This document shows, piece after piece, positions 1 to 64,000 of a DNA stretch of 64,000 nt. The DNA comes from Deltaproteobacteria bacterium. Lineage in GTDB: Bacteria > Desulfobacterota > JADFVX01. The notes under the pieces were generated by a model. That model was not told the DNA's origin, searched no databases, and saw only the letters and a list, made by a program, of their open reading frames with translations. Positions within the stretch are counted from its first letter, which is position 1. Every line of letters starts with the position of its first letter. The stretch covers positions 3,654-67,653 of the forward strand of contig JAOUBX010000012.1 in assembly GCA_029860075.1 (NCBI GenBank), read 5' to 3'. The translations under genes were made by a program, and so were the position numbers.

Positions 1-1
1 T

Positions 2-544
2 GGCAAGGAAAACATTGTTTGTCAAAATTGCCATATGCCTGACCGTAAACACCTTTTCAGGGGAATTCATGATCGGGAGATGGTGGAAGGTGGTCTCCAT
101 TTTGAAGTGATTAACGATAATACCAATGTTACCCTTAGAATAACGAATAGTGCTGTGGGTCATTATTTTCCTACATATATCACCCCTTCCGTTACGGTAA
201 AAGGTTACCTTCTTGATTCTTCAGGTTCCATCATCGATGGGAGCCTGAAAGAAGCGATAATAGGTCGAAGGGTAAGCCTCGATCTTTCGGAAGAACTTTT
301 CGATACCCGCATTGCCCCGTTGAAGCATTTTGATTTCCAGTATGTCCCGCCCCCCATCAAAGAAGCCGAAAAGATTGCCTTTGAAATTTATGTCTACCCC
401 GATGAATTCTACAAGCGCTTTTTCTCCTCCCTTCTTGCTTCCGGCAACTATGCCGGAGAGAGAGAGGATATTGTAAGAGCGCTAGAGGGAACAAAGGAGA
501 GCAGCTATCTTCTCTATCGGGTGGAGAGAAAAATCGCCCCCTGA
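2..544 (+). CDS. Cytochrome c family protein, C-terminal fragment. The gene continues upstream of the window.
   Basis: The open frame runs from position 2 with no stop. A CxxCH heme-binding motif (CQNCH) is encoded at about 20-34. The ORF track shows the same frame continuing to 544. Confidence 0.4.
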   Translation, partial: GKENIVCQNCHMPDRKHLFRGIHDREMVEGGLHFEVINDNTNVTLRITNSAVGHYFPTYITPSVTVKGYLLDSSGSIIDGSLKEAIIGRRVSLDLSEELFDTRIAPLKHFDFQYVPPPIKEAEKIAFEIYVYPDEFYKRFFSSLLASGNYAGEREDIVRALEGTKESSYLLYRVERKIAP

Positions 545-729
545 CGATATTTATAAGGCCCTTTACACAAATTACTGAAAAAATTGCTTATAGACTTAAT
601 TTTATGGACCATATAGGCTATTATCCAGGAAAGGACGGTTGGATCATGAATCTATGTGTGACACCATAAATGATGCCAACGGCCCTTTCCGGGATGATAT
701 AGCATATAAAAAAATAGAGGAGGATTCGC

Positions 730-1011
730 ATGGCAAATGCAAGTGCAAGGCATATACTGGTTGCAACGGAAGAACAGTGTAAAGAACTGAAAGAGAAAAT
801 AGAGGGCGGCGCTGATTTTGCTGAGTTGGCTCAGCAATATTCACAATGTCCTTCAGGAGCTGATGGTGGAGAGTTGGGATCTTTTGGGCCGGGACAAATG
901 GTGAAAGAATTTGATGAAGTCGTATTTAGCGCTGAACTGAACAAGGTTCAGGGGCCGGTGAAGACGCAGTTTGGATATCACCTTTTAGAAGTAACCAGCA
1001 GGACTGATTAA
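730..1011 (+). CDS. ppiC: Parvulin-type peptidyl-prolyl cis-trans isomerase (PpiC/Par10-like)
   Basis: 93-aa ORF, the same length as E. coli PpiC. It carries conserved parvulin blocks (ARHILV..., GGxLGxFxxGQMVxxF, HLLEV). Confidence 0.85.
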   Translation: MANASARHILVATEEQCKELKEKIEGGADFAELAQQYSQCPSGADGGELGSFGPGQMVKEFDEVVFSAELNKVQGPVKTQFGYHLLEVTSRTD

Positions 1012-1050
1012 GGTCCCTTTATGGGAGCCGCTCAGCCCATGAATTGACAT

Positions 1051-1096
1051 AAAAAAAGCCCGAACCGGCTATCTGTCCGGTTCGGGCTTTTTTAAA
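1051..1096. terminator. Bidirectional rho-independent terminator between ppiC (+) and pckA (-)
   Basis: A-run, then a GC-rich 12-bp inverted repeat (agcccgaaccgg / ccggttcgggct), then a T-run. It sits between convergent genes. Confidence 0.6.
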
Positions 1097-1103
1097 ATTT
1101 GTA

Positions 1104-2711
1104 TTAACAGTTTTTAACAGGCCCCCCTTTTAAAATATCGGAACTTACATCTTTCTTAAAGGTCTTGAAATTTTCCCTGAACAGGTCGGCCAGGTGACGG
1201 GCCTTTGTATCGTAGTCCTTTTTCTTTTTCCAGGCGTTCCTTGGGTTGAGAATGTGGTCCGGGACCTCATGGCAGTGAGTTGGATAGGAAAGACCGAAAA
1301 AGGGATCTGTCTCCATAGGGGCATCTTTAAGCTCTCCTTCGATGGCCTGGTTTAGAAGGGCTCTCGTATATTGTATCGATATGCGTTCACCCACACCGTA
1401 AGGACCACCGATCCATCCCGTATTGACAAGCCAGCAGTTGACATTGTGTTTTTTGATCTTTTCACCGAGCAGCTTTGCATAAACGGAAGGATTTCTTACC
1501 ATGAATGCCGCGCCGAAGCAGGAGCTGAAGGTTGCTATCGGTTCCTTTATTCCCCTTTCCGTACCGGCTACTTTGGCTGTATAACCGGAGATGAAGTGGT
1601 ACATGGCCTGTTCCGGTGAAAGCTTGGAAATAGGTGGAAGAACGCCGAAAGCGTCACAGGTAAGGAAAATAATATTTTCGGGATGGCCGCCTCTACCTGT
1701 CGGTTCATGGTTAGGGATAAAGGCGATGGGATAGGCGGCGCGGGTATTCTCTGTAAGTGATGCATCATCGAGGTCTATATCGCGTGTTCTCATATCGATT
1801 TTTACATTTTCAAGGATAGTGCCGAATCGTCTTGTGCATTCGAAGATCTGGGGCTCCGCATAATGGGAGAGGTTGATCACCTTGGCGTAACATCCCCCCT
1901 CGAAATTGAAGATGCCGTTATCACTCCAGCCGTGCTCATCGTCTCCAATGAGGTAGCGGTCAGGGTCGGCCGACAGTGTTGTTTTACCTGTGCCCGAAAG
2001 GCCGAAAAATAGGGCTGTGTCGCCTTTTTCCCCTTTGTTGGCCGAACAGTGCATTGAGAGGACGCCTTTGGCAGGAAGGAGGTAATTCATAACACTGAAA
2101 ATCGATTTCTTTATTTCACCTGCATAGCTCGTACCGCCGATGAGGATAAGTTTTTTCTTGATATCGACGAGGATGAATGCTTCCGAGTTGGTTCCGTCAT
2201 GCTTGGGTGATGCCCTGAAACCGGGGATGTTGATAACTGTAAACTGGGGGATGAAGTTGAGAAGTTCTTCATCTTCCATAATCCTGATAAACATGATACG
2301 GGCGAAAAGAGAGTGCCAGGCATCTTCCGTAATGACGCGAATGGGAATCCGGTAATCAGGATCAGCGCCTGCATAGCAATCCTGGACATAAACGTCTTTT
2401 CCCTGGAGGTAAGCCTGCATTCTCAGGAAAATTTTATCAAACTTGTCTTCAGAGAAAGGGCGGTTGCTTTCACCCCACCAGACGTTGTCCTTGCTTGTTT
2501 CTTCCTCGATAACAAAACGGTCCCTGGGAGAACGGCCTGTATAATCGCCTGTTCTTACAACGAGAGGGCCTCGGTAGGATATAATGCCCACGCGCCTTCT
2601 GATCGATTGTTCATAAAGTACCGGCGGGACGCATGTCCAGTAAATATGATTTACGTTTTCAATGCCATGTTTGTCGAGACCGTAATTGGGGTTGTGCAAA
2701 CCGCCTACCAT
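1104..2711 (-). CDS. pckA: Phosphoenolpyruvate carboxykinase (ATP)
   Basis: 535 aa. It has the kinase-1a P-loop GLSGTGKTTLS and overall PEPCK-ATP family blocks (e.g. FNFEGGCYAK, NTGW). Confidence 0.9.
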   Translation of the reverse strand: MVGGLHNPNYGLDKHGIENVNHIYWTCVPPVLYEQSIRRRVGIISYRGPLVVRTGDYTGRSPRDRFVIEEETSKDNVWWGESNRPFSEDKFDKIFLRMQAYLQGKDVYVQDCYAGADPDYRIPIRVITEDAWHSLFARIMFIRIMEDEELLNFIPQFTVINIPGFRASPKHDGTNSEAFILVDIKKKLILIGGTSYAGEIKKSIFSVMNYLLPAKGVLSMHCSANKGEKGDTALFFGLSGTGKTTLSADPDRYLIGDDEHGWSDNGIFNFEGGCYAKVINLSHYAEPQIFECTRRFGTILENVKIDMRTRDIDLDDASLTENTRAAYPIAFIPNHEPTGRGGHPENIIFLTCDAFGVLPPISKLSPEQAMYHFISGYTAKVAGTERGIKEPIATFSSCFGAAFMVRNPSVYAKLLGEKIKKHNVNCWLVNTGWIGGPYGVGERISIQYTRALLNQAIEGELKDAPMETDPFFGLSYPTHCHEVPDHILNPRNAWKKKKDYDTKARHLADLFRENFKTFKKDVSSDILKGGPVKNC

Positions 2712-2999
2712 GTTGTATTCCTCCCTTTATGAGCTATAAATATTTTAGCCGCTTATTATTGTAAAGGCATAAGATAGCATAAAAATGTTTGAAGAAAAAG
2801 GATGTCATGGAAAAGATGTTGTTTTTTATGTGAAATAATGGTGATGATTGCACAATCTAAGAAAATGCCCTCCCCTCTCCCTGAGGGAGAGGGCTTATTT
2901 ATAGCTGCCTACAAAAACACAATAATCTTTAATCTTTTGTTAATCTGCTTTTTTGTATACTCATATCATAAAATAAGAAATAACTTAGGGAGGAAAACC

Positions 3000-3083
3000 A
3001 TGGAAACTATGATGATATTGACAAAGGTAATTGGATCTCTTTATACCATTGTTGTTGTATTGGCAATGATCGTTATGCTGTAA
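3000..3083 (+). CDS. 27-aa single-pass hydrophobic peptide (METMMILTKVIGSLYTIVVVLAMIVML), a candidate AcrZ-like efflux accessory peptide
   Basis: Strong RBS GGGAGG at 2988-2993, 6 nt before the ATG. The peptide is a single predicted TM helix. It lies directly upstream of, and co-directional with, the RND operon. It is too short to appear in the ORF track as its own entry. Confidence 0.35.
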   Translation: METMMILTKVIGSLYTIVVVLAMIVML

Positions 3084-3121
3084 AAGAATGGTACCGGACA
3101 ACAGGGTTGAAGCGGTTTTTT

Positions 3122-3152
3122 TTGCATTTATTAAAAAAGCTTGTGATATAAT
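3122..3152 (+). promoter_or_regulatory. Sigma70-like promoter for the RND efflux operon (TTGCAT, 19-nt spacer, extended -10 TGaTATAAT)
   Basis: -35 TTGCAT at 3122-3127. TG at 3144-3145 precedes TATAAT at 3147-3152. The element is about 35 nt upstream of the OMF start. Confidence 0.35.
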
Positions 3153-3187
3153 CCCTGCTTTAATCAAGGCCAGAATCAAGTCAATTT

Positions 3188-4609
3188 ATGAAAAAAAATT
3201 CTTTATTATTGCCATTAAGATTCTTTCTATATGTGGGCCTTTTTTTCTTTTTAGCCGCTTGCTCTCATACTGTTAACAATGAGGTGGCGCCTCTTATTGA
3301 AGATGGCTCGGTTTATTCTCTTTCAGATGAGGGAGGGGAAGAGATTAAAGAAAAATGGTGGCTTGCCTTTAATGATCCCCGCCTTGATGAACTTATTAAT
3401 AAAGCGTTGTCAGATAGTTTTACTTTAAAGTCTTTTTACGCAAGAACTATACAGGCCGCCTCTCTGGAAAAACAGGCAAATGCCGTCAGGAAACCGCCTC
3501 TTACAGGTGAGCTGTCGCAAAGTTCGGACTGGGATAGTGATGGTGAACGAAGTGATACGTCAGCACTTGAACTGGGACTTTCATGGGAACTCGATCTCTG
3601 GTCGAGGCTGTCATCGGCTGAAAAGGCACTATTACTGGAAAATGAAGCGACAGGTGAAGATCTTGCCGGCGCGGCCCTCATTCTTGGTTCACAGGTGGCC
3701 CATACTTATTATCAGATTATTGAAACACAGGCACAGTTAAGGCTGCTTAAGAGCCAGATCGAGGTGGGAGAAAGATTTCTTCACCTCATCGAACTCCGCT
3801 TTAAAAATGGCAAAGCCTCTCTTGTCGATATCTACCAGCAGCGGCAGCAGGTAGCAGCCCTCAAATCTCAACTTCCACCGCTACGGGCGAAGTTATCGCT
3901 TCTTGCCAACGGTCTTCATGTACTCCTTGGCCGCGTACCATCAGGTGAGTTTAAAGAAGAGGCTAACTCTCTTCCTGAGCTTCCTCCATTGCCAAAGACA
4001 GGCATTCCCGCTGATCTCCTTATTAAAAGGCCCGATCTCAGAGTACGGCACAAGCGGCTTGTTGCCGCAGACTACCGTGTGGCTGAGGCCGTAGCCGGCA
4101 GACTTCCGGCAATTAAGCTTTTTGCTTCGGGAGGGCTGCGGGGTGATGCTCTCTCGGGCAGCAACCGTTTTTATTCCCTTATGGGAGAACTGGTCATGCC
4201 TATTATCGACTGGGGCAGGCGAAAGGCTGAAGTTGAGAGACGAAAGGCTATTGTTGATGAACAGCTTGCCCTTTATACGCAGGCCTTTCTCCTTGCCATA
4301 GAAGAAGTTGAAAATGCCCTGCGACAGGAAAAGGAACAGCTGGCGCTTATTGAAGCGCTTGGTGAGCAATATGAGATTGCCGGGGAAACTTTGGGTGAGA
4401 CGAGGAAGCGCTACCTGCAGGGAGTGAGCGATTATCTCCCCCTCCTTACGGCGCTTCAGTCTGTGCAAAAGCTTGAACAGGATATGCTCCGTGAAAAAGG
4501 AGAGCTTATTTCAAACCGTATACTGCTCTACAGGGCGCTGGGAGGGAGTAAATTCTCCCCTCTCGATAAGCCTGACAATGAGCCCCATCGGGAAAATGAG
4601 GAGTTATAA
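3188..4609 (+). CDS. RND efflux outer-membrane factor lipoprotein (NodT/TolC family)
   Basis: Signal peptide with lipobox (LAAC). 473 aa. The coiled-coil-rich repeat architecture is typical of the OMF/TolC family. It is the first gene of a three-gene operon with the MFP and RND genes. Confidence 0.8.
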   Translation: MKKNSLLLPLRFFLYVGLFFFLAACSHTVNNEVAPLIEDGSVYSLSDEGGEEIKEKWWLAFNDPRLDELINKALSDSFTLKSFYARTIQAASLEKQANAVRKPPLTGELSQSSDWDSDGERSDTSALELGLSWELDLWSRLSSAEKALLLENEATGEDLAGAALILGSQVAHTYYQIIETQAQLRLLKSQIEVGERFLHLIELRFKNGKASLVDIYQQRQQVAALKSQLPPLRAKLSLLANGLHVLLGRVPSGEFKEEANSLPELPPLPKTGIPADLLIKRPDLRVRHKRLVAADYRVAEAVAGRLPAIKLFASGGLRGDALSGSNRFYSLMGELVMPIIDWGRRKAEVERRKAIVDEQLALYTQAFLLAIEEVENALRQEKEQLALIEALGEQYEIAGETLGETRKRYLQGVSDYLPLLTALQSVQKLEQDMLREKGELISNRILLYRALGGSKFSPLDKPDNEPHRENEEL

Positions 4610-5833
4610 ATGAGTGATATAAAAATTAAAAGAAGATTAGCGGCAGCCGCCATAATCATCTCTATTACGGCAGCCCTTGTTTATGTTTTTTATGCCATGA
4701 AGCCTGCGACGAAAAAGAGGAGGCCCAAACCTGTCGTTCCCATTGTGGAAGTCCTTAATATTTCTCCCTCAACGGAAAGTGTATATATAGAGGCGGCAGG
4801 AGAGGTTATACCTGCAATGGAAGCAAATCTCTTTGCTGAAGTGGAGGGGAAGATTATCGATATAAGCAGTGAACTCGTTCCTGGCGGTATTGTAAAAAAA
4901 GGTGATAAGCTGGTGAGTATCGATAGGGCTGATTATATTCTTCGCGTGAAGGAGCTAAAAGCTGGGCTTGCCGAGGCTGAGTCGCAGCTGGAACTTGAAG
5001 AGGGACAGCAGGTGGTTGCCCGTGAGGAGTGGCGTCTTTTTGAAAAGGAGCATGCTGCAGCTCAGGCTGATAAAAGTCTTGCTCTAAGGGAACCCCATCT
5101 GAAAAGTGCAAAGGCCCGGCTCGATGCCGCCAGAAGCAGACTGGCTGCGGCTGAACTCGATTTAAAAAGGACGACGGTCGTTGCTCCCTTCAACGGAATT
5201 ATTTTGGAGGAATTTGCTGAAAAGGGCCAATACGTAGGAAGGCAGGGAAAAATTGCCACACTGGCCGGAACGGATTACTTCTGGGTACGTGTTTCGATCC
5301 CTCTCGGGTATGTTTCACGGATTGCCTTCCCGGATAAAAAGAATAAAAGCGGAGCAGAGGTAAAGGTCATTCTCGATACATCCAATGGCAAGAAAGTTAT
5401 CCGCAGCGGTAATGTTGAAAAATTACTGGGCGATCTTGATCTTAAAGGACGAATGGCGAGAATCCTCGTCAGGATAGATGATCCCCTTGCCCTTGGAGAC
5501 AAGGCGGGTGACGGCAGGATACTCATCGGCAGTTTTGTCAAACTTCAAATTGATGCCGGTAAACTGGAAAATATTTATGCCCTTCCCAGGGAAGTGGTAC
5601 ATGAAGGGGATCGTCTTTTTATTTTCAAAAAGGACAACACGCTAGATGTGCGGAAACTGGATATCCAGTGGCGTCGAAAAAATGAGCTTTTAGGCCTTGT
5701 CAAAATGGATGAAGGGGAACGTCTTATTGTAAGTCGTCTGCAGAATGCCCTTCCCGGGATGAAGTTGAGGGCTGCCGGGGATAAGGTAGTGGGGGATAAG
5801 GTGGGGAAGGCAGAGGGGAAAGGGAAGGAGTAG
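4610..5833 (+). CDS. Efflux RND transporter periplasmic adaptor (membrane fusion protein, HlyD/AcrA family)
   Basis: N-terminal TM anchor, a coiled-coil hairpin segment and a beta-barrel C-terminus. The start abuts the OMF stop, which suggests translational coupling. Confidence 0.8.
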   Translation: MSDIKIKRRLAAAAIIISITAALVYVFYAMKPATKKRRPKPVVPIVEVLNISPSTESVYIEAAGEVIPAMEANLFAEVEGKIIDISSELVPGGIVKKGDKLVSIDRADYILRVKELKAGLAEAESQLELEEGQQVVAREEWRLFEKEHAAAQADKSLALREPHLKSAKARLDAARSRLAAAELDLKRTTVVAPFNGIILEEFAEKGQYVGRQGKIATLAGTDYFWVRVSIPLGYVSRIAFPDKKNKSGAEVKVILDTSNGKKVIRSGNVEKLLGDLDLKGRMARILVRIDDPLALGDKAGDGRILIGSFVKLQIDAGKLENIYALPREVVHEGDRLFIFKKDNTLDVRKLDIQWRRKNELLGLVKMDEGERLIVSRLQNALPGMKLRAAGDKVVGDKVGKAEGKGKE

Positions 5834-5992
5834 AGAGGATTTTACCACCCCTAAAGCCCTTTATGCCCTGTGGGTGCTCCTAAAAATAGGAGGGGAGATT
5901 AAAGTTCCTCCCCTTGAGGGTAGAGGTTAGGAGGGATCTTAAAGGACTGTTGAAATGAAGTAATCACATTTCATTGATCTGGTTAAAATTTC

Positions 5993-8900
5993 ATGAATAG
6001 CGATAAAAATATAAGAAAAGGTCTCCTTTCTTGGATGGCCGACAATCATGTGGCAGCCAACCTTCTCATGATAGCACTCATCATCGGTGGTCTTGTAAGT
6101 GCATTCAAGATTAAGCAGGAGGTCTTCCCTGAATTTGCCCTTGATATAGTCAAAGTTACTGTTGCCTATCCCGGGGCTACGCCTGAGGAGGTGGAAGAGG
6201 GGATAATCCTTGCCGTTGAGGAAGAGGTGCGGGCATTGGAGAACATTGACCGCGTTACTTCCATTGCCCTCGAAGGGCGGACTACTATCATCGCAGAATT
6301 GGTGACCGGTGTTGATGCCAACTACATGTTGCAGGAGATAAAGAGCGCCGTTGACCGCATTACTTCCCTACCTGAAGATGCTGAAAGGCCAGTCATCAGC
6401 CTCCAGTCGAGACGCCGTGAAGTGATCAGGCTTGCCCTTACGGGAAATTTTGATGATCGGACAATGTATGACATGGCGAGTCATATGAGGGACGAACTGG
6501 CTGATCTTCCAGAAATTACCCAGGTTGAATTAAGAGGAGTCAGGGAGCCCGAAGTAAGTGTTGAGGTGCCCCGTCATAGGCTGAGGGCTTATGGTTTAAC
6601 CCTTGGTGATATTGCAGGGGCCATCAGGGAACAGTCCGTTGACATTCCTGCCGGAGGGATCAAGACAAAGGGAGGAGAGGTTCTTTTAAGGACCAAGGAG
6701 CGGCGTGACTATGCCGGTGAATTTGCAGGGATTTCACTGGTAAGCCGCAAGGATGGTACGGAGGTCAAACTGGGTGATATTGCTACTATCAGGGAGGGTT
6801 TTGCCGAGACAGATAAAGAGGCCTACTATAACGGCAAGAAGGCTGTTTTAATTAATGTGTTTCGTACCGGTGAGGAGACACCCAACGAGATATCGGAGGC
6901 TGTTTATGATTACATAACTTACATCAAGCCATCCCTTCCTCCCGGCATGGACCTGGCCGCCTACAGGGACAGGTCTGAACTCTATCAACAGAGACTCGAC
7001 CTTCTCTTGTCCAACGGTGCTATTGGGCTTCTTCTCGTCGTTATTACTCTTACCCTTTTCCTTGAGGCGCGTCTCGCTTTTTGGGTTGCCATGGGTATTC
7101 CCATGGCTGTTATCGGTTCTTTTATTATCCTTTCCTTTTCGGGAGGAACTATCAATATGATCTCCCTTTTCGCCTTTATTATTACACTCGGTATCGTCGT
7201 TGATGATGCCGTAGTTGTTGGTGAGAATATCTACTATCATCGCCAAAAGGGGCTTTCTCCTCTGGCTGCTTCCGTTAAGGGTGTGAGAGAGATGTCAGTG
7301 CCTATATTCATTGCTGTTTCAACGAATATTCTTGCTTTTGTTCCGCTACTTTTTGTTACCGGTCGGATGGGGCGTTTCTTTTTCGTTCTGCCCGCTGTTA
7401 TAATTTCGGTTTTCCTTATTTCACTGATCGAATGCCTTTTTGTCCTGCCGGCTCACCTCAATTATCCCAGGAGGAAAAGAGGGCGATTTATGGAACTTTT
7501 CGAGGCTCTTCCTGACCGTTGTGCAGTGGGACTTGAATGGTTTATAGATCGGATTTTTTCACCTCTTGTTCGTTTCTGTCTCTCCTATCGCTATCTAACG
7601 GCCCTCGTCGCCATTGCTGTTCTTATTGTCTCTCATGCCTACTGGACTAATGGCTGGATCAATTATTCATACTTTCCCCGTATACAGACAGATAGTATCG
7701 ATGCAGAAATCGAACTTCCCTATGGTTCACCTGTCGAGGAAGTCAGGCGTATTGCCCGTCTTGTTGAAGAGGGGGGGCTAAGGGCCGTAGATAAAAACGG
7801 GGGCAGGGAAATTGTAAGAGGGGTGATGACTGACATTTCGGGGGGAAATACGGCACAGGTTACTTTTCAGCTCGTTCCCCAAAATGAGCGGGAAATGACA
7901 TCACGCCAGTTCAGTATTAAGTGGCGCCAGGAGGTAGGAGAAATCCCGGGTCTGGAAAGGCTCTTCTTCGATTACGTCGTAGGTCCAGGTGGTTCGGCGG
8001 CCATCAATATAGAATTGACCCATCCCGATCCGAAGACGCTTGAGGCTGCTGCAAGTGACGTTGCTGCAGAGCTTGCCCAATATAAGGGTGTTACCGATAT
8101 TGATGATGGTTTTGCACAGGGAAAACCACAGTTTGATTTTAATATGAAAGCTGAAGGGCGTTCACTTGGTTTAACTGCAAGGTCTCTCGGTAGCCAGGTA
8201 AGGCATGCTTATTATGGGGCTGAAGCGCTTCGCCAGCAGCGGGGGCGCGATGAAGTCAGGATTATGATCCGATTACCCAAAGAGGAGAGACGGTCGCTTT
8301 ACAGTCTGGAAGAACTCCTTATATTAACGCCTGATGGAGGTGAAGTGCCTCTTTCCTCAGCGGTGACGATTACAGGGAGCCGCGCCTATACGGAGATTGA
8401 TAGAGTTGACGGCAAGAGAGTGCTCAACGTCAAGGCGAGTGTCATTCAGGGGGTGACTAATGAGAATAAGGTCCTTGATGGTCTAAAGAGGAATTTTCTC
8501 CCCGAACTGAAGGCAAAGTATGCCGGCCTTAAATATACCTTTGCAGGCCGGCAGAGGCAGCAGGCTCAGTCACAGGAAGACCTTCATATGGGGATTACCT
8601 TTATCATGGCGGGCATCTTCTGCTTTCTTGCTATTCCTTTCAGGAGCTATGCCCAGGCGATAGTGGTTATGCTTAGCATCCCTTTCGGTCTTGTATGTGC
8701 CCTTGTAGGGCATATTATCATGGGTTATGATATGAGCATCACCAGTATTTTCGGCATGATTGCTCTTTGTGGAATTGTGGTCAACGGAGGCCTTGTATTT
8801 ATAATCACAGCCAATAAGATGATGCGAGAAGAGGGGAAAAGCGCCTATGACGCGGCCTATCTGGCGGCAAGGCGGAGGTTCAGACCTATTATGCTCACAT

Positions 8901-9145
8901 CGCTAACCACCTTTTTCGGCCTTGCCCCCATGATCTTCGAACAATCGGTCCAGGCCAGGTTCCTCATCCCCATGGCCATTTCCCTCGGCTACGGCATCCT
9001 ATTTTCCACAGGTGTTGTCCTGCTGCTTACACCAACGCTTTACGTTATTCACCAGGATCTCCGGCACCAGATCAAGGCTTTTTTCGGGAGAGATGAAGAG
9101 GGTATGGGGGAGAGTGGCGAAGTAAAAGAAGAAATGGAAGCGTGA
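5993..9145 (+). CDS. Efflux RND transporter permease (AcrB/CzcA superfamily)
   Basis: 1050 aa. It has the 12-TM, two-large-periplasmic-loop architecture and conserved RND TM4 and TM10 regions. Confidence 0.9.
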   Translation: MNSDKNIRKGLLSWMADNHVAANLLMIALIIGGLVSAFKIKQEVFPEFALDIVKVTVAYPGATPEEVEEGIILAVEEEVRALENIDRVTSIALEGRTTIIAELVTGVDANYMLQEIKSAVDRITSLPEDAERPVISLQSRRREVIRLALTGNFDDRTMYDMASHMRDELADLPEITQVELRGVREPEVSVEVPRHRLRAYGLTLGDIAGAIREQSVDIPAGGIKTKGGEVLLRTKERRDYAGEFAGISLVSRKDGTEVKLGDIATIREGFAETDKEAYYNGKKAVLINVFRTGEETPNEISEAVYDYITYIKPSLPPGMDLAAYRDRSELYQQRLDLLLSNGAIGLLLVVITLTLFLEARLAFWVAMGIPMAVIGSFIILSFSGGTINMISLFAFIITLGIVVDDAVVVGENIYYHRQKGLSPLAASVKGVREMSVPIFIAVSTNILAFVPLLFVTGRMGRFFFVLPAVIISVFLISLIECLFVLPAHLNYPRRKRGRFMELFEALPDRCAVGLEWFIDRIFSPLVRFCLSYRYLTALVAIAVLIVSHAYWTNGWINYSYFPRIQTDSIDAEIELPYGSPVEEVRRIARLVEEGGLRAVDKNGGREIVRGVMTDISGGNTAQVTFQLVPQNEREMTSRQFSIKWRQEVGEIPGLERLFFDYVVGPGGSAAINIELTHPDPKTLEAAASDVAAELAQYKGVTDIDDGFAQGKPQFDFNMKAEGRSLGLTARSLGSQVRHAYYGAEALRQQRGRDEVRIMIRLPKEERRSLYSLEELLILTPDGGEVPLSSAVTITGSRAYTEIDRVDGKRVLNVKASVIQGVTNENKVLDGLKRNFLPELKAKYAGLKYTFAGRQRQQAQSQEDLHMGITFIMAGIFCFLAIPFRSYAQAIVVMLSIPFGLVCALVGHIIMGYDMSITSIFGMIALCGIVVNGGLVFIITANKMMREEGKSAYDAAYLAARRRFRPIMLTSLTTFFGLAPMIFEQSVQARFLIPMAISLGYGILFSTGVVLLLTPTLYVIHQDLRHQIKAFFGRDEEGMGESGEVKEEMEA

Positions 9146-9248
9146 ACTGCCCCCGATTTTACTTAAACTAATTCCAAATCCCTCCTGACCTCCTCTATGA
9201 GCCGTTGTCTCCGAGCCATAGGCCTTTACAAAGGGAGTAAGAATATAC

Positions 9249-9908
9249 TTACTGCAAGGTAAAGGGCTCAAAGGAATGCTTGCAATACCGGCCCGGAATG
9301 GCATGGTCTCCCTCTTCAAAGTCGAAGAAAACACAGTCCACTCCTTTGGCTGAAGTTATGGAATAGGTAACTGACGCCATGTAAGATAACGCGCCGCTCG
9401 TTCCCATTCTCCGGGTAAGGTGCTCAGAGTTGGCAATGCCGATAAATACGGTATTGTTTTCCTGCTTGTTGAAGATCACGCGCGGGAGCTCCTCCTGATT
9501 AAATTCGTAATTTAACGCTTCAGTAATTCTTTTGGCATCGGCCGATTTAAGGGCTTTTTTAAAAACAGGAAAAAGACCGGCATCTTCGGTAGTCCATATG
9601 CCCGGTTGGTAGCCGTCAACAAGTCTTTTTATCCGCTTGCTCATCGCCTGCTTTTGTTCTTCATGTTTCTTGACTTCTTCAAAAAGTTCCCCGTTTTTCT
9701 TTGACAGTTCCTTGTTTTTTGCCGCAAGCGCATTGACTTTTGCTTCAAGCGCTTTAACTTCCGGTATTTTCTCTACACCCCTTTGGGTTTGCGGTGGCGT
9801 CACTCCTTCAGGTTCAGGTTTTTCACCGTTGCATCCAAAAAATTGAAATAAGAGTACACTGCAGATGATCAGGAAAAGAAGATGCTTTTCATTGCTGTAT
9901 CTTTTCAT
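9249..9908 (-). CDS. Hypothetical lipoprotein with a coiled-coil segment
   Basis: Start chosen at MKRYSNEK, which is preceded by GGAGG. Signal peptide with lipobox (FFGC). No recognisable catalytic motif. Confidence 0.5.
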   Translation of the reverse strand: MKRYSNEKHLLFLIICSVLLFQFFGCNGEKPEPEGVTPPQTQRGVEKIPEVKALEAKVNALAAKNKELSKKNGELFEEVKKHEEQKQAMSKRIKRLVDGYQPGIWTTEDAGLFPVFKKALKSADAKRITEALNYEFNQEELPRVIFNKQENNTVFIGIANSEHLTRRMGTSGALSYMASVTYSITSAKGVDCVFFDFEEGDHAIPGRYCKHSFEPFTLQ

Positions 9909-9977
9909 AGGGAAACCTCCAAATCTTATATAATATATAAAATTAGCCCATTTATTTTGTTTTCGCAACTTCATCGG

Positions 9978-10667
9978 CTAAATATCTTTGCATTTAATAG
10001 CAAAGTCAACATGATAGTGATCGTCATGGCGCACCCAGGATTTTTTCTTTGGAATGGTAATGTTTTTCCTCATGTATTCTCCGTATTTGGTCTTATAAAG
10101 CAGGGATTGCAGATGAGGATCAAATATTACTCTCTCGATGTCAATGCCATACTTTTTCGCCGTTTTATGCAAAGCAACAATGTGAGCCCCCATACTTTCA
10201 AAGTCAATGGTGTACTCTTTATAAATTCCCTTCCTGCTAAATTCAATGTTGTAACCCCATTTATTAAAGAGATGGGTTGGTAAGTAAAGAGACTCGCCCT
10301 TCCTGTTTGTGACGGGAACAATGAAGTCCACTGACAGACCATTTTGATGGGTTTTATGGGGCTTAAAAGGGCCGCCTTCCTTAAAACCGGTTTCAGCATA
10401 TTTAAAGACTTTAGAGGGCTCTTCCTTTTCAAGCATGCCGTAGCTTTCTGTGACAACATCCCTGACGGTACTGTGGACGTAGGTTCTGCCTGATAAATTG
10501 GCAAGAATGCTGTAGGAAATGTAATTATTACCCCCCGAGGGGAGTTTGACGCCTTTTTCCAGTCTGCCCTTTGAAGTGGTTCCGTAACAGATGCTCTTTT
10601 CTTCAGTCCAGGCAGTTATGGGTGAGATGGAAAGGAAAATGATCAGTATAAATGTTGTTTTAATCAT
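9978..10667 (-). CDS. Penicillin-insensitive murein endopeptidase-like (MepA / peptidase M74-like)
   Basis: Signal peptide (start chosen at MIKTTFILIIF). The C-terminal HDDHYHVDF metal-binding block resembles MepA. The family assignment comes from memory of motifs only. Confidence 0.5.
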   Translation of the reverse strand: MIKTTFILIIFLSISPITAWTEEKSICYGTTSKGRLEKGVKLPSGGNNYISYSILANLSGRTYVHSTVRDVVTESYGMLEKEEPSKVFKYAETGFKEGGPFKPHKTHQNGLSVDFIVPVTNRKGESLYLPTHLFNKWGYNIEFSRKGIYKEYTIDFESMGAHIVALHKTAKKYGIDIERVIFDPHLQSLLYKTKYGEYMRKNITIPKKKSWVRHDDHYHVDFAIKCKDI

Positions 10668-10699
10668 TTCTATTATTTCTCTATCAGTGCATGGGAAGA

Positions 10700-13039
10700 T
10701 CAGGATGCAGTCTGAGCGCAGGAATGGATTGCATAAATGAGGTCTTTCTTTTTTATCGGTTTGGACAGGTGGCTTGTGCAACCTGCATTAATACACTTTT
10801 CTACTTCCTCTTTTAAAGCGTGTGCCGTGAAGGCTATAACAGGCGTTTCTTCTTTATCATTTCTTTTTTCCCATCCCCTGATGGCCCTTGTCGCCGAATA
10901 ACCATCCATAACGGGCATCTGCATATCCATGAGGACAAGGTCATATTCATTGCTAACAAAAAGTTCAATGGCTTCTTCGCCGTTTTTAGCCATATCGATG
11001 GTGTGCGGCGTATCTTTCAGAAAGGCCTCTACCAGCAGACGGTTGTCTTCCGCGTCTTCTGCCAGGAGGATTTTAAGCGGCCCTTCTTTAGGCCAGGGTA
11101 AAAAAGTTTGCCTTTTGTCACTCTCTTCTTTGGAACCGATTTTCATGGCTATCGTGAAATAGAATGTGCTTCCTTCTCCCTCTTTACTCTCAACAGACAA
11201 CTTGCCTCCCATCAAGTGAACAAGCTTTCTTGAAATGGAAAGCCCGAGACCCGTTCCGCCATGGGTACGTGTTGTTGAAGAATCTCCCTGCACAAACTCT
11301 TCAAATACTTTCTCTTTATTTTTTTCAGAGATGCCAATGCCCGTATCACTGACGGAAATAAGCAATTGACATGATTCATTTGGCCGGGGCGGTTCAAGAC
11401 ACCCGACGGAGACCATTACTCTGCCCGTGTCTGTGAATTTAATGGCATTACCGATAAGATTGACTAATATTTGTCTAAGGCGAATGGGGTCACCCAGCAG
11501 ATAGCCCGGTACGTCGTGAGAAATCTCTTTTTTCAGTTCGATCCCTTTTTGGGCCGTCTTGATATTAAATATGGAAAAGATTTTTTCAATTTCTCCGGGC
11601 AGAGAGAAATTAATCTCTTCCAGTTCAATAAGCCCTGCCTCTACTTTGGAAAGATCGAGGATATCATCAATAATCCTTATGAGCGAATCTCCGGATTTTG
11701 TGAGACGCGCCACGTATTCCTTTTGCTCCTTGCTCAGGGCGGTTTCCGAAAGGAGTTCCGCCATTCCGATAATGCTGCTCATGGGTGTCCTTATCTCATG
11801 GCTCATATTAGCGAGAAACTCGCTCTTGGCCCTGTTTGCATCTTCGGCCATTTCCTTCGATTTTTTCAGCATCCTGGCCGACTCATTACGATCCGTTATA
11901 TCGACAAAAGTAACGACGGAACCGATGACCCTGCCTTTATGCTCAAGCGGGTAAGACCAGTATTCCGCTTCGAAGCTGCTCCCGTCTTTACGCCAGATCA
12001 CTTCATCGTCGACGTGTGTGCCGCGGCCCTTGTGAAATGCCTCGTATATCCTGCATTCCTTTTCGGGATACTTTGAACCGTCAGGGTGGCTATGATGAAT
12101 AAGGTTATGCATGTTTTTTCCCAAAAGACTTTCGGCGCTGTCATAACCGAGGAGTTTAATGCATGATTTGTTTGCAAAGGTACAATTCCCCTTGAGATTG
12201 AGGCCGTAGATCGCTTCTGCTGCGGAATTTATAAGCAGGTTAACATGGTTTTCACTTTCTGTTAAGGTTTCCAGGAGATAATCGAGGTCGGCTTTTCTAA
12301 AATCAATTCTTTTTGTGGAGGTCATGTCGGCAGGACTTAGCCGCCTTGCAATAGTAACGGCCCTGCTTACAGGCTTTCCGATTTTTCTGTCTACCAGTAA
12401 AATGAGAAGAAGAACAAATAGAGAGGCAAAGAGCAGCGCCGTTGCAAAGACCCTTTGTTCCACTTTTATAATTTCATTTTGCAGATTTTCTATTTTCAGC
12501 TTTTCAATGGTCATCAGCCGTTTAATCAGCCTGGCCAGCGATTCATGAAGTGAAATATCTCCTTTCCTGATTAATTTATCGGCAGCCATGTGGGCATCTT
12601 TATCTGTTTTCTTGAAGAGGTGGATTGCCTGCCGGTATTTTTTTCCAAGGAGGTGATGGTTTTCCCTGACTTTTATGAGCAGTTTATTCAATTCATTATC
12701 TTTATGTTCAGCCAATATGGATTCGAGATCATTGAGCCCGGAAAGGAACTGTCGCTCAATAGCATAAAAATTGCTCAAATGACGGTAGTAAAGTTGTTCA
12801 TCCTGCCCCCTTAAAAGAATATCTTTCCATGCCTGAACCTGTTTGTCGAAGAGATCTTCCGTCTCTTCCGCCAAATGGATCTGGGCATGCATTTTTTCAG
12901 TAAGAATCACCTGTTTCTCCATCCCTTTTCTGGAAAGAAGTGATATATAGGCGCCCACAGCCAGCATTACCGATATTGCAGATATGAGGACAAGGGAGAG
13001 AAGGCTTCTGATTCCGGGTTTAATGAGAATGGGTTTCAT
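10700..13039 (-). CDS. Hybrid sensor histidine kinase/response regulator (TM sensor, PAS, HisKA, HATPase_c, REC)
   Basis: Two TM segments flank a ~170-aa sensor domain. It has a PAS block, an H-box (SHEIRTPM), N/G1/G2 ATPase boxes (GGTGLGLSI) and a C-terminal receiver domain (LLAEDAEDN, DLVLMDMQMP, KP). Confidence 0.85.
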   Translation of the reverse strand: MKPILIKPGIRSLLSLVLISAISVMLAVGAYISLLSRKGMEKQVILTEKMHAQIHLAEETEDLFDKQVQAWKDILLRGQDEQLYYRHLSNFYAIERQFLSGLNDLESILAEHKDNELNKLLIKVRENHHLLGKKYRQAIHLFKKTDKDAHMAADKLIRKGDISLHESLARLIKRLMTIEKLKIENLQNEIIKVEQRVFATALLFASLFVLLLILLVDRKIGKPVSRAVTIARRLSPADMTSTKRIDFRKADLDYLLETLTESENHVNLLINSAAEAIYGLNLKGNCTFANKSCIKLLGYDSAESLLGKNMHNLIHHSHPDGSKYPEKECRIYEAFHKGRGTHVDDEVIWRKDGSSFEAEYWSYPLEHKGRVIGSVVTFVDITDRNESARMLKKSKEMAEDANRAKSEFLANMSHEIRTPMSSIIGMAELLSETALSKEQKEYVARLTKSGDSLIRIIDDILDLSKVEAGLIELEEINFSLPGEIEKIFSIFNIKTAQKGIELKKEISHDVPGYLLGDPIRLRQILVNLIGNAIKFTDTGRVMVSVGCLEPPRPNESCQLLISVSDTGIGISEKNKEKVFEEFVQGDSSTTRTHGGTGLGLSISRKLVHLMGGKLSVESKEGEGSTFYFTIAMKIGSKEESDKRQTFLPWPKEGPLKILLAEDAEDNRLLVEAFLKDTPHTIDMAKNGEEAIELFVSNEYDLVLMDMQMPVMDGYSATRAIRGWEKRNDKEETPVIAFTAHALKEEVEKCINAGCTSHLSKPIKKKDLIYAIHSCAQTAS

Positions 13040-13054
13040 TATTGTAAATGTTAT

Positions 13055-13424
13055 CTATTGTTTGACGGGAGTGAATAACTGTTCACCATTTATACGAAAA
13101 TTGCGGATCAGCTTACGGCCTTTTTCAGAGCTTATAAAATCAATAAATGCGGCCGCCCCTTCGGTGTTGACCGAGGGGTGTTTATTTGGGTTGACGGCAA
13201 TGATGTTATAATAATTAATGAGCTTTATACCAGGGGCCATAAGGATCAATACCTGCCGCTTTCCACAAGCTTTTCTCCCTCTCATAGGTACCCGAATCAT
13301 CAGGCCGGGAGAGAAAGAGCGCTTCTTTTGAGGCAATGTTTTTTAAGGCTTTCAGCACATCTTTCTCTTTACTTATGCCTGCCGGGTCATGGGCCGGACC
13401 TGCCATGACAAAATCATTATACAT
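13055..13424 (-). pseudogene. Frameshifted, 5'-truncated remnant of a TupA/WtpA-like tungstate/molybdate ABC substrate-binding protein gene
   Basis: Two adjacent ORFs in different frames (13424-13215 and 13336-13055) together match the C-terminal two-thirds of TupA-like proteins (YNDFVMAGPAHDPAGI, FLSRPDDSGT, YNIIAVNPNKHP). There is no signal peptide or N-terminal ~100 aa upstream. Confidence 0.55.
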
Positions 13425-13634
13425 GGTTGTGTGGCGTTTCAGGCCGAATCCCTCATTAATTACCCCTGTTAATTTGATGATTTATTGGAAATAGAGGTTC
13501 TCAGGTCAGGGGAGATGAGTCTGTCATGTCAATATAAGTATACAGGAGAAAAGATGGATTTCAAATTGACTTGACTTTTAAAACGTTGTCATGTCTGCTC
13601 TCTTTTCCGGTTTGAGCAACAGCCCGCCTTAAAT

Positions 13635-13663
13635 TTGACACCCATTTTAGGAAGGTGTAAACT
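13635..13663 (+). promoter_or_regulatory. Sigma70-like promoter upstream of the V-ATPase operon (TTGACA, 17-nt spacer, TAAACT)
   Basis: Perfect -35 TTGACA at 13635-13640, a 17-nt spacer, and a -10-like TAAACT at 13658-13663. It is about 30 nt upstream of atpE. Confidence 0.35.
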
Positions 13664-13692
13664 CCAACTGTAAGTATTATAACCTTTTTCAT

Positions 13693-14352
13693 GTGGAAAC
13701 TATGGCCGCACATTCGGATAATAATGAGGTGAGTCTCGGCAAGCTTATCAGCAGAATTAAAAGCGAAGGGATAGAGGAAGCTTCCAAAAAAGCGGAAGAT
13801 ATCATCACCGGGGCAAAAGCGGATGCCGCAAGGATTGTCGATGAAGCTGAAAGAAAGGCCCTTCATATCGTTACAAATGCCCGTAAAGAAGCTGAAGAGA
13901 GCAGTCAGCGAGGAATAGACTCACTCAAACTTGCCGCACGGGATAGCGCCATCGCCTTAAAACGATCTATTGAGGAAACCTTCCGCTCTGTTATTCTTAA
14001 GGACTGTAATGAAGCCCTTACCGGCGAGGCGCTTCAATCACTTATCGGAAAGATAGCAGAAGCATGGCACAAGGGAGATAAGGAGAGGGAAACCCTTGAG
14101 ATTATTATCAGTGAAAAAGACCGGAAGGGATTGTCGGACAGCTTTATAAAAAAACTCGGAAAAGCGCTTGAAAGGGGAGTAGAAGTAAAAGGCCGTTCCG
14201 GCATGAAGGGCGGTTTTCGCGCGGGACTGAAGGGGGGTCATATGTATTACGATTTCAGCGATGAGGCTGTTGCCGAACTGCTTTTAAACAATCTCTTTCC
14301 CGAACTTGCGGCCATTCTCGATGAAAGGGGCAAAAAGGAGGAAGATAAGTGA
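13693..14352 (+). CDS. atpE: V-type ATP synthase subunit E
   Basis: 219 aa. It is an Ala/Glu/Lys-rich long helical protein with the pattern typical of V/A-ATPase E (peripheral stalk). It is the first gene of the V-ATPase cluster. Confidence 0.7.
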   Translation: METMAAHSDNNEVSLGKLISRIKSEGIEEASKKAEDIITGAKADAARIVDEAERKALHIVTNARKEAEESSQRGIDSLKLAARDSAIALKRSIEETFRSVILKDCNEALTGEALQSLIGKIAEAWHKGDKERETLEIIISEKDRKGLSDSFIKKLGKALERGVEVKGRSGMKGGFRAGLKGGHMYYDFSDEAVAELLLNNLFPELAAILDERGKKEEDK

Positions 14353-14927
14353 AAAGCAGTTATTACTACTTTGTCGCTTCACTGCCCCACCTTTCTTTTT
14401 CTCAAACAAAGCCGATTTCCTATGAACATTTCCTCTCCCTTTGCGCTTCATTTCTTCATGCTAATGATTTTGACATTATAAAAAGCATTTCCCTTGCCGC
14501 CGCCGGAGGTAAGGCTGACTCTCTTGATTCCATGAAAAAATGGACGGCCTGGGACAGGGCGCTTCGATGGGAACTTGGACGCTTGAGGGCTGCCAAATTG
14601 GACCGTCAAATTGCGGCGCATGAGAATGCGGACAATAGTATTGCTTCCCATGCTGCAATGGTGGCAAAGGAGATTTTTGCCCTTTCCGCGCCCCTCGATG
14701 CCGATGAACAAATAGATAGAGCGAGATGGGAATATGTGGAACTTCTCGAATTTGGCCGTTACTTTGATATTGAGTGGCTCGCCCTTTATAGTCTCAAGCT
14801 TCACATACTGGAAAGGCGTGAGACCTTTGATCAAAAAGCAGGATTGCAGCGTCTTCATGCCATAATGGAGGGCGCGAGAAATAACTATGACGCAAAAGGA
14901 GACCCTGTGGAGGCAGATCTTGGCTAG
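14349..14927 (+). CDS. DUF2764-like protein of Bacteroidetes-type V-ATPase operons
   Basis: 192-aa ORF between atpE and atpA. Its start overlaps the atpE stop. Its position matches the conserved uncharacterised gene of 7-gene V-ATPase operons. This is recalled from memory, not verified. Confidence 0.45.
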   Translation: MKSSYYYFVASLPHLSFSQTKPISYEHFLSLCASFLHANDFDIIKSISLAAAGGKADSLDSMKKWTAWDRALRWELGRLRAAKLDRQIAAHENADNSIASHAAMVAKEIFALSAPLDADEQIDRARWEYVELLEFGRYFDIEWLALYSLKLHILERRETFDQKAGLQRLHAIMEGARNNYDAKGDPVEADLG

Positions 14928-16791
14928 GGTGGGATCTATTACAGGTGTTAACGGTAACATGGTTACCGTCAGGGTTGATGGCAGGGTCCGCCAGCATGAA
15001 GTTGCCCATGTTCATCTCGGTGAGAGGCGGCTAAAATCGGAAGTGGTGCGTATTCGGGGTGATATAGCCGATTTGCAGCTCTTTGAAAATTCACGGGGCC
15101 TCAGGGTGGGAGGAGGGGTTGAATTTACGGGAGAACTTCTCTCCGTCGAGCTTGGCCCCGGTTTGCTGGGCAGTGTATTTGACGGTCTCCAGACGCCGCT
15201 TAAGGTCATGGCCGGGAGTTTCGGCCACTTTCTTGAAGGGGGAGTAAGTATCCCGTCGCTTTCGAGGGATAGAAAATGGCAGTTTTCGCCTCTTGTCAAG
15301 ACAGGCGACAGCGTGGAAGCAGGCCATAGGATAGGCTTTGTCAGGGAGGGGAAGTTCGATCATCACATCATGGTCCCCTTTCATCGGGTTGGAACTTTTA
15401 CCGTCAGCGATATTGTTGAGTCCGGTGAGTACCTTATCGATGATAAAGTGGCATGCATCGAGGGAAATGATGGTGAAGAACATATTACCCTCTCTTTCCG
15501 GTGGCCCGTCAAGCGGCCCGTTACGGCCTATGAAGAGCGTCTTGCGGCAAAGGAAAATCTGCTTACCAGAATTCGCATTATCGATACTCTCTTTCCTGTG
15601 GGCAGGGGAGGGACTTACTGCATACCGGGGCCTTTCGGCGCCGGTAAAACGGTGCTCCAGCAGATCACCAGCCGCAATGCCATGGTAGACGTCGTCATCA
15701 TTGCCGCCTGCGGTGAGAGGGCCGGTGAGGTGGTGGAGACGATCCGCCACTTTCCCGAAATCAAGGACTCCTTTACAGGCCGGTACCTCATGGAGAGGAC
15801 CATCATCATCTGCAATACGAGCTCCATGCCTGTAGCGGCCAGGGAGTCTTCCGTCTATACGGCCGTTACCCTGGCCGAGTATTACCGTCAGATGGGGCTA
15901 AACGTGCTTCTTCTTGCCGATTCAACATCACGCTGGGCCCAGGCCATGCGTGAGCGTTCAGGCAGGCTGGAAGAGATTCCCGGTGAAGAGGCTTTTCCCG
16001 CCTATCTCGAATCGGTTATTGCCGATTTTTATGAACGGGCGGGAACAGTAAGGTTAAAAGACGGTTCCACAGGCTCCGTTACTATTGGCGGAACGATCAG
16101 TCCTTCGGGAGGCTTTTTTGAAGAACCTGTTACGCAGGCGACACTCAAGGTGGTGGGCGCCTTTCACGGATTATCGAGGGAACGCTCCGACGCCAGGCGT
16201 TATCCTGCCATCGAACCACTCCAGAGCTGGTCGCGCTACAGTGGGATCATCAGCGCTGAAGAGCGGGAATGGATACTTGCTTTTTTAAGAAAGGCCGATG
16301 AAATAGAGCAGATGATGAAGGTCGTCGGTGAAGAGGGAACCTCCCTCGATGATTACGTAATCTATATGAAAGGTGAACTTTTTGATGGCGTCTATTTGCA
16401 GCAGAATGCCTTTCATGAAATCGATTCGGCCACGCCGGAAGAGAGACAGGTTTATCTCTTTAACGTCGTTCGTGAAGTTATGGAAACGCCCTTTGCCGTT
16501 ACCCGCAAGGATGACGCAAAAAATATCTTTTTTTCGCTGAGGCAGCTTTTTCTCGATCTCAACTTTACCGTCTGGGATTCACCTGAATTTATGTCTCTCG
16601 AGGAAAAGATCATAACCCTTATTAATGAGAATAAGGGTGAGAGCGCGGCTGCGCCGGTTCCGCAAATAGAAGAGGCCTTTGTCGAAACGCGGGCAAATTC
16701 TAAACTGTGGCGAGGCAGGAGACTCAAGAGACTCCGTCAGGAAGAAGATGGCTTCAGGGAGAGCGATGAAGAAGATCTACAGCAGGATTAG
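14887..16791 (+). CDS. atpA: V-type ATP synthase catalytic subunit A
   Basis: Walker A GPFGAGKT. Conserved blocks include [21 protein letters not shown] and [10 protein letters not shown] better-supported alternative start is the TTG at 14920, which has GGAGG 6 nt upstream. The basic C-terminal tail overlaps the atpB start by about 26 nt. Confidence 0.9.
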
Positions 16792-18067
16792 CGATATTTC
16801 AGGGAATGTCGTTACCGTAAAGGCAGGTCATGTGGGTAACGGTGAACTGGCGCTCATATCATCGGCAGGGGGGAAATCTTTGGCCGAGGTAATACGTCTT
16901 CATGGGGAAAAAGTCTATCTCCAGGTATTCAGCGGCGGTAGCGGTATTTCGACAGATGACGAGGTACGCTTTCTGGGACGGCGTATGGAAGTGTCCTTTT
17001 CTGATAATCTTCTTGGCCGCATCTTTAACGGCCGGGGCGAGCCCCGTGACAAAGGACCAAAGCTTACTGAATCAATGACCGAAACGGGAGGCCCTGCCGT
17101 CAATCCCGCCGTCAGGGTCGTTCCATCGAAAATGATCGATACGGGCATTCCCATGATCGACCTTTTTAACTCCCTTGTCGAGTCGCAGAAAATCTCCATT
17201 TTTACCACAGCGGGAGAACCCTACAACGAACTTATGGCAAGAATTGCCGTTCAGTCCGGTGTCGATGTCATCATTCTCGGCGGAATGGGACTTCGATTCG
17301 ACGACTATGTATTCTTCAGGGATACTTTCAGGGAAAAGGGCCTGTTGCCGAGGTCGGTCCTTTTTATCCATACGGCCTCCGATCCCGTCGTGGAATGTAC
17401 CATGGTGGCCGACCTTTCTTTGGCCGTTGCCGAGAAATTTGCCCTTCAGGGGAAGCGGGCGCTTGTACTCTTAACGGACATGACCAACTTTTGCGACGCC
17501 CTCAAGGAAATCGCCATCACCATGGAGCAGGTCCCTTCCAACAGGGGCTATCCCGGTGATCTTTACAGCCAGCTCGCATCGAGGTATGAAAAGGCCGTTG
17601 ACTTTGAAGAGGCGGGTTCGGTAACGGTCCTGTCGGTAACGACTATGCCGGGAAATGACGTGACTCACCCCGTGCCGGATAATACGGGATATATTACGGA
17701 AGGGCAGTATTATCTCGACAAGGGATGGATTGAACCCTTCGGTTCACTGAGCCGGCTTAAACAGTTTGTTAACGGCAAGACACGGGAAGACCACCGGGCC
17801 CTCATGGACGGTATGATTCAGCTCTATGCAGACTACCGGGAAACGCTGGAAAAAAGGGCCATGGGTTTTAATATGACCCGGTGGGACAAAAAACTTTTAG
17901 CTTACGGAAAGCGCTTCGAAGAAGGGATGATGGATATTTCCTTAAACCTTTCTCTTCATGAGGCTTTAGACAGGGGCTGGCAAATGCTGGCCCATCATTT
18001 TACACCTGAAGAGACGGGATTAAGAACGGAGCTGATTAAGAAGTTCTGGCCTGAGGGAGTCAGTTAG
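16766..18067 (+). CDS. atpB: V-type ATP synthase subunit B
   Basis: The non-catalytic B-subunit pattern is present (no canonical P-loop) across a conserved nucleotide-binding fold. The start is set at MKKIYSRI after the GGGAGAG RBS. The longer ORF from 16679 is probably a 5' over-extension. Confidence 0.9.
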
Positions 18068-18177
18068 CAGTCTTCCTTTGCAATGATAAGGGGCTTGACC
18101 TTTTCTTTCCTTATCGCCATTATAAACGGGCCGGAAGTGAAGGGGGGCTGTCTTTTTAATAGAGCGTTTTTATTTTT

Positions 18178-19794
18178 TTGAGGTCAACATTGTATCAGAA
18201 TAAGGGTCGGGAAAATGCCGCAAAGTATAATTTTATCTTTATTTCCGGCTTATGCCTTCTTTTTTTTATAACAAGGTTCTATAAACTCCATGGGCTCCCC
18301 ATATTTACAGATGAGTCGACTTACATCCGCTGGGCACAAATCATTGCAGAAGAGCCATCGCAGTTTCTGCTTTCCTTGAACATAGATGGGAAACAGCCCC
18401 TTTTTCACTGGATTAATGCCCTCACAGTGAAGCTTTTTAATAATCCTCTTACATCGATCCGGGTTATCTCTGTTTTTTCAGGATTTTTGTCAGCCCTTGC
18501 CCTTTATCATATTGCGCGCCTGCTTCATTCCAATGGCGCCGGCATATTGGCCCTTGCCCTCTATATTTTTACACCATACATGCTGATACATGATCGCATA
18601 GGCATAGCGGCTTCACTGCTTTCCCTGTTTATAACTTACACATTGCTAATATGCGTTATAATAAGCCGCCGGGGTGAAGGGAGCGGGAAATGGTTTCTCT
18701 TGCTCGGTCTCTTTCTAACGGCTGCCTTTCTTACAAAGACAACAGCCCTGCTCTATTTTTTGCTCCTGCCTGCCGTTATTTTTATTCTCGGCGGTACAAG
18801 AGGGGTCAAAAATAATTTATATTACTTCATGATTACTTATCTTGTTGCCTTTCTCATTATTGCGGTTATCAATTTGGGGGGATCATCGCCCCATGAAAGA
18901 AACCCTCTCTTTTATCAAAAGAAGTACTTTTTAACTGCCCGGGACCTCCTTTCTTTTCCACTTCATCTTTGGTGGAAAAATGCCGCTGTGCTGGTTAATT
19001 ATCTCTACTCCTACCTGACGCCGTTCATATTTTGGGTCGTGGCTTTTTCCGTTTTTTTTGTCATTAAGTATAAAAAAAGAGACTATATTGCCCTTTTTCT
19101 CTGGTTTCTCTTTCCCCTAATGGTTTTAATGCTTATAGGGCAGATCCTCTTTTCGCGCTATATTGTTTTTGCCATCCCTTCCGCCCTGGTTATTGCATCC
19201 ATTTCGATGCTTTATCTGCGGGAAAAGTTATTTGTTATTTTCCATAAGTTTCCTTTCAGGGGCTTATGGGCAAATGGGGTGATATCATTGTTTTTTATTC
19301 CCATGCTCATACTTGATTATGGTGTTATTATGAATCCCGTCAAGGCTGCCTTTATCCCGCAGGATCACTTCCAGTATGTAAGCGGCTGGCCTTCCGGTTA
19401 TGGAATCAGTGAGGCCGCACAATACCTGAAGGAAAAAGCAAAAGAGCAGCCCATAACGCTTTTTTTAACGACTATGTGGGGACATCCCAATGATTCGCTC
19501 ATCATCAATTTGAGAAATGAGCGGAACATAAGAATTTACGAAGCACATTGGTGGTATAAGGCTCCCATCGTCCCCGGGAATGTTGGCTATGCCCAAATGG
19601 GAAAGTCGAAATATTTAAAAGTGGTTGAAGGTACCCTTGATTTTAGTGAATTGAAGGAAACCTATTTTGCTACTGATTCCGAGAAATCACCGGAGATGGA
19701 ATTTCTGGGACAAAATAGAAACTTTTATAAGGTTGCATCCTTTTTCAAGCCCGGGAAAAAATATTCCGTTGATATTTATAAACTCCGTAATTAG
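18178..19794 (+). CDS. GT-C family glycosyltransferase (ArnT/PMT-like, GT83/GT39), polyprenyl-phosphate-sugar dependent
   Basis: About 11 predicted TM helices. The DE motif lies in the first periplasmic loop (LPIFTDESTYIRWAQI), as in ArnT/PMT, and there is a C-terminal soluble domain. The start codon is non-ATG (TTG) and uncertain. Confidence 0.7.
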   Translation: MRSTLYQNKGRENAAKYNFIFISGLCLLFFITRFYKLHGLPIFTDESTYIRWAQIIAEEPSQFLLSLNIDGKQPLFHWINALTVKLFNNPLTSIRVISVFSGFLSALALYHIARLLHSNGAGILALALYIFTPYMLIHDRIGIAASLLSLFITYTLLICVIISRRGEGSGKWFLLLGLFLTAAFLTKTTALLYFLLLPAVIFILGGTRGVKNNLYYFMITYLVAFLIIAVINLGGSSPHERNPLFYQKKYFLTARDLLSFPLHLWWKNAAVLVNYLYSYLTPFIFWVVAFSVFFVIKYKKRDYIALFLWFLFPLMVLMLIGQILFSRYIVFAIPSALVIASISMLYLREKLFVIFHKFPFRGLWANGVISLFFIPMLILDYGVIMNPVKAAFIPQDHFQYVSGWPSGYGISEAAQYLKEKAKEQPITLFLTTMWGHPNDSLIINLRNERNIRIYEAHWWYKAPIVPGNVGYAQMGKSKYLKVVEGTLDFSELKETYFATDSEKSPEMEFLGQNRNFYKVASFFKPGKKYSVDIYKLRN

Positions 19795-19918
19795 TGTTCA
19801 AGCGAAAATAGGGTTACCCCTAAAGTTGAAGGCCTATGCCTCTGAGAAGGTGTCCCCGTTAAATTATCAGACAAAAACCATGCAGGAAAAGGGTAAAAAT
19901 GGAAGGAGCAGAAATTAA

Positions 19919-20677
19919 TTGTTAACCTCTTTTAATAATAACTGGACGCTGGTAATCCCCATGGCAAATGAGGAGAATGACTTTTACCCTTTCATCAATG
20001 AACTGGTTGCTGTCCTTGATTATATGAAAAGCGGCCATGCCTTTCTCGTCATAGATGAAGTTTCCAGGGATAATACGCTGGAACTATGCCGGAAGCTTGC
20101 CGGGGGTGATTCCCGTTTTACCGTCATATGGGCGCCGGAAAACAGGAACATAGTGGATGCCTATTTAAGAGGCTACAGGGAGGCCCTTCTTAATGGGTAT
20201 GACATAATTATTGAAATGGATGCAGGGCGCTCTCATGATCCAAGGGCGCTTCCCATGTTCTTGAGAGTTCTCAACGAAGGAAATGACTGCGCCTTCGGCA
20301 GCCGGTTCATTAACGGCGGTTCCATGGTCGATTCGCCTTTCAAAAGACGGCTGCTGTCATGGGGAGGAACTTTTCTCGCTAATATTTTACTTGGCACGAA
20401 AATGAATGACATGACCTCCGGCTACCAGGGTTTTCACGCTTCAATAGTAAAAGCTTTTATCGATTATCCCTTCAGGTCAAAGGCCCATTTTTACCAGACA
20501 GAACTGAGATATTTATTGAGAAGATCGAAATATATGGAAGTTCCCATTCATTACAAGGCCCCTTCACCACGTGTTTCCAGGCATGCTGTTAGAAATTCTT
20601 TTGCCGCCCTCTTTTACTATTTTGGGAAACGTTGTATCTTTCAAAGTGAATGGATAGAAGGGAGAAGGCAATCATGA
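19919..20677 (+). CDS. GT2 family glycosyltransferase, polyprenyl-phosphate sugar synthase-like (DPM1/ArnC/GtrB-like)
   Basis: N-terminal VIPMANEEN block. It has a DxD-like IIIEMDAGRSHDP block and a GSRF block typical of DPM1-like GT2 enzymes. Confidence 0.75.
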   Translation: MLTSFNNNWTLVIPMANEENDFYPFINELVAVLDYMKSGHAFLVIDEVSRDNTLELCRKLAGGDSRFTVIWAPENRNIVDAYLRGYREALLNGYDIIIEMDAGRSHDPRALPMFLRVLNEGNDCAFGSRFINGGSMVDSPFKRRLLSWGGTFLANILLGTKMNDMTSGYQGFHASIVKAFIDYPFRSKAHFYQTELRYLLRRSKYMEVPIHYKAPSPRVSRHAVRNSFAALFYYFGKRCIFQSEWIEGRRQS

Positions 20678-21690
20678 AGCTCCCCTCACTCATTATTACT
20701 TCCATTGCCGGTCCCCGTAACGGCATTCTTGTTCAATATGCCAAAGCGTGCGCAAAGCGGGGGGTCCCCTTTTTTCTTATTGGGGATGTTCCCTCTCCAC
20801 AAGACTTCACACTTGAGGGCTGCCGCTTTTACGGAATCGAAGATCAGCAGAAACTGGATTTTAGATGCCTTAAAAATCTTCCTCTCCGTCATTATGCCAG
20901 GAAAAATATTGGATACCTTCTTGCTATCAGGGAGGGGGCTCAAATTATTATTGAAACCGACGATGATAATGTGCCGGAAGAGGGTTTCTGGAATGAACGA
21001 AGTGAAGTCAATGAAGGTGCTTTCATTAAGGGGGCGGGCTGGGTAAATGCCTATTCCTACTTTACTGACGAGCAAATATGGCCCAGGGGCTATCCCCTGG
21101 ACCTTATAAAGAATACGGATTTCCCTTCACATATTCCACATGTTAAAGAAATAAAGTGCCCCGTTCAGCAAGGCCTGGCTAATGACAATCCCGATGTTGA
21201 TGCCATTTACAGGCTTGTTGCGCCTCTTCCCCTGCGTTTCAGAGACGAGGGGAACCTTATTCTTGGTGAGGGAAGCTGGTGTCCTTTCAATAGCCAGAAT
21301 ACGACCTGGTTTCCTCATGCCTTTCCGCTCCTTTATCTTCCTTCTTTTTGCAGTTTCAGAATGACTGATATCTGGAGAAGCTTTGTTGCCCAGAGAATCT
21401 GCTGGGCAAACGGCTGGGGCCTCCTTTTTCATGGTCCCACCGTTAGCCAGATCCGTAATGATCATGATTTGATGAAAGATTTTAACGATGAAATAGCGGG
21501 GTATTTGCATAACAGGGCAATTTGTGATTCTCTTGCCGCTTTGCCGCTTAAATCAGGGATTTCCGGGATTCCCGCAAATATGATGAAATGTTACGAGCAA
21601 CTGACAGTGCTTGGCCATATTGATGCAAAAGAACTGACGCTTCTTGAAGCATGGCTCAGGGACCTGGATGAGGTGACGCCGAAAAAATAA
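20674..21690 (+). CDS. Putative glycosyltransferase-like protein (possibly DUF288/STELLO family)
   Basis: The start overlaps the GT2 stop (ATGA). It has a Rossmann-like N-terminus (LIITSIAGP) and an acidic ETDDDN motif. The family assignment is tentative. Confidence 0.35.
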   Translation: MKLPSLIITSIAGPRNGILVQYAKACAKRGVPFFLIGDVPSPQDFTLEGCRFYGIEDQQKLDFRCLKNLPLRHYARKNIGYLLAIREGAQIIIETDDDNVPEEGFWNERSEVNEGAFIKGAGWVNAYSYFTDEQIWPRGYPLDLIKNTDFPSHIPHVKEIKCPVQQGLANDNPDVDAIYRLVAPLPLRFRDEGNLILGEGSWCPFNSQNTTWFPHAFPLLYLPSFCSFRMTDIWRSFVAQRICWANGWGLLFHGPTVSQIRNDHDLMKDFNDEIAGYLHNRAICDSLAALPLKSGISGIPANMMKCYEQLTVLGHIDAKELTLLEAWLRDLDEVTPKK

Positions 21691-21809
21691 GCCCGCTCCA
21701 TGCAGGGGGGCAAAAAATCGGTTAAAATATGAGTACGGGCACAGATTAAGACCGGACGATTGGCTTTGCTTGTTCATAGCCCGTCCTTGCGCGGAGACTT
21801 ACTGAAAGG

Positions 21810-22409
21810 ATGCAGAAAATTAAACTCACAAAACATGAACTCAAGCGTCATAAGGAGAATTTAAGGCGTTATAACCGCTTTCTCCCCACCCTCACGGCCA
21901 AAAAACAGCAGCTTCAGCGTGAGATTGTAAGAATCAGGGGGGAGATAAAGGGGCTGGAAAGTACCTTTAAAGAAGAAAGGGCAGGTATCATGCCCTGGGT
22001 TTCACTTCTCGCTGAAGATGTGGGTCTTGAAAAAATGGTGCGTTGCAAAGGGATCAGGCTGGGGGCGGATAATATTGCCGGTGTGGATATTCCCGGGTTT
22101 GAAGGTGTTGATCTTGCCGTGACTGACTATGATCTCCTGTCAACGCCCCTCTGGGTTGATTGGGCGATAGAAAAGCTGGGGAGACTCATGGTACTGGATG
22201 CCCGGATCGACGTGCTAAAAAAGCAGATAGCCCTTCTTGCGCAGGAGTTGCTTGTGACGACCCAGAGAGTCAACCTTTTCGAAAAGGTAAAAATTCCGGA
22301 GGCCATCGACGCCATCAGAAGAATAGCGATTCATCTTGGCGACCAGCAGACGGCGGCTGTTGTCTGGGCCAAAATGGCGAAGAAAAAATTGCAGGTACAG
22401 GGCATATGA
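21810..22409 (+). CDS. atpD: V-type ATP synthase subunit D
   Basis: 199-aa coiled-coil protein with the conserved N-terminal pattern of V/A-type D (central rotor stalk). Confidence 0.8.
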   Translation: MQKIKLTKHELKRHKENLRRYNRFLPTLTAKKQQLQREIVRIRGEIKGLESTFKEERAGIMPWVSLLAEDVGLEKMVRCKGIRLGADNIAGVDIPGFEGVDLAVTDYDLLSTPLWVDWAIEKLGRLMVLDARIDVLKKQIALLAQELLVTTQRVNLFEKVKIPEAIDAIRRIAIHLGDQQTAAVVWAKMAKKKLQVQGI

Positions 22410-24262
22410 TTGTTGCCATGAAAAAAATAACCTTTCTCATGAGGCCGCGCTGGTCTTATGAAGCGACTGCCCTTCTCAGGGAGGCAGGCGCGCTGCATTT
22501 AAGTTGCCCCCTTACTCCCGCAAGCGAGCATATTGCAACCATTGAAAATAAAATGAAAACCCTTGAAAAGGCGATAGCTATTCTCCAAAAGGCGGGGGCA
22601 GGGGAAGGGGAAGGGGAAGGGGAAGGGAGAAAGAGTTTTACCATCGAAGAAGCGCAAGTCCTGACGGGACGGATTATTGACCTTGATGAAGCGGCCTGTG
22701 AAGTGGCGAGGGATTTGGAGAAACTTGAAAGTGAATACGAGAGGGTTGTCCGCTGGGGGGATTTCAATCACGCTGACATAGAGGCCCTTGAAAAGGCCGG
22801 CATCGATGTGACGCTTTTTTCATGCCCTCAAGAGGCCCTTGAAAAGTTGCCGGCCGGCTTAAACGGGCATGTTATCAATCGGATCGGCGGCAGGTGCTTT
22901 GTGGTGGTTTTCTCTAAAGGTGAAAGACCGCAAATTCCTTTCAGTAAGGTAGAGGCGCCTCATCGTTCTTTCAAAGAGATAGGGCAATTGATTGATGAAA
23001 ATAAGGAGAGACTTTTAGCTGTTAATGAAGCGTTGAAGGGACTTGCAGGCGCATTGCCGCTATTGATGGAAATATTGGAGGCTTTTAGGGATAAGCTTGA
23101 ATTTGAGAAGGTGCGCCGGGGAATGGGGGAAGAGGACGGCATTGCCTATGTTAAAGGTTTTGTCCCCGCTTGCCGTCTTGAAGTGTTGAAAAAACTGGCC
23201 TCCCAAGAGCGTTGGGGCATTGTTGTCGAGGAACCGGGAGAGGAAGATGATGTGCCCACACTTATCAGGCATTCCAGGTTATCGGCGCTTTTTCAGCCGG
23301 TCATGTCTTTTATGGGCATAACACCGGGCTACTTTGAGTATGATACCAATGCCGTCTTCCTTATCTTCTTTTCCCTCTTTTTTGCCATGATTGTCGGTGA
23401 TGCAGGTTATGGTCTGTTACTGCTTGTTGCCACCTTTGCGCTTCAGCGCTTTAACGCGTCTTTCTCCGGTCATTTGCAGAAGCTTTCTTATCTCCTTTCC
23501 CTGTCGACACTGGTTTGGGGCGCTGTAACGGGTAACTGGTTCGGTGTATCAGGGGCGGCATTGCCTTTGCTTGAAGGCCTGATTATACCGGGCCTTGATT
23601 CCTTCCATGCCGCCGCCGACTCTGTAGTGATGGAATTATGTTTCTTTATCGCCCTCCTCCATCTCTCCGTTGCACATATCTGGAAGGCCCTCCTCTCCTA
23701 TCCCTCTCTAAGGGTATGGGGTGAAAGCGGATGGGTGATCATGCTGACAGGCATTTATTTTCTTGTGAAAGGGCTCATACTCAAAAGTGCTTCTCTTCCC
23801 ATGTCCATGATTTTCGTATTGTCAGGCTTTGCCATGATCATTCTTTTCGGCATGCAGGGACGGGGCGGTTTTTTAAAGGGAACCCTGAAGGGCCTGAAAT
23901 CACTTCCCCTGACGGCCCTTGACGGTGTGGGCGGGCTATCCAATATAGTTTCCTACTTAAGGCTTTTCGCCGTAGGGATGGCGTCGAAAGAGGTGGCGGC
24001 GGCTTTTAACGCAATGGCGCTTGAGAGGGGTTTTCATGATGTAATATCTATCTTCATTGCTGCGCTCATTCTTATTTTCGGTCACGGAGTCAATATGCTT
24101 TTAATTGCCATGTCCGTTATTGTTCACGGTATAAGATTAAATATCCTCGAATATTCGGGACATATGAATATAGAATGGTCGGGCATTCCTTATAAACCCT
24201 TTGGTCGTTCCCCGAAAGAGAAGGAGCAGGAATTGCTTTCGAAAGCGTTAATGGAGGTGTGA
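22406..24262 (+). CDS. atpI: V-type ATP synthase subunit I (a-subunit)
   Basis: The start (MIVAMKKITFL) overlaps the atpD stop (ATGA). It has a soluble N-terminal ~330 aa and a C-terminal multi-TM domain. It contains an in-frame (GGGGAA)4 repeat encoding EGEGEGEG. Confidence 0.8.
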   Translation: MIVAMKKITFLMRPRWSYEATALLREAGALHLSCPLTPASEHIATIENKMKTLEKAIAILQKAGAGEGEGEGEGRKSFTIEEAQVLTGRIIDLDEAACEVARDLEKLESEYERVVRWGDFNHADIEALEKAGIDVTLFSCPQEALEKLPAGLNGHVINRIGGRCFVVVFSKGERPQIPFSKVEAPHRSFKEIGQLIDENKERLLAVNEALKGLAGALPLLMEILEAFRDKLEFEKVRRGMGEEDGIAYVKGFVPACRLEVLKKLASQERWGIVVEEPGEEDDVPTLIRHSRLSALFQPVMSFMGITPGYFEYDTNAVFLIFFSLFFAMIVGDAGYGLLLLVATFALQRFNASFSGHLQKLSYLLSLSTLVWGAVTGNWFGVSGAALPLLEGLIIPGLDSFHAAADSVVMELCFFIALLHLSVAHIWKALLSYPSLRVWGESGWVIMLTGIYFLVKGLILKSASLPMSMIFVLSGFAMIILFGMQGRGGFLKGTLKGLKSLPLTALDGVGGLSNIVSYLRLFAVGMASKEVAAAFNAMALERGFHDVISIFIAALILIFGHGVNMLLIAMSVIVHGIRLNILEYSGHMNIEWSGIPYKPFGRSPKEKEQELLSKALMEV

Positions 24263-24263
24263 T

Positions 24264-24704
24264 GTGAATATTGTCGATATATTAGGTGATACCGGTTTTG
24301 TTATGGCCCTTTGTCTTCCGGCGCTGGGCTCTGTCCTCGGCACAAGCGCGGCAGGAATGGCGGCACTTGGTGCATGGAAAAAGTGCTTCCTTGCAAACAG
24401 GACGGCCCCATTCATCATGGTTGCTTTTGCCGGAGCGCCTCTTTCGCAAACCATTTACGGCATGATCCTTATGAATGCCCTTATGGGCGCCGGGGGGACG
24501 GCAGCAGATGTCAAGTTCAGTGCAGGCCTCTTTGGTGGTCTTGCCATGGGAGCTTCAGCCTGGTTACAGGGTAAGGCCGGGGCACTTGCTTCCGATGCGC
24601 TGTCCGAATCGGAAAAAGGGTTCGGAAACTACATCATGGTTATCGGTATTATTGAGACAGTGGCCCTCTTCGTTATGGTATTTCTCATGACGGCCCTTAA
24701 GTAG
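24264..24704 (+). CDS. atpK: V-type ATP synthase subunit K (proteolipid c-subunit)
   Basis: GTG start one nt after the atpI stop. It has Gly/Ala-rich TM hairpins with the conserved ion-binding Glu (GIIETVALF). Confidence 0.8.
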   Translation: MNIVDILGDTGFVMALCLPALGSVLGTSAAGMAALGAWKKCFLANRTAPFIMVAFAGAPLSQTIYGMILMNALMGAGGTAADVKFSAGLFGGLAMGASAWLQGKAGALASDALSESEKGFGNYIMVIGIIETVALFVMVFLMTALK

Positions 24705-24887
24705 TTTTCATCGGTCAAGGGTGCTTTTTCGCAATCTCTACGTCAATCTTCGGCTTTGCTTGTGCCATGTACAGTAGTACAACTCGGCGAAACCCTTGAT
24801 TTCCTTGACCTTGCAAAAAATCCCTCATTTCCGAATTGAAAACAAAGTTTCATTTATTATAGTTTCCGGATGGACACTAAGTAAAAG
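24697..24887. mobile_element. MITE-like repeat, copy 1. It has a degenerate 3' terminal inverted repeat and carries a ~42-nt internal insertion.
   Basis: About 85-90% identical to 34987-35129 over ~140 nt. It begins at the atpK stop codon. It shares the 5' end TTAAgTAGTTTTCATCGGTCAAGGGTGC and the 3' end GATGGACACTAAgTAA with copy 2. Confidence 0.45.
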
Positions 24888-25255
24888 AGAACGCATATTC
24901 AAAGATGCTCTAAAAAGCCGCAGGAAGCGCCTAAAGGCTCGAAAAATCCGGGCCATACCGGCAGCTTGCAGGGGCGCTTGTGCTGTAAACCATGAACTGC
25001 CGCCGCTTCCAGCTTCAACTGAGGTTGTGTGGCGAGATTATGGGCGGGTCTTTGTCCTGATGGCAGTCTTTTTTCACTCGCTTCCCCTCTCCCGGAATGT
25101 CCTTCCGAAAAATTAAGAGGCTTTTTCCGGCTTCCAATCTCCCGGATAATGAAAGAATATGTCAAAAAAAAGGGGTAGACTGGAAGGGAATAAAGTTATA
25201 ATATATGAAGGTTTTACTGTCTTGTTACTATCACTGTTTGAATAAAGGAAATGCT

Positions 25256-25852
25256 ATGTCAAATAAATGTCTATCTTCCGGCGGACCCGGCGCTTTAGCC
25301 GTCCTTTTCTCCCTTCTTATGTTTATCTCCCCGGTCATCGCTGCTGCTGCGCCAGCCCAAAAGGTGAAAAAGGAGCTTAAGGCCGGCTCTTCAGTTCCTG
25401 CGTCTGCCGGAAATGCAAGAAAAGGGATTGAACCTCTCAGGAAGTTATCTGCCATTGAGGTTTTCAGGAACAAAAAGCTGCTTGAAAAAACGATCAAGGA
25501 CCTCGATGCATACAGGGTAATGCTCAAGTACCTTGTCAGTGAACATCATGAGGACAGTCAGCGTCTTTTGCTGCTTGAAGAGACGGATAATTACATTGAT
25601 AAAAATGTCGATCCTTTAATAGAAGATAATCTTAATTATAATGATGAAACCTTTAACCTTGTCGTTACCTTGAGGTTTTATAAGGCCTATGCTTATTTTG
25701 AAGCAGAGAAGTACGACAAGTATCAGGAAATATTGACGGATATGAAACGGGTCCACGGCACGGAATTTTTGAGTATAGCCATAAGGCCCTTTGGAGAGAA
25801 ATATAAAACCATTGGTGATGCTGTAAAAAATTTAAGAGGGATGATTCTTTAG
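25256..25852 (+). CDS. Hypothetical secreted protein
   Basis: Signal peptide when the start is taken at MSNKCLSS (RBS AAGGAAA). No recognisable domain. Confidence 0.4.
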   Translation: MSNKCLSSGGPGALAVLFSLLMFISPVIAAAAPAQKVKKELKAGSSVPASAGNARKGIEPLRKLSAIEVFRNKKLLEKTIKDLDAYRVMLKYLVSEHHEDSQRLLLLEETDNYIDKNVDPLIEDNLNYNDETFNLVVTLRFYKAYAYFEAEKYDKYQEILTDMKRVHGTEFLSIAIRPFGEKYKTIGDAVKNLRGMIL

Positions 25853-25863
25853 AGGTATAAAAA

Positions 25864-26553
25864 ATGGAATTTAGTTATCGATTTTTTCACGCATTTAATT
25901 CATCTGAGTCAGGGTATGTTTTTATGTGGATACTGCTTTTAAGCGGTATTGTTGCCATGGCTATTGTTATTGAAAGGTTGGCCTTTCTCACCTTAAAGTC
26001 AGGGAAAAGGAGCGCTTCACAATTAGATAATGTGATTTCCGTGGTGGCCGGCGGCGATATGAAAGGCGGTCTTGCCCTTTGCGCCGGGGCAAGTAAAAAA
26101 GCTGTTTTCCAGGTCCTGGAAAATGTGCTGGCAAGCTCTCCGTCAGGAAGTGATCAGGTGCAGAATGTGGTTGATGAATCGATGCTAAAAGTCATTCCTC
26201 ACCTTGAAAAGAGAACGACTTTCCTGGCGACGATAGGTAATATTGCAACCTTGATCGGCCTTATGGGAACCATTTACGGCCTTATTCTTTCTTTTTCCGC
26301 CGTAGGTAAGCCCGGTATCGATGCCGTAGAAAAATCGACACTGCTTGCGTCGGGAATTGCCGCGGCCATGAGCACCACTTTTATGGGCCTGCTTGTCGCC
26401 ATCCCGTCAATCGGCATGTATGCTTATTTGAAATCCAAAACCCAGATGATAGTTGATGAAATTGATCTTTATACGCTGAAGCTTTCCAATGCCCTGCTCA
26501 TAAGCCAGGAAAAAAGAGTTGAAAAAAATTATGACGATTCAAGCCGGGTTTAA
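25864..26553 (+). CDS. MotA/TolQ/ExbB proton-channel family protein
   Basis: 229 aa with three TM helices. It has the conserved TM2/TM3 block (GLMGTIYGLILSF ... LLASGIAAAMSTTFMGL). Confidence 0.8.
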   Translation: MEFSYRFFHAFNSSESGYVFMWILLLSGIVAMAIVIERLAFLTLKSGKRSASQLDNVISVVAGGDMKGGLALCAGASKKAVFQVLENVLASSPSGSDQVQNVVDESMLKVIPHLEKRTTFLATIGNIATLIGLMGTIYGLILSFSAVGKPGIDAVEKSTLLASGIAAAMSTTFMGLLVAIPSIGMYAYLKSKTQMIVDEIDLYTLKLSNALLISQEKRVEKNYDDSSRV

Positions 26554-26616
26554 TCCTTTGCAGGGGAAAGGCCCGCCAATAGCATACCGCTAATCTGACC
26601 TTCGGAAAAATATGAA

Positions 26617-27936
26617 ATGTATTTTATTAATGAACTGCTAAGTGGATTTAAACCGGGGCAGGAGAGCTTTGTCTTTATGTGGGGCCTCGCTCTTGTTGCT
26701 TTTATTGCCGTAGTGATTAATGTTGAGAGATGGTTGAGGATCAAGAAGCTGACCGACGTTAATGCCCTGGCCTTTATTGATGAAGTTTGTCATCTTATTG
26801 ATGAACAAAAGCATGATCAGGCTCTCAAAATTTGTGACCTGGGCGGAGAGAGAGCGCTTGCAGGAATTGCAGGCGCCGCTATCAGACAGTCCCTTCGCTT
26901 TCCTCACCTTGTCAAAAGCGCTATGGAAGAGGAGTTCCTTAAGGTTATTCCCTCTATGGACCGCAGGTTAAACCTCATCTTTGTTATCAGCAACCTCTCT
27001 ACCATGATAGGGCTTATGGGTACCATATGGGGGCTAATTATCGCTTTTTCAGCGATTAGCAATCCCGGTGTTGCAGCCGTTGAAAAAAGCTCTCTCCTTG
27101 CGGCCGGTGTGTCGACAGCCATGAACACAACCCTCGTTGGCCTTACCATCAGTATCCCCTGTCTTCTTTCTTTCTTTATCTTCAGAAACTGGGTTGACAG
27201 AAAAACAGTTGAGCTTGATCGTTATGCTCTTCATCTTTTACGCGTACTTTCTCCCGGAGTAACGGCCGTAAAGAATTATAAGTTTTCCAGCAAAAGAATC
27301 AGTGAGGATATCGATCATGAACCGAATATCGGTCCCATGATGAGCCTCATTGTCATTCTTATTCCCCTTCTTCTTTCTTCTGCCGAATTTGTCAAGGTGG
27401 GCGCCATAGAGCTTCATGTTCCGGACAATAAAAAACAGGAACAGCCCAAGACTGAAGAGAAAGATGAAAAGGAGAGCATCTATCTCGGTCTTAAGCTGAA
27501 GATAGGGAAAGAGGGATTTTATCTTTCACACTATTTCAAGGATGAAGGGGCCGTTAATGAAGGGGGAGATGGCAGTGAACATTCCCTTCCCGATATTCCC
27601 ATGGCGGACGGCAGGTATGATTTTAAGGTTCTTCAGAAAAAGCTCGCTGAAATTAAAAGGTTGACTCTCCTGTCTCTTGCCGCGGTGGAATATGATGTCG
27701 ATGAAGATGCGCCCCTCGATGAGTCATATGTTCTTTTTGCAAAGGTTGCCGGCAGTGAAAGCCTGAAAGGTTTTCTTGAGGACCGGGACCAGGTAAAAAT
27801 ATCGGCTGAAAAGGATGTCCCTTACCAGACAATTATTTCTGTTATGGATTCGGCGCGGGAAGTTCAGGCGAAAAGCGGAAAAATACCGCTCTTTCCATCC
27901 ATATCATTTGCAGGGAGTGTGACACCAGGGCAATGA
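26617..27936 (+). CDS. MotA/TolQ/ExbB-family protein with a C-terminal ExbD/TolR-like extension (fusion)
   Basis: Residues 1-200 form an ExbB-like three-TM core (GLMGTIWGLIIAF, LLAAGVSTAMNTTLVGL). Residues ~235-439 resemble ExbD: a TM segment EPNIGPMMSLIVILIPLLL, in which the usually conserved Asp is replaced by Ser, and a C-terminal periplasmic block DVPYQTIISVMDSARE. Confidence 0.65.
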   Translation: MYFINELLSGFKPGQESFVFMWGLALVAFIAVVINVERWLRIKKLTDVNALAFIDEVCHLIDEQKHDQALKICDLGGERALAGIAGAAIRQSLRFPHLVKSAMEEEFLKVIPSMDRRLNLIFVISNLSTMIGLMGTIWGLIIAFSAISNPGVAAVEKSSLLAAGVSTAMNTTLVGLTISIPCLLSFFIFRNWVDRKTVELDRYALHLLRVLSPGVTAVKNYKFSSKRISEDIDHEPNIGPMMSLIVILIPLLLSSAEFVKVGAIELHVPDNKKQEQPKTEEKDEKESIYLGLKLKIGKEGFYLSHYFKDEGAVNEGGDGSEHSLPDIPMADGRYDFKVLQKKLAEIKRLTLLSLAAVEYDVDEDAPLDESYVLFAKVAGSESLKGFLEDRDQVKISAEKDVPYQTIISVMDSAREVQAKSGKIPLFPSISFAGSVTPGQ

Positions 27937-28433
27937 AACGCGGACGCAGAAGAAAAATGGGGTCTCAGGGGGACCACAATGCAAAATTGAACATTACATC
28001 CATGATGGATATATTTATTATTATTCTTGTCTTTTTGCTTAAAGTTTTTTCAACTCAGGGCCAGCTCGTAACGCCGGCTGCCGGCCTTACCTTGCCCACA
28101 TCAACCATAGAAAGTCCGGCCAGGGAGTCTTTGTCCGTCAAGATCCTGGCAGACAAGATACTGGTTGAGGATGAGGTGGTTCTTAATAGTGTGGATTATG
28201 AAAAAACGGTAAAAGATGAATCAAAGGGTCTCATCAAATCATTATACAATACGCTGGTTCTTCATGCCAAAGAGGCTAAAGCGGTATCTGAAAAAGTAGA
28301 AAGCAGCTTTTCAGGTGAGATAACTATTCATGGTGATAAGGGTATCCCTTATAATCTGCTGACTCGCGTTATGTATACGTGCACAAAAGCAGGCTACCCT
28401 GTTATGAAGCTCCTTGTTTACAGGGAGGAATAA
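27933..28433 (+). CDS. Biopolymer transporter ExbD/TolR family
   Basis: Single TM segment with the conserved Asp (ITSMMDIFIIILVFLL). The periplasmic domain has an ExbD-like C-terminal block. The start overlaps the preceding stop. Confidence 0.75.
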   Translation: MKRGRRRKMGSQGDHNAKLNITSMMDIFIIILVFLLKVFSTQGQLVTPAAGLTLPTSTIESPARESLSVKILADKILVEDEVVLNSVDYEKTVKDESKGLIKSLYNTLVLHAKEAKAVSEKVESSFSGEITIHGDKGIPYNLLTRVMYTCTKAGYPVMKLLVYREE

Positions 28434-28485
28434 TGGATCTTTTTTTCGTCTATAAGGAGGTTTACCTCTGAAAAACAGTGATAAA

Positions 28486-29673
28486 TTGGCCTTTCCGTCA
28501 GGACCTTTTCCTAATGAGTTTCGTGACAGGGCTTTCGGCAAGCCTGACAAGCCCTTTGTTGTTGTGCTCCTCTTTACCCTGTTCCTCGTTGGCGGACTGA
28601 CATTTATCATGTCTTTACGTAAACCGCCGGCTGTTGACAAGAAACATATCGTAAAGATACAAAACAGGTATGCAAAACTGGTTCTTGATGCATTTGAGAT
28701 AGAAAAAAGAAAAAAAATGAAGAAAGAGGTAAAACCTCCTTCAGAGGCGCTTAAAAAAACGGCTCAAGTTCCAGAATTGAAAAAAGAAGAACCTGAGGTA
28801 GAGAAACAAAAGGAAGAAATAAAAATAGAAATTCCAAAAGTTATAGAAAGAAAAGTAAAAAAATATGAGATCCGCAAGGAAAAGATCGAAATTGCCGAAT
28901 TGGAAAAAGAAATAAAGATCGAAACATTGCCCGATCTTCCTGATATTCTCGATAAAAAAAGCAAGCGCTATGGTGAAAGGCAGGACTCCGATGAAATAGG
29001 GCTGGACCCTGATCTTGATAAGGGTTTTAATCTTGCTGACCAGGGGCCTCATATTGACGTTTCAAGATCCAGCAGGTACGGCAGTGGCGGAAACAGGGGC
29101 AGCGGGGGACTCGATTACGAAGAAGACGAGACAAGTACCTTGCAGAGTAAGGAGCCTCAGATAGATACAAGAACGGTTAAACGGTATAAATCCAAAAGGG
29201 GCGCTTCGAAAGATTCCGGTACCGGATCGCTTGTTGCTGATATGAATGACAGGAAAGTTGTTCTGGCAAAAAAAGCGCCTCAGACAAAAGTGCTTGTGAA
29301 AAAAAGATACGGAAGAGAAAGTTACAAAAGGCGTGCTTCAAGGGAAAAAGAGAGCGCTTCTATTGCAATGAAAGAAAAGGGCGCCATTTTGAAAAAAGAG
29401 GGTAAAATGGCTTCTCTTCCCGAGAGGGCAAATATCCAGAATCTTGAAGCATGCGTTGATCCCAATGAAGAAAAAATGCTCAAGAAGAAGATTGTAACCC
29501 ATGTTGGCGATGCCGCTACCTGCAGTGATAAGTGGGGAAGTTACGCTTATCTCGGCAGGGAAATGTTTTCGACCCTTGAAGTGAGGTTTGTCAGCTCGGG
29601 AAAAAGAAGATACAACCGGTGTGAGGCCCTTAACAGGGCGCTCCAGTGCCTTATCAATAAAAATAAGAGGTGA
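28486..29673 (+). CDS. Atypical TonB/TolA-like bitopic energy-transducer candidate (Lys/Glu-rich linker, Cys-containing C-terminal domain)
   Basis: N-terminal TM anchor (FVVVLLFTLFLVGGLTFI) and a long K/E/P-rich repeat region. The C-terminal domain has 4 Cys and no canonical TonB C-terminal motif. The start codon is unclear: the RBS AAGGAGG at 28454-28460 precedes an in-frame CTG at 28468, and a TTG lies at 28486. Confidence 0.4.
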   Translation: MAFPSGPFPNEFRDRAFGKPDKPFVVVLLFTLFLVGGLTFIMSLRKPPAVDKKHIVKIQNRYAKLVLDAFEIEKRKKMKKEVKPPSEALKKTAQVPELKKEEPEVEKQKEEIKIEIPKVIERKVKKYEIRKEKIEIAELEKEIKIETLPDLPDILDKKSKRYGERQDSDEIGLDPDLDKGFNLADQGPHIDVSRSSRYGSGGNRGSGGLDYEEDETSTLQSKEPQIDTRTVKRYKSKRGASKDSGTGSLVADMNDRKVVLAKKAPQTKVLVKKRYGRESYKRRASREKESASIAMKEKGAILKKEGKMASLPERANIQNLEACVDPNEEKMLKKKIVTHVGDAATCSDKWGSYAYLGREMFSTLEVRFVSSGKRRYNRCEALNRALQCLINKNKR

Positions 29674-29676
29674 TTC

Positions 29677-31779
29677 ATGAAATTAAAGTTTGTCCTAAAT
29701 CTGCTATTGCTCTCAATGCTCTTTACGGGCACATCATTTGCTGCAAAGGGTGAACCCTCCCGGCATTGGGATGCCTTTCTCGATGTAGGCTACAGATTTA
29801 CCTTGCTTCCCGGTGATGAGCTGGAAGACCTTATAAAGGGTGAAGGCAAGAGGTATGGCCAGAGCCTTTCTCAATATGTGGCCATATTGGAATCACAAAT
29901 CGGGGGCAGGAACGCTGTCGGAACTTCCGGAGATATGAAGTTTCTTCCGCCTGATACCTTTAGGCGTGTTGCAGTAGCCCATCTCATCCTCTACCTGAAA
30001 AGCGGAAAAAAGGAACATCTCCATAAGGCTGAAAAAAAGATTTCCGTATTGGCCGGGAAAAGAAAAACACCAAGAATCATATTCTGGCATAATTTTATTC
30101 TCGCACATCAGAACCTGGTAAAGAGAGAGTCACTTGCCTTTACACACCATGTATTTAGAATCTGGAATGATGTTATTATGGAACTGGAAAAAGCCCAATC
30201 CATGCTGGGCACTAATATCGGCATTACCGGCTTTAATACAAGCCTTCCTTATCTCTATGAAAATATGGTTTTTTTAATCCTTAATCATGGCATTGTAGAA
30301 GAAAAGCTGGCCGATTTGCACCCTCTGGGCGTTATTATCTGGTCAATGAAGGATCGCCTTGAAAAGGACAAAGGTTATTACCAGCTGGCTGAAAGCGTCT
30401 GGAACCGCATGTATGGTCTCACATCGGATAATTTTAATGTCAATTATGCCATGGCCCTTCTCGAAGGTGAAACAAGGTGGCTCGATTTCGAAGCGTCAAA
30501 GTCACCGGCGGCGGCAAAGAAGCGCTTCCAGGAGGCTGAAAATTATTTCCAGTATGCGCTAAAGTGGGCTGATACGAGGAAGGGACAGGCTGCCATACTG
30601 TCGAGACTGATGGAGTCTATGACAAAGGTCTTGAACGATATGGTTCGGGGCAGAAAGAATGTTTCTCATGAGTTTTTCAGAGAGATTCCCGATTATTCCT
30701 TGTCGCTTACAGCAAGCGCAAGAACACTTTTCCTGGAAATGTCGAATGAAGATCTTATACATAATGGTGGCTGGCAGGTAGAAGGTTTTGCTGCCAGGGA
30801 CCACTATATTGATGCCATGCACTCAATCTGGCTTAATTCTTTACAGCTTGACATACTCATTGCAAGATACTACAGGCGTAGCATCAATAATGTAAAGAAG
30901 GGGCAGGAAAAAATTCATTTTATAGATCTGGCTTCACAACCCATGTTTGATTATCTTGATTTTTTTGAGGAGTTTACGCAGAACGGGCATACACCTATCG
31001 TTCCTGACAATGCGTATTTTTATGCATCCTACTTTGCTTCCGAACTGGCTGAGCTTCACCGGATGAAGGCAAATTATACGGGCGATGTGCTTGAGTATAA
31101 TATGGCTTTTATCAGACAACTCCAGGCTATCGAGATCTATCCTTTTGATGTGATTGGTGTCCTCAATCTCACCATGCAGGTATCTCAGGATGGAACATTG
31201 AATAAATATATTTCAAACGTATGGCCTATTGCCGAGAGAATTCCCGAGTCCGAAACGATTAAAAGGTGGCAGACAAAGAATAAGCTTCCCTTTATTAATG
31301 AAGTTAACAGTCTAAAGTATCTTGTTCCTGAGACGATGAGGTCTGCTCCGTCTATTATAGGCTTGCAGACAGGAGGGTCTTCCAGGAAAAGACTTATTGA
31401 GGATACCATATTACTGGCCCAGTTGATTAAACTTATCCTGCAAAGTGATGGCGCAAAAAAGATTAATCAGCTTATGGATGAAATCTCCCTTGAACTAAAC
31501 AAGGGGCTCACGCTTAAAAAGGCATTGGAAAGAAGCTTGCCAAAAGACATGATGGATAAAGCCAAGCCTGTTATTGCGCTGCTTAATTCATGTGATTACA
31601 GCAAGCTCAAAAAAGCGCTCTTTAGAAACCCTGAAAATGAGTATCATGCTCTTTTCAGGAGTTTTTACCATGAGAAGGATGAGAAGGAACTGCGTCATAT
31701 GGTACTGTTGAGAGCTTACAGGGAGAGCTGGAGCCTTCAACAGGAAATGGCAAAGAAATACAGGAAGGAAGTAAAATAA
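29677..31779 (+). CDS. Hypothetical secreted protein (700 aa, predicted alpha-helical, no recognisable domain)
   Basis: Signal peptide (LLLLSMLFTGTSFA). It starts 4 nt after the preceding stop, so it is probably co-transcribed. Confidence 0.5.
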   Translation: MKLKFVLNLLLLSMLFTGTSFAAKGEPSRHWDAFLDVGYRFTLLPGDELEDLIKGEGKRYGQSLSQYVAILESQIGGRNAVGTSGDMKFLPPDTFRRVAVAHLILYLKSGKKEHLHKAEKKISVLAGKRKTPRIIFWHNFILAHQNLVKRESLAFTHHVFRIWNDVIMELEKAQSMLGTNIGITGFNTSLPYLYENMVFLILNHGIVEEKLADLHPLGVIIWSMKDRLEKDKGYYQLAESVWNRMYGLTSDNFNVNYAMALLEGETRWLDFEASKSPAAAKKRFQEAENYFQYALKWADTRKGQAAILSRLMESMTKVLNDMVRGRKNVSHEFFREIPDYSLSLTASARTLFLEMSNEDLIHNGGWQVEGFAARDHYIDAMHSIWLNSLQLDILIARYYRRSINNVKKGQEKIHFIDLASQPMFDYLDFFEEFTQNGHTPIVPDNAYFYASYFASELAELHRMKANYTGDVLEYNMAFIRQLQAIEIYPFDVIGVLNLTMQVSQDGTLNKYISNVWPIAERIPESETIKRWQTKNKLPFINEVNSLKYLVPETMRSAPSIIGLQTGGSSRKRLIEDTILLAQLIKLILQSDGAKKINQLMDEISLELNKGLTLKKALERSLPKDMMDKAKPVIALLNSCDYSKLKKALFRNPENEYHALFRSFYHEKDEKELRHMVLLRAYRESWSLQQEMAKKYRKEVK

Positions 31780-32138
31780 ATGAAAAGGGGATGACTAAGC
31801 CAAGTCATCCCTTTTTTTATGGTGAAACAAATCCTTTTCCGATCCTGCTTTCTTGCGCAAGCCCCGGATTTGACAGTAATGAGCCGGGTGATTGCTTAAG
31901 TTGCAATGTAAAGTCAGGATTTTTTGAGAGTGTTGCCAAAGCAATCGCTTGCATTCTCTCTTTATGCCAGGTTCCCTTTCCCTGAATCCCCGTCCGGTCC
32001 ATTTCCCCCGTGTATCGGGATAAATGGGGAGGCTGGTCTTTGCGCTCATGCTCGCTATTGGCGTGGAGCGCAGCCCGAAAAGACAAAAAAGTACATCTTT
32101 CGCCTGTTTCGGGATTATCTGTCGGAGATGAGCACAAA

Positions 32139-33083
32139 CTATTTCTTAATTTGGGAGAGTTTGCTTTTTACCGCTCTGATTCGCGGGTCACCGGATTTTG
32201 CATGGGTGAGAAAGGCATTAAGCGCATCTTCAATTTTATACTCTTTTAGAATATCGGTAAAAAGAAAAGCCTTGTAGTAATAGGCGTCAGCATTTTTTCT
32301 GTCAAGGGCGATGACTTTATTAAAGTCAGCGAGCGCTTGATTCTTCATACCTTTTTTATAATAGGAGTGTGCGCGGTTCATATAGAGTTCAGGGTCATCA
32401 GAATCGAGTTCTATTGCTTTGGAATAATCTTCTATGGCATTGCCGTACCTGCCTCTTTGATAATAGCTAAAACCTCTGTTTGAATAGGCCGCTATTTTAT
32501 CGGGATCAATCTCTATTGCCCTGCTGTAATCGAGAATTGCCTTAAAATGGTCTTTTAATTCATCATGGGCGATTCCCCTGTTTACATAGGCGCCGTAATA
32601 TACGGGCTTCATATATAAAGCCGTATCATAATCCGCAATGGCTTCTTTATATTTATCCATTTCCAGGTAGGCGTTTCCCCGATTATAGTATATGACGGGA
32701 TTATCAATCCTGAAATCGAGATACTTTGTATAATCATTAACGGCTTTTCTGTGTTTTTTTAACTCCGTATAAGTGAGGGCTCTTTTATAATACAGGTCGG
32801 GGTCTTTGGGGTTTATTTCTATGGCCCTGGTCAGGTCCTTCTCGGCAGCAGCGTATTTTTCCAGTTGAATATAGGCGTCACTTCGTTCCTGATAGGCTTT
32901 AAGATTCCCCGGCTTTTTTTTAATAGCTTTTGACAGTTTCTTGATTTTTTTATTCAGATTTTGAATCATCTCCTCTTTACTGCCGGCCGTTGTTGTGCCG
33001 CACCCTGCCGTATAAAGCACAGTAAGCAGGCAGAGAGAACAGGCAATGAAGAGCCTTTTGCTAATAATTTGATTTGTCATATG
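32139..33083 (-). CDS. Tetratricopeptide-repeat lipoprotein
   Basis: Start chosen at MTNQII. Lipobox (YTAGCG). It has multiple TPR units (e.g. AYYNRGNAYLEMDKYKEAIADYDTAL). Confidence 0.7.
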   Translation of the reverse strand, partial: HMTNQIISKRLFIACSLCLLTVLYTAGCGTTTAGSKEEMIQNLNKKIKKLSKAIKKKPGNLKAYQERSDAYIQLEKYAAAEKDLTRAIEINPKDPDLYYKRALTYTELKKHRKAVNDYTKYLDFRIDNPVIYYNRGNAYLEMDKYKEAIADYDTALYMKPVYYGAYVNRGIAHDELKDHFKAILDYSRAIEIDPDKIAAYSNRGFSYYQRGRYGNAIEDYSKAIELDSDDPELYMNRAHSYYKKGMKNQALADFNKVIALDRKNADAYYYKAFLFTDILKEYKIEDALNAFLTHAKSGDPRIRAVKSKLSQIKK

Positions 33084-33374
33084 AGTCCCGTATTTTATTG
33101 ACGTTTTTAAAAAGAACATGGATATCATAAAATGAAGAAATCTTCAAGGGATTATATGGAAAAGCCTGATTCCCTGCAAGAAAACTTTTATTCTATTTGT
33201 TTGGAAGTAGTGTATTATTAAAGCGTTCGAAAAAATTCTTATTGTTCAAGATACGAGGAGAAATCTTAACGATCTCTCACTACCTTCGAAACAAGTATTC
33301 CTCCTTTTACTCGAAATGACACACTGCTGCAATTGCCTAATCGGACAACAGTGAAGGAAAGATGATAATAAAAT

Positions 33375-33581
33375 ATGGATGAATTCAAAATACATGGAGA
33401 ATATATCGAATTGGTTAAACTCCTTAAAGCGGCTGCCTGGTGCGATACGGGGGGGATGGCAAAACTGGCTGTTTCTGATGGTCTGGTCAAGGTTGACGGA
33501 CAGGTGGAACTGAGAAAAGGACGTAAAATTAAGAAGGGACAGATAGTTACTTTCCAACAATACTCAGTTCATATTGTCTGA
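33375..33581 (+). CDS. S4-domain RNA-binding protein (YbcJ family)
   Basis: 68 aa with a conserved YbcJ-like block (GEYIELVKLLKAAAWCDTGGMAKLAVSDGLVKVDGQVELRKGRKI). Confidence 0.8.
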   Translation: MDEFKIHGEYIELVKLLKAAAWCDTGGMAKLAVSDGLVKVDGQVELRKGRKIKKGQIVTFQQYSVHIV

Positions 33582-33621
33582 TAAATTGATAAAAAAAAAG
33601 ATATGACTGTAGATAGAGCGT

Positions 33622-33852
33622 TTATCCACAGTTTGAACGTTCGCCTGTGGATATCATGGTGCCAAGTGAGAGCTTAAATAATATAATAAGAGACGTTCCT
33701 CTCTTTTGATGCCTCTGCCATGTCTAACCTGTTGAAATATTAGCGTAATTTTATTTATATCGGTGTGCTTAAAAAATAGGCAATCTGCTCTGAGTGGCGG
33801 TTTGATGGTAGCTTGGAAGTTAAAATAAAAAAAAACAGACAACTTATCCACA
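33622..33852. promoter_or_regulatory. Cluster of three DnaA boxes in an AT-rich convergent intergenic spacer
   Basis: TTATCCACA at 33622-33630 (+) and again at 33844-33852 (+). The reverse complement of ATATCCACA lies at 33646-33654 (-). AT-rich tracts flank them. No ORF and no obvious promoter target: the spacer lies between two gene 3' ends. Confidence 0.35.
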
Positions 33853-33888
33853 GATTTTGTGTAAAAAGTTTGTAAGTTCCCTCTTTAT

Positions 33889-34845
33889 CTATAAATTTTG
33901 TTTTTTAGCATTATTATGATCTTCTTTGGGCGCTGATTTTTCTTTTGACAACGGGACAGGGATTCCAAGCCCTTCATCAATAATCTTGCGAAAGAACTCC
34001 CCCTCCGGCGTGTCAATCCCTTCTTCCCTGGCCAGTTGACGGGCTTTTTCCCAAATTGTTTCATGGGACAATCCATTTTTATGCACTTCCATATAAAGCC
34101 TGTTTTTAAAATAGCCGAATTTGACAGGAATGTTTACAATTTTAACAGGCATTCCCCGGTAGGCCTTATGGAATAGCCATTTAATATTTTCCCTGGAAAG
34201 TCTTATACAGCCGAGGCTTACCTTTTTGCCTATGCTGGCGGCTTTATTTGTGCCATGAATACCGTAACCTTCAAGGTCCAATTGAATCCAGTAGCGGCCA
34301 AGTGGATTCCTGGCGCCCGGTGGAACTGCCATTGGGAGATAGGGGAAAAATTTTCTCGAAGTCTTCGGTGGAAACCATATGGGATCTTTAAGCTTTTCAG
34401 TCACCCTGAAGTTGCCTGTTGGTGTTTCATATCCGGAACGGCCTATTCCTATGGGAAATGTTCTTATTTGAGTGCTGTCGTAATTTGCCGGCTCAAAAAA
34501 ATAGAGTCTCAGTTCAGCCAGATTAATTAATATCCCTTCATCCATAACAACAGGCAATATCCATGAAGTCGGTATAATGATCTCTTCTCCTGAAACAGGT
34601 CTGTTTGCGTCAATCCGGGGATTGGCTTCTCTAATTTCAATATGACCAACATCATAGACCCTGGCAATTTCCGACAGAGATTTACTCCCGGCATAAATAA
34701 GATTGATGGTTTCACCTATGAGGGGAGGTGCTGATTCATCATTGATTCTATGGATCAAGAAGGATGCCTTGTCAGCAAAACATGTATTAACAAACAGTAT
34801 ATTTATGGTGATAAAAATTAGTAATTGAATCCCCGGCCTGTACAT
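33889..34845 (-). CDS. L,D-transpeptidase (YkuD/ErfK family) with an N-terminal LysM-like domain
   Basis: Start chosen at MYRPGIQLLIF (signal peptide). The catalytic block is HGTN...SLGCIRL. The longer ORF to 34983 is probably an over-extension into the repeat element. Confidence 0.8.
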   Translation of the reverse strand: MYRPGIQLLIFITINILFVNTCFADKASFLIHRINDESAPPLIGETINLIYAGSKSLSEIARVYDVGHIEIREANPRIDANRPVSGEEIIIPTSWILPVVMDEGILINLAELRLYFFEPANYDSTQIRTFPIGIGRSGYETPTGNFRVTEKLKDPIWFPPKTSRKFFPYLPMAVPPGARNPLGRYWIQLDLEGYGIHGTNKAASIGKKVSLGCIRLSRENIKWLFHKAYRGMPVKIVNIPVKFGYFKNRLYMEVHKNGLSHETIWEKARQLAREEGIDTPEGEFFRKIIDEGLGIPVPLSKEKSAPKEDHNNAKKQNL

Positions 34846-34986
34846 TTCCCGCCCTTTATGGGGGGAAGCGGGGAACCTCCCTTGTGCATTCATAGCCCGC
34901 TGCCTGCGGTGAGGTGGCTCGTTAAATAGCGTGTAAAATAAATTAAATGCCATACCTTTTGTTCTGAAGAAAAGTTTTTTCACTCT

Positions 34987-35129
34987 TTAATTAGTTTTCA
35001 TCGGTCAAGGGTGCTTTTTCGCAATCTCTGCGTCAATCTTCAGATTTGCTTGACCTTGCAAAAAATCCCTCCTTTCCAAATTGAAAACAAAGTTTGATCC
35101 ACCATAGTTGACCGATGGACACTAATTAA
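34987..35129. mobile_element. MITE-like element, copy 2 (143 bp, ~22-bp imperfect terminal inverted repeats, TA-rich flanking repeat)
   Basis: The 5' end TTAATTAGTTTTCATCGGTCAA matches the reverse complement of the 3' end (TTAATTAGTGTCCATCGGTCAA), 20 of 22 positions. It has no coding capacity. The flanking direct repeat is TAATTA. Confidence 0.5.
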
Positions 35130-35517
35130 GTTTATCCCGCTGTTGCTAAAAAAATTTAAAAAGAAAACCTTCTATCTTTCCCTCAATGGTTAGCGTATTC
35201 TTATAATGGAAAGAATAACAGAAATTGAATATTTTTCATTAAACTTATGATGTTTTTCAGCTCTTTATTTATGAAATTGTTTGTGACTGAATCCCCGGCA
35301 CTTGTCTTTTCCCCCGTTGATGGAGATAAAGCGGCCGTCTGTCAACCTGCTTATCGTTCTTTATTTTCGGCGGGCAGTTGATTTTAGGGATCCCATTCCT
35401 GTGAATAATAAATAAACAATCTCATTTTTTTATAGATACTCTTTATAGGACATGCTTCATTATGGTATAAAAGGTAAAAATGGATTGATATTTTTCCGAA
35501 AATGCAGGTAAGACTTT

Positions 35518-35880
35518 ATGGGTTTTAAGTTTTTGTCATTTGTTTTTGCATACCTTGCCGCAGGCGCCTTTTCCCGGTTCCCGCAGCTTGAACCGTCATC
35601 TTTGCTTATTCAGGGTATGGCGCTTTGTTATATTCTTGGCGGTTTTACACTTTCATTTGCCCTCTGGACAAAAAAAGGGTGGGTACTCTATTCCTTTATC
35701 TTCTGGTCTCTTTTATCAATTGCCTTTATGTTTGTTTTACAGCAGGGGCAATTGCGGATGTCATGGTCCGAATTTGCCGCTTCCCTTGCCACCATTGTTT
35801 TAATCCAGTTTTTACTTGGTCTCTATATTAAAAGATCCATGGCGCTGGAAAAGGGTATGGAAGATACTCTAAAGGACTAA
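35518..35880 (+). CDS. Hypothetical small membrane protein (4 predicted TM)
   Basis: 120 aa, hydrophobic throughout, upstream of the receiver-domain gene. Confidence 0.4.
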   Translation: MGFKFLSFVFAYLAAGAFSRFPQLEPSSLLIQGMALCYILGGFTLSFALWTKKGWVLYSFIFWSLLSIAFMFVLQQGQLRMSWSEFAASLATIVLIQFLLGLYIKRSMALEKGMEDTLKD

Positions 35881-36056
35881 GGTCTATTACCGCAAATACC
35901 GTCGCTCCATCACCTTCAGGAAGTAAAATCATCCTTCCCTCCTGAAAACTGTTTCCCTCTGAAAGCGTGCAATGAATTTGTTGTTGAAAAAAGTTGAATG
36001 ATCTGTAAAATGTTTAGACTTTTTGAAAGAGAAATCGTATACTTGGTGCCACAAAG

Positions 36057-36464
36057 ATGAAGATGGAAAGAAAAATATTAATAGGCAAAAAAGTGCTCAT
36101 TGTAGATGATTGCAGTCCTCTCAATGAGGTTATTTCAAAATTTTGTACCATGTGGGGCGCCCATCCTCTGCTGGCTATCAATGCTGATGAAATGATGGAA
36201 ATATGGAAGGAAGAAAATCCCGACCTTATTCTTTTACATCTTCATACGGCGGGAATGGAGAACTTTGATAAATGCAGGGCCATCAAATCACTGCATGATA
36301 CAAATGTATCCATTCTGCTTACCTCTTCCGATCATTTTGAGTTAAAGAATGCAGTGTTTAAGGAGCCGGAACTTTTTGATGATTATCTGCCAAAACCTTA
36401 TCACATAAACCAGTTTTATGAAAAGGCCGTCCGTTTAATTCAAAAGGGAAAAAGGGTAAGTTGA
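36057..36464 (+). CDS. Single-domain response-regulator receiver protein lacking the phospho-acceptor Asp (pseudo-receiver)
   Basis: The CheY-like fold markers are present: the acidic pair VLIVDD, T/S (ILLTSS) and the K of LPKPY. At the D57-equivalent position the sequence is PDLILLHLH, so Asp is replaced by His. Confidence 0.7.
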   Translation: MKMERKILIGKKVLIVDDCSPLNEVISKFCTMWGAHPLLAINADEMMEIWKEENPDLILLHLHTAGMENFDKCRAIKSLHDTNVSILLTSSDHFELKNAVFKEPELFDDYLPKPYHINQFYEKAVRLIQKGKRVS

Positions 36465-36496
36465 TTATCCCCTTACGCTTGTTTTGGTAACCGAGA

Positions 36497-37900
36497 TTAT
36501 AAGGGCAGGTAACCGCAGTGTTCTTTTAGGATAGCGGTCTTGCTTTCTTCATTTTTTAGCCACTTTTCAAGCAGCCTTTCTGCCAGCGTTACGCCGCTTT
36601 CGGCGATTTCAAATAATGCTTCAAGGTAGAAGGATTCGTCTTTTCCTTCCTCATCGAGCCTGTTTTGCTCTTTCAGGCTTTGCGACGCAATATTCAATAG
36701 GTAAGGGGCAAGTTTCCCAAGGTCCCATTTCCCAACGCATGCGTTGAGGCCGGTGCGCCAGGAGAGACGATAAAGTTTGTCCAGCGTTTCTCCCTCAAGT
36801 CCCTTCAGCAGGTTTGACGTTTCCTCCATGGCCCCGTCATTATAAAAAAGTCCCTTAATTAATGATTCCACGGCAGGCGCAACCTTCTGCGGCAGGCTGT
36901 CGGCAGAGCGTATCTCTATCTGGGGGCGGAGCCTGGCTTCCGTAAAGAGGGTGGATAAGTGGAGGTCCCAGTCGGCAAGTGTTGCCCTGTGCCCTTCGAA
37001 CCCTTCTTTGAAGTATTGGGCAAAGGTAAATCTTCTTCCCGTTAAATTAATGTATTCACCCTTTCGTAAAATAAAATACATGGGAACATTCAAGGCATAG
37101 TCGACATAAGTCTCATAACCGGCGCCTTCTTTAAAAAGGTCATAAATGATTCCTGTCCGGTTTTTATCCGTACGGGACCATATTTCCCCCCTGGTAGAGA
37201 GAAATCCTGTAGGCGCCCCTTCCATGATGGGTGAGTTTGCAAAAAGAGCGTAAAAGAGGGGAGACAGCTTCATGGAAAGGCGCAGTTTATCAATACAGTC
37301 TTTCTCATGAGCATAGTCGATATTGACTTGTACACCTGCCGTCTTTTTCATCATATGCTGGCCCATGTCGCCTGTATGCAGCATATAGGGCCCCATCACG
37401 CTGTAGCGGGCCTTGGGAAGCCATTTAATGGCATCCCTGTGAGTAACAGGCTGAACACCGAGGCCGAGGAGTAAAAGGCCAAGCGTTCCCGCCTCTTTGG
37501 CTACCCGGGCATTGTGGACTTCAAAATCCCTGAAGGAACAATGGACGTCGGAGCAGAGGGCGCCTGAAAGTTCGAGTTGCCCTCCCGGTTCGAGCGTAAT
37601 GGAAGAGTTTTCTCCCTTAAGGGCGACAAGATGCCCTTCTTCTCTAATGCCTTGCCAGTGACCGCTTTTTTCCATGTTGAGAAGAATCTTTTCCACTTCT
37701 TCATAGGTAGCCGCTTCACCTGTCCCGGCGTTGATGACCAGTTTTTCTATCTCTGTGCCGATTCCCCACTGACTTTTCTCTTTTCCACCTCGTTCAAGGT
37801 AGGCTGAAAGCTCATTTTTTGATTCAATGGGCTTTTCTTTTTCTAATGTCATGCTTTCAATCATGGGGCTAATCATAGCCGTTATGGGTTCCTTTCGCAA
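36497..37900 (-). CDS. Glutamate-cysteine ligase family protein (GCS2, plant/proteobacterial type)
   Basis: 467 aa with N-terminal blocks (WGIGTEIEKLV...GEAATYEE) and overall similarity to gamma-glutamylcysteine synthetase family 2, as recalled. Confidence 0.6.
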   Translation of the reverse strand: MRKEPITAMISPMIESMTLEKEKPIESKNELSAYLERGGKEKSQWGIGTEIEKLVINAGTGEAATYEEVEKILLNMEKSGHWQGIREEGHLVALKGENSSITLEPGGQLELSGALCSDVHCSFRDFEVHNARVAKEAGTLGLLLLGLGVQPVTHRDAIKWLPKARYSVMGPYMLHTGDMGQHMMKKTAGVQVNIDYAHEKDCIDKLRLSMKLSPLFYALFANSPIMEGAPTGFLSTRGEIWSRTDKNRTGIIYDLFKEGAGYETYVDYALNVPMYFILRKGEYINLTGRRFTFAQYFKEGFEGHRATLADWDLHLSTLFTEARLRPQIEIRSADSLPQKVAPAVESLIKGLFYNDGAMEETSNLLKGLEGETLDKLYRLSWRTGLNACVGKWDLGKLAPYLLNIASQSLKEQNRLDEEGKDESFYLEALFEIAESGVTLAERLLEKWLKNEESKTAILKEHCGYLPL

Positions 37901-38155
37901 ACAATTAATTAAGAGTCAGCAATAAGCAAAAAGGATTCAGGCCCTTTGAAAATTATGCTAATATGGCGGCTTTATAAAACCATGCCGGAATGCTGAAGGG
38001 TGACATTGAGCCCTGGTCGGGGAAGAGGTCCTTTCTTCGCCGCAAATGAGAGCCCTCACGTCTCAATGCCATTGCATGAGTGGTAAAATATGTAGATGGC
38101 CTGATTTAAAATAGTTAACATCCTGCTGCACTAAAAAAACAAAAGAAAGATCAGA

Positions 38156-39208
38156 ATGCCTAAGGTCTGCATTATCATCGCTGTTTTTCTTCTCTTCCTG
38201 CCGCTTGCCGCGCAAAGCGCTGAAGTCCGGTCAAAAGGAGAAGAGGAAAAAAGAGATGCAACCATTGCAGCAAAAAGCGGCTCCTTCCTGATGGGGCAGA
38301 AGAATTTTCTTCATCGGGTCATTGATGATTTAGATAAATCGATACACTATATGGAGGAGGATATTGAAAATCTTGAATCGAGAATAGGTTCCATTACCTT
38401 GCTTGAACCGGAAAGAAGAAACAAGGACCTTGCTTCCATAAAAAGCGTCTATGAAAGTCATCTCAAATGGCTCTACAAAATGAAGGAGGCTTTTAAACTC
38501 GACTATGACAGTTATTTTGCCGATGCAACTGCCGGGAAGGGGTGGATCAAAAGATGTGCAATAATGGTTGAGACTTATGAGAAGTTTAGGATAAAAGCCA
38601 AAAGAACACTGGCAAACTATGAAAAGAAAAAAGAGAGGCTCATCTATTTTTTAAATCGCCAGCGTTTTCTTATGACGGAAACGGAGTCCCTAAGAAATGA
38701 AATTGCCGCCATTGAAAAGAGGAAGGGCGTTATTCCGCCTCATGAGAATAATTTAAAGTCCCTTAAGAGCAAGTTGTGGGCCTACCAGGTGGAAATGAAC
38801 GCCATTGCCCTGTATAAGGAAGAAATGTATTTGCATTACCTTCTCCTTATCGAGCAGTTACGAGATAAAAGAGACTGGCTTTCCATGAAAATTGAAGCCT
38901 ATAAAGTATTATCAAACCTTGCTCCGGAGCTTGTTTCAGCGGGGGGAGATGATTTCAGGCGAAGATACGGAGAAGTGATAGAGACCTATGAAAAAGGAAT
39001 AGCCTTTCTTAAGGGAAGGGCCGATATGACGGGTAAGAAAGACTGGTCCATTACGCCTTACGGGGATATAAGAGAAGTAGAACGCTTCGAGGAGCTTACC
39101 GGCTATTATAAAGGGATGAAAAGCAGGTATGATGATTATAAACGTTTTCTTGGTGCACAGGCCGATGGTTTCAGGGCGGATATGGAAATGAAGGGCTGGA
39201 GGCATTAG
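38156..39208 (+). CDS. Hypothetical secreted coiled-coil protein
   Basis: Signal peptide (VFLLFLPLAAQSA). It is Lys/Glu-rich and predicted helical. No recognisable domain. Confidence 0.45.
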   Translation: MPKVCIIIAVFLLFLPLAAQSAEVRSKGEEEKRDATIAAKSGSFLMGQKNFLHRVIDDLDKSIHYMEEDIENLESRIGSITLLEPERRNKDLASIKSVYESHLKWLYKMKEAFKLDYDSYFADATAGKGWIKRCAIMVETYEKFRIKAKRTLANYEKKKERLIYFLNRQRFLMTETESLRNEIAAIEKRKGVIPPHENNLKSLKSKLWAYQVEMNAIALYKEEMYLHYLLLIEQLRDKRDWLSMKIEAYKVLSNLAPELVSAGGDDFRRRYGEVIETYEKGIAFLKGRADMTGKKDWSITPYGDIREVERFEELTGYYKGMKSRYDDYKRFLGAQADGFRADMEMKGWRH

Positions 39209-39343
39209 ATTAAAAACCTGTGACCGGTGACTGGATTAACTTGCAATCTGCAAAGAATTATGCTTTAAATAAAATCGCTTTTTTTCAGCCAATCTGTGAA
39301 TTAATCCCCTTTTTCAATTGAAGTTTCCTTATAGAGGTGTGAC

Positions 39344-40600
39344 ATGACAAGTAAAAAAAAGCCGTTAATTTTACCTTTTGCCGGACTCAGACCGGCTGCC
39401 GGACGTGCCGGTGATGTTGCCGCTCCGCCCTATGACGTATTAAATACGGAAGAGGCCAGGTTGCGGGCGGCAGGAAAAGAATGGAGCTTTCTCCATGTCT
39501 CCAAACCGGAGATCGACTTGCCGCCCGGAACAGATCCCTACGCCTTGCCGGTCTATGAAAAGGGGAGAGAAAATTTTCTGCGCATGGTGACTGAAAGAGT
39601 GTTGGTGCGGGACAATAGTGATTTTTTTTACCTCTATGGCCTGACCATGGGTGACCATAGCCAGATCGGGCTGGTAGCAACGGCTTCTGTTGCTGCCTAT
39701 GATGAAAACCGTATTCGCAAACATGAATTTACCCGCCCCGACAAGGAGGATGACCGGGTACACCATGTTGACATCCTTAACGCCCAAACGGGTCCCGTCT
39801 TTCTTACCTACCGTCATAGCGACAAGGTGGATCGTCTCGTGGCAGAGATTACCGCAACTAAAGCGGAAGTTGATATAAGCGCCGACGATAATGTTCGCCA
39901 CACCCTTTGGGTGGTGAAAGATGATGAAAGGGTGCAGGCCCTGGCTGAGGCCTTCAATGCCATGGATTTTCTTTACATTGCCGACGGTCACCACCGTTCG
40001 GCGGCGGCTTCCAGGGTAGCGGCCAGGCGTGCCGCCGCCAATCCTGAACATTGCGGCCATGAGCGTTATAACTATTTCCTTTCCGTCATTTTTCCCGACA
40101 ATCAGACCTGCATACTTGATTACAACCGCGTCGTACGTGATCTTAACGGATTGTCAGAGGAGGCCTTCCTTAAGGCGGTGAGTGAGCGTTTTCAGCTTAA
40201 AGAGGAAAATAGCCCCGTAAAACCGGCCACTGCAGGGGAATTTGGAATGTACATGGGGGGAAGCTGGTACCGCTTGCAGGTAAATACAGGACTGGTTCCT
40301 GTCAACGACCCTGTAAAACGTCTTGATGTCAGTCTCTTGTCTGATAACCTGATTGAGCCCATACTCGACATTTCCGATCCGCGCCGCGACAAACGTATCG
40401 ATTTTGTGGGGGGAATCCGTGGCCTGAAGGAACTGGAACGGCGTGTCGACAGCGGCGAAATGAAAGTCGCTTTTTCCCTCTTCCCCACGAGTCTGGAGGC
40501 GCTTATGGCCGTTGCCGATGCAGGACAGGTAATGCCGCCCAAATCGACCTGGTTCGAGCCCAAGCTGGCCGATGGGCTCGTGTCGCATGTATTGGATTAG
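39344..40600 (+). CDS. DUF1015 family protein
   Basis: The N-terminal hallmark LPFAGLRPA...VAAPPYDVLNTEEAR and a length of about 418 aa match the DUF1015 pattern, as recalled. Confidence 0.55.
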   Translation: MTSKKKPLILPFAGLRPAAGRAGDVAAPPYDVLNTEEARLRAAGKEWSFLHVSKPEIDLPPGTDPYALPVYEKGRENFLRMVTERVLVRDNSDFFYLYGLTMGDHSQIGLVATASVAAYDENRIRKHEFTRPDKEDDRVHHVDILNAQTGPVFLTYRHSDKVDRLVAEITATKAEVDISADDNVRHTLWVVKDDERVQALAEAFNAMDFLYIADGHHRSAAASRVAARRAAANPEHCGHERYNYFLSVIFPDNQTCILDYNRVVRDLNGLSEEAFLKAVSERFQLKEENSPVKPATAGEFGMYMGGSWYRLQVNTGLVPVNDPVKRLDVSLLSDNLIEPILDISDPRRDKRIDFVGGIRGLKELERRVDSGEMKVAFSLFPTSLEALMAVADAGQVMPPKSTWFEPKLADGLVSHVLD

Positions 40601-40780
40601 AAAAAAGAAATATGTTCTATGGGACTTATAGTACCCATAAGACTTATGAATAATAAAAAATTCATTCCGCCTCGTGGTAATTATCAGGCATTGCTTTCCT
40701 GTCAGAAGGCGGTCTGCGTGAGCGGATGACAGGCGCTCCTTTGAAAGTGCGTGAAGAACAGAGGAAAGGATAAAAAAAAT

Positions 40781-41242
40781 ATGCCGGGTTTTTTTAAGCG
40801 TAAGCAAAGAAAAGAATTTGAAATAAACTGTCCTGTTTGTAGCAGGGAATTCATTTATAAACACGACCCCCGTGAAATAACGAATTACGATTATAAATAT
40901 AAAGAGGGGGCTGCCTTTGTATGCAGCCTTGAATGTGATTTTTGTCATGCCGAAGCGTCTGTTGTCCAGTACCGGTCCGGTAAACTGGATACGTTTGATA
41001 ATAAATGGGTGAAGCTCGAAAAAGAGCATACCTGTGAAATTGATGCGGTCAGGAGTGAAATAGCATCAATGAAAGAAGGGTTAGAGAAAAAAGCTGACAA
41101 TCAATTGACCTCTCAATTGGTGGAATTGGAGGCGAGGCTGAAAAAACTGGAGCACATATTCAACCTTCAGGTAAAGAAATACACCCAATTTCAAGAAAAA
41201 TGGCGAGATGACTGGCAAAATGAAATGCTCAAGAACACATAA
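40781..41242 (+). CDS. Hypothetical zinc-ribbon (CxxC...CxxC) protein with a C-terminal coiled coil
   Basis: Start chosen at MPGFFKRK. It has two Cys pairs (CPVC ... CDFC). Confidence 0.4.
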   Translation: MPGFFKRKQRKEFEINCPVCSREFIYKHDPREITNYDYKYKEGAAFVCSLECDFCHAEASVVQYRSGKLDTFDNKWVKLEKEHTCEIDAVRSEIASMKEGLEKKADNQLTSQLVELEARLKKLEHIFNLQVKKYTQFQEKWRDDWQNEMLKNT

Positions 41243-41420
41243 CCGGCGTTTACTATTTCTGTTGATTTTAGCCCGGATGTTACAGGCTTCGCTTTGATAA
41301 ACAGATTTTATATGGTAAACCTCTACATAGAAACAGGACAACTTATTAGTATGTTCAAGCTGTTGAGAAAATAAGGCGCCGGCAGACCCGGCAGGAAGGG
41401 GGGCGCTGCCGCAGGTATTC

Positions 41421-43592
41421 ATGAGCAGATCCGTTAAAGGGTATATGAGAAGGGCAAAGACTGTCCTCGATGCCAACTGGAACGGGGAATATACGATCCC
41501 TGCGGCCGGGCTCTATCCCCATCAGTGGAACTGGGATTCCGGCTTTATTGCCATCGGCTATTCACATTACCGGACAGAGCGGGCCGTGAGGGAACTGACT
41601 CACCTTTTCAATGCCCAGTGGGAAAACGGGATGGTTCCCCAGATAGTTTTCGACAGCAAAAAGCTGGGCAGCTACTTCCCTGAACCTGATTTCTGGCAGA
41701 GTGAGCGGTCCCCGAGCGCTCCCAGGGGGATTAACACTTCGGGCATCACCATGCCCCCCGTTCATGCCTTTGCGGCTCTGAAGGTCTACGAAAATGCAAA
41801 ACGATCCGATGCCGTCAGGCCATTCCTTGAATGGCTCTTTCCCCGGCTTATGAAATTGCACCGCTATCTCTACCGTGAGAGAGACCCCGAAGGTATAGGC
41901 CTGGTTTACATACGGCACCCATGGGAGTCAGGCATGGACAACTCTCCCATGTGGGACAAGGTGCTCAGCAGGATAGCCCCCGGGACCGTCAACATTCCAC
42001 ACTATGAGAGGCTCGATCTTTTAAGCGGTGTCAAGGCCGATGAGAGACCGGGGGATATTGACTATGACCGTTTTGTCTACCTTGTCGACCTCTTCCGGCG
42101 GCATGCCTATGACGAGAGTGTAATTCAAAAAGAGTCTCCCTATCTGATTTATGGTCCTCTCTTTAACTCCATCCTTTCGGCGTCGAATGAGGCGTTAATA
42201 AAAATTGCCGACATCATTGGCAGGGAGAAAAAAGAGATAAAACTATGGCACGATCAGACGAAAAGGGCTATACAGGAAAAGCTCTATCATAAAGAGCGGG
42301 GCATCTTTGATTTTTATGACCTTGTTGAAAATCGGAGACTGGAGGTGGATACGGCAGCCGGCTTTTTGCCCCTCTTCGGTGGCGCTGCCACAAAGGCGCA
42401 GGCATCCGGACTCTACGACTACCTTAACTCTCGGAGTTTTTGCGCCCTGCATCAGGGTAACTGCTACACCATCCCTAACTATGATGTTTGCAAAGAAGAT
42501 TTCGAGCGGACCAACTACTGGCGCGGACCGCTGTGGATCAACATTAACTGGATGATCATGCAGGGACTCAGGCGCTACGGTTACAAACAGAAGGCCGATG
42601 CCATAGCCAAGGACATCCTCCAACTCCCCATGCGTTTCGGATTCCGGGAGTATTATGATTCCTTTGACGGGCGTGGCTACGGTTCGAACAATTTTTCCTG
42701 GACGGCAGCTCTCTTTATCGATACGGCCTATGAGACTTATCTGAAAACGGGAGAGGAGCGTTTGGGAAAGAGAATAAAAAAGATGCTCTGGAAGGATGTA
42801 ATCCTTAACTGCGGCAAAGAACCTTCAAAGACGCCTTCTCACATCATTTCCCAAAATATGCTTGCCGCTATAAGAGAGATAAAATCCAGATACTGCACAA
42901 GCTGCGGCAACGTCTCTTACGATGAAATTAAAAGCTCCGGCGAGTACGAGGAATATGGACGGGTTACAGCAAGCCTGAGAGATTTTAACCTGGACTTGCT
43001 TAAAGAAGAAAACCACAGGCTCGCTTTCTGGATCAATATCTACAATGCTCTTGTTGTAGACGGCATCATCAGGATTGGTATCAAAAGTTCCGTAAAGGAG
43101 TTTATCGGGTTTTTTTCGAAGGTGAAATATGTAATAGGAGGTTACGGCTTTTCACTTAGTGATATGGAGCACGGTATATTAAGGCGGAATGCAAGACCTT
43201 TTGAGCGCCCCTTGAAATGCTTCGGAATGTTCGATTCAAGAAAAGAGTATGCTGTTGAAAAGGTTGATCCCCGGATCCACTTCGCCCTTGTCTGCGGTTC
43301 CAGGTCCTGCGCTCCCATCGGTTTTTATACGGCCCGCCACATCGATGAAGAGCTTGAGCTTGCTTCGACGCATTTTGTTAACAGCTCCGAGGTGATCGTT
43401 ATGCCCGAAGAGAAGAAGCTTCTCATGTCAATGATCTTCAAATGGTATGAGACAGACTTCGGGGGGTTGACAGGCGTTCTTGACTTTATTGAAAGATACA
43501 CAGTGGATGATGATAAAAGAGCGTTTTTGAAAAGCAGGCCGAAAGATATGAAGGTGGATTACCTCTACTATGACTGGAACCTGAACAGGTGA
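41421..43592 (+). CDS. Six-hairpin glycoside hydrolase (GH63/GH37-like) fused to a C-terminal DUF547 domain
   Basis: The N-terminal ~450 aa carry glycosidase-like blocks (HQWNWDSGFIA, YWRGPLWININWMIMQGLRRYGY). The C-terminal ~250 aa contain the DUF547 signature AFWINIYNALVVDG. Confidence 0.55.
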   Translation: MSRSVKGYMRRAKTVLDANWNGEYTIPAAGLYPHQWNWDSGFIAIGYSHYRTERAVRELTHLFNAQWENGMVPQIVFDSKKLGSYFPEPDFWQSERSPSAPRGINTSGITMPPVHAFAALKVYENAKRSDAVRPFLEWLFPRLMKLHRYLYRERDPEGIGLVYIRHPWESGMDNSPMWDKVLSRIAPGTVNIPHYERLDLLSGVKADERPGDIDYDRFVYLVDLFRRHAYDESVIQKESPYLIYGPLFNSILSASNEALIKIADIIGREKKEIKLWHDQTKRAIQEKLYHKERGIFDFYDLVENRRLEVDTAAGFLPLFGGAATKAQASGLYDYLNSRSFCALHQGNCYTIPNYDVCKEDFERTNYWRGPLWININWMIMQGLRRYGYKQKADAIAKDILQLPMRFGFREYYDSFDGRGYGSNNFSWTAALFIDTAYETYLKTGEERLGKRIKKMLWKDVILNCGKEPSKTPSHIISQNMLAAIREIKSRYCTSCGNVSYDEIKSSGEYEEYGRVTASLRDFNLDLLKEENHRLAFWINIYNALVVDGIIRIGIKSSVKEFIGFFSKVKYVIGGYGFSLSDMEHGILRRNARPFERPLKCFGMFDSRKEYAVEKVDPRIHFALVCGSRSCAPIGFYTARHIDEELELASTHFVNSSEVIVMPEEKKLLMSMIFKWYETDFGGLTGVLDFIERYTVDDDKRAFLKSRPKDMKVDYLYYDWNLNR

Positions 43593-43658
43593 CGGAGAGG
43601 CATGGCTTTGCCCTGATTATTGAGAGGGGTAATGACTATTATCGCGAGTTTGCCCACT

Positions 43659-44840
43659 TCAAACATACTGGCCGGCACACCAGCCGGAAGACCATGCCCA
43701 TTGCAGGTTGTACCCGCCCAGTTCTCCCGTTACGTCCAGAACTTCACCGATAAAATACAAGCCTTCCAGGGCATTGCTTTCCATCGTTTTTGATGAGAGG
43801 GCATTGCAGTCTATGCCGCCCACAGTGACTTCAGCTGTGCGGTAGCCTTCAGTGCCACCCGGTTTTATGGTCAGCTTCTCTATTCTGGCTGATATGTTCC
43901 TGATTTCGTCATTAGAAATTTCCTGCAAACCTTTTTCCAACAACTCATTTGTCAGAAGGGTGGCAATGAGGCGTTTGGGCAGGCGCTTTGAGAAAAAGGA
44001 TTTCAGCCTGATCTGAGATCTTTTTTCTTTAAGCGATTTGAGTTCATTTTCCAGGTTGATGCCGGGAAGCAGGTTAATGGTGATCTCCTGACCGGGTTGC
44101 CAGAAGGAGGAAAGTTGCAGTATTGCCGGGCCGCTCAGTCCACGGTGGGTGAAGAGTATATTTTCCCGAAAACTTTTTCTTCCTGTGCTGACGATGCCGT
44201 CAACGGTAATACCCGAGAGTTTTGAAAAATGCGCCTTCTCTTTTGGCTGGAGTGTCAAAGGGACGAGGCCCGGCGATGGGGGGATGATATTGATGCCGAA
44301 CTTTTCGGCTATCTTGTATCCGATGGGACTGGCACCTATGTGGGGGTAAGAGAGCCCTCCCGTGGCGATGACTAGTGACTGGCTATGGTAGTTACCCCGT
44401 GAGGTAACTATTTTGAAGTACCGGCCTTCTGTTTTTTCCACCTTTTCGATTTTAGCGTTAAGTGTAATGGAGACGGATGCTTTTTCGCATTCTGTGAGAA
44501 GCATATTCAGAATGTCCCCGGCCCTGTTGTCACAAAAAAGCTGACCATGGTCCCTTTCACTGAAGGGTATCTTATAGCGCTCCATCATAGCAATAAAATC
44601 CCACTGACTGAAGCGACACAGTGCCGACTTGCAGAAGTGAGGATTGTTTGAGAGGTAATGACTTGAATCAAGGTCATAATTGGTGAAATTACATTTACCA
44701 CCACCGGAGATGAGAATTTTGCTCCCTGCCTTACCGGCATGGTCCAGAACAATTACTTTTCGATTGCGCTTACTTGCCTCTATAGCGCACATAAGGCCTG
44801 ATGCACTTGCTCCGATGATGATGACGTCTGTTTTATTCAT
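43659..44840 (-). CDS. NAD(P)/FAD-dependent oxidoreductase, HI0933/BaiN-like (aminoacetone oxidase family)
   Basis: N-terminal dinucleotide-binding motif VIIIGASASG and overall HI0933-like blocks. Confidence 0.8.
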   Translation of the reverse strand: MNKTDVIIIGASASGLMCAIEASKRNRKVIVLDHAGKAGSKILISGGGKCNFTNYDLDSSHYLSNNPHFCKSALCRFSQWDFIAMMERYKIPFSERDHGQLFCDNRAGDILNMLLTECEKASVSITLNAKIEKVEKTEGRYFKIVTSRGNYHSQSLVIATGGLSYPHIGASPIGYKIAEKFGINIIPPSPGLVPLTLQPKEKAHFSKLSGITVDGIVSTGRKSFRENILFTHRGLSGPAILQLSSFWQPGQEITINLLPGINLENELKSLKEKRSQIRLKSFFSKRLPKRLIATLLTNELLEKGLQEISNDEIRNISARIEKLTIKPGGTEGYRTAEVTVGGIDCNALSSKTMESNALEGLYFIGEVLDVTGELGGYNLQWAWSSGWCAGQYV

Positions 44841-45044
44841 TTCATAGCGTTAATTTTTTTTGACGCAGATTAACACAGATAAGCTATTATGATCACTGAT
44901 AAAAAAAATGGAATTTATTGACCCTGTGAGTTAAAGCTTTTTTTCAAATCTGTGAAATATTATAATAAATCAGTGCCAGGCTGTGTCAAAGTTCTTTTTT
45001 AAATCAATATAACAGGAAAACCATTTATGAACGAATGCTGATCC

Positions 45045-45449
45045 ATGAATGAAATAACAATGAATGAAACTGAAGTTGAGATCAGAGCTATCCGCTCCCG
45101 GGGTGCAGGTGGCCAGAATGTGAACAAGGTTTCCACTGCCATACAGTTACGTTTTGATATCAACCTCTCATCCCTTCCGGGTTCTGTAAAAGAGCGGCTG
45201 CTTAAAATGAATGACAGCCGCATTACCAAAGAGGGCATAATTATTATAAAATCTCAGGAATACCGGAGCCGGGAGAAAAACAGGGCAGTGGCGCTAACAA
45301 GGCTTGCCGAGCTTATAAAAAAGGCGTCTGTCAGAAGAAGAAAGAGAGTAGCGACGAAACCATCGAAAAAAGCCATGGCAAGACGGCTTGATACTAAAAA
45401 GCGACGCAGTAATATCAAAACCCTGAGAGGAAATGTGAAGGATGATTAA
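45045..45449 (+). CDS. arfB: Alternative ribosome-rescue factor ArfB (peptidyl-tRNA hydrolase, YaeJ family)
   Basis: GGQ motif (RGAGGQNVNKVSTAIQLRF) and a basic C-terminal tail. The start may be at 45045 or 45060. Confidence 0.85.
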   Translation: MNEITMNETEVEIRAIRSRGAGGQNVNKVSTAIQLRFDINLSSLPGSVKERLLKMNDSRITKEGIIIIKSQEYRSREKNRAVALTRLAELIKKASVRRRKRVATKPSKKAMARRLDTKKRRSNIKTLRGNVKDD

Positions 45450-45657
45450 AAGAGTTGACATCAGGATCGGCGGACGCGTTCGTGTCGTAAAAAAAGAGGA
45501 CCAGCGTTCGGGAAAACTGACGGAAGGGATCGTAAAGGATATTCTCACCAGGTCACCCGGCCACCCTCATGGTATTAAGGTGCGCCTCGAAAGTGGCATT
45601 GTGGGGAGGGTGAAGGCGATTGCCTATAATGAAAAGGGTGAAAATTCCACAGATTAA
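45442..45657 (+). CDS. YwbE family protein
   Basis: 71 aa with a conserved block (DQRSGKLTEGIVKDILTRSPGHPHGIKVRLESGIVGRV). Confidence 0.7.
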   Translation: MIKRVDIRIGGRVRVVKKEDQRSGKLTEGIVKDILTRSPGHPHGIKVRLESGIVGRVKAIAYNEKGENSTD

Positions 45658-45715
45658 CTCAATTACTTGACAGGGAAAAATTTTCGGTTATGATGGTGGT
45701 AAATATTATCACCAG

Positions 45716-46330
45716 ATGAATAACATGAATCGATACTTAATTTCCACAGTCATTCTTATCTCCTTTTTTTTCTGCTTTTCTCAAAGCATTTCGGCGGGAG
45801 GGAAGGGGAGGCCATCGAAAAAAAAGAACTTTCCTTCGATTACCATAATGACTTCAAAGTTTAAGCTCATTGCCGGTAAATGCAGCGCCGATGGAAAGAT
45901 GGAAGGCATTACCATGACCAAATTCGGCAAGCCGGAACAGTATATCGAGGCGAAAAGCGCCCACTGGGAAATGGATGAGGAAGAGGGGGTTACCATTGTT
46001 TTAAATGATGTTGTTGTTATTCATTTTAGCAAATCTCCGAGAAGCACCTTTAACAGCATTGTCAAATATGAAAGCCAGACTGTAAAAATGGGCAGTGATG
46101 TTATTCAGCTCGTCGTAAAGATTTATGGCAAAGGTAAAAAGGTGCGGCTCATCAAAGGGAAAGAGGCCCTTATCCACGAAAATAAACTGTGGCTGCTCAG
46201 GGGAATTATCATGGAGATGGATTATAGCTTTCTTCCCGAAGGTCATCCCCGCCATTACAAGCGAATACCTTTCTCCGCTTTAGTTGACAGTGGTTCCAGG
46301 AAAATAAGGGAAAATTCCTGGGTCAAATAA
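45716..46330 (+). CDS. Hypothetical secreted protein or lipoprotein
   Basis: Signal peptide (ILISFFFCFSQSISA). No recognisable domain. Confidence 0.4.
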   Translation: MNNMNRYLISTVILISFFFCFSQSISAGGKGRPSKKKNFPSITIMTSKFKLIAGKCSADGKMEGITMTKFGKPEQYIEAKSAHWEMDEEEGVTIVLNDVVVIHFSKSPRSTFNSIVKYESQTVKMGSDVIQLVVKIYGKGKKVRLIKGKEALIHENKLWLLRGIIMEMDYSFLPEGHPRHYKRIPFSALVDSGSRKIRENSWVK

Positions 46331-46367
46331 TTTTTTCACTCTTTCTTATTCGCTCTTAAATACAACA

Positions 46368-46631
46368 ATGGTTGAATGGTTTCTCTATATTGTAAAATGC
46401 GCTGATAACAGTCTCTATACGGGGATTACAACAGATCTTGAAAGGCGAATAGAGGAACACAACGGTGATAATCAACTTGGGGCCAGGTATACGAGACCGA
46501 GAAGGCCTGTAACGCTTGTCTATAAGGAGTGTTGTGCCGGCCGTTCAGAGGCGGCAAAGCGGGAGTATGAAATCAAAAAGCTGGGCAGGGAAGAGAAGGA
46601 AAGATTGATAAGCAAGGGGACATTGACATGA
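46368..46631 (+). CDS. GIY-YIG nuclease family protein
   Basis: The GIY-YIG core YIVKCADNSLYTGITTDLERRIEEHN is present. Confidence 0.8.
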   Translation: MVEWFLYIVKCADNSLYTGITTDLERRIEEHNGDNQLGARYTRPRRPVTLVYKECCAGRSEAAKREYEIKKLGREEKERLISKGTLT

Positions 46632-46987
46632 TAAACCATAAACTCGTATTACAGGAGCATTTAAATCACTATGGCTATCTCTTTGGGGGATGGCTTCTTC
46701 ACTGGGTCGATGAGTACGGCTGGATTACGGCCAACCTTGATTTTCCCGGCCATCGCTTTGTCACCATCGGTCTGGATCAGGTGGTTTTCAAGAAGAGCAT
46801 TCGTCTCGGGTCAGTACTCAAATTTAATATTGAAAGGGAGCGGAAGGGAAAAACATCCGTCGTTTATGATGTCAAGGTATACAGTGATTCCATTGAATCG
46901 GGTGATGAAGAACTGGTTTTTGAGACGAAGATTACTTTTGTTAATGTTGATGAAGCCGGTAATAAGCAGGCCATAGCCCTTGCTTGA
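46628..46987 (+). CDS. Acyl-CoA thioesterase (hotdog fold, YciA-like)
   Basis: 119 aa. It has a hotdog thioesterase block (GYLFGGWLLHWVDE) and its start overlaps the previous stop. Confidence 0.75.
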   Translation: MINHKLVLQEHLNHYGYLFGGWLLHWVDEYGWITANLDFPGHRFVTIGLDQVVFKKSIRLGSVLKFNIERERKGKTSVVYDVKVYSDSIESGDEELVFETKITFVNVDEAGNKQAIALA

Positions 46988-47121
46988 TGCCGGGCCGGGC
47001 ATTTGAAGGATGAGAACTGAGGGTGCTTAGGTCAGGTTCATCTGGACAGTTTTATGAAATCCTATTAGAATAGGGATCAGGAAACAGATTGTCACTTTAA
47101 TGAATACAGAGAATCCGATCC

Positions 47122-48354
47122 GTGATAAGCTCCCTTTATAGAAAATTTTCTCCCCTCGGGATCCCTCTATTATTTATAGGGGCAGCCCTTATGGCCATGC
47201 CTCATGTGGCTTATGTTAAACAATCGATCCCCCAAAGCTTCCCTTACCTCCCTTACGCTATTTACCTGACAGGCATCATTGTGAGCCTTCGTTTTAACCT
47301 GACCCGGATTGCATTTGTCATGGCTGTCTTTATCGCCGCTTACTGGTGTTATGACAGTTTTTTAAGCCATGGTGTAAAGACTTTTCAGGCCAGGACACTT
47401 CTCATTTCAATCTCTTTGCTGCTGCCTCTCAATATGGCGCTCTTTTCTCTTGCCCGGGAAAGAGGCGTTATGACTCTTCATGGGGGCTTGAGGGGCATGT
47501 TTATAATCATCCAGTTTTTACTGGTTATCTGGGTGATTGTTGCAGGAAGAAAGGATGTCTATCAGTTTTTATCAAAAGACTATTTATCGCTTGCTTTGCT
47601 TGATAAGATACCGCTTTATCAATCGTTAGTGCTTGTTATCGTTATTTCTCTCTTAATTGCAGCCATTGCCTACTATCTCAACCGTTCTCCCCTTGAAAGC
47701 GCATTTATGGGCGCTATCCTGTCATCGGCCCTAGCCGCTCTTTTTTCTCATCATCCAAATGCCTATGTTCTCTTTATTTCCGTCGCCGGCCTTATTCTTA
47801 TCGCGGGCGTGATGCAAAACACGCACTTCATGGCATACAGAGACGAACTGACGGGGCTTCTTGCCCGCAGAGCGCTTAATGAACGTACGCTCATGCTTGG
47901 AAGGGAGTACACTGTGGCTATGCTCGATGTGGATCATTTCAAGAAGTTTAATGACACCTACGGCCATGATGTTGGTGATCAGGTACTGAAAATGGTGGCT
48001 TCCATTTTACAGAAGGTGGGGGGAGGGGGGAAATCCTATCGCTATGGAGGAGAAGAGTTTACTATCCTCTTCCCGGGCAAGGGGGTGGACGAGGCAATGC
48101 CCCACCTGGAGGCCTTGAGAGAAAATATTGCTGCCTACAGGATGAAAATAAGGGGTAAAGACCGCCCCCAAAAGACAGAGATAGGAAAACAAAAGCGGGG
48201 AGTAAAAGGAAGCGCCGCTTATGTATCCGTAACGATAAGTATCGGGGCGGCACAAAAAGGCAAGGCAATGAAAAAACCTGAAGAAGTTGTTAAATCGGCA
48301 GACCAGGCGCTTTACCGCGCGAAAAAAGGGGGAAGAAACAGGGTAAGCAGGTAA
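47122..48354 (+). CDS. Membrane-anchored diguanylate cyclase (GGDEF domain)
   Basis: N-terminal multi-TM region. The C-terminal GGDEF domain carries RYGGEEF. Confidence 0.8.
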   Translation: MISSLYRKFSPLGIPLLFIGAALMAMPHVAYVKQSIPQSFPYLPYAIYLTGIIVSLRFNLTRIAFVMAVFIAAYWCYDSFLSHGVKTFQARTLLISISLLLPLNMALFSLARERGVMTLHGGLRGMFIIIQFLLVIWVIVAGRKDVYQFLSKDYLSLALLDKIPLYQSLVLVIVISLLIAAIAYYLNRSPLESAFMGAILSSALAALFSHHPNAYVLFISVAGLILIAGVMQNTHFMAYRDELTGLLARRALNERTLMLGREYTVAMLDVDHFKKFNDTYGHDVGDQVLKMVASILQKVGGGGKSYRYGGEEFTILFPGKGVDEAMPHLEALRENIAAYRMKIRGKDRPQKTEIGKQKRGVKGSAAYVSVTISIGAAQKGKAMKKPEEVVKSADQALYRAKKGGRNRVSR

Positions 48355-48380
48355 GTGGTTTTTTAGCAGGATGCAATAAT

Positions 48381-48410
48381 AAAGCCCGGCAGGAACCGGG
48401 CTTTTTTTGC
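48381..48410. terminator. Bidirectional rho-independent terminator between convergent GGDEF genes
   Basis: agcccgg / ccgggct stem followed by TTTTTTT. It is flanked by A-runs on the other strand. Confidence 0.6.
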
Positions 48411-48436
48411 TGCTTTTTTATGGAAGGGGATATAAT

Positions 48437-50620
48437 TTATTTTCTCCCTTTTTTTGCAGTAACGACCTTGTCTTTACCGGTTGTCTTGGCTTGATACATG
48501 GCGCCGTCTGCCACCTGCACAAGGTCTTCCCCGTTTTTTGCTTCAATCTCGGGAACAGAGGCGACGCCTACACTTAGCGTGGCAGCCTTGTCCATCCAGT
48601 CGTAATGATTGGATCTTGCTTTTTCGGCTATTCTTTTTGCCACCTTCAGGGCTCCTTCGCTGTCCGTATTCGGCAGGATAGCGACGAACTCTTCTCCGCC
48701 ATAACGGCCGGGAATATCTTCCGTCCTGCAGCAATCCTTGAAAATCGCGGCAATATCCCTTATGACCTCATCCCCCTTGTCATGGCCATAGGTATCATTT
48801 ACCGATTTGAAATTATCGATATCCGAGAGGATGACGGAAAGCGGCTTTTCGTGACGTGTATGAGTGGCCCATTCTTCCTCAAGCCTCTCATTAAGGTGGC
48901 GCCTGTTGAAAAGCCCTGTTAATCCGTCTATCATGGAGAGTTCATGAATATGCTGATGCATGATGGCGTTGTCAAGAGCGACAGAAATCTGGTTGGCAAG
49001 ATAATCAAAAAGTTCCACTTCATCTTCTGCAAATTTCTCTACTGATCCCAGAACCAGCGTTCCGAGAGAACGTTCCTGGTAAACAAGAGGAATATAGGCA
49101 ATTTCTTTGGGGACAGATTTGGTAAAGCCAAGCTCGATCATTTCTTCATAACTCTCCCTGTCAGGAGAAACTATGAGTGTTGTCTTGTCCTGAGCCGCTC
49201 TGCCGGGATAACCCTCACCCATTAAAAGTTCATTAATATCCGATTTGATACCATAGGTGACCCTTGGCGCCAGCTTTTTATCGTTATCTTCACAGAGGTA
49301 AATAATGCCCATTTGCGATTCTGTGACCTGGACGGCAATTCTCAGAATATTTTCCATGAGGTCTTTCAGGTTAAGCGTAGACATGAGAAGTTTTGCAACT
49401 TCGTTATGCTTTCTCAGTCTGTCTTCCCGCTTTTTGATCCCTCCTGCCATGAGATTAAAGCCTGTGCCGAGCTGTTCAAATTCATCGCCTGTAACGAGGT
49501 CTACCGTGATGTCGAGTTCACCTTTTCCAAAACGGTTCATGGCGCCTGTAAGAAACTTGAGGGGACGTGAAATATCAGCCCTGATAAAGATAGTGACGAT
49601 AATGGCGATAATAAGACCCATAATGGCAACAACGATGGTCCCTTTTTGTAAAGTGCCAAGAACGATGTTTCTGTACTCGCGGGCCGGGGCGCTTACCCCG
49701 ATGGCGCCGATCAGCCTTGCTTTACTATCTTTGATAGGTTCAAATGCGACGATGGTTGCTTTATCCGATACATCAAGCAGCCCGTAATAGGGCTTCCCAA
49801 GTGATACATCATCCTTGATGCCTCGAGGTATGGCCTGTCCCAGTACCCATGTGCTTCTTGGAAGGGATGCCGTTGTATGAAGAAAAGCACCTTCCGGCGG
49901 CTCTCCGGCAAAGATGGCCGTTTCCATACCCATCCTGTTATAGACGGCATTTCCAAACCAGGGATCGGCTGTCAGCAGAATTCCGGCAACAAGAGCGCCT
50001 ACAACCCTGTTTTCTTCCCTCACTGGAGAGGCAACAAACTGAACCATACCTGTATTGTTGATCAATTTACCAAGAGATTCATCTTCCCTGGTAATAAAAT
50101 CTTTATTGACCAGTTCCGTAGAGCGGGTAACAACCCCTGAATTAAGGGCCGTAGAAAGCATATTTCCTATTTTGACCAGGTCATCCCTGTTTTCATTCCT
50201 CCTGGTAATTACCCGCTGGTTTTCGTCAACAGCAAGAAAGAAAGAAATCTGTTCATTTTTTTTGCCGTAGCTCAGGAGAAACCGCTGCAGATCCTTCCTG
50301 TTGTTGTTTTTAAAGTATCCCGCCAGTTTGTCGTGACTGCTTATTTCTTCCAGAAAGCCTTCAAGAAGGCGCCCTCTTTCTTCATAAATGTTTTTGGCGC
50401 CCTTCAGGTGTATCTTCATGGCTATGGAGGCTTCGTCATAGACGAGGTTTTGAAAGAGATAGAAGAGTATGGCTATAAGGGATAGGACGGGTATCCAGAA
50501 CATCATTGAAAGAGCGAGAAATGTTTTAGCGCTGACTGAAAGTTTGGGCCTGTTTAGCTTCATTACTAACCTCTTGTTATCCATACAAAGTAATACCCCA
50601 AGTTTAATTGATACAGGCAA
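48437..50620 (-). CDS. Sensor diguanylate cyclase (periplasmic sensor, HAMP, GAF, GGDEF)
   Basis: TM segment, a large extracytoplasmic sensor region, a HAMP-like segment, a GAF-like region and a GGDEF domain (RYGGEEF). The start may be at 50620 or 50563. Confidence 0.8.
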   Translation of the reverse strand: MPVSIKLGVLLCMDNKRLVMKLNRPKLSVSAKTFLALSMMFWIPVLSLIAILFYLFQNLVYDEASIAMKIHLKGAKNIYEERGRLLEGFLEEISSHDKLAGYFKNNNRKDLQRFLLSYGKKNEQISFFLAVDENQRVITRRNENRDDLVKIGNMLSTALNSGVVTRSTELVNKDFITREDESLGKLINNTGMVQFVASPVREENRVVGALVAGILLTADPWFGNAVYNRMGMETAIFAGEPPEGAFLHTTASLPRSTWVLGQAIPRGIKDDVSLGKPYYGLLDVSDKATIVAFEPIKDSKARLIGAIGVSAPAREYRNIVLGTLQKGTIVVAIMGLIIAIIVTIFIRADISRPLKFLTGAMNRFGKGELDITVDLVTGDEFEQLGTGFNLMAGGIKKREDRLRKHNEVAKLLMSTLNLKDLMENILRIAVQVTESQMGIIYLCEDNDKKLAPRVTYGIKSDINELLMGEGYPGRAAQDKTTLIVSPDRESYEEMIELGFTKSVPKEIAYIPLVYQERSLGTLVLGSVEKFAEDEVELFDYLANQISVALDNAIMHQHIHELSMIDGLTGLFNRRHLNERLEEEWATHTRHEKPLSVILSDIDNFKSVNDTYGHDKGDEVIRDIAAIFKDCCRTEDIPGRYGGEEFVAILPNTDSEGALKVAKRIAEKARSNHYDWMDKAATLSVGVASVPEIEAKNGEDLVQVADGAMYQAKTTGKDKVVTAKKGRK

Positions 50621-51038
50621 AGAAATCCAGCATTTTGGTAATAATCTCCGGAAAGCCCGTTTCTCATGGCCTGAATGCTTTTTTTATATACTTTGCTTCC
50701 TTAAACTTCAAATACCTTCATTCATTATAGATAAATGTCATATGAGGTCAAGGTTAAAGTTGATATATATTTCACGGGAAGCTTGTATTTGTTCACTACG
50801 CCAGCAATCGGTTTCTTTATAACCTGGCGGGAAAATAATTTAGAGGAAAGGCAATCTATTCGAAATGGTATTAAATTTAGCTTTTTTTAGTTCATTTTCC
50901 ATGACCCGACTGTATGTACTGAATCTTATAGCAGTTTATGCCTTTTAGATTGGGGCTTGACAACTTTTTCAAAAAAAATGAATCCAAATGTGATGGTCTT
51001 AATCTTAATATGCAAAAACAATTTAGGAGGATTTTAAA

Positions 51039-51218
51039 ATGAATGTAGATAGTCACTTGAAAGTAGCACAATGGCACATTGAGCAGGCAAGGCAGCACGC
51101 TCAGAGTTCTGATTACAAATGTGGTTGTCCTGCAAACGAGCATGACCAGAAAGCCATTGACGCTGTAGAGGCCGGTCTTTTCAATGTGAAAGAAGAAGCC
51201 GAAGCCTGCGCCGTTTAA
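51039..51218 (+). CDS. Small hypothetical protein (59 aa), not in the ORF track
   Basis: AGGAGG RBS at 51026-51031, ATG at 51039, TAA stop at 51216-51218. A strong intrinsic terminator follows immediately. Confidence 0.45.
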   Translation: MNVDSHLKVAQWHIEQARQHAQSSDYKCGCPANEHDQKAIDAVEAGLFNVKEEAEACAV

Positions 51219-51242
51219 GGCCGGACTTAAAAAGGCATAAGA

Positions 51243-51280
51243 AAGCCCGCCCCTCAAAAGGCGGGTTTTTTTTATTTTTT
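51243..51280 (+). terminator. Rho-independent terminator
   Basis: cccgcc / ggcggg stem followed by TTTTTTTTATTTTTT. Confidence 0.65.
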
Positions 51281-51424
51281 CAGCCATTCGATCACTAATA
51301 AACCTGGAAATGCCTGCGCCATCATGGTTTCCGGCATTGCCTCCTGATTCCTCAGCGCTGCCCTGAAATACCCGCTTAAGCTAATGTTGTTCAGTGTGCA
51401 GAACAGTTTGAAGGGCCTGTCGAA

Positions 51425-51868
51425 GTGCTGGAGCAGACTTACAGCAACTGTACCTGGCAGAATGAAACCCTGGGCGCGGCAAAAGGAACTGCTCATGCCG
51501 ACAAGAATGACATGGTTAACCTGGGGTTAAAGCTTGGACTTTTCGGTTATCCTGAAGAGGCTGCCGTCAATGGCGATAAAATCCATAAAACAGCGCTGCA
51601 ATACATTGAGAATCATGACCATGAGCGTTTTGTCTGTAATTTCGGCATACTTTCCAAAGACAACTACCTCTTGAGAGAAGGTGACCGGGGGAGTTGGTAC
51701 AAGAATCAGCCCTATCTTATCGGTCTTCTTCCTGCCAAGGGGATTCCCATGCTCTGGCAGGGACAATATTATTTTTACAACCATTACGATAACTATATTT
51801 CAAAAAATGTGCTTCTCTTTTCAAGGGAGCATAACGGCAGTTTCAGCCTTGTAGGGCTTAAGTCATAA
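51425..51868 (+). pseudogene. C-terminal remnant of a GH13 alpha-amylase-family gene
   Basis: It contains the GH13 conserved region IV-like YIENHDHERF plus a C-terminal domain-like tail. No N-terminal catalytic regions are present, and an upstream terminator separates it from any possible 5' part. Confidence 0.4.
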
Positions 51869-51888
51869 GTGCAGGGACAAAATTAAAA

Positions 51889-51927
51889 AGGGCTTACTGT
51901 TTCATTAACAGTAAGCCCTTGATTTTG
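51889..51927 (+). terminator. Hairpin terminator after the amylase remnant
   Basis: Inverted repeat agggcttactgtt / aacagtaagccct followed by GATTTTGTT. Confidence 0.45.
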
Positions 51928-51928
51928 T

Positions 51929-52015
51929 TGGTGCCCAGGACTGGAATCGAACCAGCACAGGAATACTCCCACTAGACCCTGAACCTAGCGCGTCTACCAA
52001 TTCCGCCACCTGGGC
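51929..52015 (-). tRNA. tRNA-Leu (anticodon CAG), class II with a long variable arm
   Basis: The reverse complement folds as a cloverleaf. The acceptor stem is GCCCAGG/CCTGGGC plus an encoded CCA. The D-arm is identical to E. coli tRNA-Leu. The anticodon loop is TTCAGGG. It has a long variable arm and a GTTCGATTC T-loop. Confidence 0.85.
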
Positions 52016-52153
52016 CTGCTTGGCGCATCTTTGTTGCAAATAGCAGGTCTATAAACTATACTAGGTCCTGAAAAAAGTCAAGAAATATTAATGGTTTCCG
52101 GAAAGTTGACAATCAATTAGTGGGGGTCTTGGGGCCCTTGAAAAAAGGATAAA

Positions 52154-54262
52154 ATGGCTGTTGATCAAAAAGGGGTGCTCAGGTTCCTCAGGGAAGAGGC
52201 AGGGCGACCTGCAACGCTTAAAGATATAAGAGGCCGTTTCGGCATTACAAAAGAGAAACGGAGCAAACTGGTAAGGCTCCTCGATGAAATGCTTCGAAAT
52301 GGGGAAATCGTCAGGATAAAGGGGGGGCGTTACGGCGTGCCTTCAAAGATGAACCTTGTTACGGGACGCTTGCAGAGCCATGCTGAAGGTTTTGGTTTTG
52401 TCATCCCCGATGAAGGGGATGAAGATGTTTATATTAACGCAAGAAACATAAAAGACGCCATGCATGGTGACAGGGTTGTTGCCAGGGTGGAGGGCTTTAA
52501 GGCGGGAGGCAAACGGCACGGTTCAATCATCCGTATTATCGAGCGGGTACACAAAACCGTTGTAGGCCGTTATGAAAAGGGGCGAAAGTTCGGTTATGTT
52601 GTTCCTTCCGATGAAAGGCTCTCTCACGATATTTATGTTCCCAAAGGAGAAGATATGGGAGCAGACGATGGTGAGGTTGTATTGGTGGAACTGATCTCTT
52701 ACCCGACACGGCAGAGAAATCCCGAGGGGGTGGTCATAAGGGTTATCGGCAGTCCCTTCGATCCCGAGGTGGAAATCCAGTCTATTATTGCAAGGCATAA
52801 TATCCCCTCCATTTTCCCGCAAGAAGTTATAGATGAAGCAGAGCGCATAGGGGAGAGCGTAAAGGTAAAGGAAATAGAGGGACGTGAGGACCTCCGGAAC
52901 CTTATGACGGTCACCATCGATGGTGAGACGGCAAGAGATTTTGATGATGCTGTCTCTGTAAGGAAGGAAGGGAAGGGAAATATCCGGCTATGGGTCTCTA
53001 TTGCCGATGTGAGCCATTATGTGAAGGAAGGAAGTGACCTCGACAGGGAAGCTTATGAGCGGGGGACGAGTGTTTATTTTCCTGATCGCTGCATTCCCAT
53101 GCTCCCCGAGCGGTTGTCGAACGGCATATGCAGCCTCAATCCCCAGGTAGAAAGACTTGCCATGACGGCTGAAATGCTATTTAATGATCGTGGAGAGCGC
53201 ATTGAGGGGCGCTTTTATCCCAGTGTCATAAGGAGTGATCACAGGCTAACCTATTCCATTGTAAAGAAGATCCTTGTTGAAGGTGATGCTGCTCTGACGA
53301 AAGAGTATGAAACCATAATGCCTGATCTCAGGGTTATGGAGGAATTGTCGGGTTGGCTCAGGATTTTCAGGGAAGAGAGGGGTTGCATTGATTTTGATCT
53401 TCCAGAGGCACAGATTATACTCGATATACAGGGAGGGGTAGAAGCCATTGTCCGCTCCGAAAGGAACCTGGCCCATATGATTATCGAAGAATTTATGCTT
53501 GCAGCCAACGAAGCCGTCGCATCCTTTCTTGCGGCTAAAAAGCTTCCTCTCCTGTACAGGGTTCATGAGGAACCGGATGCTGAAAAACTGGAAGATTTCA
53601 GGGAGTTTATTCATAACCTGGGTTATGAGCTAAAAAGTGGGACGCCTTCTCCCAAAGACCTGCAAGGGCTGCTCTCAGCCGTTTTTGGAAAGCCGGAAGA
53701 GAGAACCATTAATCATGTCCTTTTAAGGTCCATGAAACAGGCTGTTTACAGCGGTAAAAATATCGGTCATTTCGGACTCGCTTCCAAAATATATTGCCAT
53801 TTTACTTCACCCATCAGACGTTATCCCGACCTCATGGTTCACCGGGTCCTTAAAAAAGCGGTTACAGGGGGGATTAAAAAGGCAGAAACAGAGCAACTGC
53901 AGGCTGCCTTGCAGATGAGTGGCGAGGAGACATCGTCAAGAGAGAGAAGGGCCATGGAGGCCGAAAGAGATGTGGTTGATCTTAAAAAGACGGAATTTAT
54001 GATGGACAAGGTGGGGGAAAATTATTCCGGTTTCATAACGGGCGTGACATCATTCGGCATTTTTGTCGAGCTTGAGGAACTCTTTGTGGAAGGGCTTGTT
54101 CATGTTACCTCCATTGATGATGACTATTACATTTATGATGAAAAAGGGCATTCTCTAAGGGGTGAAAGAAAAAAGAGGTCTTTCAGGATCGGTGACAAGG
54201 TGGATGTCAGTGTTGAAAAAGTAGACAGGGATAAAAGGCAGATCGATTTTAAACTCAAATAA
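52154..54262 (+). CDS. rnr: Ribonuclease R (RNB family 3'-5' exoribonuclease with a C-terminal S1 domain)
   Basis: 702 aa. It has N-terminal HTH/cold-shock-like domains, the RNB catalytic core (e.g. DGETARDFDDAVS) and a C-terminal S1 domain. Confidence 0.9.
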   Translation: MAVDQKGVLRFLREEAGRPATLKDIRGRFGITKEKRSKLVRLLDEMLRNGEIVRIKGGRYGVPSKMNLVTGRLQSHAEGFGFVIPDEGDEDVYINARNIKDAMHGDRVVARVEGFKAGGKRHGSIIRIIERVHKTVVGRYEKGRKFGYVVPSDERLSHDIYVPKGEDMGADDGEVVLVELISYPTRQRNPEGVVIRVIGSPFDPEVEIQSIIARHNIPSIFPQEVIDEAERIGESVKVKEIEGREDLRNLMTVTIDGETARDFDDAVSVRKEGKGNIRLWVSIADVSHYVKEGSDLDREAYERGTSVYFPDRCIPMLPERLSNGICSLNPQVERLAMTAEMLFNDRGERIEGRFYPSVIRSDHRLTYSIVKKILVEGDAALTKEYETIMPDLRVMEELSGWLRIFREERGCIDFDLPEAQIILDIQGGVEAIVRSERNLAHMIIEEFMLAANEAVASFLAAKKLPLLYRVHEEPDAEKLEDFREFIHNLGYELKSGTPSPKDLQGLLSAVFGKPEERTINHVLLRSMKQAVYSGKNIGHFGLASKIYCHFTSPIRRYPDLMVHRVLKKAVTGGIKKAETEQLQAALQMSGEETSSRERRAMEAERDVVDLKKTEFMMDKVGENYSGFITGVTSFGIFVELEELFVEGLVHVTSIDDDYYIYDEKGHSLRGERKKRSFRIGDKVDVSVEKVDRDKRQIDFKLK

Positions 54263-54277
54263 ATGGTTTCGGAATAA

Positions 54278-55969
54278 ATGTTTCATCCCTTTAAAAAGGT
54301 AAACCTCACCTACAGGAATATACAGCGGCTTCGTGTCATTGTTGGTGTATTTATGCGCCACGGTCTTTACAGCCTCATGGAAATGATAAATCTTCATGTT
54401 CTTATTCCCGTTCACAGACGGATAAGAAAAAAGAAACTGTCCGAGAAAAAAGATATCCTTTCCATGCCGGAAAGGATACGGCTTGCCTTTGAAGAGCTGG
54501 GCCCTACATTCATCAAACTTGGCCAGCTCATCGCTTCCAGGCCGGACCTTGTTCCTGCCGAGTACTGTGAAGAGTTCAACAAGCTTCTCGATGAAGTTCC
54601 TCCCTTTCCCTTTCTCGATGTAAAGAGAGTTATTGAAGATGAATTCAAGGTTCCCGTTGAAGAGATGTATAAGGAATTTAATGAAAAACCTGTGGCTGCG
54701 GCATCGATAGCGCAGGTGCATAATGCCCTTCTCCATGATGGAACACCGGTCGTTGTCAAGATCCAAAGACCTCACATCGAGATGCGGATTAATACGGACA
54801 TTGAGCTCATGTACGTTATGGCCAAGCTTCTCACGAGATATGTGCCGGAGACTCAGATCTATAATCCTGTTGGAATTGTCGATGAATTTTCGAGAGCCAT
54901 CAAAAAAGAGATGGATTTTGTTCTTGAGGCGAGCAACATCGTCAAAATATCAAGAAACCTGAGAAATGACAGGCGAGTTATCATCCCTCAGGTTCACTGG
55001 GATTTTACCTCTTCAAGGGTCCTTACTATGCAAAGGCTGGGTGGGATCAGGATTGATGACAGGAAAGCGCTTGAAAAGAAGGGCATTGTGGCAAGTGATA
55101 TTGCACGGTTGCTGACGGATATCTTCTTTGCCCAGGTCTTTCGGCACGGGCTTTTTCATGGTGATCTTCATGCCGGTAATATTTTTGTTGTCGATGCCGA
55201 TACGCTCGCCTTTGTCGATTTCGGCATCGTGGGCAGGCTAAACGAGGACATGATAGAGCGGCTTGCCAATATTCTTATGGGGATTATGGCTGGAGAGTAC
55301 AAAAAGGTAGTTGAAAACTATCTCGAAATGGGGCTTGTTCCTGATAGTGTTGATATAGATGCCTTTAGAAGGGATTACCAGGATGCCCTCGAAGCTTACC
55401 TCTCCAAACCCCTTAAAGAAGCAAAGCTCGGTGAACTGCTGCTCGACTACACGAGGATAGCGGCACATTATAAGATAAAGCTCCCCACGGACCTCGTTCT
55501 TCTCGATAAATGCATTATTGAACTTGAAGGGCTTGTCAGACAGCTTGATCCCGGCCTGAATATGCTGAAAACAGGAAAAAGGTATGCCGGTGAACTGCTT
55601 AAAATCTGGTATTCTCCGGGTAAGGTGAAAAAGGACCTCTTTGAAACGGCAAGCGAAATGGAGAAAACGGCAAAGGTATTGCCGGGGCAGATCAGACAGC
55701 TTATGAAGAAGATGCTTACCGATAAATTTACCATCGACTTTGTCCATATCGGGCTCAATAACCTTATTGATGAGATCGACCGTTCCAGCAACCGGCTGGC
55801 CCTTGGACTCATTATTTCCGCCATTATCATAGGTTCCTCTCTTATTATGACCACCGGCAAGGGCCCTCTTTTTATGGGCTTCCCCATCCTTGGCCTGGCA
55901 GGGTTTGTACTGGCCGGTGTCCTCGGATTTTTACTTGCCGTTGTTATTATCCGCTCCAGGAAGTTTTGA
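54278..55969 (+). CDS. ABC1/UbiB atypical kinase family protein
   Basis: UbiB/AarF blocks are present (AAASIAQVHNALLHDGTPVVVKIQRP, HGDLHAGNIFV) together with C-terminal TM helices. Confidence 0.85.
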   Translation: MFHPFKKVNLTYRNIQRLRVIVGVFMRHGLYSLMEMINLHVLIPVHRRIRKKKLSEKKDILSMPERIRLAFEELGPTFIKLGQLIASRPDLVPAEYCEEFNKLLDEVPPFPFLDVKRVIEDEFKVPVEEMYKEFNEKPVAAASIAQVHNALLHDGTPVVVKIQRPHIEMRINTDIELMYVMAKLLTRYVPETQIYNPVGIVDEFSRAIKKEMDFVLEASNIVKISRNLRNDRRVIIPQVHWDFTSSRVLTMQRLGGIRIDDRKALEKKGIVASDIARLLTDIFFAQVFRHGLFHGDLHAGNIFVVDADTLAFVDFGIVGRLNEDMIERLANILMGIMAGEYKKVVENYLEMGLVPDSVDIDAFRRDYQDALEAYLSKPLKEAKLGELLLDYTRIAAHYKIKLPTDLVLLDKCIIELEGLVRQLDPGLNMLKTGKRYAGELLKIWYSPGKVKKDLFETASEMEKTAKVLPGQIRQLMKKMLTDKFTIDFVHIGLNNLIDEIDRSSNRLALGLIISAIIIGSSLIMTTGKGPLFMGFPILGLAGFVLAGVLGFLLAVVIIRSRKF

Positions 55970-56142
55970 TCTTTCCAAATCTATTTCCCATCGTTATATT
56001 AATGCTGTTATCTTTGTGCCTCCACAAGCTGCTTATTAAAGTAATGCCGGGTATTAAAGGCATGAAATTTATCAGCAGATATGGAGATATCATGTGAAGT
56101 TTCACAATAATCAAACAAGGAGAAAGGAATTATTCACCGGCA

Positions 56143-57207
56143 ATGGTTGACATTAAAGATATGAGTTTTGAAGAACTTGCAGGTTTTTTGAAAGGAATGG
56201 GCAAGGAGACCTACAGGTCTGCCCAGATATTTAAGTGGCTTTACCAGCATGATGCTCAATCCTTCGATGACATGACGAATCTCTCCAGGGCATTTCGCGA
56301 GGAATTGAAAGAGATTGCCTTCATTGGTAGCCTTGAGCCTATTCAAATTGAAACATCTAAAGATGGAACAAAGAAATATCTTTTTCGCTTAAGTGATGGT
56401 GAATCGATAGAATCGGTCTTAATTCCTGAAGGTAAGAGGCGAACCCTTTGTATCTCATCGCAAGTGGGCTGCCCTCTTGATTGTGGTTTTTGTCTTACCG
56501 GGGCCATGGGATTTAAAAGGAACCTTACTACCTCAGAGATTACAGGGCAGGTTCTTGCCGTTAATAAATCTCTCGAAGAAGACCTGAAAATAACGAATAT
56601 TGTCTACATGGGCATGGGTGAGCCTCTTTTAAACTTTGAAAATGTATTAAGATCTATTGATATTATAAGCGGAGATAAAAGCATTCGTATTTCGCCCAGA
56701 AAGGTTACGCTCTCTACCGCCGGCGTAGTGCCGGGCATGTTGAAACTGGGAGAGGAGTCAAATGTAAACCTGGCCGTATCGCTTAATGCAACGACTGATG
56801 AAGTAAGAGATGAAATCATGCCCGTTAACAGGAAATACCCCATTGCTGAACTCCTCGATGCCTGTCGTAACTACCCTCTATCCAATAGAAGGAGAATTAC
56901 CTTCGAGTATGTCTTGATAAAAGATCTTAATGATTCCCTCGATGATGCAAAGCGGATGGTAAAACTCCTCAGGGGGATTCCTGCCAAGGTGAACCTTCTC
57001 CCTTTTAATGAATCGGAAGGCTCACCATTTAAGAGACCTTCTAAAGAGACGATTCAGAATTTTCATAACTACCTTGAGAATAAGAACATGACGGTTATTA
57101 TAAGGAGCAGTAAGGGAAGCGATATCTCTGCCGCCTGTGGACAGCTGAAAGGGAAGGCTGAATCCCCGGGCGGGGGCGCTCCCCGCAGTTTGCCGGGGGA
57201 GGGCTGA
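56143..57207 (+). CDS. rlmN: 23S rRNA (adenine2503-C2)-methyltransferase RlmN (radical SAM, RlmN/Cfr family)
   Basis: Radical-SAM CxxxCxxC (CPLDCGFC) and the RlmN family architecture. It has a short Gly/Pro-rich C-terminal tail. Confidence 0.85.
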
Positions 57208-57264
57208 TCCTGCGTGCGCAAAAATGCAGCTAATATAATCATTTGTCCTCGTGGAAGTTGTTTT

Positions 57265-58122
57265 TCAGGTAAAAATAATGGTACGGTTGTCGTAGACAAG
57301 CGTCTTTCTCTGTACATGATGCCATACTCCTCTTGAAAGAACGATCTTTTCAAGGTCCCGTCCCTTTCGGACCATGTCATCAACGGAATCGGTATGACTG
57401 ACTCTGGTAACATCCTGTTCTATTATAGGGCCTGCATCAAGCTCTGATGTGACGTAGTGACAGGTGGCGCCAATAACTTTAACGCCCCGTTCGTGGGCGG
57501 AGTGATAGGGTTTTGCGCCGGGAAAGGCGGGCAGGAATGAGTGATGAATGTTGATGATTTTATTCCTGTAGCAGTCCACAAAATCAGAGGAGAGTATTTG
57601 CATGTACCTTGCCAGCACGATAAAGTCTGCTTTATGCTTTTTTAGCAGTTCCAACTGCTCTTCTTCCCTCTTTTGTTTGTTTTTTGAATCCATGGGAATC
57701 GCGTAAAAATCAATGCCGAACTGGCAGGCAATTTCTTCAAGGTCTTTGTGGTTGCTTATAATGAGTGGGATATGGACTCGCAGTTCACCTGCTTTCCATC
57801 TTGAAAGGAGATCATAGAGGCAATGGGGGAGTTTTGACACGAAAATAGCCATTCGTGGAATATGGTGAGAGAAATAAAGGCGCCACTTCATGCTGAAGGG
57901 GGAAGCAATAAGGGTCTGGAAATAGTCACCTGTTTTTTCAGGAGGAATGGAAAAATCCTCAAGGGTCCATTCAATCCTCATAAAAAAGGTATTGTTGACA
58001 TCATCCACATGTTGATCGAGGTAGGTAATATTGCCGTTATTTTTATAAATAAACTCTGTAACCGATACAACAATACCTTTTGTATCGGGACAATGAATAA
58101 GAAGGATTGCCGAATTTTCCAT
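57265..58122 (-). CDS. purU: Formyltetrahydrofolate deformylase
   Basis: N-terminal ACT domain plus a formyltransferase domain (HHSFLPAF, the SLDAGPII-like block ELDAGPIIEQD). Confidence 0.85.
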   Translation of the reverse strand: MENSAILLIHCPDTKGIVVSVTEFIYKNNGNITYLDQHVDDVNNTFFMRIEWTLEDFSIPPEKTGDYFQTLIASPFSMKWRLYFSHHIPRMAIFVSKLPHCLYDLLSRWKAGELRVHIPLIISNHKDLEEIACQFGIDFYAIPMDSKNKQKREEEQLELLKKHKADFIVLARYMQILSSDFVDCYRNKIINIHHSFLPAFPGAKPYHSAHERGVKVIGATCHYVTSELDAGPIIEQDVTRVSHTDSVDDMVRKGRDLEKIVLSRGVWHHVQRKTLVYDNRTIIFT

Positions 58123-58341
58123 TTTTTCCTTTATAAAATTGGAGCGAAAGCCTTTTTACCAGTTTATATGTCCCTGTCTATTTGTCAACCTCTTTCAGCC
58201 GCTGAAAAGCGCTGATTCATTTTGTAAAGGGTCAATAATGATGCCGCTTTATTTGATTCCTTATCAAGTCATAAACAACTTGACCGATACAGGCAAACAT
58301 GGTACTTTCCAGAGTTCAATAACGCTGTCGGGAGGCTTGAG

Positions 58342-59196
58342 TTGAGTATTATCGGTGTAATCGGAGGAAGCGGCCTTTATGAAATTGAGGAACTCACTAA
58401 TGTAGAGGAGGTCTCCCTGGAGACGCCATTCGGACCTCCATCGGATAACTTTATTATTGGCGAATTGTCGGGTGTTAAAATGGTTTTTCTTCCGCGACAC
58501 GGCGGAGGGCACAGAATTACTCCCTCAGAGCTTAACTTCAGGGCCAATATATATGGTATGAAAAAGCTTGGCGTAGAAAGAATTATTTCCGTTAGCGCCG
58601 TCGGGAGCATGAAGGAAGAGATAGAGCCGGGCCATATTGTTATCCCGAACCAGTTTATTGACCTGACGAAAGGAAGAAAGTCTACCTTTTTTAGCGGCGG
58701 TGTCGTCGGTCACGTTACCTTTGCCGACCCTATTTGCGGAGAGCTTGGCAAGGCAGTCTATGATTCTGCTCTTGCCGTTGGCGCCAAAACACACTTTGGG
58801 GGGACCTACGTTTGTATCGAGGGACCGCAGTTTTCTACCCGGGCTGAATCGAGAGTATACAGGAGCTGGGATGTTGATGTTATCGGAATGACCAACGTTA
58901 CTGAGGCCAAACTGGCGAGAGAGGCAGAAATGTGTTATACCACCATTGCCCTGTCTACAGACTATGATTGCTGGCACGAAGAAGAAGAAGACGTCAGTGT
59001 TGAGGCCATTCTTGAAATTATAAAAAATAACGTAAACACAGCGAGAGCAATTATCAGGGAAACAGCCGGCAGGCTTTCCCCGGAGAGGGGCTGTCGCTGT
59101 GGTTCTGCACTTGAGTATGCCATTATCAGCGACAGATCACGTATTCCCGAAAATGTAAAAAAAGATCTTGAGATCATTATAGGTAAATACATATAA
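58342..59196 (+). CDS. mtnP: S-methyl-5'-thioadenosine phosphorylase
   Basis: TTG start preceded by a GGGAGG RBS. It has PNP/MTAP family blocks (IGVIGGSGLY, GMTNVTEAKLAREAE). Confidence 0.8.
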   Translation: MSIIGVIGGSGLYEIEELTNVEEVSLETPFGPPSDNFIIGELSGVKMVFLPRHGGGHRITPSELNFRANIYGMKKLGVERIISVSAVGSMKEEIEPGHIVIPNQFIDLTKGRKSTFFSGGVVGHVTFADPICGELGKAVYDSALAVGAKTHFGGTYVCIEGPQFSTRAESRVYRSWDVDVIGMTNVTEAKLAREAEMCYTTIALSTDYDCWHEEEEDVSVEAILEIIKNNVNTARAIIRETAGRLSPERGCRCGSALEYAIISDRSRIPENVKKDLEIIIGKYI

Positions 59197-59249
59197 CTTT
59201 GCGCGAGTAATTTTCAGATCTTTCCTCTTAACTTACCAAGGAATTAGAG

Positions 59250-60005
59250 ATGCCATCAAAATTAAGGATTGTTATTTTACTCTTGCTCATCCTTCCCGCT
59301 ATCTCATGTGTAACGTCAGTTAAAAACAGAAAATCTAAAGAAACGGATATTCATTATAATCTTGGTATATCCTATCTCAATGAGGGAAATAGAGTAAGGG
59401 CTTTAAAGGAACTTTTAAAGTCCGAAGAGCTCTCACCACAAAATAAGGCGGTGCAAAATGCGCTCGGTCTTGTTTATTTTGGCCTCGGGGAGATTGATAA
59501 AAGTTTGCTGCACTTTAATAAGGCGATTTCTATCGATCCGGAATATTCAGAAGCCTTTAATAATATGGGTGTTGTTTACCTGGAAAATAAGGATTACAAT
59601 AAGGCTGTTTCAGCATTTAACAGGGCTGTATCGAATGAGCAATATTCAACGCCTGAAAGGGCCTATAACAATATAGGATGGGTCTATTATCAGAAGAGAG
59701 ATTATGATAAGGCCATTTCGTTCTATGAAAAAGCACTCAAATTTGCACCGAACTTCCCTCTGCCCAGGTTCAATATTGGCCTCATCTATTTTGATAAAGG
59801 GCAGTATAGAAAAGCCGCTGTACAATTTAGAAATCTGGTAAATGATTTCCCTGCTTACGGACAGGCAAGGCTAAAGCTGGCCATGACTTATCTCCAGCTA
59901 AAGAAAAAAGGTCTTGCGCTGAAAGAATTTGAGATGCTTCTTGATGTATCCAATGATGAAGCGATAAAGCTTGAAGCAGATAAATATATAAATATTTTGA
60001 AGTAA
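59250..60005 (+). CDS. TPR-repeat lipoprotein (PilF/PilW-like size and architecture)
   Basis: Signal peptide with lipobox (LPAISC). About 6 TPR units in 251 aa. Confidence 0.65.
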   Translation: MPSKLRIVILLLLILPAISCVTSVKNRKSKETDIHYNLGISYLNEGNRVRALKELLKSEELSPQNKAVQNALGLVYFGLGEIDKSLLHFNKAISIDPEYSEAFNNMGVVYLENKDYNKAVSAFNRAVSNEQYSTPERAYNNIGWVYYQKRDYDKAISFYEKALKFAPNFPLPRFNIGLIYFDKGQYRKAAVQFRNLVNDFPAYGQARLKLAMTYLQLKKKGLALKEFEMLLDVSNDEAIKLEADKYINILK

Positions 60006-60066
60006 AGCGCCTTGCCTGGTATTTAGGTAAAAATTATAAATTTATAATCTGCCATATTCGGGAACA

Positions 60067-61113
60067 TTGCAGAAAATTCCTCTTCATTTTGGGTTTTGCT
60101 TTTCTCTTCTCATCCTTTTTTTTCCTCTAATTACAGAAGGACATGAGCCTCCTGTCACCTTTGTTGCCGTAGGTGACATTATGATGGGAAGGCATATTGG
60201 AAAATATATGAAAAAAAAGGGCGATCTTTACCCTTTTATGAACTTCATTACTCCCTTTCGGAAGGCAGATATTGTTTTTGCAAATCTGGAGTCCGTTCTC
60301 GGCGATAAAAGCGATAAGGAGTTTTTCCCAAAAAAGCCTTACAACTTTATTGCGCCCCTAAAGACTGCCGATACACTTAAAATGCTTGGATTCAATGTTT
60401 TAAGCATGGCCAACAATCACGCAATGGATTATGGACCATCACCGGTAACAAAAACGCGCAATATCCTCATTAAAAGAGGTATCTCCCCTTTCGGAGCAGG
60501 TAAAAACCTTGATGAGGCAAGAACACCTGCTATTAAAACAGTAAAAAATATCAAGTTTGGTTTTTTGGGTTATTCCAACGGACATTCCCATCTTGTCTAT
60601 GCTTCTAAAAAAAGAGCGGGCGCTGTTCCCTATAGACTGAAAATAATGCTGGAAGATATAAACTCTCTCAGGTCCAAAGTCGATATTCTTGTTGTATCAC
60701 TCCATTGGGGGGTGGAATATGAAAAATTTCCTACAAAGAAGCAGATAAAGGTAGCTCACCAGCTTATAGATGCAGGCGCAGATATTATCCTGGGACACCA
60801 TCCACATGTTATGCAGGGGATTGAATTTTATAAGGGAAAGCTGATAGTCTACAGCCTCGGCAATTTTCTTTTTGATCAGAAACATAAAGACACGCCGAGG
60901 AGCTTTATGCTTGTTATGAAATTCAAGAATAAAAAGCTTGCCAGGGCTTATGTTGAGCCACTTGACAGGTTTAATTCATTCTACCCGAAAATTGCCAGAG
61001 GCAAGCGTGGTGAGGAAATATTAAAAGAGCTTAGAAGGATATCGGAACCTCTCAATTCGAATCCACTTTTACTTGATCGGATTGGACTTAAAAGTGCAGG
61101 GAAGAAGAAGTGA
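60067..61113 (+). CDS. CapA/PgsA family metallophosphoesterase-like protein
   Basis: CapA blocks are present (VGDIMMGR, ANNHAMDYG, GHHPHV). Confidence 0.75.
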   Translation: MQKIPLHFGFCFSLLILFFPLITEGHEPPVTFVAVGDIMMGRHIGKYMKKKGDLYPFMNFITPFRKADIVFANLESVLGDKSDKEFFPKKPYNFIAPLKTADTLKMLGFNVLSMANNHAMDYGPSPVTKTRNILIKRGISPFGAGKNLDEARTPAIKTVKNIKFGFLGYSNGHSHLVYASKKRAGAVPYRLKIMLEDINSLRSKVDILVVSLHWGVEYEKFPTKKQIKVAHQLIDAGADIILGHHPHVMQGIEFYKGKLIVYSLGNFLFDQKHKDTPRSFMLVMKFKNKKLARAYVEPLDRFNSFYPKIARGKRGEEILKELRRISEPLNSNPLLLDRIGLKSAGKKK

Positions 61114-62267
61114 TTGATAAGGTCAAACTGCCTCACAGAGCATCAGAGATAACCCCCTTTCTCGTTATGGATATTCTCGAAAAGGCAAAAAAAATGGAAG
61201 CCGGCGGTGAAGATATTGTTCACCTTGAAGTTGGTGAACCTGATTTTGATACGCCTTTATCTGTGAGAGAAGCTGCAAAAGAGGCCATTGACAGAGGGCA
61301 AACAGGATATGCGCCTTCACTGGGTTTACCCGAACTAAGGGAAATCATTTCGGAAGATTATAACGCCCGCTATGGTGTCAACATTACATCTGAAAGGGTC
61401 ATTATCACTTCCGGGAGTTCACCGGCGCTACAGATGATATTTGCATCACTTATCAATGAAGGGGATGAAGTGATCATGTCCAACCCTCACTATGCCTGCT
61501 ATGAAAACTTTGTCAAATTTTTCGGTGGGCATGCCCGATTTGTGGATCTGGGAGAGAAAGAGGACTTCAGATTAAAGTCCCACGCTGTTTCAGGAAAAAT
61601 TTCTAAAAAGACGAGGGCCATCCTGGTGAATTCTCCTGCCAATCCGACAGGCGTCGTTCTTAGTGGATCAGAACTTGAGTCGATCTGCAATTTAAATGTC
61701 CCCGTCATTTCCGATGAGATTTACCATGGACTGACTTATGAGGGAGATGAACACTCTGTCCTTGAATTTTCAGATGACGCTTTTGTGGTCAACGGTTTTT
61801 CAAAGCGCTATGCCATGACCGGCTGGCGGCTCGGTTATGCCATTGTACCGCATGATTATATTCGTCCCCTTCAACGGCTTATTCAAAACTTTTTTATTTC
61901 AGCGCCCACCATCAGCCAGTGGGGGGGATTGGCTGCCCTTAAATATGCCGGGGAAGACCTTCAGTTAATGAAAGAGGAATTCAGGAAAAGACGTGATTAC
62001 ATTGTAGAGGGACTTGGAAAAATGGGCCTCAAATTGGGAGCCAGACCTGAAGGTGCATTCTACGTTTTGGTTAATGTGAAAGATTTTACAAATGATTCAC
62101 TATCCTTTTGCTATGACCTGCTTGATAAGGGGAAGGTGGCCCTTACTCCCGGCATCGATTTTGGCAGTGGCGGGGAAGGGTATGTAAGGCTCTCTTATGC
62201 CAATTCAATCGAGAGAATTGGGGAAGGCCTCCAGAGAATTGGTAAATATCTGGAAATGGTGAGCTAA
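61110..62267 (+). CDS. Pyridoxal-phosphate-dependent aminotransferase (class I, aspartate/aromatic aminotransferase-like)
   Basis: It carries the PLP-lysine block SKRYAMTGWRLGY. 385 aa. The start overlaps the capA stop. Confidence 0.8.
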   Translation: MIDKVKLPHRASEITPFLVMDILEKAKKMEAGGEDIVHLEVGEPDFDTPLSVREAAKEAIDRGQTGYAPSLGLPELREIISEDYNARYGVNITSERVIITSGSSPALQMIFASLINEGDEVIMSNPHYACYENFVKFFGGHARFVDLGEKEDFRLKSHAVSGKISKKTRAILVNSPANPTGVVLSGSELESICNLNVPVISDEIYHGLTYEGDEHSVLEFSDDAFVVNGFSKRYAMTGWRLGYAIVPHDYIRPLQRLIQNFFISAPTISQWGGLAALKYAGEDLQLMKEEFRKRRDYIVEGLGKMGLKLGARPEGAFYVLVNVKDFTNDSLSFCYDLLDKGKVALTPGIDFGSGGEGYVRLSYANSIERIGEGLQRIGKYLEMVS

Positions 62268-62809
62268 TGGATAAAAAAATACAAGATATTCTTTCTTTTT
62301 TTAGCTTAACAGGCCACCAACTTCTCTTATCCGGCATGAACAGTTCTCATAGTGGTAATTTAAGTGTCATAGATGGGGAGCATATTTATATTACACGTTC
62401 GGGGACAATGCTTGGTCACATTAATGACGGAGATATAATAAAAGCAGATTGTACTGACAGCAACCCACCGAAAGCATCCATGGAGTACCCCGTTCACAGG
62501 CAGATTTATATCGATACGGCTTTTAATGCCGTCATCCATTGCCATCCGCCCTATGCTACGGCACTTTCCCTCTCAAATGATGAAATTGAGCCTCTTGATA
62601 TGGAAGGAAAGCGTATCGTACAGCTTGTTCCTGTAGTAAGGGGAGAAGATAATATTCCTGACCTGGTAAGTGCTCAGTGTCAGAAGGGCCACAGGGGGGT
62701 AATGGTTAAAGGTCATGGTGTTTTTGTGGCTGCCGATAGTATGGAAGAGGCCCTGCATGTTGTTACTGCTATGGAAATGTCGGCAAAGATTATAAGTCTC
62801 AGCAGATAA
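62267..62809 (+). CDS. Class II aldolase/adducin-family protein (candidate methylthioribulose-1-phosphate dehydratase MtnB-like)
   Basis: Class II aldolase N-terminal block (GMNSSHSGNLSV) and His-rich metal-site residues. The start overlaps the previous stop. Confidence 0.6.
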   Translation: MDKKIQDILSFFSLTGHQLLLSGMNSSHSGNLSVIDGEHIYITRSGTMLGHINDGDIIKADCTDSNPPKASMEYPVHRQIYIDTAFNAVIHCHPPYATALSLSNDEIEPLDMEGKRIVQLVPVVRGEDNIPDLVSAQCQKGHRGVMVKGHGVFVAADSMEEALHVVTAMEMSAKIISLSR

Positions 62810-62819
62810 AAAGAAAAAA

Positions 62820-62855
62820 CCCCTTTCAGCATCATCACTGAAAGGGGTTTTAAAT
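62820..62855. terminator. Bidirectional rho-independent terminator between the aldolase gene (+) and ssb (-)
   Basis: cccctttcag / ctgaaagggg stem with an A-run upstream and a T-run downstream. Confidence 0.6.
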
Positions 62856-62873
62856 TATTACTTTGAATGAGTA

Positions 62874-63293
62874 CTAGAAGGGGATATCGTCATCCTCAAA
62901 ATCATCAGGACCACCTGAAGAAGCTGAATGTGAGTTGGAAGTGCCTCCCTGTGGAGCACCGCCTGCCTGACCGAGCATGGTCATATTGTTGGCGACAATT
63001 TCAGTGGTTTGCCTCTTGTTGCCGTCTTTATCTTCCCACTCCCTCGTCTGCAGTCTTCCTTCAATGTATACCTGTTTCCCTTTGGAAAGATACTCTCCGC
63101 AGATTTCGCCCAGTTTGCCCCAGGCCGTAATACGGTGCCATTCCGTCTTTTCTTCCTTGTTGCCATCTTTGCCTGTCCATCTTTCCGATGTGGCAAGGCT
63201 AAAAGATGCCACCGCCTGTCCGCTTTTTGTGTACCTTACCTCGGGGTCTCTTCCCAGGTTTCCTACCAGTATTACCTTGTTAACTCCAGCCAT
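62874..63293 (-). CDS. ssb: Single-stranded DNA-binding protein
   Basis: OB-fold N-terminus ([17 protein letters not shown]). The Gly-rich tail ends in the acidic DDDIPF. Confidence 0.9.
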
Positions 63294-63297
63294 AATA

Positions 63298-64000
63298 TTA
63301 AAACCCCAAACTTAGTTTTGCCGTATATGATGAAACTTCTGCTTGTTCATATTCAGCTAAAATTATAAAAAATCCCAGCGAAAGTCTCGCGCCTACAAAG
63401 TATTTTGTTTCGGTGATCTCCTCTTTGTCAAGGGCAAGGCTTGTGCCTTCAACTTTAATGTTACTTGAAGCGTCACTCTTGATCCATACCTGTCCCACAC
63501 CGGCATAAGGTGTAAGCATGGCAAATCCCTTGCTTATGGAAAGATCGACCCCTGTTGTGGTGAGATCAAGATCATCGATGCCGTCAAGCTTTGTGTATGT
63601 GCCTCTCAGAGCCAATGCGGGCTTTGCGATCCCGCCTTCCCATATGGCATATTTGATTTCAGCGCCTGTCAGTTTTATATCACTATCGGGAATCTTTGCA
63701 TAGGATGCCCCGATGTCTATGCCAAAGGGGAGCCCTTTTTGAACACGGACCTTGGGGATGGGAATGCTTCCCGGCATATCGGGAGCTACATCTTTCCAGT
63801 ATGAATCGCCTTCATCTATGTTTGTTGCTGTTACTTCAAGGCCTATATCAAATCCGGTAATTCCCAGTGGTTCAGCAGGTGCGGCGGCTTTGTAGGCAAC
63901 GGCAAGTCCTACCTGTCTGCTCAGATCTTCAAATTCACTTTGAGCAAGGTTGTTAGCTTGCAGAACAATATCACTATCTCCTGCAATTGCGGTATTTGTG
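63298..64000 (-). CDS. Putative outer-membrane beta-barrel protein. Partial: the 5' end lies beyond the window.
   Basis: Alternating amphipathic beta-strand pattern. The C-terminal residue is aromatic (…KLSLGF). The frame stays open to the window edge. Confidence 0.45.

Follow-up and report, generated by a model that had tools for sequence, protein, structure and literature searches.

A V-type ATPase operon split by three envelope sugar-handling genes in a small uncultured bacterial lineage

A canonical 7-gene V/A-type ATPase operon, in which every gene is present, in order and on a single strand, is interrupted between atpB and atpD by three genes for the handling of sugars at the cell envelope. 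This observation is confirmed, and the interpretation given to it in the initial annotation of the locus is, as a whole, partly supported. The insertion is lineage-specific, being confined to one small uncultured lineage (the source MAG is listed at NCBI as "Deltaproteobacteria bacterium"), and we consider it fairly probable that a passenger glycosylation pathway, periplasmic or of the envelope, ended up between atpB and atpD, with its co-expression with the ATPase being positional only.

In the window, i.e. the whole stretch of 64,000 nucleotides that was analysed, the order of the genes, all on the + strand, is E-DUF2764-A-B, followed by a GT-C, a GT2 and a DUF288/STELLO-like gene (gene 3) and then by D-I-K, with the ORF positions bearing out both the 7-gene order and the three co-directional inserted genes that had been described initially. 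All seven ATPase genes are identified by Pfam or NCBIfam profile matches. Subunit E (13693..14352, the likelier start being the ATG at 13702) matches NCBIfam PRK01558 with E 5.8e-48, below the equivalog cut-off, and is supported by the gene call in locus L083; it is followed by the DUF2764 protein typical of the bacterial 7-gene operon (14349..14927; Pfam DUF2764, 39.6 bits vs a cut-off of 24.1), subunit A (14887..16791; NF003220, 725 vs 470 bits) and subunit B (16679..18067, with gene callers placing the start at 16748; NF002555, 708 vs 431 bits, and the gene call in L083). Beyond the insert lie subunit D (21810..22409; NF002565, 217.5 vs 189 bits), subunit I (22406..24262, the longest ORF running from 22160; NF004429, E 2.4e-129, and the gene call in L083) and subunit K (24264..24704; NF005174, 175.9 vs 127 bits). 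The boundaries at the end of atpB (18067) and the start of atpD (21810) match those reported initially, as do the flanking gaps of 110 nt between atpB and the GT-C gene (122 nt from the likelier GT-C start) and 119 nt between gene 3 and atpD; a further 124 nt separate the GT-C and GT2 genes. The operon resembles the Bacteroidota/Spirochaetota/Chlamydiota-type E-DUF2764-A-B-D-I-K operon in having all subunit genes in the same order and differs from it in that three glycosylation genes, spanning 3.7 kb, part B from D. Non-ATPase genes within V-ATPase operons are not unprecedented, since the ntp operon of Enterococcus hirae includes the non-ATPase gene ntpJ. A literature search found no published description of the present arrangement, in keeping with the initial statement that none was known.

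Comparison of the junction over 80 species-representative loci found with AtpB shows atpD directly after atpB in 77 of them, the two genes lying -16 to 492 nt apart (median 20), as against 3742 nt in the window. Two of the other three loci end too early to be judged, and the third, L001, differs: in this genome, the next relative (loci L001 and L141), the operon is split at B|D over two contigs. In L142, too, atpD directly follows atpB. The layout of L081 is identical to that of the window (GT-C 71% identical), and two short contigs of other samples, L086 and L092, agree with this layout over the part that they cover. L082 carries a GT-C gene followed by D-I-K, with neither the GT2 nor the GT75-like gene, and L139 has a non-orthologous PMT_2 GT-C gene at the junction on the minus strand. 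The junction is unstable within the clade, with inserted genes having been lost, replaced or inverted in the sister lineages. That all four sister lineages have a GT-C-type gene here, in one case a non-orthologous one, sits oddly with a purely neutral passenger.

The first inserted gene (18190..19794, + strand; ORF list start 18178) encodes a membrane protein of 534 aa, with the TTG at 18190 being the likelier start because its context, TTTTTGAGGnCAnCATTG, is conserved in three lineages. It matches the Pfam profile PMT_2 (55.0 bits vs a curated cut-off of 26.1, E 1.5e-14), and its acidic motif D41-E42 (FTDES), invariant in 62 homologues, is placed between helices 2-30 and 40-54 of the AF2 model (pLDDT 89.3, pTM 0.91), which is polytopic, with long helices as far as about residue 381, and ends in a soluble alpha/beta domain. 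The best Foldseek match in the PDB is ArnT (5EZM, E 3.5e-9, TM 0.61), on which the model superposes over its full length, followed by STT3, AglB, ALG9/12, Pmt4 and PglB, with mycobacterial arabinosyltransferases among the weaker matches. No PDB match was found by sequence and no NCBIfam equivalog was reached. Profile, modelled fold and acidic motif all point to an ArnT/PMT-like GT-C (CAZy GT83/GT39-like) with a DE loop motif, as first annotated; the gene has a dN/dS of 0.15, and every orthologue found above 32% identity comes from this ATPase junction context.

The second gene (19919..20677, + strand), with a conserved AAGGAG ribosome-binding site and N-terminal residues, encodes a presumed polyprenyl-phosphate sugar synthase of the GT2 family. 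Consistent with the DPM1/ArnC-like character ascribed to it, it matches Glycos_transf_2 (56.5 bits vs a curated cut-off of 23.3), and its best PDB matches are the Pyrococcus furiosus DPMS (5mlz, E 1.5e-17) and then three ArnC structures. Equivalog level was reached neither for PgfS (44 bits vs 500) nor for Dol-P hexose transferase (32 vs 375) or ArnC (27 vs 529). The canonical DXD (DAD) motif is absent, the window having EMDAGRSHDP vs VMDADLQHPP in DPMS; DAG is invariant in five subfamily members from different phyla, within an invariant EMDAGxSH(D/Q)P. At 252 aa, with the DPMS match ending near residue 211, the protein seems to leave no room for the C-terminal membrane helices that ArnC, GtrB and PfDPMS possess.

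The third gene (20674..21690, + strand; ORF list start 20650) overlaps the GT2 stop by 4 nt (ATGA) when read from its likelier start, the ATG at 20674, which bears out the tight, translational coupling proposed earlier. The initial annotation called its product a DUF288/STELLO-like glycosyltransferase, and the STELLO profile, like those of PMT_2 and Glycos_transf_2, does match above its curated cut-off (38.1 vs 27.8 bits), but over 106 residues only (229-334 in the 338-aa numbering vs profile positions 1-105 of 387). By sequence and fold the protein looks like a GT75 homologue of the NDP-pyranose/furanose mutases MtdL and UAM, and it is best described as such and not as a third transferase: phmmer aligns it with MtdL at E 1e-24, and Foldseek of the AF2 model (pLDDT 90.0) returns MtdL (E 3e-23, TM 0.76-0.79) and rice UAM2 (E 1e-14, TM 0.67), after which the scores fall steeply to those of ordinary GT-A transferases, the next match having a TM of 0.42. 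The model thus has the GT75 fold, which is made up of a GT-A, a core and a helical domain. The roles of individual residues in GT75 mutases, including a nucleophilic Arg159, a catalytic Asp pair and a Mn-coordinating His287, have been described, and mutating D87, D109, R159, D195, Q229, R257 or D260 abolishes the mutase activity of MtdL (PMC9937993). In the phmmer alignment the DXD (DDD) motif, Arg159, Asp195, Asp260, Ser228-Gln229, Arg257, Arg289 and His292 (MtdL numbering) are identical in gene 3, and they are invariant in 120 members of its family; these include each activity-abolishing residue that was mapped except D87, which is Tyr in gene 3. On our own mapping of the MtdL alignment, S86, D87 and R90 are replaced by His, Tyr and Lys.

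It has to be noted that the position of His287 is occupied by Gln in the window gene and in all 120 homologues, and that the equivalent His is lost in the inactive AtRGP5 (PMC9937993). Together with the STELLO match, the atypical metal motif of the partner GT2 and the autoglycosylation of an arginine known for GT75 proteins (PMC9937993), this leaves some room for the reading that gene 3 is a true glycosyltransferase or a self-glycosylating primer, in which case the cassette would make a lipid- or protein-linked pyranose glycan by another route. That reading is unlikely, with the MtdL sequence and fold matches, the family-wide conservation of D109, R159, D195, Q229, R257 and D260 and the short span of the STELLO match standing against it.

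For the favoured passenger pathway, the gene identities, folds and motifs are observed, and the activities, the sugar and the acceptor are predicted. A cytoplasmic GT75-like enzyme would convert an NDP-pyranose to an NDP-furanose, the translationally coupled GT2 would load the furanose sugar onto polyprenyl phosphate and, after flipping, the ArnT-like GT-C would pass it, beyond the cytoplasmic membrane, to an acceptor, either a lipid or a protein. This chemistry may be wrong in detail, since DAG stands in for DXD in the GT2 and gene 3 has Gln in place of the Mn-binding His287.

The predicted division of labour is that of ArnC/ArnT, Ppm1/Pmt and GtrB/Gtr, in which a GT2 loads polyprenyl phosphate and a GT-C transfers the sugar on the outer face, and the likeness extends to ArnT by fold and to ArnC/DPMS by sequence. 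ArnC is the undecaprenyl-phosphate-L-Ara4N synthase; the acceptor of ArnT is lipid A and that of PMT is Ser/Thr. The window genes nevertheless reach no NCBIfam equivalog for ArnT, ArnC, PgfS or GtrB; the GT2 departs from ArnC-type enzymes in its DAG motif and apparent lack of C-terminal membrane helices, and the donor-forming step, unlike that of ArnC/ArnT, appears to include a GT75 mutase. Gene 3 shares its fold and most catalytic residues with the Mn-dependent GT75 mutases MtdL/Hyg20 and plant UAM/RGP (PMC9937993), but differs from MtdL in the substitutions given above, in its Pfam class (STELLO/DUF288) and in being paired with GT2 and GT-C genes instead of lying in an antibiotic gene cluster. 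The idea that GT-Cs outside the membrane draw on a lipid-linked furanose is shared with EmbA/B/C and AftA-D, the mycobacterial arabinosyltransferases that depend on decaprenyl-phosphate-arabinofuranose and to which the window GT-C has no sequence-level relationship. Mycobacterial decaprenyl-phosphate-arabinofuranose is made from PRPP via DprE1/E2, not by an NDP-sugar mutase and a GT2.

A promoter-like site for the main operon, TTGACA-N17-TAAACT (13635..13663, + strand), lies upstream of atpE in a block that is near-identical in L081 and L092, the sequence farther upstream diverging. The promoter scan also places a sigma-70-like element, CTTGACC-N17-CATTAT (18095..18123, + strand), in the atpB-GT-C spacer; L081 and L092 preserve both hexamers and the distance between them unchanged, despite indels elsewhere in the spacer, and among 142 loci the element is present only in those of the window and L081 types. 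No conserved element was found upstream of atpD, and the terminator scan found no + strand terminator in either the atpB-GT-C or the gene 3-atpD junction. The co-transcription with the ATPase proposed initially is compatible with the lack of a terminator, but because a promoter-like element is conserved in the spacer, the cassette and D-I-K are probably also a transcription unit of their own, besides any read-through. Initiation at the internal promoter, combined with transcription that continues from the one upstream of atpE, would give GT-C, GT2, GT75-like gene, atpD, atpI and atpK as one predicted transcript. With one unit holding both the cassette and D-I-K, the module would be co-expressed with the stalk and membrane subunits of the ATPase through its position, and not through action on the ATPase.

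Functional coupling to the ATPase had been offered as an alternative to a foreign insertion and finds no support. A GT2 gene directly precedes a STELLO-like gene in Acidobacteriota, in Bacteroidota (where the GT2 is 62% identical to that of the window) and in a third locus, with GT87 or PMT_2 GT-C genes upstream of the pair in two of the three and no ATPase genes nearby in any of them. GT2 and gene 3 are a conserved pair across phyla, independent of the ATPase, and, as described, the sister lineages have lost, replaced or inverted the inserts. Under coupling, the target of the GT-C, with or without its two companion enzymes, would be the membrane sector of the ATPase, its lipid environment or a partner in the periplasm, and selection would keep the GT-C gene beside atpD-I-K. 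This is improbable, although a PMT_2-type GT-C does occur at B|D in all four sister lineages (that of L139 belonging to another subfamily and pointing the opposite way), L082 retains the GT-C alone directly before atpD, a PMT_2 gene follows atpK co-directionally at a distance of 75 nt in the Omnitrophota locus L026, and the window-type GT-C lacks close orthologues outside the ATPase context. The shared position is expected by descent, given that the four lineages are closely related and that their common gene order extends further, to orf215 and the ExbB/ExbD genes. Moreover, the inverted orientation of the L139 GT-C rules out its co-transcription with D-I-K, the subunits AtpD, AtpI and AtpK show no loops or insertions peculiar to the clade, 77 of the 80 other operons have no inserted gene, and a GT-C is detectable within 10 kb in just two of the 80 other loci by raw count. 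We know of no precedent for glycosylated V-ATPase subunits in bacteria.

The foreign insertion envisaged initially stands only as an old rearrangement. The GC of the cassette (0.41-0.46) and its GC3 (0.45-0.47) equal the window means (0.450 and 0.466), dS is 1.28-1.40 for the cassette genes and 0.99-1.27 for atpA, atpB, atpD and atpK, values close to saturation, and dN/dS (0.07-0.15) is comparable to that of atpD (0.12) and atpI (0.11), all of which marks it as a fully ameliorated, vertically inherited rearrangement. The idea that a foreign or mobile cassette entered the operon recently by horizontal transfer, to which the absence of the cassette from nearly all related operons, apparent mobile DNA between atpI and atpK in other V-ATPase operons (L047, L061) and an imperfect 28-nt inverted repeat bracketing the cassette might seem to point, is largely refuted, since composition and dS match those of the surroundings, the same layout occurs in a lineage whose ATPase subunits share just 60-90% identity, no integrase, transposase or target duplication is present, and the repeat is 75% complementary, built on T and A runs, partly within coding sequence and, compared by eye, seemingly not conserved in L081.

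The cassette would, then, have reached the atpB|atpD junction in an ancestor of this small uncultured lineage as a passenger. That the GT-C is instead tied functionally to the membrane sector of the V-type ATPase, perhaps by glycosylating one of the subunits I and K, a partner protein in the periplasm or nearby lipid, is quite doubtful; if true, such a tie would explain both the PMT_2 genes at B|D in the four sister lineages and the one directly after atpK in an unrelated Omnitrophota operon.

The seven subunit genes of the V-ATPase operon were all identified in the window by Pfam and NCBIfam, on an ORF map in which an atpE-like gene (13693-14352), the DUF2764 gene (14349-14927), atpA (14887-16791) and atpB (16679-18067) precede, and atpD (21810-22409), atpI (ending at 24262) and atpK (24264-24704) follow, a separation of 3742 nt between atpB and atpD. 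This separation is occupied by a GT-C ORF (18178-19794), a GT2 ORF (19919-20677) and a third ORF, gene 3 (20650-21690), all on the + strand like the ATPase genes, which match Pfam PMT_2 (55 bits, cut-off 26.1), Glycos_transf_2 (56.5 bits, cut-off 23.3) and STELLO (38.1 bits, cut-off 27.8), respectively. A consensus scan of the + strand found no terminator-like site in either the atpB/GT-C or the gene 3/atpD junction. The initial annotation had described the same ORFs, at the same coordinates, as an apparently terminator-free glycosylation cassette, and most of these gene calls hold: the GT-C and GT2 assignments stand, while gene 3 can be placed more specifically than "STELLO-like", as it matches the GT75 family. 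The likeliest start codon of the GT-C is TTG 18190, because its context, TTTTTGAGGnCAnCATTG, is kept in three lineages on sequence comparison; that of gene 3 is ATG 20674, in an ATGA overlap with the GT2 stop, which is where its homologues (n = 120) start. A look-up of gene 3 in its 346-aa form gave no exact-sequence match in the databases, since these use the 338-aa start. In the GT2, the N-terminal residues encoded upstream of ATG 19961 show protein-level conservation, and an AAGGAG that is itself conserved precedes them. Elsewhere in the operon, the end of atpA runs into atpB for 44 nt if atpB starts at 16748 and for 113 nt if it starts at 16679 (overlap 16679-16791), a stretch that encodes a charged C-terminal tail of AtpA. 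Within the cytoplasmic N-terminal domain of subunit I there is a short (Gly-Glu)n repeat (about 22630-22670; AGAGEGEGEGEG), in place of which relatives have a segment that is shorter and not repetitive.

In a fold search, the AlphaFold model of the GT-C (pLDDT 89.3, pTM 0.91) aligns along its entire length with ArnT (5EZM; E 3.5e-9, TM 0.61), the next matches being STT3, AglB, ALG9/12, Pmt4 and PglB; by sequence it has no match in the PDB. Its first-loop residues D41-E42 are invariant in 62 homologues. The closest solved relative of the GT2 is the dolichol-phosphate mannose synthase of P. furiosus (E 1.5e-17), along with ArnC; the protein does not reach the level of an NCBIfam equivalog, and its metal motif reads DAG rather than DAD, invariantly across its subfamily. 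Gene 3 is matched by MtdL both in a phmmer search (E 1e-24) and in fold comparison, where its model (pLDDT 90.0) aligns with MtdL at TM 0.76-0.79 and with rice UAM2 at TM 0.67, the next match lying at TM 0.42. MtdL and UAM are GT75 enzymes, Mn-dependent NDP-pyranose/furanose mutases (PMC9937993). Gene 3 keeps the DDD motif, Arg159, Asp195, Ser228-Gln229, Arg257, Asp260, Arg289 and His292 of MtdL, and none of these residues varies among 120 homologues; Gln, however, replaces the Mn ligand His287 in gene 3 and in all 120. In the inactive AtRGP5 both His287 and Arg257 are lost (PMC9937993). With His287 lost in that protein and Gln at this position here, mutase activity of gene 3 is plausible, not assured, and that the protein would instead be transferase-like is a minor, rather doubtful alternative.

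The gene 3 family extends far beyond this operon, comprising at least 7,948 matching proteins, the best of which are 55-61% identical and some of which NCBI labels Acidobacteriota or Bacteroidota. In all three genomic contexts that were read (L133:4693-8975, L136:6229-8011, L138:2974-8020), a GT2 gene lies immediately upstream of the STELLO-like gene: a Pyrinomonadaceae locus has GT87 (a GT-C), GT2, STELLO-like and epimerase genes, a Bacteroidota locus has GT2, STELLO-like and AsmA, and a third genome has PMT_2, PMT_2, GT2 and STELLO-like, so that GT-C genes (GT87 or PMT_2) accompany the pair at two of these loci, and an epimerase gene does so at one. The window GT2 shares 62% identity with the Bacteroidota counterpart, and 44% and 46% with the other two. 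The atypical metal motifs, DAG for DXD in the GT2 and Gln for the Mn-binding His in the GT75-like protein, are family-wide in both partners. None of the three loci contains ATPase genes, which, together with the conserved GT2 partner, argues from gene context that the GT2/GT75-like pair is a tightly coupled unit, conserved across phyla, commonly found beside GT-C enzymes and independent of V-ATPases.

A search with AtpB as the query, with one genome per GTDB species, gave 80 loci, among which atpD directly follows atpB in 77 (gap -16 to 492 nt, median 20) and the contig stops before the B|D junction can be read in two. The one exception is L001 (AtpB 85% identity), where a small HTH-like ORF comes after E-DUF2764-A-B, together with a YD/RHS-repeat fragment (11380-12427). 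The cassette is absent from all 80, and the separation seen in the window thus genuinely departs from the usual arrangement. Among 5.8 billion proteins, no more than two are close to the GT-C, with identities of 71% and 61%; beyond them, matches drop to about 32%. The first (L081) lies in a ten-gene layout exactly as in the window, and two short contigs from other samples match L081 over their extent, one (L092) with E-DUF2764-A-B and then the start of the GT-C, the other (L086) with the GT-C and then the start of the GT2. At the second (L082) the GT-C is followed directly by atpD-I-K, with neither GT2 nor gene 3 between them. No ATPase genes lie near the 30-32% identical GT-C homologues P0004 and P0005, or in the fetched loci of homologues at about 30% from a metagenome scan, many of which have a GT2 directly upstream.

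An AtpD search and reading of the contexts added L139/L140, L141 and L142. In L139/L140 (AtpD 79%, AtpB 88%), atpA-atpB is followed by an opposite-strand PMT_2 gene, a 610-nt AT-rich gap and atpD-I-K (in L139, atpB 1287-2591, PMT_2 GT-C 2657-4294 on the minus strand, atpD 4905-5504). This 545-aa GT-C (motif FDETRY; Pfam PMT_2 1.3e-10) has no BLAST similarity to the window GT-C and aligns with the window GT-C family at an hhalign probability of 75% and 19% identity, from which it is judged not to be orthologous; no blastn similarity to the cassette is found in the 610-nt gap. L141 (375-11056) belongs to the same genome as L001 (GCA_032250935.1), in which the operon is split at B|D, because atpD-I-K follows a TetR and RND-efflux cluster and a 149-aa ORF on another contig. 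L142 (AtpD 65%) has the canonical layout. In a distance tree of D+I+K, the window, L081, L082 and L139 form a near-star group at 69-72% identity, with L141 at 57-60% and L142 at 55%. Downstream of atpK, the window (25205-28433) has a 215-aa secreted-looking ORF without a Pfam match, to which the counterparts in the three sister lineages are 72-77% identical, and a cluster of ExbB, an ExbB-ExbD fusion and ExbD; outside the four sister lineages these genes are not conserved. Given the shared downstream genes and the closeness in the tree, the shared position of the GT-C genes is expected from descent alone.

The reading best supported here, with moderate confidence, is that of a passenger envelope-glycosylation pathway, co-expressed with atpD-I-K only through its position. 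In such a pathway, gene 3 would act first as a mutase, a lipid carrier would then be loaded, and an ArnT-like transfer would follow, the pathway having become fixed at a B|D junction that is fragile in this clade. Its main rival, a functional coupling of the GT-C to the membrane sector of the ATPase, one form of the coupled module that the initial annotation had raised as a possibility, could draw on the persistence of a GT-C gene at the junction in four lineages, once as a non-orthologous replacement (L139), and on an Omnitrophota MAG (L026:7512-9404) in which a PMT_2 GT-C gene (Pfam 2.1e-13), running off the contig end, starts on the same strand 75 nt after atpK. Against this, the four lineages are close relatives, the L139 gene is inverted, and AtpD, AtpI and AtpK have no clade-specific features, including loops that might serve as glycosylation targets. 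Among 80 other loci, a narrow window-family profile finds GT-C genes near the V-ATPase operon only in L026 and in L058 (1023-2615; PMT_2, about 3.8 kb upstream of atpE), too few to test enrichment, so that there is no valid enrichment statistic. Coupling is thus unsupported in its strong form and is considered improbable.

A recent horizontal transfer of the cassette, the strong form of the foreign insertion first suggested, is largely excluded by composition, with GC (0.414, 0.445 and 0.464; window mean 0.450, sd 0.035) and GC3 (0.453, 0.470 and 0.458; mean 0.466, sd 0.045) free of anomaly, by dS between the window and L081 (1.28-1.40 for the cassette genes, 0.99-1.27 for atpA, atpB, atpD and atpK), an equality that is approximate as dS is near saturation, and by the absence of mobile-element genes and convincing terminal repeats at the cassette. 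Together with dN/dS values for the same comparison of 0.15, 0.07 and 0.13 for the three genes (atpD 0.12, atpI 0.11), these sequence comparisons indicate an old insertion, inherited with the ATPase genes since the lineages split and under purifying selection. An imperfect, 75% complementary 28-nt inverted repeat (18159-18186 and 21674-21701) brackets the cassette almost exactly; it was judged to be chance, as it is of low complexity (T-run against A-run), partly coding and, by eye, seemingly unconserved in L081. Separately, insertions of 1.7-2.4 kb between atpI and atpK in Marinimicrobia/Neomarinimicrobiota-like V-ATPase operons (L061:13712-16122 and L047:7658-9413) look like mobile DNA, that of L061 comprising a duplicated 5' atpK fragment (107-aa ORF) and a 335-aa ORF that is RhuM/Fic-like by eye only.

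The main promoter-like site of the operon, TTGACA-N17-TAAACT (13635-13663), is with its leader almost identical in L081. Between the window and L081/L092, divergence and indels mark the whole atpB-GT-C spacer save for one block, GGGnCTTGACC...CATTAT with a 17-nt spacing (18095-18123), which is identical in L081 and L092 and, among 142 loci, is present only in the window-type and L081-type lineages. The gene 3-atpD spacers (119 nt in the window, 48 nt in L081, 83 nt in L082) are unalignable and have no conserved promoter. It is inferred that an internal promoter drives the GT-C, GT2, gene 3 and atpD-I-K on top of read-through, which fits L139 and L141, as atpD-I-K must there be transcribed apart from atpA-B.

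The novelty of the cassette is modest, with known enzyme kinds in a new arrangement within a narrow lineage, and the literature search found no paper on the GT2/GT75-like pair or on glycosyltransferases within V-ATPase operons, and nothing relevant on bacterial DUF288/STELLO proteins or on GT75 with polyprenyl carriers. As an operon curiosity it carries little weight; it suggests that a tightly conserved ATPase operon can tolerate a passenger of 3.7 kb, along with an internal promoter, over a long time. Were the GT-C to act on the ATPase, no earlier case of glycosylation tied to a rotary ATPase of bacteria would be known to us. A useful by-product is the recognition of a very large, highly conserved bacterial "STELLO/DUF288" family with a GT75 fold and nearly all the catalytic residues; if the proposed chemistry is true, many bacterial phyla would, by a route of which no description was found, form lipid-linked furanose donors.

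Follow-up and report, generated by a model that had tools for sequence, protein, structure and literature searches.

Which envelope machine is driven by the ExbB/ExbD-type motor genes of this locus? We analysed the 64-kb stretch of DNA that carries them (hereafter the window), for which a sequence-only reading had proposed an uncharacterised ion-driven envelope machine. The results supported this proposal: searches for TonB and TolA domains were negative, and the module was conserved as a unit. We therefore favour, with reasonable though far from complete confidence, a previously undescribed family of PMF-driven, Tol-Pal/TonB-like trans-envelope force-transduction systems with unrelated output components, carried by sediment bacteria that are uncultured.

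Operon layout and motor genes

The sequence-only reading had placed an ExbB gene, an ExbB-ExbD fusion, an ExbD gene and genes for a 395-aa and a 700-aa protein in this order. All of these ORFs were found where it had located them, and the order was borne out, with Pfam identifying the motor genes. Its extent of the cluster held for these genes but not for the start at ExbB, as the operon begins one gene earlier with p215 (25205–25852, + strand), a small secreted, probably helical protein whose translation may in fact begin at an internal ATG (25253). The successive gaps and overlaps between the genes (11, 63, −4, 34 and 3 nt) indicate that 25205–31779 (+) is one operon, from p215 through the 700-aa protein (p700); the free ExbD gene starts 4 nt inside the end of the fusion gene, and p700 starts 3 nt past the transducer stop. 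A terminator-like hairpin with a 9-bp stem (31788–31811, no strand assigned) lies between p700 and a convergent TPR gene; it matches no more than the consensus, and sites of this kind were not more numerous here than in shuffled sequence.

The first motor gene (25864–26553, +) encodes an ExbB/TolQ-like A subunit of 229 aa with three TM helices (Pfam MotA_ExbB, E = 1.5e-25). Its top NCBIfam match was TolQ at 70 bits, far under the 221-bit cut-off, and its GLMGTIYGL and GIAAAMSTT segments keep what we take to be the two pore-lining Thr positions of E. coli TolQ. The fusion (26617–27936, +) is a single ORF of 439 aa matching both MotA_ExbB (1.3e-20) and ExbD (4.5e-10), in which some 30 aa of linker join an ExbB-like domain with three TM helices to an ExbD-like TM helix (aa 241–259, nt 27337–27393), itself followed by an ExbD-like periplasmic domain of enlarged size. 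Where the proton-binding Asp would be, the fusion has Ser243 (nt 27343–27345). The uninterrupted ORF was also present in L002–L005 by alignment and in L036 by its gene table, and all five aligned fusions (window and L002–L005) carried GPxMSLIxILIPLLL, with Ser and not Asp. The free ExbD (27933–28433, +; 166 aa; Pfam ExbD, 9.1e-16) keeps the TM Asp as D26 (nt 28008–28010), within the helix ITSMMDIFIIILVFLL.

The motor of the window's subtype (type A) thus comprises two modules each of the A and the B type, with one A fused to one B. These probably assemble into a hetero-oligomer, for example of four ExbB, one fusion and one free ExbD, in which only one Asp could be protonated and A and B would be covalently tethered. 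Such a tether between ExbB and ExbD is hard to square with continuous rotation, which counts against the favoured reading. All B subunits of type-B loci carry the TM Asp, in the shared helix 'WLFSFTDLAFLLLISLS'. The closest solved relatives of the motor were TolQ and ExbB, with TolQ the top PDB match.

The transducer and its C-terminal domain

The gene after the free ExbD (28468–29673, +) encodes a bitopic force-transducer-like protein of 401 aa from CTG 28468, or 395 aa from TTG 28486. The CTG start, proposed from the sequence alone, gained support when the related loci L036 and L035 were compared. In the window, a Shine-Dalgarno sequence AAGGAGG (28454–28460, +) is flanked by a TAA stop at 28453 and the in-frame CTG; it is kept in L036 (AAGGAGG) and L035 (GGGGGA), 7 nt before the homologous start in each. 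In the DNA alignment this start position was CTG in L036 and TTG, the called start, in L035, and the window's TTG 28486 was TTT in L036.

The topology was shown to be TolA/TonB-like: a cytoplasmic N-terminus precedes a single TM helix, from which an extended low-complexity linker leads to a C-terminal domain (CTD) that is small and globular. The claimed TM anchor was confirmed at residues 24–42 (nt 28555–28611). The short cytoplasmic N-terminus carries AFGKP, a variant of the YGxG motif found at the N-terminus of 76 of the 104 family members. The linker, of about 270 aa, had been described as Lys/Glu/Pro-rich; this was correct for Lys (17.8%) and Glu (11.9%) but not for Pro, which reached only 5.2% in the window copy against a family median of 13.8%. 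All 104 members combine the CTD with a single TM helix and a Pro-rich linker, and Pfam, NCBIfam and PADLOC searches of the window transducer returned no match. TonB and TolA dock on their motors through a TM His/SHLS motif. Two further features count against the reading favoured above: the TM helix of the window transducer has neither His nor SHLS, and the ExbD alignment of the type-B B subunit is confined to its TM helix.

The CTD (29428–29670, +; about 80 aa) contains the four Cys noted earlier, at residues 323, 346, 379 and 388. The first and third were invariant (104/104); 85 members had both the second and the fourth, 15 had neither, and 4 had only one of the two. Because the Cys co-vary in two pairs, they probably form two disulfides, which would place the CTD in the periplasm. 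The AF2 model (pLDDT 72.9) predicted a helix, three strands and a final helix. A search of 1.84 billion representatives (E ≤ 1e-3) assigned about 175 clusters, made at 50% identity, to the CTD family, and the domain lay at the extreme C-terminus in every one of the 150 clusters listed.

Profile and structure searches found neither a TonB C-terminal domain nor TolA domain III in the 395-aa protein, in line with the claim that it has no TonB C-terminal motif. No Pfam family, TonB_C, TonB_2, TolA and TolA_bind_tri included, was matched above noise by any of the 104 members (NCBIfam was likewise negative for the window copy); hhalign of the CTD against TonB and TolA C-terminal domains gave a probability of 0.14%; and neither protein appeared when PDB sequences were searched with the CTD profile or the PDB with the AF2 model by Foldseek.

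Partner proteins and conservation of the module

The last gene of the operon (29677–31779, +) had been read as a secreted 700-aa protein without recognisable domains, which agrees with our results: p700 has a signal peptide, none of 28 family members gave a Pfam match above noise, and it had no NCBIfam match and no sequence relative in the PDB. Its AF2 model (pLDDT 86.8, pTM 0.81) contained about 30 helices and no strands, so that p700 is confidently predicted to be an alpha-solenoid. Foldseek against the PDB yielded generic TPR-type matches only (E ≥ 4e-3, TM ≤ 0.22) and no specific structural relative.

At the other end of the operon, p215 has a signal-peptide-like hydrophobic segment (residues 23–41), only sub-threshold TPR-like Pfam matches, no NCBIfam match and no OmpA-like peptidoglycan-binding domain by Pfam. 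Its homologues head the module in at least 24 loci; those of Desulfuromonadales-type (type-B) loci are lipoproteins (LSGC, AVGC, FSGC and similar lipoboxes), and those of the window's subtype have an ordinary signal peptide, so that p215 is a lipoprotein in the majority of lineages. The convergent TPR lipoprotein noted earlier was confirmed at 32139–33128 (−), with a lipobox-like LYTAGC and matches to several TPR Pfam models (down to 4e-45). Close orthologues occupied the same convergent position in L002, L003, L004 and L006 (phmmer 3e-41 to 1e-76); the gene was absent from type-B loci, and most loci lacked it. It is an accessory component specific to type A.

We found p700 in 39 loci, all from MAGs or metagenomes (Desulfuromonadales, Desulfobacterales and unclassified), with the transducer gene directly upstream in 37 of the 38 having upstream DNA. 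Of the 29 related loci whose upstream DNA reached far enough, 26 had the same gene set, p215 and ExbB included, and p700 identity among related loci fell to 28%; the locus is therefore not a chance arrangement. The gene-neighbourhood check proposed with the original reading thus showed a module whose genes stay together in many lineages. It was carried by 26 species-level genomes, to which further metagenomic loci were added, and only five genes, p215 included, formed the conserved core. Genes for an outer-membrane barrel, an adhesin or a secretin were not conserved with it in the related loci.

In the window, the flanks of the module are housekeeping genes, with a V-ATPase upstream as in its syntenic relative L036. 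As claimed, no TonB-dependent receptor, TolB or Pal gene adjoins the module; neither these nor OmpA-family genes were found among ORFs of at least 150 aa across the 64 kb, in a scan that left out ORF 62267–62809 and ORFs nested inside annotated genes.

Some loci lack motor genes of their own. L006 carries p215, p700 and the TPR gene with neither transducer nor motor; p700 thus does not always come with a dedicated motor, which weighs against the favoured reading, although a complete module (L005) is present elsewhere in this MAG. In L032, L033 and L037, where the transducer is present without motor genes, an SxxxH anchor replaces the YGxG type. Residues 1–57 of the L032 transducer shared 44% identity (E = 2e-16) with the anchor of a canonical TolA, whose gene belongs to the complete tolQRAB-pal-cpoB operon next to the module. 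This TolA-type anchor argues that the transducer acts as a motor-coupled force transducer. It also suggests that the CTD, p700 and p215 form an output module, which different anchors would plug into different TolQ/ExbB-type motors.

These components can be arranged in a working model. The motor, probably 5:2 by analogy with solved ExbBD and TolQR, would drive the TM anchor of the transducer by a force or conformational cycle. The linker would span the periplasm, and the disulfide-stapled CTD would engage p700, which would act with the p215 lipoprotein at the outer membrane or cell wall, joined in the window's subtype by the convergent TPR lipoprotein. Such a system would be an energised, Tol-Pal-like connection from the inner membrane to the outer envelope. 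Most likely it serves to maintain or remodel the envelope, and not to drive import through receptors.

Candidate machines and known systems compared

The locus could instead be a paralogous or degenerate Tol-Pal system constricting the outer membrane at division, with the CTD a remote TolA III, p700 in place of TolB and p215 in place of Pal. We consider this unlikely, although the two systems share much of their logic. Both combine an inner-membrane TolQ/ExbB-type channel and Asp-bearing single-TM partners with a bitopic transducer (long linker, small C-terminal domain), a soluble periplasmic partner and a lipoprotein, to which type A adds a TPR protein as in Tol-Pal. Both ExbB domains scored highest against TolQ in NCBIfam, the motor-less variants place a TolA-like anchor beside tolQR, and the predicted order of helix, three strands and helix presumably resembles that of TolA III. 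However, the CTD was not recognisable as TolA III in any family member, p700 is a predicted alpha-solenoid and not a beta-propeller like TolB, and the lipoprotein lacks an OmpA-like domain and is encoded first. The window transducer also differs in its missing SHLS/His motif. L032 has a complete canonical Tol-Pal operon as well as the module, so the module adds to Tol-Pal and does not replace it.

A highly divergent TonB system, whose CTD has drifted past recognition and which energises receptors encoded elsewhere, is quite improbable. It would account for ExbB and ExbD genes next to a protein of TonB-like topology, and the 64-kb window shows only part of the genome. Against it stand the negative TonB searches, the absence of receptor genes from the window and from the inspected flanks of related loci (Pfam gene tables), and a strict linkage to p700 that has no counterpart in Ton systems. 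The terminal strand of the TonB C-terminal domain pairs with TonB boxes, whereas the predicted CTD ends in a helix. L002 has a separate, canonical TonB-ExbB-ExbD cluster about 2 kb downstream, and the module can therefore hardly be just the TonB system of its genome. Extra genes do occur in Ton operons, and TtpC of Vibrio is ExbB-like. The Vibrio TonB2 operon has six genes, ttpB-ttpC-exbB-exbD-tonB2-ttpD, ttpD being a TPR gene (PMC6957404). It resembles type A in its small first gene, two ExbB-family genes (one enlarged), ExbD, transducer and TPR-like protein. In contrast to the module, TonB2 has a TonB C-terminal domain and receptors; neither p215 nor p700 matched a Pfam or NCBIfam family, and the enlarged ExbB of the module is a fusion to ExbD and not an N-terminal extension.

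Still less probable is a motor that powers surface motility or secretion, as in Agl-Glt/Nfs or GldLM/T9SS, within an apparatus whose other parts are encoded elsewhere. Agl-Glt of Myxococcus likewise joins a TolQR-type motor to TonB-like bitopic proteins and TPR lipoproteins, and the TPR lipoprotein of the window weakly matched the NCBIfam models GltE (1.8e-8) and Tgl (1.8e-11). Those matches are generic to TPRs and far under the model cut-offs, the transducer and p700 had no Glt-family or other NCBIfam match, no outer-membrane component was conserved, and most loci lack the TPR lipoprotein. A Zorya-like anti-phage defence on a MotAB/ExbBD-type motor is highly implausible, as the weak PADLOC ZorA matches on the ExbB domains (about 1e-5 to 3e-3) were limited to the common MotA/ExbB channel region, PADLOC was silent on the other proteins with no ZorB, ZorC or ZorD equivalents, the extra components are all secreted or periplasmic and not cytoplasmic effectors, and the flanks are housekeeping genes syntenic with a relative. 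With TonB/TolA, PADLOC and Glt-family results all negative or weak and generic, the earlier view that the composition is unlike canonical TonB, Tol-Pal, Zorya or Agl systems was upheld.

For the favoured reading, a new family of trans-envelope force-transduction systems, a precedent exists in the vWA-type motor-driven force transducers, a recently recognised class that is neither TonB nor TolA (Williams-Jones et al. 2025, PMC12204202). These have TolA/TonB topology with a C-terminal domain unrelated to either, and their genes adjoin tolQ-like genes, heterologous tolR-like pairs and a TPR gene (PMC12204202). The module shares this topology, a non-TonB/TolA C-terminal domain and the tolQ/tolR-like and TPR neighbours. 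It differs in its 80-aa, four-Cys alpha/beta CTD, which is not a vWA fold (no Pfam match; model), in its obligate 700-aa partner and in its taxa, Desulfuromonadales/Desulfobacterales MAGs compared with PVC, Bacteroidetes and Proteobacteria for the vWA type.

The operon and its motor genes

The ORFs found at the locus agreed with the map of an earlier sequence-only reading, except that the operon starts one gene before the first one listed there. The first gene encodes p215, a 215-aa protein with a signal-peptide-like N-terminus in a hydropathy scan (25205–25852). It is followed by ExbB (25864–26553; Pfam MotA_ExbB, 1.5e-25; three TM helices by hydropathy scan), a 439-aa ExbB-ExbD fusion (26617–27936; MotA_ExbB, 1.3e-20, and ExbD, 4.5e-10; 3+1 TM helices), a free ExbD (27933–28433; ExbD, 9.1e-16; one TM helix), a 395-aa transducer (28486–29673; no Pfam match; one TM helix at residues 24–42 by hydropathy scan) and p700, a 700-aa protein (29677–31779; signal-peptide-like N-terminus; Pfam match to bDLD2 only, sub-threshold). 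The Pfam matches on all three motor ORFs bore out the Exb-type assignment of that reading, and the convergent TPR lipoprotein it described was recovered as a multi-TPR gene (32139–33128, minus strand) with a signal-peptide-like N-terminus and a lipobox-like TAGC.

The free ExbD carries the TM Asp (D26) of an ExbB/ExbD pair. TolQ was the nearest NCBIfam model for both ExbB domains (70 and 50 bits versus a cut-off of 221), and TolR scored 30 bits versus a cut-off of 127. By profile score, the motor genes are clearly related to TolQ and TolR at the family level, below the equivalog cut-offs. The ExbB-ExbD fusion is real: its ORF is uninterrupted in six independent assemblies, namely the window, four related loci by alignment (L002–L005) and L036 by gene table. 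The C-terminus of ExbB and the N-terminus of ExbD are both cytoplasmic, so the topology of the fusion is consistent. The fused ExbD-like helix reads GPxMSLIxILIPLLL in 5/5 aligned sequences, with Ser in place of Asp. An Asp at this position is essential in ExbD, TolR and MotB. When read against E. coli TolQ, the two pore-lining Thr positions are kept in both ExbB domains. We infer that the stator is hetero-oligomeric, that only one of its B helices can be protonated, and that ~30 residues tether A to B covalently, which would restrict continuous rotation. Full-text search returned, within the collection covered, no paper on ExbB-ExbD, TolQ-TolR or MotA-MotB fusions. A conserved fusion with an Asp-to-Ser B helix represents a natural tethered stator, which could inform the debate on rotation versus piston-like movement in Ton/Tol motors.

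The genes surrounding the module in the window are of a housekeeping kind, such as a V/A-type ATPase operon and genes for an RND efflux pump, GGDEF proteins and RNase R. The upstream V-ATPase genes were rejected as part of the module, being common only to the window and its closest relative, L036. This operon (13693–24704) is broken between its B (16679–18067) and D (21810–22409) subunit genes by a PMT_2-family glycosyltransferase gene (18178–19794) and two ORFs (19919–21690), and L036 has a PMT_2 gene at the same position on the opposite strand. Two genes for cell-wall enzymes lie near the locus: a YkuD L,D-transpeptidase gene (33889–34983, minus strand) adjoins the TPR lipoprotein gene, an arrangement not kept in L002, and a Peptidase_M74-like murein endopeptidase gene (9978–10781, minus strand) lies further upstream. 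A second TPR-only protein, of 251 aa, is encoded at 59250–60005, a position unrelated to the module. An Rfam scan of 24000–36500 gave no match, the sole tRNA gene found (Leu, 51929–52015) is distant from the locus, and promoter- and terminator-like sites were no more numerous than in shuffled sequence.

The transducer, its anchors and its C-terminal domain

The TM helix of the window transducer, FVVVLLFTLFLVGGLTFIM, contains no His, and the SHLS motif of TonB is absent. Among the N-terminal anchors of 104 family members, YGxG was present in 76 and the SxxxH pattern in 6, and none had both; genuine TolA-type SxxxH anchors amounted to ~5 of the 104 transducers and came from motor-less loci. Three loci (L032, L033 and L037) carry the transducer and p700 behind p180, a p215 counterpart, without motor genes of their own. 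In L032 (9355–17892) the module is convergent to, and abuts, a complete canonical tolQ-tolR-tolA-tolB-pal-cpoB operon, and the first 57 residues of its transducer, P0140, are 44% identical and 79% similar to the neighbouring TolA anchor (E=2e-16), SxxxH included. The same C-terminal domain (CTD) is therefore borne on two kinds of anchor, one accompanied by dedicated ExbB-like and B-subunit genes and the other TolA-type without a dedicated motor, the pattern expected of a modular force transducer docking on TolQ/ExbB-type motors. These anchor sequences are what one expects if the transducer is motor-coupled and its anchor modular. Such a natural anchor swap makes the way a transducer chooses its motor a directly testable question.

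The linker, previously described as Lys/Glu/Pro-rich, is indeed rich in Lys (17.8%) and Glu (11.9%), but not in Pro (5.2%, versus a median of 13.8% in the transducer family). By alignment, the sole strongly conserved part of the transducer is its last ~80 residues, the CTD. A word-indexed search with the CTD profile gave short fragments only, and the full family became visible by exhaustive search of 1.84 billion representatives, which returned 175 clusters, 85 of them at E<=1e-10. In the 150 matches listed, the CTD lies at the extreme C-terminus of proteins mostly of 300–630 aa. The architecture extends to distant members, in which a YGxG...P motif at the N-terminus precedes one TM helix, a Pro-rich linker and the CTD, and in the few contexts read, hmmsearch included, their neighbours were the same. 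Within the CTD, the first and third Cys are invariant in the 104 members, and the second and fourth occur together in 85, are jointly missing from 15 and disagree in 4. This co-variation would be expected from two disulfides, C1-C3 and C2-C4, and implies a periplasmic CTD, consistent with an N-in single-TM topology.

In its AF2 model the CTD has three strands between an initial and a final helix (pLDDT 72.9). Structures were modelled for the CTD and p700, and one of the pair has moderate confidence. No TonB C-terminal motif had been noted in the sequence-only reading, and profile and structure searches agreed. The transducer had no NCBIfam match, and Pfam found no TonB_C (PF03544), TonB_2 (PF13103) or TolA model in the 104 members. 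With hmmsearch, the CTD profile recovered no TonB or TolA from the PDB sequences, and Foldseek of the CTD model against PDB gave a best E of 0.73 with TonB and TolA absent among the matches listed. Comparison by hhalign with a small, three-sequence TonB/TolA CTD alignment, a weak template, gave a probability of 0.14%, so the negative rests mainly on Pfam over the 104 members. Jackhmmer and phmmer with an E. coli TonB CTD query matched nothing in the fetched loci, missing even the canonical TonB of L002.

The start codon of the transducer was compared by DNA-level alignment with two related loci, L035 and L036. In the transducer frame, a TAA stop (28453) precedes AAGGAGG (28454–28460) and, at 7-nt spacing, an in-frame CTG at 28468; the TTG at 28486 lies 25 nt from this SD. 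L036 keeps AAGGAGG, the 7 nt and the in-frame CTG, and has TTT at the position of the window's TTG. L035 has TTG exactly at the position of the window's CTG, and P0003 (MKHNNDLL...) is called from that codon. Since the homologous start position is conserved and the downstream TTG is not, the alignment supports translation from CTG 28468, the start proposed in the sequence-only reading, to a 401-aa product. A 12-codon upstream ORF, MDLFFVYKEVYL, spans 28433–28471. It shares bases with the exbD stop at its ATG (TAATG) and with the proposed CTG start at its TGA (CTGA), an arrangement by which the transducer and ExbD could be translationally coupled. A comparable TAATG mini-ORF is present in L035, whereas in L036 165 nt are inserted here.

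p700, p215 and the distribution of the module

The AF2 model of p700 (pLDDT 86.8, pTM 0.81) comprises ~30 helices and nothing else. Foldseek against PDB returned only generic TPR-type superhelices (E>=4e-3, TM<=0.22), no member among 28 had an above-noise Pfam match, and there was neither a PDB sequence relative nor an NCBIfam match, in keeping with the earlier description of a protein without recognisable domains. For a protein with this predicted structure, the best description is a new alpha-solenoid of the periplasm. Assignment as bDLD2 was rejected as noise (E=0.004, 18 bits versus a 25-bit cut-off, 1/28 members), and a match to a Campylobacter flagellar scaffold (9hmf_K; rank 37, TM 0.12) was rejected as a generic TPR match. 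Invariant parts include the mature N-terminus (PSxxWDALLDVGYRF) and many aromatic and acidic residues. The N-terminal stretch (29677–29830, residues ~25–45), with W31, V37, R40, F41 and P45 invariant, is among the most conserved, and it may, speculatively, serve as a box for the transducer CTD in the manner of the TonB box or TolB N-terminus.

Word-indexed searches returned 6 clusters for the 395-aa protein, the window's own included, and 29 for p700. When each GTDB species was represented by one genome, p700 was detected in 26 of them, each a MAG of Desulfuromonadales, Desulfobacterales or unclassified 'Deltaproteobacteria/Proteobacteria'; all data on the module come from MAGs and metagenomes. 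Because the carriers are all uncultured sediment bacteria, any function would call for heterologous study.

Profile searches across the fetched loci revealed two arrangements. Type A (the window, L002–L005, L036 and partial L035) has the order p215, ExbB, ExbB-ExbD fusion, ExbD, transducer and p700, with a convergent TPR lipoprotein where downstream DNA exists. Type B (L001, L007–L027 and others) has a ~180-aa lipoprotein, an ExbB-like protein, a ~156-aa B subunit, a 390–614-aa transducer and p700. The type-B B subunit was rejected as a full ExbD, hhalign having aligned the TM helix only, and is ExbD-like in that helix only. Homologues of p215, which had no OmpA domain by Pfam and no NCBIfam match, carry a lipobox in nearly all type-B loci and an ordinary signal peptide in type A, which has the separate TPR lipoprotein instead.

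Gene neighbourhood was strongly conserved. The transducer gene lies directly 5' of p700 in 37/38 loci with upstream DNA (the exception being L006), p215 and ExbB are present in 26/29 loci having sufficient upstream sequence, and all-against-all clustering of flanking ORFs limited cross-locus conservation to the five module genes. L006 (7070–10779) holds a second p215-p700-TPR lipoprotein copy without a motor or transducer gene and belongs to the same MAG as L005, which holds a complete module. L031 (1067–6809) is rearranged, in the order OMP_b-brl gene, B subunit, transducer, p700, p215-like and ExbB-like, and is the sole locus with an outer-membrane barrel gene beside the module. In 8 Desulfuromonadales loci (L001, there at 4410–6575, and seven others) the module is directly preceded by a gene for a Prc/Peptidase_S41 tail-specific protease, and in 10 a Memo-family gene lies downstream. 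Both were rejected as functional partners, being limited to these 8–10 close loci, and probably reflect lineage synteny.

Proposed mechanism and comparison with known systems

These comparisons establish motor identity, operon structure, conservation, architecture and anchor modularity. The interpretation with the best support is a PMF-driven system that transduces force across the envelope and works like Tol-Pal. The motor, presumably of 5:2 stoichiometry, would act on the transducer, whose CTD may engage periplasmic p700; p700 would in turn work with the lipoprotein, possibly through contact with p215, in a putative envelope-maintenance role. We consider it rather unlikely that the module forms an independent class of 5:2-motor envelope machine, in which a disulfide-stapled CTD, the 700-aa solenoid and a lipoprotein make up a Tol-Pal analogue from unrelated folds. 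Under that proposal, the window's covalent fusion with an Asp-less B helix would preclude continuous rotation and imply a limited-stroke or oscillating mechanism.

Tol-Pal and the Vibrio TonB2 operon, which has six genes (PMC6957404), are the nearest known layouts, and a Tol-Pal paralogue is the most plausible rival to the force-transduction reading. However, no TolA domain III was found, and the TolB and Pal folds are absent: p700 is all-alpha where TolB is a beta-propeller, p215 has no OmpA domain, and no PD40 or OmpA domain was matched in the window. Tol-Pal itself coexists with the module in L032. A divergent TonB system whose receptors are encoded elsewhere would share the ExbB/ExbD pair and TM Asp, but the transducer family has no TonB_C or TonB_2 and the window copy no SHLS His, p700 is an obligate partner, and a canonical TonB cluster coexists in L002. 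The sequence-only reading had noted no adjacent gene for a TonB-dependent receptor, TolB or Pal; across the 64-kb window, none was encoded by an ORF of 150 aa or longer, nor was an OmpA-family protein (the scan covering ORFs other than 62267–62809 and those nested within annotated genes), and no receptor flanked the related loci with inspected Pfam gene tables. An Agl-Glt-like motility or secretion motor would share the motor type, but conserved outer-membrane parts are absent and GltA-K or Nfs components were not found by NCBIfam Glt models, which had no match in p395 or p700; the TPR lipoprotein gave only generic matches (GltE, 33.8 bits versus 225; Tgl, 43.9 versus 225). Zorya-like defence is least compatible, since PADLOC matches to ZorA were weak (E>=1e-5) and confined to the channel region, with nothing for the other genes. 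Zorya comprises ZorA with a long C-terminal tail, peptidoglycan-binding ZorB and ZorC/D or ZorE effectors, and equivalents of ZorB, ZorC and ZorD are absent here.

The vWA force transducers (PMC12204202) place a vWA C-terminal domain on a TolA/TonB topology; no vWA Pfam match occurred in the 104 members, and the 80-aa CTD is instead predicted as helix, three strands and helix. The Vibrio TonB2 system (Ttp) combines TtpB, TtpC and TtpD with a TonB2 protein bearing TonB_C; the comparison covered TonB_C, which the transducer family lacks, and p215 and p700 had no Pfam or NCBIfam match. Neither the CTD, p700 nor the fusion was described in Pfam, NCBIfam, PADLOC or the literature searched. The locus appears to lack the defining features of the systems compared except the shared ExbB/ExbD-type motor, in line with the earlier suggestion of an uncharacterised ion-driven envelope machine, and among Ton/Tol-like systems with 5:2 motors we class the module as a new family.

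Motors of the 5:2 ExbBD/TolQR/MotAB type are the sole known energy route from the inner membrane to the outer envelope in diderm bacteria. Few of their outputs are understood: TonB import, Tol-Pal, flagella, gliding and T9SS, and Zorya. With the module, these would gain a further family of output, in which the CTD is a small, searchable defined domain and p700 a concrete candidate target of the transducer.

Follow-up and report, generated by a model that had tools for sequence, protein, structure and literature searches.

The window analysed here, a stretch of 64,000 nucleotides, carries an open reading frame of 439 amino acids (26617..27936, +) that runs without interruption through two Pfam domains, both scoring above their gathering cut-offs. 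The N-terminal half matches MotA_ExbB (PF01618, aa 95-200; E 1.3e-20; score 73.8 bits, cut-off 22.9) and the C-terminal half matches ExbD (PF02472, aa 233-420; E 4.5e-10; score 40.1 bits, cut-off 25.4), the latter over positions 5-120 of the 128 in the profile. The fusion, which we call ExbB::ExbD1, sits in a four-gene motor operon together with a free ExbB, a free ExbD that has the transmembrane Asp (ExbD2) and a single-pass, GltG/TonB-like force transducer. The free ExbB/TolQ/AglR-type subunit (25864..26553, +; 229 aa) is itself a MotA_ExbB protein (PF01618, E 1.5e-25) that aligns with TolQ (8odt_A, phmmer 7.4e-11) and keeps Thr136 and Thr172, the equivalents of TolQ T145 and T178. ExbD2 (27933..28433, +; 166 aa; PF02472, E 9.1e-16) has a start codon that overlaps the stop of the fusion (ATGA), and its Asp26 (GAT, 28008-28010) lies at the position of Asp25 when it is aligned to ExbD. 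The fourth gene, g395 (28486..29673, +), encodes a single-pass membrane protein with a Lys/Glu-rich spacer and is placed by the homology of its N-terminal part to the fourth genes of related operons in Fibrobacterota (phmmer 1e-10 to 7e-15).

Directly upstream of these genes, g215 (25205..25852, +; 215 aa) ends 11 nt before the free exbB; it has a putative signal peptide, judged from a hydrophobic N-terminus, and faint TPR-like Pfam matches only. At the other end, g700 (29677..31779, +; 700 aa), with a putative signal peptide recognised in the same way, starts 3 nt after g395 and has no significant match in Pfam or NCBIfam. Both have homologues in the three nearest loci (L002, L003 and L017) and in no others, that of g700 each time directly after the g395 homologue; conserved synteny within this closest lineage suggests that g215 may belong to the system, and synteny likewise points to a possible role in it for g700. 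A TPR-repeat protein (32139..33128, -; 329 aa; TPR Pfam matches down to 4e-45), putatively a lipoprotein from the Cys in its hydrophobic N-terminus, is convergent to the operon and has the same position in L002 and L003, but its matches to the NCBIfam GltE and Tgl TPR lipoproteins are non-specific and far below the cut-offs, and its apparent association with the operon is weak. No TonB-dependent-transporter, TolB or OmpA/Pal Pfam family was found in the flanks covered, which reach ~10 kb to either side of the fusion gene.

The first 211 residues of the fusion (26617..27249, +) form an ExbB-type core. AlphaFold2 (AF2) predicts helices at 18-46, 118-148, 154-211 and 238-260, which correspond to three ExbB-type transmembrane (TM) helices and a fourth; within the core, TM1 (~18-46) is followed by cytoplasmic helices, by TM2 (118-148) and by TM3 with its cytoplasmic extension (154-211), mostly with pLDDT >90 in the monomer model of the fusion. 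The best fold match of the core in Foldseek is TolQ (9ddn_E, TM-score 0.77 normalised by target, rmsd 3.1), with ExbB (5sv0, 6tyi) also matching at TM 0.6-0.7, and the matches of the full model include ExbB/TolQ chains only; phmmer aligns the core with TolQ as well (1.8e-07). Thr136 and Thr172 align to TolQ T145/T178 (ExbB T148/T181) and are invariant in 79 homologues. The acidic residue of TM3 (TolQ E173, ExbB E176) is absent, the position being Thr167 in the fusion and Ala in the free ExbB; this residue is a trait of the Ton and Tol subfamilies and not of the Pfam family as a whole.

The C-terminus of ExbB and the N-terminus of ExbD are both cytoplasmic (5SV0, 6TYI), and because the core ends on that side of the membrane the fused topology is compatible with a single-TM ExbD entering from the cytoplasm. 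The two modules are joined by a cytoplasmic tether (aa 212-237; 27250..27327, +) that corresponds to the N-terminal tail of free-standing ExbD1 proteins ('PSxRR...EPN'): hhalign pairs 'KFSSKRIS-EDIDHEPNIGP' of the fusion with the first residues of unfused ExbD1. The distance from D201 to P240 is 40 aa in 73 of the 79 homologues and 41 aa in another five, and R227 within the tether is nearly invariant. After the fourth TM helix comes a low-complexity periplasmic spacer (aa 261-289; 27397..27483, +) that varies in sequence and length (17-24 aa between P269 and L290 across homologues), and pLDDT falls below 50 over aa 258-284. The periplasmic alpha/beta domain that follows (aa 290-435; 27484..27921, +), probably of ExbD type from Pfam and hhalign, consists in the AF2 models of strands and helices placed behind helix 238-260, as expected of a TM helix and then an alpha/beta domain, with pLDDT of ~90 in the full model and 93-98 when the C-terminal module is modelled separately; relative to free-standing ExbD1 it carries an extra insertion of ~33 aa (helix ~367-377). 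Foldseek with the separate model gave no significant match, ExbD domains reaching probabilities of 0.18-0.51 (best 8vgc_A, 0.51, TM 0.55). As phmmer of this module against the PDB was also weak (best E 0.0087), we relied instead on Pfam and on hhalign, which relates the ExbD1 family to the ExbD2 family at 96.8% (E 2.4e-10, 137 columns). An earlier sequence-only reading of the locus had described a three-TM ExbB-like core, a C-terminal half related to ExbD/TolR, a free ExbB upstream and a free ExbD downstream that keeps its Asp, and all of this is borne out.

The same reading held that the fused module has a Ser in place of a protonatable Asp that it called universally conserved, and here the two parts of the claim have fared differently. 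The fourth TM helix (aa 238-260; 27328..27396, +) is homologous, by its alignments, to the pore helix of ExbD/TolR: phmmer against solved ExbD (7ajq_F) and TolR (9k49_F, 9ddm_Y) aligns HEPNIGPMMSLIVILIPLLL of the fusion to HEINVTPFIDVMLVLLIIFM and EINIVPLLDVLLVLLLIF, and in these alignments Ser243 (AGC, 27343-27345) occupies the position of ExbD Asp25 and TolR Asp23. Among 78 aligned fused homologues this column is Asn in 57, Ser in 16 and Gly in five, and never Asp. The rest of the helix and the 'SSAEFVKxG' that follows it are nearly invariant, with L248, I249, P250, L252, L253, E257, F258, K260 and G262 the same in all homologues, while AF2 models the helix at low confidence (pLDDT 49-62). 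With the protonatable Asp (ExbD D25, TolR D23, MotB D32) replaced, the fused module is a homologue of canonical ExbD and not its functional equivalent. The Asp is not universal in the ExbD family, however, since a large group of free-standing ExbD1-type proteins carries Asn there.

A fusion of this kind could also be created by an assembly or sequencing frameshift, a danger that the sequence-only reading had itself raised, or could be a decaying pseudogene in which Ser reflects relaxed selection. The window does come from a metagenome-assembled genome, and its ExbD module scores below the free ExbD (40 versus 58 bits). We nevertheless reject this explanation, to which we attach next to no probability: the same architecture is present in 79 full-length homologues of 35-80% identity with both Pfam domains, and at 55 genome loci, mostly in Fibrobacterota; the tether length is fixed and 37 columns are invariant across the homologues; an identical ORF is found on a 280-kb ENA contig and in a Logan assembly, with 100% identity over 6240 bp; and both halves have high-confidence AF2 models. 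The probable orthologue in Fibrobacter succinogenes, FSU_2401, assigned by synteny only, has moreover been detected as a protein (PMC6851124). The 439-aa ORF is thus a genuine, ancient and selectively maintained fusion of an ExbB/TolQ-type core to an ExbD/TolR-type module. We found no description in the literature of an ExbB-ExbD, TolQ-TolR or MotA-MotB fusion.

How the fusion arose can be read from operons in which the same genes are separate. Unfused exbB-exbD1(Asn)-exbD2(Asp) operons occur in KSB1, Calditrichota and Myxococcota (L049-L080, L083), and profile searches with free-standing ExbD1 match proteins of KSB1, Calditrichota, Myxococcota, Sandaracinaceae and Bradymonadaceae. These operons resemble that of the window in gene order, in the ExbD1/ExbD2 pair, in the family of the fourth gene and in an ExbD1 TM motif, 'PxMNLMVxLIPLLLSSA', common to the fusion; they differ in that exbB and exbD1 are separate genes, that the fetched flanks hold one ExbB and that ExbD1 is without the 33-aa periplasmic insertion. 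The fused module aligns with the free-standing ExbD1 of KSB1 and Calditrichota at 100% in hhalign (E 3.8e-56), over the full length, from the very N-terminus of ExbD1 and with a single gap of 33 aa, and in the unfused loci exbB and exbD1 lie only 3-80 nt apart. The fusion arose when an ExbB/TolQ/AglR-type gene came to read through into an adjacent exbD1. The Asp position is Asn in all 18 ExbD1 proteins of unfused loci and in 117 of ~136 short ExbD1 representatives from a library of 1.8 billion proteins; at 90% identity the Asn-type ExbD paralogues fall into at least 1,700 clusters, labelled plainly 'ExbD'. ExbD1 is thus an ExbD/TolR paralogue in which Asn had already replaced the TM Asp, with Ser in the lineage of the window. 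The earlier proposal that the fused module has lost its Asp is correct insofar as the residue is absent, but the loss predates the fusion, the module descending from a widespread free-standing Asn-type ExbD1. We found no paper on the unfused operons, whose proteins carry no annotation beyond 'biopolymer transporter ExbD'.

In the system ancestral to the fusion, each ExbB was already accompanied by two distinct ExbDs. ExbD2 is present at 77 of 80 loci, that is, wherever the contig extends far enough, with Asp in all 77, and across these loci, in at least four phyla, ExbD1 and ExbD2 are strictly co-inherited. What the fused loci add is a second ExbB: a free exbB lies directly upstream in 50 of 50 fused loci with enough upstream sequence, versus none of 25 unfused loci within the ~8 kb fetched on each side, an association confined to one clade that represents a single evolutionary event and hence retention, not independent replication. 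In a neighbour-joining tree the fused cores are monophyletic (52/52) and sister to a clade in which the free ExbBs (49) cluster, apart from them, with the ExbBs of unfused loci (25); the free ExbB is accordingly placed as the orthologue of the single ExbB in the unfused operons.

The fourth gene suggests to which of the known motors the operon is related. In Fibrobacterota, KSB1 and Calditrichota it encodes a TonB_C domain (PF03544, above the Pfam cut-off in four of five proteins tested) and matches the AgmX/PglI C-terminal domain (NF033768; 86-101 bits, cut-off 40) and, at scores short of the equivalog cut-off of 650, GltG (NF033760, E 1e-26 to 1e-35); large YbgF-like TPR proteins lie upstream in the KSB1 and Calditrichota loci. 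The protein of the window departs from this pattern, since g395 itself has no Pfam or NCBIfam match, TonB_C (PF03544/TIGR01352) included, and its C-terminal domain, which has four Cys, differs from that of the relatives and appears to have been replaced. A plain Ton system in the window is for this reason not supported. The E. coli Ton system (ExbB5-ExbD2, with two copies of a single ExbD, plus TonB; 5SV0, 6TYI, 9DDO) shares the ExbB fold, the pore Thr residues, the ExbD-type TM helix and periplasmic domain and operon linkage to a single-pass transducer, which in the relatives has a TonB-type C-terminal domain. It differs from the operon described here, in which an ExbB and an ExbD are joined covalently in a single chain, ExbB and ExbD each come as two paralogues and one of the ExbDs is without the Asp; here, too, the equivalent of ExbB Glu176 is missing and the window's transducer has no recognisable TonB_C. 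The E. coli Tol system (TolQ5-TolR2-TolA; 8ODT, 9DDM, 9KPZ) is what the ExbB-type halves resemble most closely, in sequence as in structure, and has a similarly short core of ~215-230 aa and, in TolA, a partner with a Lys/Glu-rich spacer like that of g395; yet Tol has neither the fusion nor the Asp-less paralogue, and the window's operon has no TolB, Pal or CpoB gene. Membership in Tol-Pal was rejected, as no tolB (PD40) or pal is present in the flanks and the window proteins score far below the NCBIfam equivalog cut-offs (tolQ, 50 and 70 bits against 221; tolR, 19 and 30 against 127).

A further parallel is with the gliding motor of Myxococcus xanthus, AglR-AglQ-AglS with GltG, in which a single TolQ-like protein has two distinct TolR-like partners. 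By size, AglQ (162 aa, with an essential D28) is like ExbD2 and AglS (194 aa) like ExbD1; a GltG-type transducer is present in relatives of the window's operon, and TPR proteins lie near the KSB1 and Calditrichota loci. Two distinct TolR-like proteins in one cluster, as in Agl-Glt systems, are found here as the fused ExbD1 and the free ExbD2, and the GltG/TonB-type fourth gene of the relatives would connect the operon with the 'core complex' of Agl-Glt, which Luciano et al. (2011; PMC3169522) listed as present in F. succinogenes. The differences are that the Agl proteins are unfused, with a single AglR in place of two TolQ-like cores, that the N-terminal FHA domain of GltG is absent here, and that the GltG matches of the relatives fall far below the equivalog cut-off, with none for g395; nor were the gliding genes gltA, gltB, gltK and cglB seen here. 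We found no statement in the literature on the Asp of AglS, the reviews mentioning the proton site of AglQ only. An AlphaFold model of the Agl motor gave a robust prediction only for AglR5-AglQ-AglS, that is, for a heterodimeric axle, together with GltG (PMC11761067).

Two further systems invite comparison. In F. succinogenes S85, Raut et al. (2019; PMC6851124) detected all four products of FSU_2400-FSU_2403, in order a MotA/TolQ/ExbB protein, a 'membrane protein' with an ExbD motif, an ExbD and a TonB-family protein, and found them at higher abundance on cellulose; they took the cluster to be an ordinary Ton system for cellodextrin uptake, with no mention of a fusion or of a missing Asp. Its gene order is that of the fusion operon, as in two Fibrobacter MAG loci (L005 and L015) that encode an ExbB of 255 aa, a fusion of 426 aa, an ExbD of 167 aa and a TonB_C protein of 353 aa. 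The tonB3 locus of Bacteroides fragilis, an FCB-group relative of Fibrobacterota, likewise has two exbB and two exbD in one Ton-type locus, all four as separate genes, and either exbB or either exbD alone restores function, the stoichiometry being described by the authors as unknown (PMC11467351).

It is tempting to combine these observations in a single motor, and on balance we lean, with little more than even confidence, towards an assembly in which four free ExbB and one fusion make the pentamer and the fused ExbD1 and a free ExbD2 make a heterodimeric axle with one Asp. The 5:2 architecture of the Ton, Tol and Agl stators would then be kept in heteromeric form. Inside the pore, one helix from the fused ExbD1 and one from a free ExbD2 would face the rings of Thr136 and Thr172, the Asn or Ser helix being the permanently neutral partner of the one that carries the only protonatable Asp. 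Leaving the end of the TM3 extension, the 40-residue tether would lead back up the cytoplasmic cavity to the pore and would thereby hold each motor to a single ExbD1; protons flowing via the one Asp would make the pentamer move relative to the axle, and this movement would be passed to the envelope via the ExbD periplasmic domains and g395. The heteromeric pentamer is suggested by the free exbB that accompanies every fused locus and no unfused one, and by the single clade of fused cores; the pore position of TM4 by the conserved Asn/Ser/Gly in mid-membrane and the invariant Thr136 and Thr172; and the heterodimer by the constant presence of an Asp-bearing ExbD2, by the overlap of its start with the stop of the fusion and, by analogy, by the Agl model. 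A mixed complex of the fusion with free ExbB and free ExbD, which the sequence-only reading had offered as one possibility, has indirect support only, from comparative genomics.

ExbD and TolR normally homodimerise (6TYI, 8ODT), and this favours a different arrangement, in which the cell builds two complexes: a canonical proton motor of ExbB5-ExbD2(2), and a non-conducting complex of three ExbB and two fusions, with a pair of Asp-less ExbD1 helices occupying its pore. The latter would serve as a structural anchor, regulator, plug or assembly intermediate, for example by tethering the transducer or binding peptidoglycan. The extra exbB fits three ExbB with two fusions equally well as four with one, and since either B. 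fragilis ExbD suffices (PMC11467351), paired ExbDs need not be obligate heterodimers and homodimeric motors seem possible. Even so, a near-invariant Asp-less TM helix and pore-lining Thr136 and Thr172 are hard to explain in a non-conducting plug, the two ExbDs are strictly co-inherited, and in the published Agl model the heterodimer alone was robust (PMC11761067); we consider two separate complexes unlikely, if worth keeping in mind.

A rather smaller probability attaches to a position of TM4 outside the pentamer, with ExbD2 homodimers in the pore and the fused periplasmic domain as an accessory, in up to five copies, that would bind peptidoglycan or the transducer. In the solved TonB-ExbBD (9ddo) and TolAQR (9ddm) complexes, both among the Foldseek matches of the fusion, the single-pass helix is bound in this peripheral way, as the TonB and TolA anchors are; AF2 does not place TM4 with confidence, and away from the pore loss of the Asp would be harmless. 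TM4 is homologous, however, to the ExbD pore helix and not to the anchors of TonB or TolA, and neither Asn/Ser/Gly at the exact position of the Asp nor the invariant mid-helix Pro250 is expected of a helix facing lipid. The free ExbB retained in all 50 loci would be unnecessary if fusion protomers alone built the pentamer, and unfused ExbD1 keeps the ExbD-type cytoplasmic 'PSxRR' tail.

The 4+1 motor with one Asp raises a mechanistic question of its own. In E. coli, ExbD D25N and MotB D32N are inactive and have been reported to be dominant-negative, so a heterodimer with one Asp would need a modified mechanism. A single Asp and a tether may be unable to support continuous stepping by 36 degrees, and the motor could instead oscillate through a limited angle, or make one proton-driven power stroke followed by an elastic reset, although we regard this as clearly improbable.

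In the stators of the Ton, Tol, Mot and Agl systems, a pentamer is thought to rotate about a symmetric dimer in which the two Asp residues are protonated in alternation. Whether ExbBD and TolQR rotate, and how they assemble with two ExbD/TolR paralogues, have been called open questions in a review of AglQ/AglS and in the B. fragilis paper (PMC11467351). The fusion family provides a natural, phylum-wide case in which an axle subunit permanently without a proton site is covalently tied to a wheel subunit by a tether of fixed length and a further free wheel gene is invariably retained, features that together probably imply an asymmetric 4+1 : 1+1 complex, and the Asn-type ExbD paralogues from which it derives are a large and unrecognised class. 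If FSU_2400-2403 are orthologous, as gene order suggests, the fusion operon is the cluster found to be more abundant on cellulose by Raut et al. (PMC6851124). Should the tether and single Asp indeed preclude full stepping, nature would already have provided, in this family, a test of whether full rotation is necessary for stators of the Ton/Tol/Agl type.

The uninterrupted forward-strand ORF at 26617-27936 encodes 439 aa and carries two Pfam domains, each exceeding its curated cut-off: MotA_ExbB at aa 95-200 (E 1.3e-20) and ExbD at aa 233-420 (profile positions 5-120 of 128, E 4.5e-10). The sequence-only reading, which saw an ExbB core joined to an ExbD-like module, was thus right about the architecture. 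In phmmer alignments to solved ExbD (7ajq_F) and TolR (9k49_F and 9ddm_Y), EPNIGPMMSLIVILIPLLL of the fusion aligns with EINVTPFIDVMLVLLIIF and EINIVPLLDVLLVLLLIF; because these place Ser243 (codon AGC, 27343-27345) exactly at the position of ExbD Asp25 and TolR Asp23, the reported replacement of the Asp by Ser is borne out, as is its retention in the ordinary ExbD encoded directly downstream (ExbD2, 27933-28433), where Asp26 occupies the aligned position. An ordinary free ExbB, recognized by Pfam, is encoded upstream at 25864-26553. The AlphaFold2 model of the fusion, built on 79 homologues, has a mean pLDDT of 82.6, mostly >90 in the ExbB core, with predicted helices at 18-46, 118-148 and 154-211, a fourth at 238-260 (TM4), and a well-predicted alpha/beta domain at aa 290-435. 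In Foldseek the N-terminal half matches TolQ (9ddn_E, TM 0.77) and ExbB. A separate model of the ExbD-like C-terminal module (pLDDT 83.7) reached ExbD periplasmic domains at TM ~0.55 with probability ≤0.51 and gave no significant Foldseek match, so homology in the periplasmic domain rests on profiles and not on fold comparison.

An assembly or sequencing artefact, including the frameshift that had been raised as a possible source of the fusion, is ruled out mainly by conservation: the same fusion recurs in ~80 full-length homologues (35-80% identity), nearly all with both Pfam domains, among 5.8 billion proteins searched, and in 55 loci. The identical protein is also encoded by an ENA contig of 280 kb and by a Logan assembly (100% identity over 6240 bp), which is lesser support, as the two assemblies may share reads and identity by itself is weak proof. 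We are virtually certain that the fusion is genuine. Across 79 homologues, 37 columns are invariant, among them Thr136 and Thr172 (the equivalents of TolQ T145 and T178) and the block L248-I249-P250-x-L252-L253...E257-F258-x-K260-x-G262. The stretch from D201 to P240, which includes the tether, is 40 residues long in 73 of the 79 and 41 in another five, and the Asp column holds Asn (57), Ser (16) or Gly (5) and never Asp. The invariant columns, the fixed tether length and the never-Asp column together indicate, at the level of sequence, purifying selection rather than decay.

The C-terminal module has free-standing counterparts. It aligns with free-standing ExbD1, the paralogue lacking the Asp, at 100% probability (hhalign, E 3.8e-56), over the whole of ExbD1, starting at its first residues ('MAYKPSxRR'), with an extra insertion of ~33 aa in the fused form. 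Given this full-length homology, the fusion seems to have arisen simply by exbB reading through into the adjacent exbD1, from which it is separated by 3-80 nt in unfused loci. At the Asp position, all 18 free-standing ExbD1 proteins carry Asn and all 77 ExbD2 proteins Asp; hhalign relates the two at 96.8%, with the Asn of ExbD1 aligned to the Asp of ExbD2, and by this measure they are homologous to each other. Together with the ExbD Pfam match, these links dispose of the possibility that the C-terminal half is unrelated to ExbD/TolR. Searched exhaustively with phmmer, 1.84 billion representatives yield 335 clusters that match the window module at E ≤ 0.001. The Asp position was scored in 144 of the best 150 of these: seven are full-length fusions (at least 400 aa), and the other 137 are shorter, most of them free-standing (150-260 aa) and some of them fragments; 117 of the 137 carry Asn, 4 Ser, 2 Gly and only 4 Asp. 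Profile searches extend the family to at least 1,746 clusters at 90% identity; hosts of the named clusters are KSB1, Calditrichota/Caldithrix, Myxococcota, Sandaracinaceae, Bradymonadaceae and 'Deltaproteobacteria' MAGs, and the motif 'PVMNLFxxLIPFxL' occurs in all seven named ExbD1 proteins inspected. As the free-standing relatives mostly carry Asn, the Asp is not universal in ExbD, as the sequence-only reading had it. The Asp-less module evidently predates the fusion, and a large, unremarked family of ExbD paralogues with Asn evidently exists. The free-standing Asn-type proteins (fetched loci L049-L080, L083 at 8001-8612; collected proteins P0095-P0230 and P0244-P0494) are always paired with an Asp-bearing ExbD, share the motif 'PxMNLxxxLIPxLL', and are annotated merely as 'biopolymer transporter ExbD'.

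A GTDB scan with one genome per species found relatives encoded in 307 stretches, and the best 80 of these, with ORFs called by a simple custom script and MAG taxonomy labels as deposited, fall into two architectures. The fused loci (group A, 55 of the 80) have the order free exbB, fusion, exbD2 and a gene for a single-pass membrane protein, and come from Fibrobacterota (Chitinivibrionales, Chitinispirillaceae and Fibrobacter MAGs), one Raymondbacteria MAG and the window's closest relatives, the 'Proteobacteria' or unclassified MAGs of L002, L003 and L017. The 25 unfused loci (group B), from KSB1, Calditrichota and a few MAGs labelled otherwise, have one exbB (~216 aa), exbD1 (~172-186 aa), exbD2 (~161-171 aa) and a fourth gene of the same kind as in group A, an order also seen in a Sandaracinaceae (Myxococcota) locus. 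The deposited label of the window fusion is 'Deltaproteobacteria bacterium' and that of its closest relatives 'Proteobacteria bacterium', in a fused operon otherwise typical of Fibrobacterota; the mismatch could reflect horizontal transfer or loose MAG taxonomy. The agl/glt homologues of F. succinogenes have been reported to group with Deltaproteobacteria (Luciano et al., 2011; PMC3169522).

All 50 fused loci with sufficient upstream sequence have an additional free exbB directly upstream of the fusion (five more are cut by a contig end), and no second exbB turned up in any of the 25 unfused loci over the ~8 kb fetched to either side. In a quick neighbour-joining distance tree the fused cores are monophyletic (52 of 52), and their sister clade comprises the free ExbBs of fused loci (49) and the single ExbBs of unfused loci (25); mean identity to the latter is 44% for the free ExbBs versus 36% for the fused cores. 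The likely history is that exbB was duplicated, that the copy adjacent to exbD1 fused and diverged, and that the other was never lost. Such retention would be expected if fusion protomers alone cannot build a pentamer, since there is room in the pore for just two ExbD helices. The simplest use of all three conserved proteins would be four ExbB and one fusion around a heterodimer of fused ExbD1 and ExbD2, in which the conserved mid-membrane Asn/Ser/Gly would face the Thr136 and Thr172 rings. This arrangement fits the conservation of that residue, the strict co-inheritance of ExbD1 and ExbD2, the overlap of the fusion stop with the ExbD2 start in the window (ATGA), and a published AlphaFold study of the related M. 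xanthus motor in which AglR5-AglQ-AglS, with a heterodimeric axle, plus GltG was the only assembly predicted robustly (PMC11761067). We lean towards it, by sequence and analogy, but a single duplication-plus-fusion event behind the extra-exbB pattern limits the weight of that pattern, and three ExbB with two fusions, or separate complexes, are realistic alternatives.

The fourth gene points to the kind of system involved. In Fibrobacterota, KSB1 and Calditrichota its product has TonB_C above the Pfam cut-off in four of five tested, scores 86-101 bits against NF033768 (the AgmX/PglI C-terminal domain; cut-off 40), and aligns over the C-terminal half of NF033760 (gliding protein GltG; E 1e-26 to 1e-35), with scores well short of the equivalog cut-off. 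In the Agl system, AglQ (162 aa, essential D28) is matched in size by ExbD2 and AglS (MXAN_6860, 194 aa) by ExbD1. An Agl-Glt 'core complex' of unassigned function (aglR, aglQ, aglS, gltD, gltE, gltG, gltC) is clustered in some gamma- and betaproteobacteria, Geobacter and F. succinogenes (Luciano et al., 2011; PMC3169522). In F. succinogenes S85, FSU_2400 (ExbB family), FSU_2401 ('membrane protein', ExbD motif), FSU_2402 (ExbD) and FSU_2403 (TonB family) were all detected as proteins, at higher abundance on cellulose, and FSU_2396 (OmpA) and FSU_2397/2398 (TPR proteins), near them in locus-tag numbering, belong to a cellulase-containing outer-membrane complex (PMC6851124). Fibrobacter MAG loci have the same gene order, with products of 255 aa (ExbB), 426 aa (fusion), 167 aa (ExbD) and 353 aa (TonB_C protein), which makes FSU_2401 (UniProt A7UG36) the probable fusion. 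Immediately upstream in KSB1/Calditrichota loci are very large TPR proteins of the YbgF/CpoB-like kind; in L049 (25-7539) and L077 (145-7635) there are two (864-965 and 1524-1623 aa), both with repeated YbgF/CpoB-like and BamD-like TPR units, followed by a 114-133-aa protein, and they may be GltD/GltC-like partners. Many KSB1 GltG/TonB-like proteins (L049, L051, L052, L054, L056, L058, L062, L063, L065) keep a His in the TM anchor that recalls the SHLS motif of TonB/TolA; L060 and L068 have Glu instead, and neither is found in the anchors of Fibrobacterota, Calditrichota and the window protein (L005, L013 and L070-L077 compared).

That window protein, g395 (28486-29673), shares the N-terminal anchor and 'IQxRYAxLVLN' region of GltG/TonB-type proteins (phmmer 1e-10 to 7e-15); its C-terminal ~90 residues form a four-Cys domain, with no TonB_C or AgmX match in Pfam or NCBIfam. 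The same replacement of the force transducer's C-terminal TonB/AgmX domain is seen in L002 (3544-4758), L017 (7231-8379) and L003 (9772-11235), always together with two lineage-specific genes whose products have N-terminal hydrophobic segments, g700 (29677-31779) and g215 (25205-25852), homologues of which are absent from the other 77 loci. TonB-dependent-transporter, TolB and OmpA/Pal Pfam families were not recorded in the flanks ~10 kb up- and downstream of the fusion. We conclude that the window system belongs to the Ton/Tol/Agl class of proton-driven envelope force generators. Elsewhere in the window, by Pfam labels in the gene table, a V/A-type ATPase operon (14887-24704) is interrupted: subunits A (ending at 16791) and B (16679-18067) are separated from D (21810-22409), I (to 24262) and c/K (24264-24704) by the glycosylation-type genes PMT_2 (18178-19794), Glycos_transf_2 (19919-20677) and STELLO (20650-21690).

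The fusion protein family itself is not new to databases, as precomputed Pfam annotations and JGI product names already show both domains; in the searchable literature we found no description of an ExbB-ExbD, TolQ-TolR or MotA-MotB fusion, nor of an Asp-less ExbD paralogue family. In the 5:2 model, protons bind the two Asp residues in alternation while the pentamer steps around the dimer. One of the two axle proton sites in an ExbD1/ExbD2 motor would be permanently neutral; Asn is the classical mimic of protonated Asp. In fused lineages the neutral helix would also be attached to one subunit of the pentamer through a tether fixed at 40 residues. To reach the pore, this tether must double back from about residue 211, where the TM3 extension ends in the cytoplasm. 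Because a lone chain close to or on the axis could in principle swivel, topology would constrain continuous rotation but would not prohibit it. If, as reported, D-to-N mutants of ExbD and MotB are inactive and dominant in E. coli, the fusion family must use a modified cycle, the point of greatest interest here. We regard the fusion as an authentic and conserved version of the 5:2 stator whose mechanistic implications are provocative.

Follow-up and report, generated by a model that had tools for sequence, protein, structure and literature searches.

The element considered here lies in a 64-kb window, the whole stretch of DNA that was analysed, next to a gene for a YkuD-type L,D-transpeptidase, and a second copy of it adjoins the V-ATPase K-subunit gene. 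The two are referred to below as copy B and copy A, respectively, and their features are collected in Table 1. The initial annotation had described the former as a 143-bp element with terminal inverted repeats of about 22 bp. The arms are real, as the segments 34987-35008 and 35108-35129, of 22 nt each and separated by 99 nt, are complementary at 20 of 22 positions (91%). When the whole 64-kb window was scanned for inverted repeats with 22-nt arms, at least 20 matches and a span of 60-400 bp, this pair was the only one to pass, and no comparable pair occurred in 10 first-order Markov random sequences. The outer part of these arms, however, is the TAATTA direct repeat, which had also been reported and is confirmed on both sides of the element, and the T at 34987 and the A at 35129, at the extreme ends, belong to the flanking target. 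Between its duplications copy B measures 131 bp. The first two bases of its 5' inverted repeat overlap the 6-bp repeat in Table 1, because readings of the duplication as 2, 4 or 6 bp all yield the same sequence. The flagged copy was said to contain no ORF, which is correct for frames of at least 40 aa. The second copy expected 10 kb away is present at 24697-24884, with a length of 188 nt rather than 143.

Table 1. Coordinates of the two element copies and their parts in the 64-kb window (TSD, target-site duplication; MITE, miniature inverted-repeat transposable element)
Feature	Position	Strand	Remark
MITE copy B (flagged), both TSD copies included	34988..35128	+	45-bp internal-deletion derivative of a subfamily-2 copy
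Left TSD TAATTA, copy B	34988..34993	.	
Right TSD TAATTA, copy B	35123..35128	.	
5' terminal inverted repeat TAGTTTTCATCGGTCAA, copy B	34992..35008	+	type X arm
3' terminal inverted repeat, copy B, reverse complement TAGTGTCCATCGGTCAA	35108..35124	-	type X arm
Internal hairpin, copy B, arms GGGTGCTTTTTCGCAA (35009-35024) and TTGCAAAAAATCCC (35056-35069)	35009..35069	+	
Outward-facing sigma-70-like promoter match TTGAAA-16-CATAGT, copy B	35081..35108	+	consensus match only; canonical form TATAGT
MITE copy A, canonical full-length form, both TAAGTA duplications included	24698..24883	+	
Left TSD TAAGTA, copy A	24698..24703	.	only copy of the hexamer at the site in relatives without the element
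Right TSD TAAGTA, copy A	24878..24883	.	
5' inverted repeat, copy A	24702..24718	+	type X arm
3' inverted repeat, copy A, reverse complement TAGTGTCCATCCGGAAA	24863..24879	-	type Y arm
Outward-facing sigma-70-like promoter match TTGAAA-16-TATAGT, copy A	24836..24863	+	consensus match only

Both copies belong to a larger family, whose canonical member is a non-coding element of 176-177 bp. Copy A is 97.7% identical to the family member in locus L006. Copy B lacks 45 nt that are present in nearly all other members, and outside this deletion it is 96.9% identical to the copy in locus L023. The missing segment, flanked by the short repeats TTTGCTTG and TTTCCTTG, maps to the loop of the internal hairpin (about 35043-35052). 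In total, we identified the element in 26 places. Besides the two in the window, one lies on a different contig of the source assembly, and the remaining 23 come from the JGI metagenome Ga0224514, where 21 full-length and two truncated copies are spread over 19 contigs. These copies were pooled from the source assembly and from a separate metagenome, whose fetched loci do not overlap the window, and the two sets may come from different species. Most were located by an exact 20-mer from the element, which gave 21 matches in JGI metagenomes, 20 of them on 19 different Ga0224514 contigs; the match in locus L012 has nothing beyond the 20-mer in common with the element and was set aside as chance. 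A profile HMM of the copies added two more in the Ga0224514 loci, namely a second, abutting copy in L007 and a copy in L015 (8786-8924) that is cut to profile positions 1-139 and misses its 3' end. The third copy of the source assembly (L061 9940-10115; ENA ERZ27296429, contig k141_2948265) was found via the small ORF of the element. It is located within a same-strand polysaccharide-synthesis cluster, between the end of one gene (9936) and the start of the next (10153), and part of it had been annotated by the gene caller as a 51-aa protein, P0130.

The median pairwise identity among the copies is 93.8% (range 83.5-99.4%). All of them are intergenic, in either orientation relative to their neighbours, and several overlap a stop codon. 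The 3' end faces a gene start in 10 copies and does not in 12, hence there is no orientation bias. Two short-read Logan contigs from the same strain terminate within the window copies, one in each, which is the behaviour expected of a repeat. An exact 22-mer of the element had no match among the GTDB species representatives, so neither the source genome nor another carrier is among them. The 20-mer was likewise absent from IMG/VR, blastn of the element against PLSDB plasmids gave no match, and exact-protein look-ups for strain-level presence or absence returned the same strain only. A literature search for the element sequence retrieved no paper.

The boundaries of the copies are uniform. Each begins with TAGTTTTCATC and ends with GATGGACAC or a near variant, and the flanks follow the pattern TANN / TAG…CAC / TANN / TA. 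The hexamer TANNTA is the same at both ends in 17 of 21 copies, and its central dinucleotide takes nine values (AT, AA, TT, AC, GT, GC, CT, GA and AG). Since NN differs among copies yet agrees within each copy, TANNTA is a target-site duplication and not a part of the element. In the reconstructed targets the hexamer is preceded by C or T in 14 of 17 cases and followed by A or G in all 17, and the target is therefore a near-palindrome, Y-TA-NN-TA-R. The junctions are compatible with a duplication of 6 bp (element GT…AC), 4 bp (AGT…ACT) or 2 bp (TAGT…ACTA), and the sequence fits all three equally well. In locus L007, two copies of different subfamilies (823-999 and 1004-1180), 85% identical, form a head-to-tail pair in which TAACTA separates the copies and also borders the pair on both sides; under the 2-bp reading, exactly 2 bp (AC) separate ACTA from TAGT. 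The shared hexamer indicates that a site made by one insertion was reused by another.

These duplications bear on the parent element, for which an IS5-family or IS630-family insertion sequence had been suggested. MITEs of the IS630/Tc1-mariner type duplicate the TA dinucleotide only. Such a duplication is excluded here, because the repeat takes in the variable NN, and with a TA-only duplication every target would need to have contained NN twice; an IS630-family parent is thus contradicted. IS5-type elements duplicate either 3 bp (TNA) or 4 bp (YTAR) and have ends starting with GG or GA. The TANNTA duplication is unlike both, and the ends of the present element start with TAG or GT and have no similarity to those of E. 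coli IS5, so that an IS5-family parent does not fit either.

The terminal sequence TAGTKTYCATC is common to both ends of all copies, and the identity extends to 17 bp (…GGTCAA) in subfamily-2 copies, including copy B. Further inward, an arm reads either …CATCGGTCAA (type X) or …CATCC[GA]GAAA (type Y), and all of the combinations X/Y, X/X, Y/X and Y/Y are found, suggesting either a requirement for no more than the 11 terminal bases or recombination among copies. Inside the inverted repeats lies the hairpin formed by GGGTGCTTTTTCGCAA and TTGCAAAAAATCCC, and a further small stem (TGTAC…GTACA) is contained in the 45-nt loop segment. A structured-RNA repeat had been named initially as something to be checked. 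Copy B does fold below shuffled controls, with z scores of -5.6 on the plus and -4.2 on the minus strand (-2.1 and -3.7 for copy A). However, RNAalifold on 22 copies gave a covariation term of about zero, and a single compensatory pair (U-A to C-G) was seen in five sequences of one subfamily. A selected RNA structure was rejected on these grounds, and neither window copy had an Rfam hit, whether at the gathering score or at E<=1.

The sole ORF of the element is on the minus strand, where a strong AAGGAGG ribosome-binding site precedes a TTG start and 33 codons that terminate within the opposite inverted repeat. Of 22 copies, 12 have preserved this frame, while the others carry a frameshift, a truncation or no ribosome-binding site. 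In appearance, the frame resembles the start and the end of a vanished transposase gene joined together. A search with the 33-aa relic peptide retrieved only one other ORF call, itself encoded by a MITE. Neither this decayed ORF nor the promoter match shows evidence of selection.

The insertion of copy A can be compared with sites without the element. In the window, the V-ATPase K-subunit gene ends CTT AAG TAG, where the last G (24704) is the first base of the element; excision of copy A together with one repeat gives CTT AAG TAA and leaves the K protein unchanged. Three loci with a K subunit 96% identical to that of the window (L056, L057 and L058) have a single TAAGTA and no element, reading …CTTAAGTAG/GCATAAAA…, in a comparison that is exact on the coding side only, as the downstream intergenic DNA is too diverged for base-by-base alignment. 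Their gene order is that of the window, with V-ATPase D, I and K followed by a hypothetical gene and then by the ExbB/ExbD genes, and the gap between K and the next gene is 190 nt as compared with about 550 nt in the window. The element is absent as well from a relative with 90% identity (L059), and an HMM search of the V-ATPase loci of the relatives found no MITE copy in any of them. For the site of copy B, the syntenic relative L027 (64% protein identity) contains neither the element nor the neighbouring YkuD gene and is too distant to be informative.

The surroundings of copy A hold several minor features. On its 3' side, about 200 nt of G+C-rich intergenic DNA (24885-25100) have no counterpart in the relatives with 96% and 90% identity, where the intergenic region measures 190-236 nt. 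Upstream of the following 198-aa gene there is a block, CAAAAAAAAGGGGTAGACTGGAAGGGAATAAAGTTATAATATA (25165-25215), that is kept in the relatives without the MITE and contains a promoter-like pair TAGACT…TATAAT; judging from this pair, the operon downstream of copy A probably has its own promoter. A spurious ORF of 106 codons on the plus strand (24796-25116) begins within copy A and runs into the flank, and a similar case occurs in locus L008 (4070-4327), so that MITE copies can seed false gene calls.

In our assessment, the flagged stretch is almost certainly a genuine MITE, a shortened copy of a repeat of about 176 bp in uncultured, sulfate-reducer-like delta-proteobacterial bacteria, and its family looks recently amplified. 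This identification rests on the copy number, the sharp ends, the inverted repeats, the duplication with a variable core, the intergenic spread and the absence of the element at the orthologous site of close relatives. The small size, lack of a transposase gene, terminal inverted repeats, differing TSDs, many dispersed copies, and filled as opposed to empty sites are the features by which prokaryotic MITEs are usually defined (PMC10969869, PMC3184786). The initial annotation had drawn the same conclusion and had named as its refutation a family of only two copies without a TSD pattern; the element is instead found in at least 23 places beyond the two in the window, 26 in all, with a variable-core TANNTA duplication in 17 of 21 copies and an element-free site in close relatives. 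As to the mechanism, we infer that the element is mobilised in trans. A DDE-type transposase encoded elsewhere would bind the inverted-repeat ends with their conserved tip TAGTKTYCATC and insert the element at Y-TA-NN-TA-R, and repair of the staggered cut would leave TANNTA on either side. A deletion between the short direct repeats would later have removed 45 bp of the central hairpin loop from copy B. In all likelihood the element is a selfish passenger, and any effect of its promoter-like motif would be a matter of inference as well.

Several alternatives or refinements were weighed against this interpretation. The repeat might not be mobile at all, having arisen instead by duplication of a regulatory region or of a small-RNA gene, or being a palindrome of the REP/PATE type handled by a Y1 (IS200/IS605-like) enzyme. 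It is strongly palindromic and intergenic, and no transposase was found, as this proposal would have it. However, the at least 25 dispersed copies share sharp ends in unrelated contexts, Rfam gave no match, and the element is absent at the same site in close relatives. Moreover, elements of the IS200/IS605 type, including REP/PATE, insert beside a fixed short motif and make no target duplication, let alone direct duplications with a variable core. We regard a non-mobile repeat as highly improbable, and the variable NN duplication effectively refutes it. A second possibility is that some copies of the MITE have been co-opted by the host, with the outward-facing TTGAAA-N16-TATAGT driving the downstream gene or the hairpin acting on mRNA stability or termination. 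The promoter match is 10 of 12 in canonical copies and is positioned about 14 nt inside the 3' end, both window copies are directed at a downstream gene, and copy B folds well below its shuffled controls. Working sigma-70 promoters and RNase III sites are documented in Correia and other MITEs (PMC10969869). Against this, 12 copies do not face a gene start as compared with 10 that do, the promoter motif is conserved no better than other parts of the element, relatives without the element retain the separate promoter-like block that precedes the gene following copy A, and the one compensatory base pair is probably a single event in one subfamily. Co-option appears quite unlikely; if true, the genes concerned by the two window copies would be the ExbB-type operon and the pair formed by a 120-aa gene and a response regulator.

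A further proposal concerns the parent of the MITE, which would be derived from and moved by an IS30-family insertion sequence, such that the duplication is the 2-bp NN, the ends are TAGT…ACTA and TA-NN-TA is a hot spot of the IS30 style. This reading refines the MITE explanation and does not replace it, and we consider it tenable, albeit unlikely. The type X arm matches IRL/IRR of the E. coli K-12 IS30A at 14 of 20 positions in one register (TAGATTCAATTGGTCAAC against TAGTKTYCATCGGTCAA), a score reached by none of 5000 random 20-mers from the window, whereas the E. coli IS1 and IS5 ends match at 6-9 positions (8-9 of 20 for IS5). Widening the comparison with the ends of 14 other IS30-family elements, taken from plasmids, gave 30 ends, compared at 17 offsets; a score of 14 was then attained by 22 of 3000 random 20-mers, corresponding to a p value of about 0.007, which is optimistic because IS30 was picked for its resemblance. 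IS30 generates 2-bp duplications, uses near-palindromic hot spots and inserts beside its own ends to give IRL-IRR junctions (PMC9333248). A 2-bp duplication, within the 2-3 bp of the IS30 family, is one of the possible readings for the present element, its target is near-palindromic, and the 2-bp AC spacer between ACTA and TAGT in the head-to-tail pair of L007 fits an IS30-type junction; the start codon of the relic ORF lies 64 nt from the tip, as compared with 63 nt in IS30. On the other hand, the MITE carries no transposase, the GCAACA motif common to most of the IS30-family ends extracted is missing at the matching position, the tips are TA instead of TG, and the best register sets the terminal TG of IS30 against the variable NN. 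No similarity to the termini of IS30-family proteins was seen in the relic ORF or in the remaining frames, and a relationship is at this stage conjectural.

Searches for the parent itself gave no candidate. No autonomous insertion sequence with matching inverted repeats was found in 250 kb of loci, where the pattern is confined to the MITE copies. The combination of inverted repeat and target pattern had two lone matches among the GTDB representatives (Alteromonas and Ignavibacteriales), which were treated as chance as they have no partner repeat, and the 17-mer inverted repeat had 11 lone matches in IMG/VR, none of them paired. Similarly, tblastn with the E. coli IS30 and IS5 transposases found nothing in the Ga0224514 loci or in about 84 kb of the source assembly, and the absence of an IS30-like gene from these loci counts against an IS30-family parent. 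Two reviews of prokaryotic MITEs do not mention one derived from IS30 (PMC10969869, PMC3184786). That the family is of IS30-type origin and the first such MITE to be described, with a strict Y-TA-NN-TA-R target often overlapping stop codons, a recent spread and some copies perhaps serving as portable promoters, is a composite claim that we find decidedly doubtful. Its component of recent spread would follow from the 92-98% identity between copies of the source assembly and those of Ga0224514, which may be different species.

We know of no sequence similarity between the present MITE and Chunjie of Geobacter uraniireducens (178-235 bp). The two resemble each other in their delta-proteobacterial hosts, their size, their inverted repeats of about 21 bp, and the location of some copies within operons whose genes are undisrupted (PMC3184786, PMC10969869). 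They are set apart by description, as Chunjie is flanked by 9-bp direct repeats (PMC3184786) and the present element by TANNTA. The Correia elements (CREE) of Neisseria, with 104-157 bp, are likewise small, non-coding and intergenic, contain sigma-70-like promoters and a long hairpin, and have outer inverted-repeat bases that merge with a TA-containing duplication (PMC3184786, PMC9330008, PMC10969869). In contrast to the present element, they belong to another host phylum, are unrelated in sequence, and duplicate mostly TA or 3-5 TA-rich base pairs (PMC9330008) instead of a strict TANNTA. Nezha of Anabaena/Nostoc offers a parallel in its inverted and direct repeats, in the comparison of filled and empty sites, and in the absence of a matching insertion sequence from the host genome (PMC3184786). 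Unlike the present MITE, Nezha has a partner, ISNpu3; none was found here in the loci, the GTDB representatives or IMG/VR.

The value of the family is mainly practical, for annotation and assembly of this lineage, and it opens no new biological question. As a repeat, the MITE breaks short-read assemblies of an uncultured lineage, and its copies are liable to be miscalled as small ORFs; insertion polymorphisms could be used for strain typing. With a strict TANNTA target that often falls on stop codons, the family illustrates how a compact genome can become densely populated by a transposon without damage to genes.

In the neighbourhood of copy B, we also observed a local repeat in three copies (31975-32085, 34818-34925 and 35280-35390, all on the plus strand), consisting of the core TGAATCCCCGKC and a further 45-100 nt or so, two of which bracket the MITE. 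Read on the minus strand, two copies of this repeat contain GGGAA-ATG and begin with much the same codons (M-[YD]-R-[PT]-G-I-Q), and the third is without the ATG. One of them is likely the true start of the YkuD-type transpeptidase gene (ATG 34845), and another starts a 61-codon ORF (32002-31817). Rfam searches with the repeat gave nothing at E<=1, and the Ga0224514 loci contain no copy of it. The YkuD-type gene itself (33889-34953) is missing from the otherwise syntenic locus L027 (1891-2360), indicating that the whole segment from a small S4-domain gene to the 120-aa gene is variable. Finally, an intergenic block upstream of the S4-domain gene (33250-33360) is matched in the unrelated Ga0224514 locus L016 (6920-7060), with 86% identity over 57 nt, followed by a 31-nt insertion and a further conserved stretch, and this block may be a leader or a small RNA.
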